Of a stretch of 19,002 nucleotides of DNA, positions 1 through 19,002 are shown one piece after another. Below the pieces are notes generated by a model. That model had not been told where the DNA came from. It saw nothing but the letters and a program-made list of their open reading frames with translations, and made no database searches. The stretch is from Candidatus Heimdallarchaeota archaeon (GTDB lineage Archaea; Asgardarchaeota; Wukongarchaeia; Wukongarchaeales; JBHIFL01), in the NCBI GenBank assembly GCA_046761065.1, contig JBHIFL010000076.1:1-19002 (forward strand). Reading direction: 5' to 3'. The translations under genes were made by a program, and so were the position numbers. Every line of letters starts with the position of its first letter. Position 1 is the first letter of the stretch.

Positions 1-341
1 AAAATATCGCTATAGATGCGTTCCCACGGTTCAACTTTTAGGGCAACAAGCTATTGTACAATCGCAGGCCCCCAAGACCAAAGTTCGGTTCACTTGGCTG
101 CCCTCGAGATTGATGGCGTACCCATTCGAGAGGGTACGAATGTACATCCCCCATGGGTGGGTGGTCAATCCCCCAAGAACCGAAAGCAATCTCAGATACG
201 TTCGGACGTTGCTGCGGGACTCTGCGGTGGAGGGTCAGTTGCAGGGCTGGCCTACAGATATAGACGATTCTAGGCTCCGCCCTCCCCCCTTTTTCCTTTT
301 TTTCTTATCAATCCTAAACAAGGTGATTTAGTTCTTCTCGA

Positions 342-923
342 TTATTTTCGCTTTAATTGTTCCATAAACGATGCAAAGTCAACCTGTTCTTTTTCTTTAG
401 TTATAGATAAGGTGTCGTCAGGTTGCAATACTGAAACTCCACAAATGTTTGCTAAAACCGCAATAAAAACCACTTTATCGGGATTTTCAAGTTGTACCTT
501 TCTGTTAATATCTGCCGCCGCAGCTTCTATAATATTTTCTCGCGGAGTTTCAGTAAAACGCCGTTCAAGGGTGATCCGAAAGGTTTCATCCCGCTTAATA
601 TATTGCTCTGTAAGGCCTTGGCACACGGTTCGCAGTCGTTCAAGATCCAAGGGGAAGGTTTGCATGATCGGGCGGATCTTCAAGAGGTGCTCATAGTGAA
701 ATTCTCGAACCCGAATCAACTTCCGAATGCGAGCAATCACCTTGAAGGGATCAAGTTTGGTCTGAGCTACGATGAGTCCAGAAATGTAAGTCTTGTCTAT
801 GTTGGGAGTTTCATCCCCCAATACTTCGAGTAGCGCTTTCAGGGCACCACAAGCGGGTGTTTCAAACCTTCTGTTGACAGAAACGAATAAATTGAACTCG
901 CGGAGCAGTTTACATCCCCACAC
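342..923 (-). CDS. THUMP-domain RNA-binding protein (Tan1/THUMPD1-like, tRNA modification adaptor)
   Basis: N-terminal FNLFVS..RRFE, ISGLIV..TKLDP, and the C-terminal THUMP signature TFRITLERR...IIEAAA..INRKVQLENPDKVVFIAVL..ICGVSVL. Exact start codon uncertain. Confidence 0.85.
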   Translation of the reverse strand: MWGCKLLREFNLFVSVNRRFETPACGALKALLEVLGDETPNIDKTYISGLIVAQTKLDPFKVIARIRKLIRVREFHYEHLLKIRPIMQTFPLDLERLRTVCQGLTEQYIKRDETFRITLERRFTETPRENIIEAAAADINRKVQLENPDKVVFIAVLANICGVSVLQPDDTLSITKEKEQVDFASFMEQLKRK

Positions 924-1180
924 AGTTTGTCCTACAAATGGAATATAATTAAAATTTGATTCTCTAAACCTACCAATGAAAACAAATCAATATAAATCCA
1001 GCCTTCTGATAACGATCAAGGATCAAATAAGAGCAGCCTCTGAAGAGAGGAATTATCACACTCACAATGCTATCGTGTTTGGGTGAATACCGGGTCACAA
1101 ACTTGAATTCATCAGACTTGCTGTAATAATAGTGTTTGATTGCATCTGAAATCCGATTGGTGAGTGGAGGAACGAAAAGC

Positions 1181-1900
1181 GTGGGACTTAAGGAGATCGA
1201 CCGAAAAATAAGAAAACGTGCAAAAATGAAAGAACTCAAAGCAAAAATGTTGGTAGACGAGTTAAAACTGATGGCAGAGAACACAAAGAGCCTTATTGAA
1301 CAAATGGAAGCTCTTGAGAAGAAGTGGGAGAAAGAGATAAAGCAATCACCTGAACTCGCCCAACAGATCTCGAAGGTGCGAGCACAGCTTGGACTTCCCG
1401 AAAGAGCGGGGGTATTCAAAAGAAAGGTTGCACCTGGAATTATGGAGCGTCTAACTGGGCATGGTTCATATTTTGCGCAATTAGGTATCGAAATTTTAGA
1501 AATTGCAAAAGAAAAAAAGGAAGAGACCGGGGGTCTGATCTCATTCGCTGAACTTATCCTCTTGATTAATAAACGGAATCCCGGATGGGTCTTCGCTCCC
1601 CGTGATGTGATTCGAGCAGTTGAACTCCTCGAGAAGGAAAAGTTGATCCCTGGAATTAGAACCTTGCCTTCACAGATGAAAATGATAGAATTTTTCCCTG
1701 TTTCTCTGACAGACGACGAACAGCACGTCCTTAATCTCGCATCCAAGGCAGGTTGGATCACTTTGGAAGAGTTAATCACCCACGGATGGAGTAAAGAACG
1801 CGCTAAACGTGCCCTGAACTCATTACAAGCTAGTGGGATTGCACGCGAAGATAAAACGTACGCAGAAGGAATACGTTACTTCTTTCCAGGATTTGGATGA
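1181..1900 (+). CDS. vps22: ESCRT-II subunit Vps22/SNF8 (EAP30 / Vps22-Vps36 family), tandem winged-helix
   Basis: Colinear resemblance to eukaryotic SNF8: KWEKEIKQSPEL, YFAQLGIEILEI...TGGLISFAEL, DVIRAVELL, PVSLTDDEQHVLNLASKAGWITLEEL..GWSKERAKRALNSL..GIARED...YFFP. GTG start at 1181 chosen because GGAGG lies at 1166-1170 (the ORF track extends to 1136). Confidence 0.92.
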   Translation: MGLKEIDRKIRKRAKMKELKAKMLVDELKLMAENTKSLIEQMEALEKKWEKEIKQSPELAQQISKVRAQLGLPERAGVFKRKVAPGIMERLTGHGSYFAQLGIEILEIAKEKKEETGGLISFAELILLINKRNPGWVFAPRDVIRAVELLEKEKLIPGIRTLPSQMKMIEFFPVSLTDDEQHVLNLASKAGWITLEELITHGWSKERAKRALNSLQASGIAREDKTYAEGIRYFFPGFG

Positions 1901-2028
1901 TTGAAATGTGGATCGTGATAGTTACTCTCCCATTGGGGGCTCCTTGACCATAGAAGATGCTGTGTCATATGATTTGCTCCAAAACCCCATTATTAAGGAA
2001 TTGAGAACTCTCTAAAGGGACGTAAAGA

Positions 2029-3156
2029 ATGATTAAAGTTGCCTATTATATCTCTGACTACGGTTGGGGACATGCAGCGAGAAGTATTTGTATTATTGAG
2101 AAACTCTTGGAATACGAGCCCGAGTTAAGGGTAATAGTTTGTACGAAACAGCCCATGCCATTCCTTGAAGCCGCGTTGTCAAACATAATAGACATGAGTT
2201 ATGAGCAGGAGCAAGTTTCCTTTCATCCAATTCAGAACGATGTCGGCTTTGTCAGTCATGAGATTACAGGTCAAGTTGATTTAGTTGCGACTTGTCACAA
2301 AGTAAACCCTTGGGTTTATTCATGGAATGATTACTTACGTAGTGAGTACAAATTCCTGAAACGTCAGAAAGTTGACATGATCATTTCAGACATCCCTCCT
2401 CAACCGTTTCTCCTCGCAGAAAAACTCAAGTGCCCAGGTATCGCGATAACTAACTTTAGTTGGGTAGATCAATACCCTAAACATCATTTCCCTCAAGCAC
2501 TCCTTGAACGTTTACGGGAGGCCTATGCAAAAGCGACGTTGGCTTTTGTCCTCCCATTTAATTTTGAGCTAGAGGTCTTTCGATCTAGGGTACAAACTCC
2601 ATTGGTCGCTCGTAACCCCACCCGGACCCCCACTGAACTACGCCAGGAGCTAGGCATCGAATCCCACCAATTTCTTGTGTATATAGGAGTGGGACTCAGC
2701 GTCTCTAACCCATTTGTATTCGAAACAGTGGCGGCAGTAGTTGCAGCTAGGAAGGACGAAATTGTCTTTTTGGCATCTGGGAAAATGACCGCATCGCAAG
2801 AAAATGTGTATAAAGTGCCGCTCGATGATCCAAATGGTCAAGATTTTATAGCCTGTAGTGATCTTGCGCTACTTAAACCCGCGTATAGTTCAGTTGCGGA
2901 AGCAATCCGTTCCAAGACGCCTATTCTATCCTATAATATAGCTCAATCACGCGAGGGGTATCTCATTGAACATCAAATAATTACATTAGGATTTGCTCAA
3001 GCCATTTCGAGACGCGAATTTAATACTGGAGAGTGGATAAAGAAAATAGACATACAAGACGATTTACGGAAAAACTATGCCCAAATTCCTCCAAGGTTTC
3101 AACACCAGGGAGAAACCTTCGTAGCAGCACAAATCCTTAAGTTATTAGAGAATTGA
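2029..3156 (+). CDS. GT-B fold glycosyltransferase-like protein (MurG/MJ1255-related; resembles the N-terminal GT-like domain of plant L-arabinokinase)
   Basis: N-terminal YYISDYGWGHAARS, VDMIISDIPPQPFLLA, ITNFSW, and the nucleotide-sugar-binding-like segment DFIACSDLALLKPAYSSVAEAI. Confidence 0.75.
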   Translation: MIKVAYYISDYGWGHAARSICIIEKLLEYEPELRVIVCTKQPMPFLEAALSNIIDMSYEQEQVSFHPIQNDVGFVSHEITGQVDLVATCHKVNPWVYSWNDYLRSEYKFLKRQKVDMIISDIPPQPFLLAEKLKCPGIAITNFSWVDQYPKHHFPQALLERLREAYAKATLAFVLPFNFELEVFRSRVQTPLVARNPTRTPTELRQELGIESHQFLVYIGVGLSVSNPFVFETVAAVVAARKDEIVFLASGKMTASQENVYKVPLDDPNGQDFIACSDLALLKPAYSSVAEAIRSKTPILSYNIAQSREGYLIEHQIITLGFAQAISRREFNTGEWIKKIDIQDDLRKNYAQIPPRFQHQGETFVAAQILKLLEN

Positions 3157-3233
3157 ACGGTCTTTACGGACTTCTTTGGGTCTTCAGCGGATTTTTTAAG
3201 CCCCGAATTGTCTGTTTATGGGTAAAATTGCTT

Positions 3234-3953
3234 CTAGAAGTGAAATAATACTGTTATCTCACCTTTTCCTACCCATTCCGCGAGGTTGCGTGTCACCAGC
3301 CGTCTCAAAATCTCCTGGAGCTCCTCTTGGGGGAGGGAACTCCAAATCTCGCAAGCATTGGCCAGTTCAAAGAGGGAAACTAACTCTCGTCCCGTTTGAA
3401 GTGCCCATTCATAGATGATTTCGCTCCATTCTTCTAGCACTTTCCAGTATATTCGAAGGCGAGTTTTTCTTTCATCCCACCACGCCCCAAAATCCCGGTC
3501 GATAAGGTTCTGCCCAACTAGTTGCATCTGGTCCATACTCAGCTTCTTCTTGATTAGACGATTGGAAAACGGAAACTCCTTTCGGATCTCGAGCAGATTC
3601 AGAATATGGGCTGCTTTGAATTCTGCAAATTCGAGCAAGAAATCCCCCCAAGCAGAACCCCAACTCTGGAGCTGAGCTTGATCTGTTGGAGTCACATACA
3701 TCCATGGCTTTTCCACCCAACTGGGGAGGATGTCTTGCAGCCTTGCGACTTTTAGGGCTTTCTTTTCTACCTCGACTGGTCTCAATTCGATTTTAAGACG
3801 CTCAAGGTCTCTTTCTAGTGCCGTGAGTTGTGTATCTATAACAGGTTCCGTCTTTCCACGGTCCTGCATTTCAGATACAGAACCATTGTTTGCATGTATT
3901 TTCGGCTCATGCTTTTTCTCTTTTTCTGGCTGCTTCCGTCCTTTTACTGTCAT
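3234..3953 (-). CDS. vps25: ESCRT-II subunit Vps25 with N-terminal charged/coiled-coil extension
   Basis: PSWVEKPWMYVTP (PPxY-like Vps22/36-binding segment), QLQSWGSAWGDFLLEF, PFSNRLIKKKLS, AWWDERKTRLRIYWKVLEEWSEIIYEW, SLFEL match Vps25. GAGGGGG ribosome-binding site upstream of ATG 3953. Confidence 0.92.
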   Translation of the reverse strand: MTVKGRKQPEKEKKHEPKIHANNGSVSEMQDRGKTEPVIDTQLTALERDLERLKIELRPVEVEKKALKVARLQDILPSWVEKPWMYVTPTDQAQLQSWGSAWGDFLLEFAEFKAAHILNLLEIRKEFPFSNRLIKKKLSMDQMQLVGQNLIDRDFGAWWDERKTRLRIYWKVLEEWSEIIYEWALQTGRELVSLFELANACEIWSSLPQEELQEILRRLVTRNLAEWVGKGEITVLFHF

Positions 3954-3975
3954 GAGACCCCCCTCGGTTGATAAT

Positions 3976-5136
3976 TCATTCCACGGCGAATTGTTTTTGC
4001 CAGTCTTCGTAGGAAATTAGTTCTTGCGGACTTACACTAGGCTTGATCCTTTGGAGTGAGGTTAAAAAATCCTGCTTTGTGACTGGCCTGACTTTTGAAG
4101 TTGCATCTTTAAGGAGATCACTCTCATCAAGTTCTCGTAAGGGTACCATGATCGCTTCTCGACAAATTAATGCAATATCAGCACCTGAAAAGCCTACAGT
4201 CCATTCGGCTAATTGATCAAAATCTACAGAGTCATTTATTTCGACTCCTTTTGTGTGAATTCGAAAGACCGCTGCCCTCGCCTCTTTTTCCGGTAGCGGC
4301 ACGTAGACGCGCTTCTCAAAGCGACGACGCATGGCAATATCTAACTGCTGAGGCAAGTTTGTCGCACCAATAATTACTAACCGATCCGTTTTTTTGCTGA
4401 GAATTCCATCAACCGCTTGCATCAGTTGTGTCTTCACACGCCGCACCGAATCATGTTCGTTTGTTCCTCTTGCTCCTGTCAGCGCATCTACTTCGTCGAA
4501 AAACACAATAGAGGGTTGTTTCTCACGAGCCTGATCAAAGAGGGTCTTGACAAGCCTTTCGGACTCCCCCAACCATTTACTCATGATGGAGGCCGCACTA
4601 ACATTGAAAAATGTGGCTTCACATTCGCTTGCCACTGCTTTCGCCAATAAGGTCTTCCCACAGCCAGGAGGCCCAAAGAGTAAGATCCCCTTCCAAGGGG
4701 TCCTAGCTCCTTGGAAAAGGTCAGGACGCATTATGGGCCAGATAATCGCTTCCCTCAACGCTTGTTTTGCTGTCTGAAGGTTTGCAACATCTTCCCACTT
4801 GATTTCAGGTTTCTCGGTGATAATCGTGTCTGCAATCGCTTGTTCTAATCCCCCAACTTCCTCGTCTTCTTCCCCCTTCGCTTCACCTCGTCCGCGAGAA
4901 ACTGTACGTGTTGGACGCTTTTGCAGGTCTTTGACCCGGGAGATATATTCCTTGGCCTTATTGTAATACATCTGTTTCAAATCAGGGTTGTCTGTGAAGT
5001 TGATCATCTTCTGTAGGATTTCAATAGCTCGTACATAATGGATAATGGCCTCTTTACGTTTCCCTGCCCGATCAGCTTGGACTGCTCGGCGGGCATATAT
5101 ACTTACGTACTCATAGAGTTTCCCTGTAGAACTCAT
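3976..5136 (-). CDS. vps4: Vps4 AAA+ ATPase with N-terminal MIT domain
   Basis: MIT helices (ARRAVQADRAGKRKEAIIHYVRAIEIL...KAKEYISRVKDL), KPEIKWEDVANL..AKQALREAII.P, PWKGILLFGPPGCGKT (Walker A), SKWLGESERLVK, FFDEVD (Walker B), GATNLP..LD.AMRRRFEKR, and the Vps4_C tail KPSVSPQELISYEDW. Likely start ATG 5136 (track 5145 GTG). Probably co-transcribed with vps25 (22-bp gap). Confidence 0.95.
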   Translation of the reverse strand: MSSTGKLYEYVSIYARRAVQADRAGKRKEAIIHYVRAIEILQKMINFTDNPDLKQMYYNKAKEYISRVKDLQKRPTRTVSRGRGEAKGEEDEEVGGLEQAIADTIITEKPEIKWEDVANLQTAKQALREAIIWPIMRPDLFQGARTPWKGILLFGPPGCGKTLLAKAVASECEATFFNVSAASIMSKWLGESERLVKTLFDQAREKQPSIVFFDEVDALTGARGTNEHDSVRRVKTQLMQAVDGILSKKTDRLVIIGATNLPQQLDIAMRRRFEKRVYVPLPEKEARAAVFRIHTKGVEINDSVDFDQLAEWTVGFSGADIALICREAIMVPLRELDESDLLKDATSKVRPVTKQDFLTSLQRIKPSVSPQELISYEDWQKQFAVE

Positions 5137-5343
5137 GCACCGCACCTACTCTAGTTGTTCCAGTTTAGCTAAAAAAACATTTGCTAAGGATGCCCGATCA
5201 ACCAGTTTGACGACCGAATAGGACAACATGAGCCCATAATCACTACTTACTTAGGCGAATTCTGTAGATCAGAAGATTCGATCTTTGAAATGCTCTCTCA
5301 TTATATCCAAGACGCATGAAATGCTTCTGTATGAACAATTGGG

Positions 5344-5350
5344 TTTATAA
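5344..5350 (+). promoter_or_regulatory. Candidate archaeal TATA box in the divergent vps4 / ESCRT-III intergenic region
   Basis: TTTATAA about 110 nt upstream of the ESCRT-III ATG at 5459, which has a strong AGGAGG ribosome-binding site. Short motif only. Confidence 0.35.
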
Positions 5351-5458
5351 GTTACATCATCCCTCTACTTCTTGATGAATTAATTGTGGTTTATGGGAGT
5401 CTACGAGTTTGAGATTAATAGATTCTTTGATGCCATTAATTTAAGGAGGTCTCTCTAG

Positions 5459-6067
5459 ATGGCATTTGGAAAATTCTTGGATTGGCTCAGAGGTGGACGA
5501 AGCCCACGTCAAATGATTGTTCGATTAAAAATGATTAGCCGCCGAATGGATCGCCAACACCGCAAGTTACGGAATAATGAAACGAAACTAAAGAATGAAC
5601 TGCGCCAGTCTGTAACAAAAGGCGATATGGAAGCGGCTAGACTATATGCGGGGGATGTGGTCCGATCCCGGAAGATGGCCTTAGGGTGTCAACGCTTGAG
5701 TTCACGAATTAACACAATTGTCTTCAAACTCGAGCAAGCCCAAGCCACTGAAGAGATTGCTCGGGACCTCCACAGTTTGGTTGGCGCCTTAGTTATGATT
5801 AATCAAACCCTTCAGATCCCCCAACTCACTGAAACCCTCGAACAGATGGAAATTGAGATGGGGGAAATCGATGTATCATCAGAAACAATTGGAGAGTCCT
5901 TTGAAGGCTTAATGGAAGCCGAGGTGGAACAAAGCGAAATTGACAAAGTTCTGGGGGAGGTCTTGACCGAGGAAGAGATTGCTGCGGCACATGGCCTCCC
6001 AACCCCGGATGTGAAAGCCACAGAGATCGCGAAAGAATTGGAAAAGCTGAAGAAAGGGGAGGATTAG
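5459..6067 (+). CDS. ESCRT-III subunit, Vps2/Vps24/Vps46 (CHMP1-like) class
   Basis: N-terminal amphipathic helix MAFGKFLDWLRG; basic hairpin with KGDMEAARLYAGDVVRSRK...RLSSRINTIVFKL (CHMP1/Did2-like); acidic C-terminal half; terminal MIM1-like helix EIAKELEKLKK. Confidence 0.92.
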   Translation: MAFGKFLDWLRGGRSPRQMIVRLKMISRRMDRQHRKLRNNETKLKNELRQSVTKGDMEAARLYAGDVVRSRKMALGCQRLSSRINTIVFKLEQAQATEEIARDLHSLVGALVMINQTLQIPQLTETLEQMEIEMGEIDVSSETIGESFEGLMEAEVEQSEIDKVLGEVLTEEEIAAAHGLPTPDVKATEIAKELEKLKKGED

Positions 6068-6091
6068 CAGGGCGAAAAGGAGGGCATAACA

Positions 6092-8758
6092 GTGGAGGCG
6101 TCTCATTTGGAACTGGGCCGCCCCCTCACTGATGGAGTCAGAGCCGCTCTTTCAGTAGTCAAGCGGACCCAGCCTAAAACACCATTAGAATTCTTGGATT
6201 TTGCAGTCCTTCAGCGGATGCTAGCTGAGATCTTACAGGATCCAGCTTGGAAGCAAGAAGCTGTCGCCTCTTTAGAAAAGGTTCTTCCCTCTCAAAAAGA
6301 AGATGGGGCCTTCATATATTCAGACCAAGTCCCCCATGAGGAGATGACCCTCCAAGCTGTCGAACGTCTTATGTTACTCTCAAGGTTTGAGGAACTCGTT
6401 AAAGAACCTATACAGAAGGCATTGCATTTCCTTGCCTCCTCGGCGGATAACCGTCTTTCCAAGCTTGCAAAGGCATATTTAGCACTCCTTGACCAAGAAT
6501 CCCCCTACTCACCACTCAAAGAGGCAATTCAGGGATTGAAAAGAGAAGAAGCCGTCAACGTTCTGACAATCCTTCATGTTGCTTCGAAGGATCCCGCCTA
6601 CTTAACTGAAGCACGCACTCTTCTTAATGGAACCAAAGAGGACACCCAATCCCTCCTTGAGATTCTCGTTTGGAAAAATTCTGGATATTCTGTCGACTTC
6701 TACCCCAAAGAATTATCAACCCGAATGAGACTTGCCCGCTCTTTAGCTTTAGACGCCCCTCCCTTTGAATTGGCAGGGGTGTTGGGCTATGTCATGGGAG
6801 AACAACACCGGGGGTTCGCTGCAAGTGTTACCTCCGCCCTTGGTGATTTTTCACCTTTTATTGATGAGAAAATCGATCCAACTCATTCGATCACAGGAGA
6901 TTCCATTGTCCTAGGCGCCCGAGGAGCAGTCCACCGAGAAGTTGATGGGCTGCTCTACTTAGGGCGAGTAACGGAACATGCCCCCGAAGAGGATAAATTT
7001 GGCTACGCCATTCAAGTGGACGCGACCTTTCCTCATGTGATCTTGATCGCCGGCATGCGCGGGAGTGGGAAATCATACACGCTCGGGGTTCTTGCTGAGG
7101 AACTGGCCCGAACAGATATTGGGATCGGCGTCATCATTGTGGATCCTCTCGGGGTTTTCTGGAGTATGAAACTCCCCAATTCAGACGCTGGGGAACGGAA
7201 ACTTATCGAAAAATGGCACCTTGTTCCAAAAGGCCATCCCGAGAAGGTCAGAGTCTTCATCCCCCTTGGTTATTATGACGATTACCCCGAAGAGAGCAAA
7301 GACGCCCCCTTTGCTATCGCCCCTACCGAATTAGAAGCTGGCGATTGGGCGTTCATGTTTAAAATTGATTTACAATCCCCCATGGGGTTGTTACTCCGGC
7401 AAGCTGTCGAACGGGTGCAGAAAGGGTATCAATCCGCCCGAGAAGGGACGACCATCCTGGTCCCAGGAAAAGGTGAAAAGTACACGATCCGGGACCTGAT
7501 CGAATGCATCTCAACCGATGTCGATCTGATCTCCAAGGAGCGGGGCTTTGCAAAAGCGACTCGCCGGGCCCTGGTTTCCCGGTTTATGCAGGTCCAGTCT
7601 TGGGGCCTGTTCAGCAGTGACCAAGCTACCCCCATCCATGAACTCTCCAAGCCAGGCCAGGTCTCCGTCATCGACGTTTCCTTCCTCTCCACGGTCGAGC
7701 CCGGCAGCGTTGCTTTAGTTGTGGGCCTCCTTGCCCGCCGGATCCTGCAAGAGCGCATTCGCATTGGACGTGCCGAAGAATCGGCTTACCTAACTGGAAC
7801 AACCCCGGTGGTGGACGCTTCCGCTCCTCCGATCCCTATCACCTGGGTGATGGTCGATGAAGCCCACATGCTGGTCCCAGAGGGAGAAAGGACCGCAGCT
7901 TCACAGCCGTTGATCGAGTTCGCGAAGCAGGGCCGAAAACCCGGCTGTGGGTTGATCCTAGCAACCCAGCGACCAGCTGCAACGAGTGACCAGGTGCTTT
8001 CGCAAGTGGATCTGGTCTTGTGCCATGCCCTCGTCTTAGAGGACGACCTCCGTGCGCTGTTGAAGCGGACGCCAGCGAAGTTACCCCAAGAGTTCAAGTC
8101 ACCAGATTTCATTCGAACGCTACCCGTCGGTGCGGCAATCGTTGCGGATCAAAGGACCCCGCTCAGGAGTCTGGTGGCACGAACGCGCCCGAGAACAAGT
8201 TCCCATGCAGGGAAAGCGGCGATCCCAAGTAAAATAATGCGAGCGGCGCCGGTTCCTGCCGTAGAACCCGTGCTAATTGAACAAAAACAGTGGGAGGAAA
8301 AAAAGGAGATACCAATGGACACGACTGCAGAATCGGTAGAAGTCCAGCCCTCTACTTTGACGGAGGCTCCCTCTATCGAACCTGAACTGATGGCAGGTTT
8401 GCCACCTACAACAGTGCTTCCTCCCGCAGTAATCCAAGGGTATCTTTCACGCAAACTCCTGTATGGATTTAAGGACTTCTTCTTTCCCCCTTCACGAGCT
8501 CACCGAACCACTGAGACGGGATTTATCGCCTTAGAAAAAGATCAGTGGCAGGCAGTTCAAGATGTTATTCGCAGTGAAGGGTGGGGCCTCAAATCCTCCA
8601 TGGAGCAGGAGGACATTGCGATTCAGTTATGGGAAACACTTAGAGGCAGATTGGGATTTGCGACAATCCAATCAGATGGAAGAGTTCAAGCGGTTTGGGC
8701 ATATGTCGGGACAGACTCTGCAGAGATTGCATTCCTCGAAGAATATAACAACCCCTGA
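6092..8758 (+). CDS. HerA/FtsK-superfamily (DUF87-type) P-loop ATPase, 888 aa, with N- and C-terminal accessory domains
   Basis: PHVILIAGMRGSGKSYTLGVLAEE (Walker A, 7052-7075), IIVDPLG, WVMVDEAH (Walker B), QGRKPGCGLILATQRPA (Arg finger and Q motif), DQVLSQ, RTLPVGAAIV. 24-bp gap from the upstream ESCRT-III gene; GGAGG upstream of the GTG start. Confidence 0.88.
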   Translation: MEASHLELGRPLTDGVRAALSVVKRTQPKTPLEFLDFAVLQRMLAEILQDPAWKQEAVASLEKVLPSQKEDGAFIYSDQVPHEEMTLQAVERLMLLSRFEELVKEPIQKALHFLASSADNRLSKLAKAYLALLDQESPYSPLKEAIQGLKREEAVNVLTILHVASKDPAYLTEARTLLNGTKEDTQSLLEILVWKNSGYSVDFYPKELSTRMRLARSLALDAPPFELAGVLGYVMGEQHRGFAASVTSALGDFSPFIDEKIDPTHSITGDSIVLGARGAVHREVDGLLYLGRVTEHAPEEDKFGYAIQVDATFPHVILIAGMRGSGKSYTLGVLAEELARTDIGIGVIIVDPLGVFWSMKLPNSDAGERKLIEKWHLVPKGHPEKVRVFIPLGYYDDYPEESKDAPFAIAPTELEAGDWAFMFKIDLQSPMGLLLRQAVERVQKGYQSAREGTTILVPGKGEKYTIRDLIECISTDVDLISKERGFAKATRRALVSRFMQVQSWGLFSSDQATPIHELSKPGQVSVIDVSFLSTVEPGSVALVVGLLARRILQERIRIGRAEESAYLTGTTPVVDASAPPIPITWVMVDEAHMLVPEGERTAASQPLIEFAKQGRKPGCGLILATQRPAATSDQVLSQVDLVLCHALVLEDDLRALLKRTPAKLPQEFKSPDFIRTLPVGAAIVADQRTPLRSLVARTRPRTSSHAGKAAIPSKIMRAAPVPAVEPVLIEQKQWEEKKEIPMDTTAESVEVQPSTLTEAPSIEPELMAGLPPTTVLPPAVIQGYLSRKLLYGFKDFFFPPSRAHRTTETGFIALEKDQWQAVQDVIRSEGWGLKSSMEQEDIAIQLWETLRGRLGFATIQSDGRVQAVWAYVGTDSAEIAFLEEYNNP

Positions 8759-8847
8759 GGGCGACTATAGCAGCTTCTTTGACCGACTTCAAAGGAAAGC
8801 CTAAAAAACGTTAAAAGGCAATTTACAAAAAAAAGGATGTAGCAATA

Positions 8848-9555
8848 TTGGGAATTAAAGGCTGGCTCTTTGGTGACAAGAAACGGAAACCGGCTGAAAC
8901 CGTTGCCGCCTTACGGGGCGTTATAAATCGATACATCATCCGTAGTAGAGCCCTTAGACGGCAAGCTGACGAACAAAGAGGCTTAGCACGCGATATGCTG
9001 CGAGATAGGAACAAAGTCGCCGCGAAACAGGCGCTACTCCGACGAACCCTCTATATGCGGGATTTAAATAATATCTATAACAAGACAATGAATATCCAGC
9101 GAGTGATTGATGCCATTCGGAGTGCTCAAGACAATATTGTGATGGCTGACGCCTTGAAAAGCGCCGATGAGGTAATACGAGTCTCCCTCAAGGATGCGGC
9201 GCCTGAGCGAATAGAAGAAATCATGCTGAGTGTAGAAGATAGCATCGAGCAAGTGGGCTACACTGATGAAATCTTAAGCGATACAACCATGAGCGAAGCT
9301 GGGTTGGAAGCTGACGAATTAACATCGCTAGATACGCAATTAGAAGAGTTGGAAGCGGAACTCCTATTGGAGGAGAAAGAGAAACTACCGACTCCTGCTG
9401 TCCGGGCATCACCTGTTCGAGCGGCAACAAAGGCGGCGAAGCCAACAGGTGTGGAAGAGCGAGGAGTACCTGAAGAAGAGGAAGAGATTAGCGAAGATGA
9501 ATTGAAACGCGAGATCGAAGAGATCAAGAAGGCTTTAGGGGAAAAAACCGATTAA
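8848..9555 (+). CDS. ESCRT-III subunit, Snf7/Vps20/Vps32/Vps60 class
   Basis: MGIKGWLFG membrane-anchor-like N-terminus, RNKVAAKQALLRRTLY (Snf7 'NK..AL.ALKRK..Y'), AIRSAQDNIVMADALK, ERIEEIM, LDTQLEELEAE, then LPTPAV (MIM2-like) and a terminal helix ELKREIEEIKKAL. TTG start; possible own TATA (TTAAAA 8811-8816). Confidence 0.92.
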   Translation: MGIKGWLFGDKKRKPAETVAALRGVINRYIIRSRALRRQADEQRGLARDMLRDRNKVAAKQALLRRTLYMRDLNNIYNKTMNIQRVIDAIRSAQDNIVMADALKSADEVIRVSLKDAAPERIEEIMLSVEDSIEQVGYTDEILSDTTMSEAGLEADELTSLDTQLEELEAELLLEEKEKLPTPAVRASPVRAATKAAKPTGVEERGVPEEEEEISEDELKREIEEIKKALGEKTD

Positions 9556-11003
9556 ATACCTCCAAACAGTTTTTCGAGCCCTGAACTAGGAGTTAATCGC
9601 TGCGGGGTGTTCTTGTTTAAGCTATTCAACTCCCCTTGGAGACGATCAAGGTCGGAAATAAGGCCCAACATGATTCGGGTATACTTTTCTGCAGGGATAT
9701 AGCCCCTGTCGAAGTTTTCATTAATGCCATGAAGAGTTCGCCATAACACGGAGATCTCTTTTTCGAGATCGTCTATGTGTTTTTTAGAGAAATATTCCGG
9801 TTTTGATTCATCTAGAATTTCCTTGTTACTTTTTAAGATGTCAAGCCAAAGATTTGATAAGCGTTCCCTATATATTTTAATCTCATTTTTTATTGAGGAC
9901 ATCTCAACTTGTGCAATCGGGATCTTCCCTGCGCTCCAAGAGCGTGCCATATCTAAAAAGACGAGCAGCTCATCTATGGCTTCTTTTTTACCTTGAATTT
10001 CACTTGTTCCCAGTGTTGTGGTAATAATCAGACGTAGATTTCTCTTTTTTTTCTTTTGGGATACCTGTAACACTTGGTTAAGGTGTAAATTCTTTACATG
10101 TTTGACTTTATGAAGCCTCCCCTTTTTCGTGATAAACGCAAGGCGAGTAGTGGTCAAACAGAGCGCGCCAACCCCATTATTTTTGCTACCATCTCCAGCA
10201 ATAAAATTAGAGACAGTTACTCGGGGTAAAACGATAATAGGGTACTCGAACGGATCCAAGGGAAAAATATCGTGAAGTTGGTCGAAGTAGTTGCGAAAAC
10301 GTTCAATTTTCTTGACTAATTGGGTCAAGTGATCCAAACTTTCATGTTCGGCATGTAGTCGCTCAGTTACCTTGGCTGAAACAATTTCAAGTTCCTTTTC
10401 TAGGGAAACAAGCCGTTGCATTTTTTTCCCGACCTTATTAAGAGACCGAAAAGGAGACCCAATGAGTTGAGAAGCCACAGCTTTTAGTTTATCGGCTAAG
10501 AGGGCAACTTGGCTAAAAACAAATCGCCCCTCTTCCGGTAGTACTTCATAAATGGCATCCATCTTTTCCTCCAATATAGCATAGTGATAATAGTTAGCTC
10601 GCCGTAGTTTCTCAATGCGTGTTCGGAGGTGTTCCCAATTAGCACAAAGCTTTACAAATTGGATTCCGATCCCTTTAAAAACTTTCAAGATTTCTAAAAA
10701 ACGAGAAACAACCTCCTTTTTCACTTGAGAAATGTTTTGAACTTCAACACTACAAGTGGGACAACGTCGCTGGATTTTTAAGCCCCTCCCAATCTTTTCA
10801 CTATTACATATCATACAGGATAACTTCCCCTTTCTCCCTTGGGAGATTTTAAAAGACCCGCATGCCTGGCAGACTGTTAACTCCCGCCTAATAGTTTCTA
10901 CACATTGAAAACATAGTGTTAAACCACATTTTACACAAACAAGGGTTACTCCTTCGGCACCACACAACGCGCAATACAAAATTTCGCCCATATCACCAGC
11001 CAA
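9552..11003 (-). CDS. Multidomain protein: six CxxC Zn-binding pairs (B-box-like plus Zn ribbons), coiled coil, PH/GRAM-like domain, C-terminal helical hairpin resembling the ESCRT-I core
   Basis: CALC, CVKC, CFQC, CQAC, CMIC and CPTC pairs; long heptad-rich helices; GALCLTTTRLAF...LHLNQVLQV...LRLII (PH-like); TLHGINENFDRGYIPAEKYTRIMLGL near the C-terminus. Start is TTG 11003 or ATG 10991. Its stop overlaps the Snf7-class stop (TTAA 9552-9555). Confidence 0.7.
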   Translation of the reverse strand: MAGDMGEILYCALCGAEGVTLVCVKCGLTLCFQCVETIRRELTVCQACGSFKISQGRKGKLSCMICNSEKIGRGLKIQRRCPTCSVEVQNISQVKKEVVSRFLEILKVFKGIGIQFVKLCANWEHLRTRIEKLRRANYYHYAILEEKMDAIYEVLPEEGRFVFSQVALLADKLKAVASQLIGSPFRSLNKVGKKMQRLVSLEKELEIVSAKVTERLHAEHESLDHLTQLVKKIERFRNYFDQLHDIFPLDPFEYPIIVLPRVTVSNFIAGDGSKNNGVGALCLTTTRLAFITKKGRLHKVKHVKNLHLNQVLQVSQKKKKRNLRLIITTTLGTSEIQGKKEAIDELLVFLDMARSWSAGKIPIAQVEMSSIKNEIKIYRERLSNLWLDILKSNKEILDESKPEYFSKKHIDDLEKEISVLWRTLHGINENFDRGYIPAEKYTRIMLGLISDLDRLQGELNSLNKNTPQRLTPSSGLEKLFGGI

Positions 11004-11230
11004 GCATAGTCCCCCATTTCACAAAGTGAGATCTAAGTGGGCTAAACAAGAAGAAAAAGGGATGTGTTATATGGATATATTTTTGAATCCTAGAAGGGGA
11101 ATGGGTGTCTTATGGGGTTTTGGAGAAGAAATGTGCCATGAAGCACTATTTCTAGCATTATCCAGGTTAGTCAACGACTTGAGGGTTTGCTTACATATTA
11201 AGCTATGGTTCTGAAAAAAAATAACCTCGT

Positions 11231-12262
11231 TTATGAGGTTCTATGTTGATACCATATAATGGTCTTTAGCAAACCTTGGTCGAGAATTGTTGTCGGTTCC
11301 CATTTGAGCAGAGTTCTAGCTTTGGTGATATCAGGGCATCTTCTCTTTGGGTCGTCTATCGGGAGTGGGTGGAACTCAATTGGAGAGCTGGAGTTGGTAA
11401 GTTTTTTGATTTTCTCGGCAAGATCAATGATATGGGTTTCCGCATCATTACCGAGGTTGATCACCTCATGTTTCGCTTCCGGCATAGACACTGCTTTGAG
11501 AATGCCTTCGACTTCGTCTGTTACATAAGTGAAGGAACGCGTTTGAGTGCCGTCGCCAAAGACAGTGATTGGCATATTTGAAAGCGCCTGTTCAATAAAA
11601 TTTGGAACCACTCGGCCATAAATATCCCCGGCTCGCATCCTAGGACCATAAGTATTGAAGATTCGGACAATTCGACTGTCTATTCCATGTTGAATCTGAT
11701 ACGCGATTACGAAGGCTTCCCCTGCTCGTTTCGCCTCATCATAACAAGACCGGGGCCCGACCGGATTAACATTCCCGTAGTAGCTCTCTTTTGTAGGTAT
11801 TCGCTTTAGGTCGGGATCTCCGTAGATTTCACTACTTGAAGTATACAGAAACCGAGCGTGGTGTTTGCGGGCAATTCCAAGGGCGATCCAGATTCCCAGA
11901 GTGTTGGATTTTAAAATTTGAATGGGGAATTTGGCAAACTCGAATGGGCTAGCCCGGCTCGCCAAGTGTAGGATGATATGAATTGGTTCATCGAGAAATA
12001 ACGGTTCAGAAATATCGTGATTAATATATTCGAAGGTTTCAGATGGGATAAGGTGAGTGATATTAGACTGAAGCCCGGAAGCTAAATTATCCACGCAAAG
12101 AACCCTGGCATTCTGGGTGACCAGGACATCACAGATCCAGGAACCTAGGAAGCCAGCACCTCCAGTGACAAGAACCGTCTGATCTTCGAAGGAGATTGCA
12201 TTATTATTAAGCCGCTGGAGGATTTGCTCCACACCATCATGGATAGGATCCTTTTCTTTCAT
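11231..12262 (-). CDS. UDP-glucuronate decarboxylase (UDP-xylose synthase) family SDR
   Basis: VTGGAGFLGS, HLASRASP, SSSEIYGDP, Y.GNVNPVGPRSCYDEAKR, RIFNTYGPRM, GDGTQTRSF.YV.D, LPIDDPKRRCPDITKA. Confidence 0.92.
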   Translation of the reverse strand: MKEKDPIHDGVEQILQRLNNNAISFEDQTVLVTGGAGFLGSWICDVLVTQNARVLCVDNLASGLQSNITHLIPSETFEYINHDISEPLFLDEPIHIILHLASRASPFEFAKFPIQILKSNTLGIWIALGIARKHHARFLYTSSSEIYGDPDLKRIPTKESYYGNVNPVGPRSCYDEAKRAGEAFVIAYQIQHGIDSRIVRIFNTYGPRMRAGDIYGRVVPNFIEQALSNMPITVFGDGTQTRSFTYVTDEVEGILKAVSMPEAKHEVINLGNDAETHIIDLAEKIKKLTNSSSPIEFHPLPIDDPKRRCPDITKARTLLKWEPTTILDQGLLKTIIWYQHRTS

Positions 12263-12387
12263 GATATATCTATCCTAGACATTTTTACGGCATTCAGGGC
12301 TTTGGCTCAAACTGATCTTGTCTAAAACCTCTTGCTTTCAGGAAATCTTTTTCCGTCTATTTCTGTTTTTCGAGAATGCCCTCCCAA

Positions 12388-13617
12388 TTAGGACGAAATA
12401 TGATGATCGACAAGTTTTTCAACAATTTGTTGGAAAGAGACCTCCTTCTGCCAACCAAGTACTTTTTCGGCTAATTCGGTATTACTGCAATACCATCGTG
12501 GATCAGCTTGGCGTGGGATATCCGTACGATAAGTTACGGGGCGTCCCGTTATTTCTTCCAAAATGGTAAAGAGGTCAAGGATGGATGCTGCGTTTTCAGG
12601 GCCTCCACCAATATTGAAAGCCTTTCCTGCGACAATGTCGGGCTCTGTGGCTTGTTTGTTCATTATTATTCTAATCATCTTAAGCACATCCCAGCCATGT
12701 ACTGGATCTCGTACCTGTTTCCCGTCCCCAAAGACGGTTACTTGATTGCCTTGACACACTTGTTTCGTTAAAAAGTCGACCCAACCATGCGCTAAGATGG
12801 AATATTGGTCAAAATACATCTGACCCGTCATAGTGGTTGGTCTGATCTCGGTGGTTATGAGATTATAGCTGTTGTTCAAATCAAGGGTCAGGAGCCCCTC
12901 AAAGGTCTTGTGAACTCCATATTGCTGGCACGTATCCAGTCGAAAGTACTCTGAGACGCCATGATCTCGCAGCCAGGGGATGGTAGGGACCCATTGGGTA
13001 TCTGTTTCTATCAGCTCAACACGTCTTACGGGTGGATCTTCGGAAGCACCTGGATTATACCAAATTGAACCGGGAATTGCTCGGGGATCCACCCACAAGG
13101 AATCTTCGATCATCCCATAAACTTTGTTCGTGGTCATGGCAATGAGTTTCGGTACATTCTCGCTCAATGCGGCCTCTTTTATGGCCTCAACTTGATGTTC
13201 CAGAGGCAATTCCGTATGACGGACGCCAGCTTTCTCGATTAAATAGTCTACAAGAATTCGGGCCAAAACAGCCGCCGAATAGGCATTGTTCATAAAATCT
13301 GGATAAGGAAATCGCATAGAGATTATGGCAGAGGCCGCAGCACTGGTGTGTACAATATATTTTATGACTCCGTTACGAGGGTGTAAGAGTATCTGGCTTG
13401 TCTCGTAGTGATTCAGGTCAGCTAGATTGATCTGAAGGCGAGGGTTCTGGAGTGCTATCAATTCGCGGTAACGTTGGTCACTGTATTCTTTGAATAAATT
13501 GTCACACCCATGGATCTGAAAGGTTTCATACTCTTCGCACTCCAACAGATATCGAGCCAAATTACTCCCGATATAGCCACAAATTCCGGTGATGAAGATA
13601 ATTTCATCTTTCTCCAT
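12388..13617 (-). CDS. NAD-dependent epimerase/dehydratase, CDP-paratose/tyvelose 2-epimerase (RfbE)-like, with insertions
   Basis: ITGICGYIGS, TTNKVYG, YGVHK (YxxxK), GWVDF, GDGKQVRDPVH, AFNIGGGPENAASI, RQADPRWY. Confidence 0.8.
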   Translation of the reverse strand: MEKDEIIFITGICGYIGSNLARYLLECEEYETFQIHGCDNLFKEYSDQRYRELIALQNPRLQINLADLNHYETSQILLHPRNGVIKYIVHTSAAASAIISMRFPYPDFMNNAYSAAVLARILVDYLIEKAGVRHTELPLEHQVEAIKEAALSENVPKLIAMTTNKVYGMIEDSLWVDPRAIPGSIWYNPGASEDPPVRRVELIETDTQWVPTIPWLRDHGVSEYFRLDTCQQYGVHKTFEGLLTLDLNNSYNLITTEIRPTTMTGQMYFDQYSILAHGWVDFLTKQVCQGNQVTVFGDGKQVRDPVHGWDVLKMIRIIMNKQATEPDIVAGKAFNIGGGPENAASILDLFTILEEITGRPVTYRTDIPRQADPRWYCSNTELAEKVLGWQKEVSFQQIVEKLVDHHISS

Positions 13618-13733
13618 TTATTACAACCAACCTTTTTTAGCAACGAATCTATCAAGAGTTGAACGATTTTGGGCTCGGTTCAGTGACTGAATTGAATGTG
13701 ATCATGCGCCCATTATTGGATCTCCCTAAAACA

Positions 13734-14255
13734 TCATAATCGAGGTTGGGATTTCAACATAATTTCAGTTAAAATCTCAAATAGCTCGCTCACATTCTCG
13801 CCCGTCTTAGCTGACGTCTCAATATATTTGAGCCCATTGCTAGCCGCATATGTTGTCGCTTCTCCAATAGAGACAGAGCGATCTGCTTCGAGATCAAGCT
13901 TGTTTCCAACAATTATGTAAGGAATTGCCCCACAATTGATATAAACTTCATTGTACCAATAGTCGAGTTTTTCGAAAGAACTCCTCTGAGTTATGTCAAA
14001 GACGATAAACGCCCCATTTGCTTTGCGGTAATAAAGTGGACGGAGTGGTCCAAAACTCTCCTGCCCCGCGGTATCATATAACAGCAGCTTAACATTGATC
14101 TTGTCGATTCGGACATTTTTCACAAAAAAATCTACACCTAAGGTCGGAATATAAGTTTCCGAGAACTGACCCACAGCGAAGCGCCGGATCAATGAGGTTT
14201 TCCCGACAGCTTCCTTCCCTAAGGAAATGGTCTTGAACTCATATTCATGGGTCAT
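13734..14255 (-). CDS. Rab-like Ras-superfamily small GTPase
   Basis: G1 GKEAVGKT, G2 YIPTLGVDF, G3 LYDTAGQE, YYRKANGAFIVFDIT..SF, G4 GNKLDL, G5 ETSAKTGENV. No C-terminal Cys prenylation motif. Likely start ATG 14255 (track 14264). Confidence 0.95.
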   Translation of the reverse strand: MTHEYEFKTISLGKEAVGKTSLIRRFAVGQFSETYIPTLGVDFFVKNVRIDKINVKLLLYDTAGQESFGPLRPLYYRKANGAFIVFDITQRSSFEKLDYWYNEVYINCGAIPYIIVGNKLDLEADRSVSIGEATTYAASNGLKYIETSAKTGENVSELFEILTEIMLKSQPRL

Positions 14256-15030
14256 TCCAATCACAGGACCTTATCTAAAGAAGGGTTCGTTTTTCGATTC
14301 AAAGGTTTTTCTCGGCTTATTATCTGAAATAAGTTGCCACATACACTTCGATCTTAAACGTTTTTTTACATTTTGCTGTTTTCTCTCAAAAAAAGTTTCT
14401 TCATAAAAGCTTAAATGTCTTTATTTGCTAAAAATCCCAATTAAAAATGGAGATTCGAGTTATAACAAAAGTACACAAGTTGTTTTTTGCGTATTCCGTC
14501 TATACCCTTCAAGAATGATCATCCAATATGTCATTCTCTAAAATATACAAGACTTTACCTCAAAGAGTTCTTAGGATCACCATTCTGGCAACCACATTGT
14601 TCTTTCATATTAGGAACTGCTATTAGAGAGAATTCTCACCTACTTCAACTTTTACTTAAGATTTGTTTCGCAATATTTTTTAAAATTTTTCTACGCTTCA
14701 ACTACTTCTTAGATCGAGTGCTGATAACTTCCTTTTCAAGGACCGTTTTCAAACATACTAATAATAGCTCTATCCTCCACATCGTTGAGTCAAATAATAT
14801 TGCCATTACATACACTTCAAAATAATTTATCCTAAACAAGGAATCTCCTTTCTTTTTCCCACAGCATCCCTCCCTCTATTTCTAGTAAAACGGTTTACTA
14901 TCTTTATTTAGTTATCTTCAGGTCATTAGTCTCAAAAAAATCTTTTTCTCCGATTTTTTCGTTTGTCTCAGCACTTTTTCCCTCCTCACCACTTTGGTCA
15001 ATAACGAATTGTTTATTTTGAATGAAAACC

Positions 15031-15072
15031 GTTCACCCCTTGGTTCTAGCACCAACCAGAGGGAAGGTGAAC
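15031..15072. promoter_or_regulatory. Extended imperfect hairpin upstream of EF-2
   Basis: GTTCACC/GGTGAAC, CCT/AGG and TGGTT/AACCA stacked stems. It is followed by TATA-like TTTAATA at 15089-15095 and 15129-15135. Confidence 0.45.
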
Positions 15073-15159
15073 AAGAACTTCCTTAGTCTTTAATATGTAT
15101 AGGCGAGAACCGAGCGTTAAGATAGAAGTTTAATAAAAAAATCGTATGAGGAATAACCG

Positions 15160-17631
15160 TTGGCAATTGCAAAAGTAGTACCTAAAGTACTTAAGTTAAT
15201 GCGACAAAAAGAGCAGATCCGCAACATTGGGGTCATTGCACATATTGATCATGGAAAGACGACTCTGACCGATTCGCTTCTAGCGGCCGCAGGGGTTCTT
15301 AGTAGTAAAATCGCCGGTGAAGCCCGGATGATGGATCTCCGTGAGGATGAACAAGAACGTGGGATCACAATCAAGACCACTGGTATCTCCCTCTATCATG
15401 AACTCGAAGGAGAATCCTATATCATCAACCTACAAGACACACCCGGACTTTAACGGACATGTGGAAGTCTGTTAAACGGACATGTGGACTTTAGTGGGGA
15501 GGTGACTTCCGCTCTGCGGGTGGTTGATGGAGCCCTTGTCGTTGTCGATGCTGTTGAAGGAGTGATGGTTCAAACCGAGATCGTGACCCGACAGTCGCTT
15601 GAGGAACGCGTCAGACCGGTTCTTTTTATCAACAAGATTGACCGTTTGATCACGGAAATGCGGATGACCCCGGAAGAGGCTTACGCCCAGCTAACTACTA
15701 TCATACGCGATTTTAACCTGCTTTTAGAGACCTACGCGCCTCCGGAGTTTAAAGAAAAGTGGAAAGTTGACCCCGTAATGGGGTCTGTTGCCTTTGGGAG
15801 TGCAAAACACCGGTGGGGCTTTACCATCCCTTCACTTGCCCGTGCCTATGCGAAAAAAGAAGGGAAAGACGCTCAAGCCCTTGCCAAACCGATGTGGCGA
15901 AAAAGTAACTTTGTAAAACTGATGCTAAAACCCCTCTACCAGATCTATCAGTCCTCAGAACAAGGAGAGAAAGATTTTCTGGAGAAAGCCCTTGATGTGA
16001 TCGGGGTCGAATTGATGGAGGAGGAGTGGCTTTTAGCTCCAAAAGACCTCGCAAAAACCATTTTGGAACGATGGTTGCCCGTTGCTAATGCAATTCTCGA
16101 CATGATTATTAAGTTCGTACCCAGCCCTCAGAAAGCCCAGTCCTATCGAGTTTTCGCCGCATGGCCAGGCAATAAAGAGAACCCAGTGGGCAAAGCGTTG
16201 GCCACCGCAGATGAAAACGGTCCAGTGATGATATCAATCAGTAAAATGATTCCCATGCGAGCGAAACGAATCGTAGCAATGGGACGCATTTTTTCTGGGA
16301 CTATTAAATCGGGACAGCGAATACATGTCCTCCTCCCCGGCTATTATTCAGGTCGAAAAGATCGAATGTTCACTACCAATATCCAACAAGTCAGCATTTT
16401 GATGGGGAAAGAAACTCATAAAGTTGACGCTGTTCCCGCAGGAAATATTGTGGCTTTGTATGGGATCCGAGGGGCGTTTTCAGGCTCAACTGTGACTGAT
16501 CTTGAGGATGTCGAACCCTTTGAAGTCCTCCACTTTGCTGTTGAACCTGTCGTAACCATTAGTGTAGAGCCCCAAAACCCCACAGAACTTCCAAAGCTTG
16601 TTGAGGGTTTGAAGCTCATGGAACTGGTTGACGCCAGCCTTGACACCGTCATTAATGAGGAAACAGGAGAATACCTCATTTCAGGAACGGGCGAACTCCA
16701 CCTCGAAATCACTATTAAAGATCTGCAAGACCTCCAAAAACTCGAGGTTATGACCAGTAAACCCATTGTGGTGTTCCGCGAAAGTGTTGCAGGAAAAAGT
16801 GACCATCCTGTCCTCGCTAAGTCTCCAAACAAGCATAACCGTCTATGGCTCACTAGTGAACCGTTGGATCCCAAGTTGACTTTGGATCTTGAGAAAAAGC
16901 AAGTTCCACCGTATCTTGATGAGAAGGCCCGAGCTGCTCTCATGCGGGAAAAATACGGTTGGGATAGGGATTCGGCACGAGGCTTGTGGGCTTTTGGTCC
17001 TGAACATGATGATCCCAACGCCATAATAGATCGAACAAAAGGGATTCAGTATCTTCGGGAAATCAGGGATTACACCATTTCTGGTTTTAGATGGGCAGCG
17101 AAAGAGGGACCGCTCTGTGGAGAGCCGATGTATGGAGTACGCTTCAACCTTGTAGACTGCAAGCTCCATGAAGACGCTATTCACCGAGGCGTGGCGCAAA
17201 TTATGCCTGCAGCCCGCCGCAGCTGTTTTGGAGCCTTCCTCTACGCCAACCCGATCCTCCTTGAGCCGATTTACAAGGCCCAGATCCAAGCCCCAGAAGA
17301 TCAACTGGGTGCCATTTACAAAGTACTCACCAAACGTCGGGGGAAGATCCATGACACGCAGCGGCGTGAAGGAACCCCACTGGTCGTTGTCACCGGAGAA
17401 CTCCCCGTTGCCGAAAGCTTTGGATTAGTGGCTGAATTACGCTCAGAGACTTCCGGCACGGCTTTTTCTCAATTAACCTTTCAGAAGTGGGAGAAAATGC
17501 CCGGGGACGTCATGAAGCCAGTAGAAGAGGGGGGTAGCATCGCTAGACAAGCAGTCGAGGAGACTAGACGCCGTAAAGGGTACCATGACCCGCACCCACC
17601 GAAACCAACAGACTATGAAGATACTCTATGA
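15160..17631 (+). CDS. fusA: Translation elongation factor 2 (aEF-2), interrupted by a 33-nt in-frame insert with a TAA stop; 812 aa after removal of the insert
   Basis: [35 protein letters not shown]|[28 protein letters not shown], diphthamide loop [23 protein letters not shown]. The two track ORFs (15160-15453 and 15484-17631) are in the same frame. TTG start with GAGG upstream. Confidence 0.95.
15448..15481 (+). other. 33-nt intervening sequence in EF-2 (candidate BHB mRNA intron or translational bypass element)
   Basis: CCC GGA [CTT TAA CGG ACA TGT GGA AGT CTG TTA AAC GGA] CAT GTG GAC. Bounded by the direct repeat CGGAC, so the boundaries can slide. 10-bp hairpin 15449-15458 / 15467-15476 with one G-U pair. 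Confidence 0.75.
15452..15488 (+). repeat. 14-nt direct repeat AACGGACATGTGGA x2 (period 23 nt)
   Basis: Copies at 15452-15465 and 15475-15488. Confidence 0.95.
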
Positions 17632-17863
17632 CGTCTTTAACTTGGTCGGCGAGAAATCTCCCTGCGGAACAGTACTTCGTAAAGCTTTTTTTAGACCTAA
17701 CAAAATGAGATAAGAAATCAGACCGACAAAAAGAGGTGAGAGTGGATTTGAGCTATAACTCGATCAGATCCAAGAGAGAACGATCTAAGTTACGCTCCAA
17801 TCTGGACCTATTCAATCATTCCACCTATAAAAAGCTTCGTGCCCAATGGTACAAAAAAATCAT

Positions 17864-18202
17864 CTAAATGAACTGGATTGCTTCCATACTCGCGATTTTA
17901 CCCCCGATCAGTTCCTCAAACCCATGGAATTCGCTTCTCGGACTAATACCTCCTTTAATGATGCAAGTATGACCTATTGGGCCAAATAAATTCCTTGCCC
18001 TTCGGAAGAGACTGGTTTGAAACAGTGGCGCGAGGAAGGCCTGGAGCTGATGGACATTCATCTCAATCATGCCCTCGAGGAGCAGTTCAATGCCCTCCCG
18101 GGGAAACTCTGACGCCAGTACCGGAAACACGACATAGTCCTTATTGATTTCCATACCGATCCCTATTCTTATATACTCCTAGATGAAACTACGACGTTTC
18201 AT
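17864..18202 (-). pseudogene. Probable degraded gene fragment, weakly reminiscent of an IS110-family transposase N-terminus
   Basis: ATG 18202 with GGAGG upstream is in frame with the 96-aa ORF but is interrupted by TAG at 18179-18181 (MKRRSFI*EYIRIGIGMEINKDYVVFPVL..EFPREGIELLLE). The resemblance to the GID.HKD-type motif is weak. Confidence 0.25.
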
Positions 18203-18342
18203 TTCCTCCAATCTCACCCTCCACAGACCCCCCACAAAGGAGGGCGCGGCGGAGTGAGGGAGGAAGATGCGGTTTTGTGATCTAAGTTGGCAATGAAAAA
18301 ATCACACAGCACGCCTATTTTAAGCTTTCGGCCCCCCAGAGA

Positions 18343-18412
18343 TAGTGTAGAGGTTTACACTAATTACTGTAGAGGTCTACACTAAAACGACTTAGTGTAG
18401 GGTCTACACTAA
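18343..18412. repeat. Three tandem palindromic boxes, consensus TAGTGTAG-n3/4-CTACACTA (operator- or iteron-like)
   Basis: TAGTGTAGAGGTTTACACTA 18343-18362, TACTGTAGAGGTCTACACTA 18365-18384, TAGTGTAGGGTCTACACTA 18393-18411, plus a half-site TAGTGTA at 18458-18464. Confidence 0.9.
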
Positions 18413-18429
18413 AATCCTTAATTACGAAG

Positions 18430-18440
18430 TTTATATTAAA
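18430..18440 (+). promoter_or_regulatory. Candidate TATA box downstream of the palindrome array
   Basis: TTTATATTAAA preceded by purine-rich CGAAG (BRE-like). Confidence 0.45.
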
Positions 18441-18590
18441 ATTACCTAGTTGGGTTTTAGTGTATTATAAACAATTAATTAAAAGATCTCGGAGCTGTAA
18501 ATCCACAGGAGATTTGCGATGCTGGTTTCTGATGAGTTTGACGATAGAGTATCGAAATTCCAATATGTTTTTAAATACTCCTTTTGACAA

Positions 18591-18929
18591 ATGATAAGAT
18601 ATCCGATGGGGAATGGAAGAATGAACACCTCTGATATAACAGGGAGTAATGAAACCCCGCCAACACCCCTCCAAGTAATATTCTTCGATACGATATCTGA
18701 GGTCCCATCCCTATACGATCCCGCCCTCCCTGAGAGAGAAATACTGTTCCTCGCACGAGACACCTTCAAAGAGTTAGAGGGCATTCGAAAACCTGATTTA
18801 GCGAAGACCGTCCGTAAGGCCTTGAGGCAGTATTGTGACAACCACCCGGGGATTATAAAGAAAATTTCAATGGGGACATTCGAAATTTATAGTCAAACTT
18901 TTTTTAAAAAGGGTCGTTCAGGTATTTGA
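18591..18929 (+). CDS. Hypothetical protein with a possible ribbon-helix-helix DNA-binding segment
   Basis: EILFLARDTFKELEGIRKPDLAKTVRKALRQY fits a strand-helix-helix RHH/CopG pattern by eye. Start uncertain. Confidence 0.45.
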   Translation: MIRYPMGNGRMNTSDITGSNETPPTPLQVIFFDTISEVPSLYDPALPEREILFLARDTFKELEGIRKPDLAKTVRKALRQYCDNHPGIIKKISMGTFEIYSQTFFKKGRSGI

Positions 18930-19002
18930 AGCCTTCGAGACTCCTCCTCTCTTTCTATTATTTTTTTATCTCAAGTCGGTCAGGAGTGAGAGGGCTGCCC
19001 GG

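Follow-up and report, generated by a model that had tools for sequence, protein, structure and literature searches.

A HerA-clade ATPase encoded between the two ESCRT-III genes of a Heimdallarchaeota archaeon is a probable partner of the ESCRT-III machinery

Introduction

Described Asgard ESCRT-III/Vps4 loci encode Vps25, Vps4, ESCRT-IIIA and ESCRT-IIIB, with vps4 divergent and the two ESCRT-III genes as neighbours (Hatano 2022, PMC9192718; Makarova 2024, PMC10936438; Souza 2025, PMC11804906). The texts of these three papers do not mention a HerA-type ATPase. Vps4 is a ring ATPase encoded with the ESCRT-III genes. FtsK and SpoIIIE, ring dsDNA pumps at a closing membrane neck, belong to the same superfamily as HerA, and the nuclease NurA is a separate protein that docks on the entry face of HerA. 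Archaeal HerA, from HerA-NurA(-Mre11-Rad50) end resection, is represented by structures from Sulfolobus solfataricus (4d2i) and Thermococcus kodakarensis (9x1l and 9x1m); in the latter protein R466/K467 have a trans-acting role and T325/R328/K332 form the DNA-contact helix (PMC12977600). In antiphage HerA modules (Sir2-HerA/Nezha, DUF4297-HerA, TdpAB, DndH) a HerA-type ring likewise bears a partner domain or protein at its entry face.

Here we analyse a stretch of 19,002 nt ("the window"; contig JBHIFL010000076.1, positions 1 to 19,002, assembly GCA_046761065.1) from a Candidatus Heimdallarchaeota archaeon. In this locus and in seven other families, unlike in the canonical locus, a HerA-type ATPase gene, with or without a helper gene, lies between or beside the ESCRT-III genes. 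The gene is not discussed in the ESCRT papers that we searched, consistent with an initial annotation of this DNA that had suggested an undescribed module.

Results

The ATPase gene lies between the only two ESCRT-III genes of the genome

Three co-oriented ORFs fill positions 5459-9555: ESCRT-IIIA, an 888-aa HerA-clade ATPase and ESCRT-IIIB, with gaps of 24 and 89 nt. The set is divergent from a vps4-vps25 pair; ORF coordinates and Pfam matches bear out this arrangement as initially annotated. The features are:

1136-1900, + strand: ESCRT-II Vps22/36-like gene (context; Pfam EAP30, 1.4e-21)
3234-3953, - strand: ESCRT-II Vps25-like gene (context; Pfam ESCRT-II, 2e-17)
3976-5145, - strand: Vps4, MIT + AAA + Vps4_C (Pfam AAA 4.5e-41, MIT 4.7e-10, Vps4_C 2.7e-08)
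5146-5458, no strand: divergent intergenic region; AAGGAGG ribosome-binding site, read from the sequence, at 5444-5450 ahead of the ESCRT-IIIA ATG
5459-6067, + strand: ESCRT-IIIA, A-type, CHMP1/2/3 / Vps2/24/46-like, 202 aa (Pfam Snf7, 2.9e-18)
6068-6091, + strand: 24-nt gap; AAAAGGAGGG at 6075-6084, 7 nt 5' of the ATPase GTG start
6092-8758, + strand: HerA-clade ATPase gene, 888 aa, GTG start (Pfam DUF87 7.7e-15, HerA_C 7.7e-07)
8759-8847, + strand: 89-nt gap; TTAAAA at 8811-8816
8848-9555, + strand: ESCRT-IIIB, B-type, Snf7/CHMP4-7-like, 235 aa, TTG start (Pfam Snf7, 2.9e-17)
9552-11003, - strand: 483-aa unknown protein, convergent with ESCRT-IIIB (homologues by tblastn)

The best PDB matches of ESCRT-IIIA are CHMP1B (5e-12), CHMP3, CHMP2A and Vps24, and ESCRT-IIIB matches ESCRT-IIIB of Heimdallarchaeota AB_125 (5.2e-33) and also Snf7, so that the assignment of the upstream gene to the Vps2/24/46 class and of the downstream gene to the Snf7 class holds; they are the only Snf7-family genes in the genome. 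The ATPase start has a Shine-Dalgarno-like site ahead of it, and an N-terminal 'GRPL' motif that aligns across orthologues supports the GTG as that start. The TTAAAA element, located where the annotation had placed it, may be an internal promoter serving ESCRT-IIIB. A scan for terminator-like hairpins found none in the 24-nt or the 89-nt gap. As had been noted, NurA, Mre11 and Rad50 have no match among the main window ORFs of at least 96 aa that were scanned, whereas two HerA-NurA pairs sit elsewhere in the same genome, away from the ESCRT locus. Families f2, f7 and Jordarchaeia carry homologues of the 483-aa protein at the corresponding flank of the cluster (loci L027, L029-L034, L047 and L052; tblastn 1e-13 to 1e-25). 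Glycosyltransferase and sugar epimerase genes are also nearby in the window.

The motor belongs to the HerA clade

Within the ATPase, alignments and structural models delimit the following parts:

6092-6886, + strand: N-terminal all-alpha domain, residues 1-265, 12 helices, alpha/alpha-toroid-like (AF2 pLDDT 84.9, pTM 0.81)
6887-7036, + strand: short beta segment, residues 266-315, in the HerA HAS-barrel position (strands 271-274, 287-293, 306-310)
7037-8212, + strand: RecA-like HerA motor with helical insertion, residues 316-707 (DUF87 + HerA_C; Foldseek; VIA)
7052-7075, + strand: Walker A, G321-S328 (GMRGSGKS; ortholog alignment)
7856-7861, + strand: Walker B, D589-E590 (invariant in 84/84)
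7931-7939, + strand: G614-R615-K616 (HMMER alignment to the trans-acting R466/K467 of T. kodakarensis HerA)
8213-8413, + strand: disordered acidic/Pro-rich linker, residues 708-774 (pLDDT about 29)
8414-8755, + strand: C-terminal alpha+beta domain, residues 775-888 (H-E-H-E-E-E-E-H; pLDDT 60-84)

The motor matches T. kodakarensis HerA in Foldseek (7e-17), and VIA Z scores are highest for S. solfataricus HerA (32.6) and the T. kodakarensis HerA-NurA-dsDNA complex (29.1), followed by antiphage HerA (about 28; Z 24-28 across the antiphage modules); they are lower for VirB4 (25.5), TrwB (21), FtsK (18.7) and EccC/EssC (about 18). As modelled, the motor is HerA-clade, not FtsK-like or VirB4-like, and of the HerA/FtsK-type label initially given only the first half stands. 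In Walker A, six residues (G321, G324, S325, G326, K327, S328) do not vary among 21 orthologues, and five of them (all but S325) are kept in 82 of 84 family members. R615, which with K616 corresponds to R466-K467 of T. kodakarensis HerA, is kept in 84 of 84, and T625/Q626 and R699/R701 are also invariant in the ATPase alignments. A conserved helix of the helical insertion (T490...R497) recalls the T325/R328/K332 helix, a putative mapping. Neither a signal peptide nor a TM segment was found in the ATPase, which is acidic overall (pI 5.4). The best explanation is that the gene encodes a ring ATPase that is soluble and catalytically competent and belongs to the HerA clade within the FtsK-HerA superfamily, and by analogy with HerA a hexameric ring with a dsDNA-sized channel would be expected.

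The ATPase nonetheless differs from HerA in several respects. It scores 63 bits against the 970-bit equivalog cut-off, falls in a separate, strongly supported clade, and carries an extra linker and C-terminal domain. The annotation had recognised no HAS barrel; the AlphaFold model does place a short beta segment (271-310) in that position behind the 265-aa toroid domain, albeit only as a reduced version, and when the model is aligned structurally with Sulfolobus HerA, the match starts at residue 255 of the model and residue 27 of the chain. Unlike FtsK, the ATPase lacks a membrane domain at its N terminus, and neither its N- nor its C-terminal domain contains a recognised DNA-binding domain (wHTH or FtsK gamma winged helix). 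Unlike Vps4, it has no detected MIT domain, and its fold class is unrelated, being HerA/FtsK ASCE instead of AAA+. The C-terminal domain has no Pfam match and only TM <0.5 in an Atlas search.

Such a motor could work on protein rather than DNA. It would then bind ESCRT-III filaments or cargo through the toroid or the C-terminal domain and spend ATP on organising, anchoring or remodelling the polymer alongside Vps4, as a scaffold or as a second motor for remodelling or assembly. We consider this rather unlikely. The gene does lie exactly between two polymer-subunit genes, with a coupled helper (8-14 nt overlap) added in several lineages; nothing outside the motor was recognised as a DNA-binding module; the superfamily relatives VirB4 and EccC/EssC power protein or pilus transport; and antiphage HerA rings are, by the titles of their structures, platforms for partner proteins. 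On the other hand, the closest structural neighbours (HerA, DndH, TdpA and antiphage HerA with DNA) all engage DNA, the neighbouring Vps4 with its MIT domain already covers ESCRT-III disassembly, and the linker, which varies in length and sequence among orthologues, shows no conserved MIM-like motif in the alignment.

The N-terminal domain has strong matches only in proteins of this type

Every fold match of the N-terminal domain is an alpha/alpha toroid (VIA: GH76, Z 12.6, a value that unrelated helical models also reach; alpha2-macroglobulin/complement TED, 11.4; terpene synthase, 10.0), at 7-14% sequence identity throughout. Proteins with this fold typically handle glycans, lipids or thioesters rather than bind DNA. 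A profile of the domain run against 1.84 bn representative proteins retrieved 12 clusters at E<1e-30, ten of which have it at the N terminus of 869-1017-aa proteins, while the other two, at 350 and 491 aa, look like fragments. The toroid might itself be the working part, a lipid-, isoprenoid- or glycan-binding or -modifying domain positioned at ESCRT-III sites by the hexameric motor, where it could for instance sense or change the make-up of the membrane or cell surface at necks. The uniform fold matches, the restriction of strong matches to proteins of this type, a conserved patch (W194, P205, R211, E237) and the nearby sugar-related genes speak for this idea; we nevertheless regard it as very unlikely, given the Z range and low identity just mentioned, the failure to identify a catalytic motif of any toroid enzyme family in the domain, and its cytoplasmic location.

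Linkage to ESCRT-III is conserved across Asgard families

A neighbourhood survey, which the initial annotation had proposed, covered 400 Asgard species genomes and assessed long-form orthologues for ESCRT-III neighbours. Long-form orthologues occur in eight families, and an ESCRT-III gene adjoins the ATPase gene in 26 of 29 assessable loci: f1 (1/1), f2 (2/2), f7 (4/4), Jordarchaeia (6/6), f24 (3/3), Helarchaeota-type (2/2), f32 (3/3) and Heimdallarchaeota-type f23, where the order ATPase-helper-ESCRT-IIIB is found in five of eight. In the remaining three Heimdall-type genomes no ESCRT-III gene was found beside the ATPase gene. In families other than f23, ESCRT-IIIA is directly upstream wherever that flank is present; two f7 loci are cut by contig ends, and their linkage is seen as ESCRT-IIIB downstream. 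The gene order is ESCRT-IIIA, ATPase, in some lineages a ~350-aa helper gene, and ESCRT-IIIB. One apparent ESCRT-III-ATPase fusion, in a single genome, was rejected as an N-run artefact.

Most Asgard lineages lack the ATPase yet retain ESCRT-III and Vps4 (presence is 1/135 in f9, a single weak, short match, 0/31 in f4 and 0/19 in f12), and in families without it the two ESCRT-III genes are directly adjacent (e.g. G025, G044, G045, G004). The ATPase is therefore dispensable for core ESCRT function. Thor has only a shorter, unlinked form; indeed, none of the shorter relatives (Thor, Thermoplasmatota, Methanofastidiosia, DPANN) shows ESCRT linkage.

Could the ATPase be unrelated to ESCRT, a HerA paralogue of the repair, defence or mobile-element type that entered the space between the ESCRT-III genes once and was then vertically inherited? 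The wider family, which also includes Hadarchaeota, occurs in unrelated, housekeeping-like contexts, linkage has been lost in some Heimdall-type genomes, GC3 is 0.60 in the motor part and 0.39-0.49 in the sequence on either side, and the pairing with a tightly coupled unknown partner gene downstream resembles two-gene HerA defence modules. Against this, same-strand adjacency and short gaps persist across eight families at 33-39% protein identity while other flanking genes differ, and linkage co-occurs with an N-terminal domain that is itself matched nowhere else. Phage matches were none and plasmid matches only distant DUF87 paralogues; PADLOC gave weak, generic HerA matches for the ATPase and none for the helper; and canonical HerA-NurA pairs are present elsewhere in the genome. 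Unlike antiphage HerA, the ATPase is fixed in a chromosomal ESCRT cluster across deep lineages, and no nuclease or NADase effector domain was recognised. We consider such a bystander origin quite unlikely. The linkage of the ATPase to ESCRT-III is not due to chance.

Discussion

The ATPase gene adjoins, or is enclosed by, the only two ESCRT-III genes of the genome, here and in at least seven other Asgard families, so that its product is probably a partner of the ESCRT-III machinery, and we think it likely that the association is functional. What it does there is a more tentative matter. The initial annotation had suggested DNA pumping, for clearance of the neck, loading of vesicles or transfer between cells. 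By homology, it could be a ring dsDNA translocase recruited to ESCRT-III necks, a reading that we hold to be possible, if somewhat short of probable. Its closest solved relatives in structure are without exception HerA-type rings that engage DNA, conservation extends to the catalytic and the trans-acting residues, and Asgard ESCRT-III proteins have been reported, in a preprint, to bind DNA/chromatin (10.1101/2021.11.29.470303). Points counted against this reading are the pI of 5.4, the lack of a recognised DNA-binding domain in the N- and C-terminal domains, the toroid fold, the patchy distribution, the possible ESCRT-IIIB promoter and the three unlinked Heimdall-type genomes. In addition, HerA-family rings of defence systems are mainly scaffolds or sensors for effectors, not long-range pumps.

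On our best explanation, the ATPase has become a conserved accessory part of the ESCRT-III operon in Asgard archaea, and it carries its own fused alpha/alpha-toroid domain in place of a separate NurA nuclease. As a DNA translocase, it would assemble as a hexamer and, having no membrane segment of its own, be brought to the membrane by contact with the ESCRT-III polymer, rather than by the FtsZ divisome as for FtsK, whose logic the proposal otherwise shares. ATP-driven movement of dsDNA through the central channel at an ESCRT-III-lined neck might then serve one of two ends: the neck would be freed of chromosomal DNA ahead of scission, or DNA would be packed into a bud, vesicle or protrusion. 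Vps4 would stay the ESCRT-III disassembly motor. ESCRT is a machinery that eukaryotes inherited, and this ATPase is probably an undescribed partner of it.

An ATPase gene is embedded between the two ESCRT-III genes

The locus comprises the following genes, in window coordinates:

1136-1900, + strand: EAP30 (Vps22/36-like, ESCRT-II), upstream of a glycosyltransferase gene
3234-3953, divergent from the ESCRT-III genes: Vps25, an ESCRT-II gene
3976-5145, divergent from the ESCRT-III genes: Vps4, with MIT, AAA and Vps4_C domains
5459-6067, + strand: ESCRT-IIIA, 202 aa; Pfam Snf7, 2.9e-18
6092-8758, + strand: the ATPase, 888 aa, GTG start; DUF87 "HerA central domain", 7.7e-15, plus HerA_C
8848-9555, + strand: ESCRT-IIIB, 235 aa, TTG start; Pfam Snf7, 2.9e-17
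9552-11003, - strand: a basic 483-aa protein (pI 9.3), convergent with ESCRT-IIIB

The initial annotation described three co-oriented genes separated by gaps of 24 and 89 nt and divergent from vps4-vps25, and both the ORF coordinates and the Pfam assignments agree with this description. We assigned the upstream Snf7 gene to the A type because its matches among solved structures are CHMP1B, CHMP3, CHMP2A and Vps24, and the downstream gene to the B type because it matches ESCRT-IIIB of Heimdallarchaeota AB_125 (5e-33) and Snf7; these are the Vps2/24/46 and Snf7 classes originally given. Since gene calls, classes, gaps and neighbours all match, the original observation stands as written. The two genes are the only Snf7-family genes in this genome (4.4 Mb, 91% complete), and the database proteins nearest to the ATPase carry a Hodarchaeota label. 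Families f2 (of the same taxonomic order as the window) and f7, and Jordarchaeia, keep homologues of the 483-aa protein, likewise at that edge of the ESCRT-III/ATPase cluster. A longer antisense ORF (970-1779) overlaps the EAP30 gene, and a gene for a Ras-family small GTPase (13734-14264, - strand, 5.6e-53) lies 4 kb past the ESCRT-III cluster.

An AAGGAGG site precedes the ATG of ESCRT-IIIA, and AAAAGGAGGG lies 7 nt before the GTG of the ATPase gene, inside the 24-nt gap. A terminator scan of both intergenic gaps found no hairpin. The TTAAAA sequence pointed out earlier is indeed present in the 89-nt gap, and ESCRT-IIIB may therefore have an internal promoter there. At orthologous loci, the gap between ESCRT-IIIA and the ATPase gene is 5-110 nt in most lineages, and the gene 3' of the ATPase gene overlaps it or starts within ~120 nt.

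Linkage to ESCRT-III genes across Asgard families

The ATPase protein served as query against 400 Asgard species genomes, and we inspected ~60 loci by tblastn and with local ESCRT-III HMMs. Long forms of the ATPase (E<1e-120, 870-1030 aa, N-terminal domain present) were found in eight families.

Long-form ATPase loci at which an ESCRT-III gene neighbours the ATPase gene, by family (taxon names in brackets are taken from contig titles)
f1 (the window's own family): 1/1
f2: 2/2
f7: 4/4
f18 (Jordarchaeia/Freyarchaeota): 6/6
f24: 3/3
f25 (Helarchaeota): 2/2
f32 ("Promethearchaeota H2M.176"): 3/3
f23 ("Heimdallarchaeota"): 5/8 assessable loci

The neighbourhood survey that the initial annotation had proposed thus places the ATPase gene beside ESCRT-III, co-oriented, at 26 of the 29 assessable long-form loci in eight families. 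Outside f23, ESCRT-IIIA is immediately 5' of the ATPase gene wherever that flank is present; two f7 loci (in genomes G138 and G017) are cut by contig ends, leaving only the downstream ESCRT-IIIB visible. The usual order in these seven families has vps4 divergent past ESCRT-IIIA, and ESCRT-IIIB 3' of the ATPase gene. Five of the eight assessable f23 genomes have the ATPase gene followed by a helper gene (described below), ESCRT-IIIB and a Cdc48-like gene; at the assessable loci of the other three, no ESCRT gene was found near the ATPase gene. Four further f23 loci end at contig edges and are outside the eight. The Cdc48-like gene of these Heimdall-type genomes encodes a two-domain AAA protein on the opposite strand after ESCRT-IIIB (L045:14245-16446, L061:10192-12036, L066:8718-10910), and no Vps4 gene was seen beside the ATPase locus in the same genomes.

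The ATPase gene is therefore a conserved, co-oriented and closely spaced member of an ESCRT-III operon. It could instead be a hitch-hiker, functionally unrelated to ESCRT, for which the three unlinked f23 genomes might speak; with the linkage recurring in eight families, we consider this quite unlikely.

In families lacking the ATPase, the two ESCRT-III genes directly adjoin (for example, in genomes G025, G044, G045, G004 and G084). Presence of the ATPase is 1/135 in f9 (a single weak, short match), 0/31 in f4, 0/19 in f12, 0/12 in f14 and 0/14 in f28. Because such ATPase-free families are common while Snf7 genes occur in 384 of the 400 genomes, the ATPase is an accessory rather than a core ESCRT component.

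Two contigs carrying long forms, at loci L049 (genome G145) and L076 (G119), are publicly titled "Deferrimicrobium" and "Bathyarchaeia", and their genomes fall within the Asgard phylum set; these public labels are probably wrong. L049 is a full vps4/ESCRT-IIIA/ATPase locus, and L076 has only the ATPase and helper genes. We also considered a 1169-aa in-frame ESCRT-III-ATPase fusion in genome G146 (L037:2167-5676, - strand, contig G146:C123), and rejected it: a stretch of N, read as X, bridges ESCRT-IIIA and the ATPase gene, so that six-frame tools report a single open frame with Snf7 and DUF87. The ESCRT-III-bearing N-terminal 220 residues of this frame have no long (642-2046 aa) match in a set of 5.8 billion proteins.

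A helper gene (c1), encoding an acidic protein of ~350 aa with no Pfam or PADLOC match, lies directly 3' of the ATPase gene in Jordarchaeia, f32 and Heimdall-type genomes (L031:7182-8249, - strand; L040:7896-8951, - strand; L044:11397-12488, + strand; and 18 more loci). It overlaps the ATPase gene in Jordarchaeia and f32, follows it at a distance of 6-250 nt in the Heimdall-type family, and is positioned between the ATPase gene and ESCRT-IIIB wherever ESCRT-IIIB is close by. A C-terminal D-P-x-L motif is invariant in the helper proteins. We did not find c1 in the window, and a profile search, run without a positive control, gave no match in the window's genome (G000) or in four others without c1 at the ATPase locus (G001, G002, G139 and G147).

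The motor is closest to HerA

An AlphaFold2 model of the ATPase, built from a 21-sequence alignment (pLDDT 80.9, pTM 0.72), has an all-alpha N-domain of 12 helices (residues 13-250), three short strands ahead of the motor (271-310), the motor itself (316-700), a disordered linker (708-773) and an alpha+beta C-domain (778-884).

Structural matches to the ATPase model (VIA Z)
Sulfolobus HerA, 4d2i: 32.6 (338 residues aligned, model residues 255-711)
Thermococcus HerA-NurA-dsDNA, 9x1m: 29.1
Antiphage HerA rings and DndH: 24-28
VirB4: 25.5
TrwB: 21
FtsK: 18.7 (range 18.1-18.7)
EccC: 18

The closest structures to the motor are thus HerA proper (Z 27-33). Walker A (G321-S328), Walker B (D589-E590), R615, T625/Q626 and R699/R701 are invariant across long forms, and the conserved motor residues, where tabulated, are kept by 82 or more of the 84 family members. 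In Thermococcus kodakarensis HerA, the residues aligned with R615-K616 are R466-K467, which reach over from the neighbouring protomer to contact the nucleotide phosphates (PMC12977600). A conserved T490...R497 helix, within a helical insertion, appears to resemble the DNA-contact helix of T. kodakarensis HerA (T325/R328/K332). Judged from sequence and model, the ATPase is a HerA-type motor with intact catalytic motifs, predicted to form a ring. It is acidic (pI 5.4) and lacks a membrane segment; no hydrophobic stretch lies outside the core beta-strands.

GC3 of the motor-encoding segment (window 6887-8212) is 0.60, versus 0.44 for the N-domain, 0.445 for the linker and C-domain, and 0.39-0.49 for neighbouring genes; recombination in the past, gene conversion or selection on composition could each account for this. 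The window ATPase is also on a rather long branch in the tree of motor cores.

A toroid-like N-terminal domain

The alignment with 4d2i begins at residue 27 of that chain, and in the ATPase a 265-aa alpha-helical domain precedes the three strands. This fused N-domain sits on the face corresponding to the NurA-binding side of HerA. Folded alone (pLDDT 84.9, pTM 0.81), it matched only alpha/alpha toroids: GH76 mannanases (Z 12.6), the alpha2-macroglobulin and complement thioester domains (Z 11.4) and a terpene synthase (Z 10.0); Foldseek matches were weak (7e-3). Since helical models can reach such Z scores by chance, we call the predicted domain toroid-like and assign it no activity. A lipid or glycan function centred on the toroid would fit the mannanase and terpene synthase matches; given how readily such scores arise, we regard it as very unlikely.

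A profile of the N-domain, searched against 1.84 billion representative proteins, matched only 12 clusters at E<1e-30. In ten of them the match is N-terminal in a protein of 869-1017 aa; the other two are shorter (350 and 491 aa) and fragment-like. Three matches (P0012, P0014 and P0005) are DUF87 homologues of the ATPase. The cluster positions and these three homologues suggest that the domain is confined to this type of ATPase.

We found no support for reading the N-domain as a series of MIT/TPR-like units that bind ESCRT-III tails, because its fold matches are all alpha/alpha toroids. Fold comparison revealed no MIT-like domain in the ATPase, and the linker is variable in the orthologue alignment, with no conserved short motif, including MIM-like motifs. 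The C-domain has no Pfam match, and its Atlas structure matches all have TM <0.5. The ATPase might nonetheless act on protein, as an ESCRT-III remodeller or scaffold; its place among ESCRT-III genes would suit such a role, the structural relatives of its motor point to DNA, and we judge the proposal fairly unlikely.

The wider motor family

The motor family also occurs in Thor/Hermod, Thermoplasmatota, Hadarchaeota, Methanofastidiosia, Thermococci and DPANN. Only the motor core (residues ~250-715, 34-47% identity) is common to these relatives, and in those scanned it begins near residue 90-120; the scanned members have other extensions, some a TrmB HTH and a Thermoplasmatota group DUF835. There are no ESCRT genes within 8 kb of the wider relatives, whose neighbours resemble unrelated housekeeping genes, and a screen of the contexts of non-Asgard and Thor relatives found no ESCRT, NurA or conjugation genes.

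In a quick maximum-likelihood tree of the motor core, the ATPase family was well separated, with a support of 99, from the other DUF87 paralogues that the genome encodes. Every Asgard family forms a tight clade, consistent with vertical descent within families. Long forms and a Thermoplasmatota clade are joined (support 93), with a weak backbone inside the group, and the Thermoplasmatota clade is perhaps nested inside the Asgard long forms. Proteins of this clade (L056, L058, L063, L065, L068-L075, L077, L079 and L109) have the same motor and are 1200-1650 aa long; the two members scanned (L058 and L073) have a C-terminal DUF835. This pattern may reflect a transfer between phyla in which a domain was replaced.

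Comparison with known systems

HerA has an N-terminal HAS beta-barrel that docks NurA, and NurA is encoded adjacently, often with Mre11-Rad50. The ATPase shares with HerA the FtsK-HerA RecA-like core, Walker A and B, and the trans-acting basic residue. Unlike HerA, it has no NurA, Mre11 or Rad50 gene among the scanned window ORFs, as the initial annotation had reported, and it scores only 63.1 bits against the NCBIfam HerA equivalog NF040819 (cut-off 970) and 44.1 against NF040937 (cut-off 800). We rejected a role as the repair HerA on the basis of that first score and of two HerA-NurA pairs elsewhere in the genome, where NurA genes on contigs C9 and C1 are each beside other DUF87 genes. In contrast to FtsK/SpoIIIE, the ATPase lacks an N-terminal membrane domain, having a toroid-like N terminus instead, and its motor is farther from FtsK (Z 18.1-18.7) than from HerA. 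As for VirB4, Ced and conjugative coupling ATPases, no type IV secretion, Ced or relaxase genes were found among the window ORFs, and the NCBIfam CedD (0.0022) and VirB4 (1.3e-4) matches are far under their cut-offs.

There is no sign that the ATPase gene is a mobile-element or defence gene. It has no phage matches, and its plasmid matches are distant DUF87 paralogues only. The best PADLOC match is mad8 (3.6e-20), generic HerA models being weak (1e-7 to 1e-14), and the window has no antiphage effector gene (Sir2, DUF4297 etc.).

Full-text searches on Asgard archaea or ESCRT-III with a HerA-like or DUF87 ATPase turned up no description of the arrangement. The text of Makarova 2024 (PMC10936438) mentions neither HerA nor FtsK, and its supplement, outside the Asgard part of the neighbourhood table, names HerA solely for crenarchaeal HerA-NurA neighbours. 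The synteny plot of Hatano 2022 (PMC9192718) colours only genes with Ub/ESCRT domains and leaves other genes undiscussed. The ATPase is absent, too, from Souza 2025 (PMC11804906), from a review of 2025 and from a structural-modelling survey of 2026.

A possible DNA pump at ESCRT-III-lined necks

We tentatively propose, at somewhat below even chances, that the ATPase forms hexamers which are brought to necks lined by ESCRT-III and translocate dsDNA there. A dsDNA translocase is the most economical reading because the close structural relatives all thread or grip dsDNA, and because Asgard ESCRT-III proteins are reported to bind DNA or chromatin (preprint 10.1101/2021.11.29.470303). The hexamer would dock at the neck and clear DNA from it, or load DNA, ahead of scission, and Vps4 would meanwhile recycle the ESCRT-III polymer. 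A broader proposition is possible though somewhat unlikely: a ring pump derived from HerA, present in Asgard archaea and also in their Hodarchaeales-type lineage, the one closest to eukaryotes, would dock on ESCRT-III and move DNA through necks. Such a pump would be an analogue of FtsK for ESCRT scission, or would load vesicles or protrusions with DNA that passes from cell to cell, and it would have been lost, or never inherited, en route to eukaryotes.

The ATPase defines a rare HerA subfamily, its N-domain profile having matched only proteins of this type. Since its members are soluble and expressible, ESCRT-III binding, DNA-stimulated ATPase activity and structure are open to direct study. 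ESCRT-III and Vps4 are among the clearest machinery passed from Asgard archaea to eukaryotes. A conserved second motor, from a DNA-handling family, between the ESCRT-III genes of several deep Asgard lineages is a concrete clue to the role of ESCRT: there may be a coupling in Asgard cells between membrane scission and the movement of DNA, whether in neck clearance, vesicle loading or transfer.

What the first reader, a model, noticed from the sequence alone, without database searches (positions are those of the whole stretch)
15438..15493. EF-2 split at its catalytic DTPG|H motif by a structured 33-nt insert: candidate mRNA intron or ribosome-hopping element
Seen: the otherwise intact EF-2 gene reads ...D-T-P-G, then 33 extra in-frame nt containing TAA, then H-V-D-F. 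Removing exactly 33 nt between the CGGAC direct repeats regenerates DTPGHVDF. The insert folds into a 10-bp hairpin (UUUAACGGAC/GUCUGUUAAA, one G-U, 8-nt loop) that buries the stop. A relaxed bulge-helix-bulge can be drawn: bulge ACU 15447-49, central helix CCGG 15443-46 / ACGG 15476-79 (3 WC pairs plus G.A), bulge ACA 15480-82, and exon stem CACA 15438-41 / UGUG 15483-86 with C15442 unpaired. Cutting after the second nt of each bulge excises 15449-15481 and restores the frame. Established: archaeal EndA splices BHB introns, and in mRNA these are rare (crenarchaeal cbf5 is the known case). The His after DTPG is catalytic, so simple stop readthrough, which would insert 11 aa into switch II, should be non-functional. 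T4 gene 60 bypassing uses matched GGA take-off and landing codons, a stop and a hairpin, and EF-G promotes the sliding. Inference: either an EndA-spliced mRNA intron in a core Asgard translation gene, or a GGA(15445)->GGA(15478) hop, possibly autoregulating EF-2. Unlike gene 60, one codon (CTT) separates GGA from the stop.
Basis: partly seen in the sequence, partly recalled or inferred. Interest (0 to 1): 0.93.

Follow-up and report, generated by a model that had tools for sequence, protein, structure and literature searches.

The report
tRNA-type intron inside Asgard EF-2 gene
The only gene for the essential translation factor EF-2 in this Asgard archaeon is broken by a real 33-base, stop-containing insert that is shaped like an archaeal tRNA intron, so it is most likely cut out of the messenger RNA by the tRNA-splicing enzymes; at least four other Asgard lineages carry their own small introns within the same 7 bases of the gene.

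Summary
EF-2 reads exon 1 15160-15448, a 33-nt insert 15449-15481 with an in-frame TAA, then exon 2 15482-17631. Contigs from four DNA runs carry the insert unchanged. The closest relatives (93, 89 and 81% protein identity) lack exactly these 33 nt.

This is the genome's only EF-2. Its own branch shows 90 synonymous against 9 non-synonymous changes, so it is not a pseudogene.

The insert folds as a relaxed bulge-helix-bulge (BHB) motif: central helix CCGG/ACGG (3 Watson-Crick pairs plus G.A), 3-nt bulges and a 9-bp intron stem. Cutting after the second bulge nucleotide restores DTPGHVDF and an 812-aa protein. The genome encodes two EndA paralogues and RtcB. A tRNA-Met intron in the same genome has the same relaxed helix.

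The same cutting rule, with 4/4-paired central helices, restores the frame of EF-2 inserts of 28-32 nt in four other Asgard groups; a 217-nt insert in a further one has the window's own 3/4 helix. One family-wide EF-2 intron shows compensatory base changes.

Ribosome hopping is disfavoured, and no RNA data exist. Earlier notes of this scan reported similar introns in other genes of this genome (uS5, trm112, rpoA1 and others); I re-tested uS5 and it holds.

Best reading: an EndA/RtcB-spliced mRNA intron, confidence about 0.85. It is a new member of the kind so far known only from crenarchaeal cbf5.

The parts
15160..15448 (+). EF-2 exon 1 (TTG start; 96 codons plus the first base of the His codon; ends ...CCC GGA C)
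   Evidence: the N-terminus matches MAIAKVV... of the 812-aa relatives P0001, P0002 and P0005.
15449..15481 (+). 33-nt intron. The boundary register is fixed by the BHB geometry; the CGGAC repeat allows six registers that give the same spliced product.
   Evidence: It is absent from the three closest relatives and has no other copy in the genome.
15482..17631 (+). EF-2 exon 2 (AT GTG GAC ... to the stop codon)
   Evidence: 100% coverage by 810-812-aa Hodarchaeales-type EF-2 proteins.
15451..15453 (+). In-frame TAA, which ends translation of unspliced mRNA after 97 residues
15443..15446 (+). Central helix, exon strand (CCGG). Pairs with 15476-15479.
   Evidence: The uninterrupted relatives have CCA where the window has CCC at the Pro codon.
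15447..15449 (+). 5' bulge AC|U; predicted cut after C15448
   Evidence: The rule was checked on tRNA-Met of the same genome.
15450..15475 (+). Intron stem-loop: 9 bp (15450-58 with 15467-75, one G.U) and an 8-nt loop
15476..15479 (+). Central helix, intron strand (ACGG): three Watson-Crick pairs plus G15446.A15476
   Evidence: The 217-nt intron of G027 has the same CCGG/ACGG pairing.
15480..15482 (+). 3' bulge AC|A; predicted cut after C15481
15438..15441 (+). Outer exon helix, 5' strand (CACA). Pairs with UGUG 15483-15486, offset by the unpaired C15442.
   Evidence: minimum-free-energy structure
15453..15465 (+). Internal 13-nt copy (ACGGACATGTGGA) of the 3' splice junction at 15476-15488. 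It includes the intact exon junction CGGAC|ATGTGGA.
   Evidence: repeat D2, spacing 23. Read as a trace of an origin by local duplication (inference).

Best explanation
The 33 nt at 15449-15481 are an archaeal bulge-helix-bulge (BHB) intron inside the EF-2 coding sequence.

In the pre-mRNA, the exon bases CCGG pair with the intron bases ACGG. The 3-nt bulges ACU and ACA lie on opposite strands, and a 9-bp intron hairpin stacks on the central helix. The two-subunit splicing endonuclease EndA would cut after the second nucleotide of each bulge. RtcB would then join ...CCCGGAC to AUGUGGAC..., restoring the His codon of DTPGH and an 812-aa EF-2. Unspliced mRNA yields only a 97-residue fragment.

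Shown here: the insert is real, the gene is single-copy and under purifying selection, the geometry and frame restoration fit, the enzymes are present, and other EF-2 genes and other genes have the same kind of element, in one case with covariation.

Inferred: that cleavage and ligation actually happen in this cell.

The intron looks like a recent gain that is specific to this lineage.
For: 1. The insert is real. Contigs from four runs are identical across it, and the 93, 89 and 81% relatives lack exactly these 33 nt.

2. The gene must be functional. It is the only aEF-2 locus in a 91%-complete genome. There is no other lesion, and the joined product is 812 aa with 755/812 residues identical to P0001. 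On the window's own branch there are 90 synonymous and 9 non-synonymous changes, pN/pS 0.03.

3. The geometry fits. The minimum-free-energy fold gives helix, 3-nt bulge, 10-bp stem, helix, 3-nt bulge, helix. The only register with at least 3 of 4 central-helix pairs is the one that restores the frame.

4. Controls from the same genome hold. The tRNA-Met intron at position 37/38 (C167) has central helix CUCA/GGAG, which is 3 Watson-Crick pairs plus A.G next to the 5' bulge, and is cut after the second bulge nucleotide. The uS5 gene has a 35-nt intron with a 4/4 central helix, GCAG/CUGU.

5. The enzymes are present. One EndA is alpha-like (best solved-structure matches are crenarchaeal EndA chains), and there is a second paralogue and RtcB. 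Published work reports that Asgard EndA is the two-subunit type with the L1 loop and broad substrate range (PMC5829648).

6. The same rule works on independent EF-2 inserts: G027, 217 nt, same position and the same CCGG/ACGG helix; G149 and a Helarchaeota MAG, 31 and 32 nt, GGUC/GACU and GGUC/GACC; a Jordarchaeaceae-type clade, 28-31 nt, GGCC/GGCU; genus g7, 29 nt, ACGU/GCGU. For g7 the predicted junction CACGUAG|AC equals the sequence of the intron-less congener G138. Most of these lengths are not multiples of 3, so they must be removed.

7. Covariation supports the structure. In family f12 a 30-31-nt intron at RG|IT was found in 13 of 19 genomes; 11 were aligned. The central helix and the outer intron stem are 100% paired, 5 pairs changed on both sides, and 0 of 500 shuffles reach the observed score. 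RNAalifold predicts the same core on its own.
Against: There is no RNA evidence. No RNA run is listed for this organism, so neither the spliced junction nor a circular intron has been seen.

The motif is relaxed. The central helix has only 3 Watson-Crick pairs plus G.A, and the outer exon helix is displaced by one unpaired C.

The window's own intron has no homologue in close relatives, so it has no covariation test of its own.

The four DNA runs come from one study and may be the source of the assembly.

A genome-wide scan for BHB geometry combined with ORF joining gave little excess over frame-decoupled controls (13 against 4-8 in the strictest class). Geometry alone is therefore weak evidence.
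Confidence: 0.85

Rival explanations
1. Programmed translational bypassing of the T4 gene 60 type. Peptidyl-tRNA-Gly leaves GGA 15445-47, the ribosome slides over 33 nt and lands on GGA 15478-80.
For: Take-off and landing GGA codons match, a stop lies nearby and a hairpin starts 2 nt after the take-off codon.
Against: The matched codons follow automatically from the CGGAC repeat, which the BHB model also explains. A sense codon CUU, not a stop, follows the take-off codon. The 31-nt insert of G149 has no matched codons. In g7 a GUA-to-GUA hop would give HVNF, while the intron-less congener reads HVDF, as the BHB cut predicts. The uS5 insert has no matching landing codon. The helices covary in the way an RNA processing substrate does.
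Confidence: 0.03
2. A very recent null insertion (pseudogene, or a variant carried by part of the population) or an assembly artefact.
For: The closest relatives lack the insert. Much of it consists of copies of flanking exon sequence, as a replication error would produce. All four runs come from one study.
Against: Four separately assembled runs at depth 17-42 show no variant. No second EF-2 exists in the assembly, and EF-2 is essential. pN/pS is 0.03 with no other lesion. The insert has the exact geometry and cutting register seen in other genes of this genome and in other lineages.
Confidence: 0.05
3. The insert is removed from the RNA by some machinery other than EndA/RtcB, or TAA is read through to give an EF-2 with 11 extra residues in switch II.
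For: The central helix is non-canonical. The insert is in frame (33 nt).
Against: Sister inserts of 28, 29, 31, 32 and 217 nt shift the frame, so read-through cannot be the general mechanism. No Rfam family, including self-splicing introns, matches the region. 33 nt is far too short for a group I or group II intron or an intein.
Confidence: 0.05

Closest known systems
cbf5 pre-mRNA BHB intron of Crenarchaeota (Watanabe 2002; Yoshinari 2006; Yokobori 2009, PMC2738675)
   Same: A short non-coding insert inside a protein-coding sequence, with a BHB motif at the exon-intron boundaries. Removal is by the two-subunit EndA and a ligase. Presence and absence are patchy among relatives (gain and loss).
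   Different: The host gene differs (EF-2, at the catalytic DTPG|H motif) and so does the phylum (Asgard). The central helix is relaxed. Splicing is not shown by experiment here. Several lineages carry independent introns within 7 nt of one another.
Non-canonical BHB introns of Asgard tRNA genes (PMC11291895; bioRxiv 10.64898/2026.10.13.758758)
   Same: The same predicted enzymes, the same size range (about 15-60 nt), many apparently independent gains, and relaxed motifs. This genome also looks intron-rich: ARAGORN recognises only 17 tRNAs, 14 of them with introns.
   Different: Those papers describe tRNA genes only and report no protein-coding host (for the preprint; searched 'intron' in PMC11291895). 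Here the exon part of the motif is coding sequence, and splicing must compete with translation.
HAC1/XBP1 unconventional mRNA splicing (Ire1 plus tRNA ligase/RtcB); from my own knowledge
   Same: A small intron is removed from an mRNA without the spliceosome by a structure-specific endonuclease and a tRNA-type ligase. Removal changes the reading frame or the product.
   Different: The endonuclease is Ire1, which recognises twin stem-loops rather than a BHB motif. That system is stress-regulated; no regulation is shown here.
T4 gene 60 and mitochondrial 'byp' translational bypassing; from my own knowledge
   Same: A short untranslated gap with a stop and a hairpin, flanked by matched GGA codons.
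   Different: The stop is not adjacent to the take-off codon. Related inserts lack matched codons. The structure covaries as a BHB motif.

Membership tests
Archaeal BHB intron (EndA/RtcB-spliced) | [quoted passage not shown] | tested here: not met
   The bulges are 3 nt each and the spacing is 4 positions. However, the central helix is 3 Watson-Crick pairs plus G15446.A15476, and the outer helix CACA/UGUG is offset by the unpaired C15442.
Archaeal BHB intron (EndA/RtcB-spliced) | Relaxed BHB motif of the kind accepted by two-subunit EndA with the L1 loop | tested here: met
   The geometry is present. The tRNA-Met 37/38 intron of the same genome has the same form, 3 Watson-Crick pairs plus a purine-purine mismatch next to the 5' bulge. 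The substrate range of Asgard-type EndA comes from the literature only (PMC5829648).
Archaeal BHB intron (EndA/RtcB-spliced) | Cutting after the second nucleotide of each bulge yields the functional sequence | tested here: met
   It restores DTPGHVDF and an 812-aa protein that aligns without gaps to intron-less relatives. The same rule reproduces the intron-less congener sequence in g7.
Archaeal BHB intron (EndA/RtcB-spliced) | Splicing endonuclease and RNA ligase are encoded in the genome | tested here: met
   Two EndA paralogues (C15 at 105 bits, C2 at 66 bits) and RtcB (534 bits).
Archaeal BHB intron (EndA/RtcB-spliced) | The helices are kept by compensatory changes among homologous introns | tested here: inconclusive
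   The window's intron has no homologue in relatives. The feature is met for the EF-2 intron of family f12. It is also seen between the G149 and Helarchaeota introns, where GACU and GACC both pair with GGUC.
Archaeal BHB intron (EndA/RtcB-spliced) | The intron is absent from mature RNA, or a circular intron is detectable | not testable with these tools
   No RNA run is listed for this sequence.
Programmed translational bypass (T4 gene 60 type) | Matched take-off and landing codons | tested here: met
   GGA at 15445-47 and GGA at 15478-80.
Programmed translational bypass (T4 gene 60 type) | A stop codon directly after the take-off codon | tested here: not met
   The sequence is GGA CUU UAA, so a sense codon intervenes.
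Programmed translational bypass (T4 gene 60 type) | The mechanism also explains sister elements at the same site | tested here: not met
   The G149 insert has no matched codons. In g7 a hop gives Asn where the intron-less congener has Asp.
Pseudogene | Relaxed selection, further lesions, or a functional second copy | tested here: not met
   pN/pS is 0.03 on the window's own branch. There is a single lesion only and no second aEF-2.
Self-splicing intron or intein | A ribozyme core or a protein-splicing domain | tested here: not met
   The insert is only 33 nt and no Rfam family matches.

The most novel reading that the evidence does not exclude
The DTPGHVD-coding stretch of aEF-2 may be a place where BHB introns are repeatedly born or home in. 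At least four intron lineages sit at three positions within 7 nt.

Each uses a self-complementary or nearly self-complementary exon tetramer as the exon strand of the central helix (CCGG, GGCC, GGUC, ACGU). Most are flanked by short direct repeats (CGGAC, CGGA, CGUA, CAU). The window's intron consists largely of direct and inverted copies of its own exon junction.

This fits a model in which duplicating a palindromic tetramer plus a bulge on either side of a hairpin creates a splice-competent BHB motif in one step. That would be de novo birth of mRNA introns in the closest archaeal relatives of eukaryotes. It would also make expression of EF-2, and of uS5, RNA polymerase and other genes, depend on the tRNA-splicing enzymes.
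Probability: 0.25. Interest if true: 0.9.

Novelty: new member of a known kind. Interest (0 to 1): 0.8.

Why it matters
In the papers searched, splicing of an archaeal protein-coding mRNA by the tRNA-splicing machinery is documented only for cbf5 of Crenarchaeota.

An intron of this type in the single-copy gene for EF-2, inside its catalytic motif, would mean that an Asgard cell must splice an mRNA before it can translate anything.

The same motif is interrupted independently in several Asgard lineages, and closely related genomes differ in whether they carry the intron. This makes intron gain and loss in the sister group of eukaryotes directly observable.

Split EF-2 genes are currently annotated as separate short proteins, for example the 636-aa 'elongation factor EF-2' of Jordarchaeaceae. 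That affects marker-gene phylogenies and completeness estimates.

It also raises a testable question: how is splicing kept ahead of coupled translation?

Tried and rejected
**RNA evidence.** No RNA holder was listed for the stretch, so expression and splicing could not be examined.

**Genome-wide scan.** I scanned G000 for BHB geometry combined with joining of two ORFs of at least 60 codons.
- It recovers EF-2.
- Background from adjacent genes dominates. Only the strictest class shows an excess over controls that decouple the frame from the geometry (13 against 4-8).
- It missed uS5, whose stem has only 5 contiguous pairs.
- It cannot be used as a census.

**ARAGORN as an internal control.** Most intron calls were unreliable, which suggests multi-intron tRNAs. 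Only tRNA-Met was clean enough to use.

**Mobile-element idea.** The 33-nt intron has no other copy in G000. The 217-nt intron of G027 is single-copy there and absent from two congeners.

**Rfam.** No match in the window or around the insert.

**Apparent EF-2 breaks that are not introns.**
- G182 (L037) and G177 (L036) are chimeric or end-of-contig joins.
- L071 has 1-nt frameshifts.
- Several short N-terminal fragments read MWTS or TWTS after DTPG, which indicates indel errors.

**Alternative splice registers.** The other registers allowed by the CGGAC repeat give at most 2 of 4 central-helix pairs.

**Hopping from CUU.** The only downstream CUU is followed by UAG.
Full report
**What is in the sequence**

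The window holds one EF-2 gene on the + strand. It starts with TTG at 15160 and reads ...INLQDTPG. Then come 33 nt that contain an in-frame TAA (15451-15453). The gene resumes with HVDFSGEV... and runs to the stop at 17631.

CGGAC is repeated at both ends of the insert. The insert holds a 9-10-bp hairpin with one G.U and an 8-nt loop. Joining 15448 to 15482 gives an 812-aa protein that aligns without gaps to the closest database relative, with 755/812 residues identical.

**The insert is real and recent**

Contigs assembled separately from four sequencing runs cover 15100-15900 with no differences at depth 17-42. The runs come from four hydrothermal-vent samples of one study, which may be the source of this assembly.

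The closest EF-2 genes in public data (93, 89 and 81% protein identity, all 812 aa) are uninterrupted. A DNA alignment shows that the window has exactly 33 extra nt. Those relatives read CCA GGN CAY where the window reads CCC GGA C|AT. The window's C at the third Pro position forms one of the central-helix pairs.

**The gene is not a pseudogene**

Searches with the protein and with the aEF-2 family model find no second EF-2 in this 91%-complete genome. Using P0002 as outgroup, the window's own branch has 90 synonymous and 9 non-synonymous single-base changes (pN/pS 0.03). The intron-less sister branch gives a similar value of 0.044. An essential, single-copy, strongly constrained gene with an internal stop needs a way to remove or bypass the insert.

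**Shape of the insert**

The minimum-free-energy fold and explicit bookkeeping give the following, from 5' to 3':
- outer exon stem CACA/UGUG, with C15442 unpaired;
- central helix CCGG (exon) / ACGG (intron): 3 Watson-Crick pairs plus G.A;
- 5' bulge ACU and 3' bulge ACA;
- a 9-bp intron stem.

Cutting after the second nucleotide of each bulge removes 15449-15481. Of the six registers that the CGGAC repeat allows, only this one has at least 3 of 4 central-helix pairs.

This is a relaxed BHB motif, not a canonical one. Among 200,000 shuffles of the 33 nt, 0.037% reach at least 3 central-helix pairs together with an intron stem of at least 6 bp.

**Controls in the same genome**

The tRNA-Met gene on C167 has an intron at the standard 37/38 position, where the tRNA structure fixes the exon ends. 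Its central helix is CUCA/GGAG: 3 Watson-Crick pairs plus A.G next to the 5' bulge. The cuts fall after the second bulge nucleotide. That is the same relaxed form as in EF-2.

ARAGORN recognises only 17 tRNAs in 4.4 Mb, 14 of them with introns. This fits the heavily interrupted tRNA genes reported for some Asgard archaea (PMC11291895; bioRxiv 10.64898/2026.10.13.758758).

Earlier notes of this scan reported BHB-type introns in other protein genes of this genome: uS5, trm112, rpoA1, an ABC ATPase, an Lrp/AsnC regulator and an enzyme gene. I re-tested uS5. The gene on C19 is broken inside VQR|QTDAGR by 35 nt (7214-7248), with a fully paired central helix GCAG/CUGU and bulges AG|A and AA|A.

**Enzymes**

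The genome encodes two EndA paralogues. One is alpha-like, and its best solved-structure matches are crenarchaeal EndA chains. The other is more divergent and also matches a Nanoarchaeum EndA-complex chain, NEQ261 (which I recall as the structural subunit). It also encodes RtcB.

Published work reports that Asgard EndA is the two-subunit type with the L1 loop, which goes with a broad substrate range (PMC5829648).

**Other EF-2 genes**

Searching 400 genomes of the phylum and two protein databases found EF-2 genes interrupted at or next to the same motif in several lineages.

| Lineage | Insert length (nt) | Position in the coding sequence | Central helix |
|---|---|---|---|
| Window | 33 | C\|AU (His codon) | CCGG/ACGG |
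| G027 | 217 | same position as the window | CCGG/ACGG |
| G149 and a Helarchaeota MAG | 31 and 32 | CAU\|GUG | GGUC/GACU and GGUC/GACC |
| Jordarchaeaceae-type clade | 28, 30, 31 | CAY\|GUG | GGCC/GGCU |
| Genus g7 (three genomes) | 29 | GUA G\|AC | ACGU/GCGU |

- In G027 the intron is single-copy, and the other five species of the genus have an uninterrupted EF-2 frame; a direct search for the intron DNA in two of them found nothing.
- G149 forms a fully canonical motif: a 4-bp outer stem, a 4-bp central helix and a 10-bp intron stem.
- In every case the same rule restores the reading frame and the conserved residues: a 4-position central helix, 3-nt bulges and a cut after the second bulge nucleotide. 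Most lengths are not multiples of three.
- In g7 the rule predicts CAC GUA G|AC UUC (HVDF). The intron-less congener G138 reads CAC GTA GAC TTT. A GUA-to-GUA hop would instead give HVNF.

**A second site, with covariation**

In family f12 a 30-31-nt intron sits at RG|IT (switch I); 13 of 19 genomes show the interruption and 11 of the introns were aligned.
- The central helix and the outer intron stem are paired in 100% of cells.
- Five pairs show changes on both sides, for example GGGG/CCCC against GAGG/CCUC.
- No shuffle out of 500 reaches the observed score, and slid registers drop to 27-46% paired.
- RNAalifold finds the same core without guidance.
- The outer exon helix is weak. These are relaxed (HBh'-like) motifs, as expected when the exon strand must also code for protein.

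**Rival readings**

- Bypassing has matched GGA codons, but a sense codon separates take-off from the stop, and it fails on the sister elements.
- Read-through fails because most sister inserts shift the frame.
- An artefact or null allele is unlikely given the four assemblies, the single copy and the purifying selection.
- No Rfam family matches.

**What remains inferred**

No transcript has been seen, so splicing in vivo is inferred. The window's intron has no homologue of its own for a covariation test.

**Origin (speculative)**

- The intron is not a repeat in the genome.
- It contains a 13-nt copy of its own 3' junction (15453-65 against 15476-88), which includes the intact exon junction. 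One hairpin arm is an inverted copy of the other.
- At all four DTPGHVD intron types, the exon strand of the central helix is self-complementary or nearly so (CCGG, GGCC, GGUC, ACGU).
- Short direct repeats flank most of the introns.
- Together this suggests birth by local duplication around a palindromic tetramer, or repeated insertion at a conserved site.
- I did not test this beyond the cases listed.

**Literature**

Four searches aimed at BHB or EndA-type introns in archaeal protein-coding genes (one further search, concerned Jordarchaeia) found mRNA BHB introns described only for cbf5 (PMC2738675; references 22-24 of PMC5829648). For Asgard archaea they found only tRNA introns.

Noticed in passing
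L039:2789-2845(-), L040:628-684(+), L058-L067 (family f12 genomes G012, G032, G121-G134): A second EF-2 intron site. A 30-31-nt BHB intron at RG|IT (switch I) is present in 13 of 19 genomes of one Asgard family, with compensatory changes in the central helix and the intron stem.
   Followed up: yes
G000:C19:7214-7248 (+): The ribosomal protein uS5 gene of the same genome is interrupted by a 35-nt BHB intron (central helix GCAG/CUGU, bulges AG|A and AA|A) inside VQR|QTDAGR.
   Followed up: yes
G000:C167:1190-1300 (+) and whole genome: ARAGORN finds only 17 tRNA genes in 4.4 Mb, 14 of them with introns. The tRNA-Met 37/38 intron has a central helix with 3 Watson-Crick pairs plus A.G, the same relaxed form as the EF-2 intron.
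   Followed up: partly
window 15443-15449 vs 15476-15482; L004, L005, L054, L069: At all four intron types in the DTPGHVD region, the exon strand of the central helix is self-complementary or nearly so (CCGG, GGCC, GGUC, ACGU). Short direct repeats flank most of the introns (CGGAC, CGGA, CGUA, CAU). This may be a trace of how the introns arise.
   Followed up: partly
window 15444: The window has the Pro codon CCC where the three closest intron-less relatives have CCA. The C pairs with G15478 in the central helix. This synonymous exon change may have been selected for splicing.
   Followed up: partly
P0077/L057 (GCA_038824995.1), P0152/L069 (GCA_013375355.1): Public annotations list the two halves of intron-bearing EF-2 genes as separate proteins (97-98 aa plus 613-636 aa, named 'elongation factor EF-2' or 'hypothetical protein').
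   Followed up: partly
P0190, P0224, P0225, P0231: eEF2/EFL1-like fragments, eukaryotic-looking by their DSPG motif, end right after DSPG. This looks like a spliceosomal intron within a few bases of the Asgard BHB intron positions. It may be coincidence.
   Followed up: no
window 17632-19002 vs L051-L053: In the three closest relatives an aminotransferase gene on the opposite strand follows EF-2. In the window the 1.4 kb after EF-2 has no long ORF, so gene order breaks here.
   Followed up: no
G000:C62:~15111-15139 (-), C83:~12313-12344 (+), window ~9536-9577 (-): The genome-wide scan flagged further short hairpin inserts that would join two long ORFs under the BHB rule. These are unverified, and many hits of this scan are adjacent genes.
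   Followed up: no
L071, L037, L036: Some apparently split EF-2 genes in public assemblies are 1-nt frameshifts or chimeric contig joins rather than introns. A census needs a check of this kind.
   Followed up: partly
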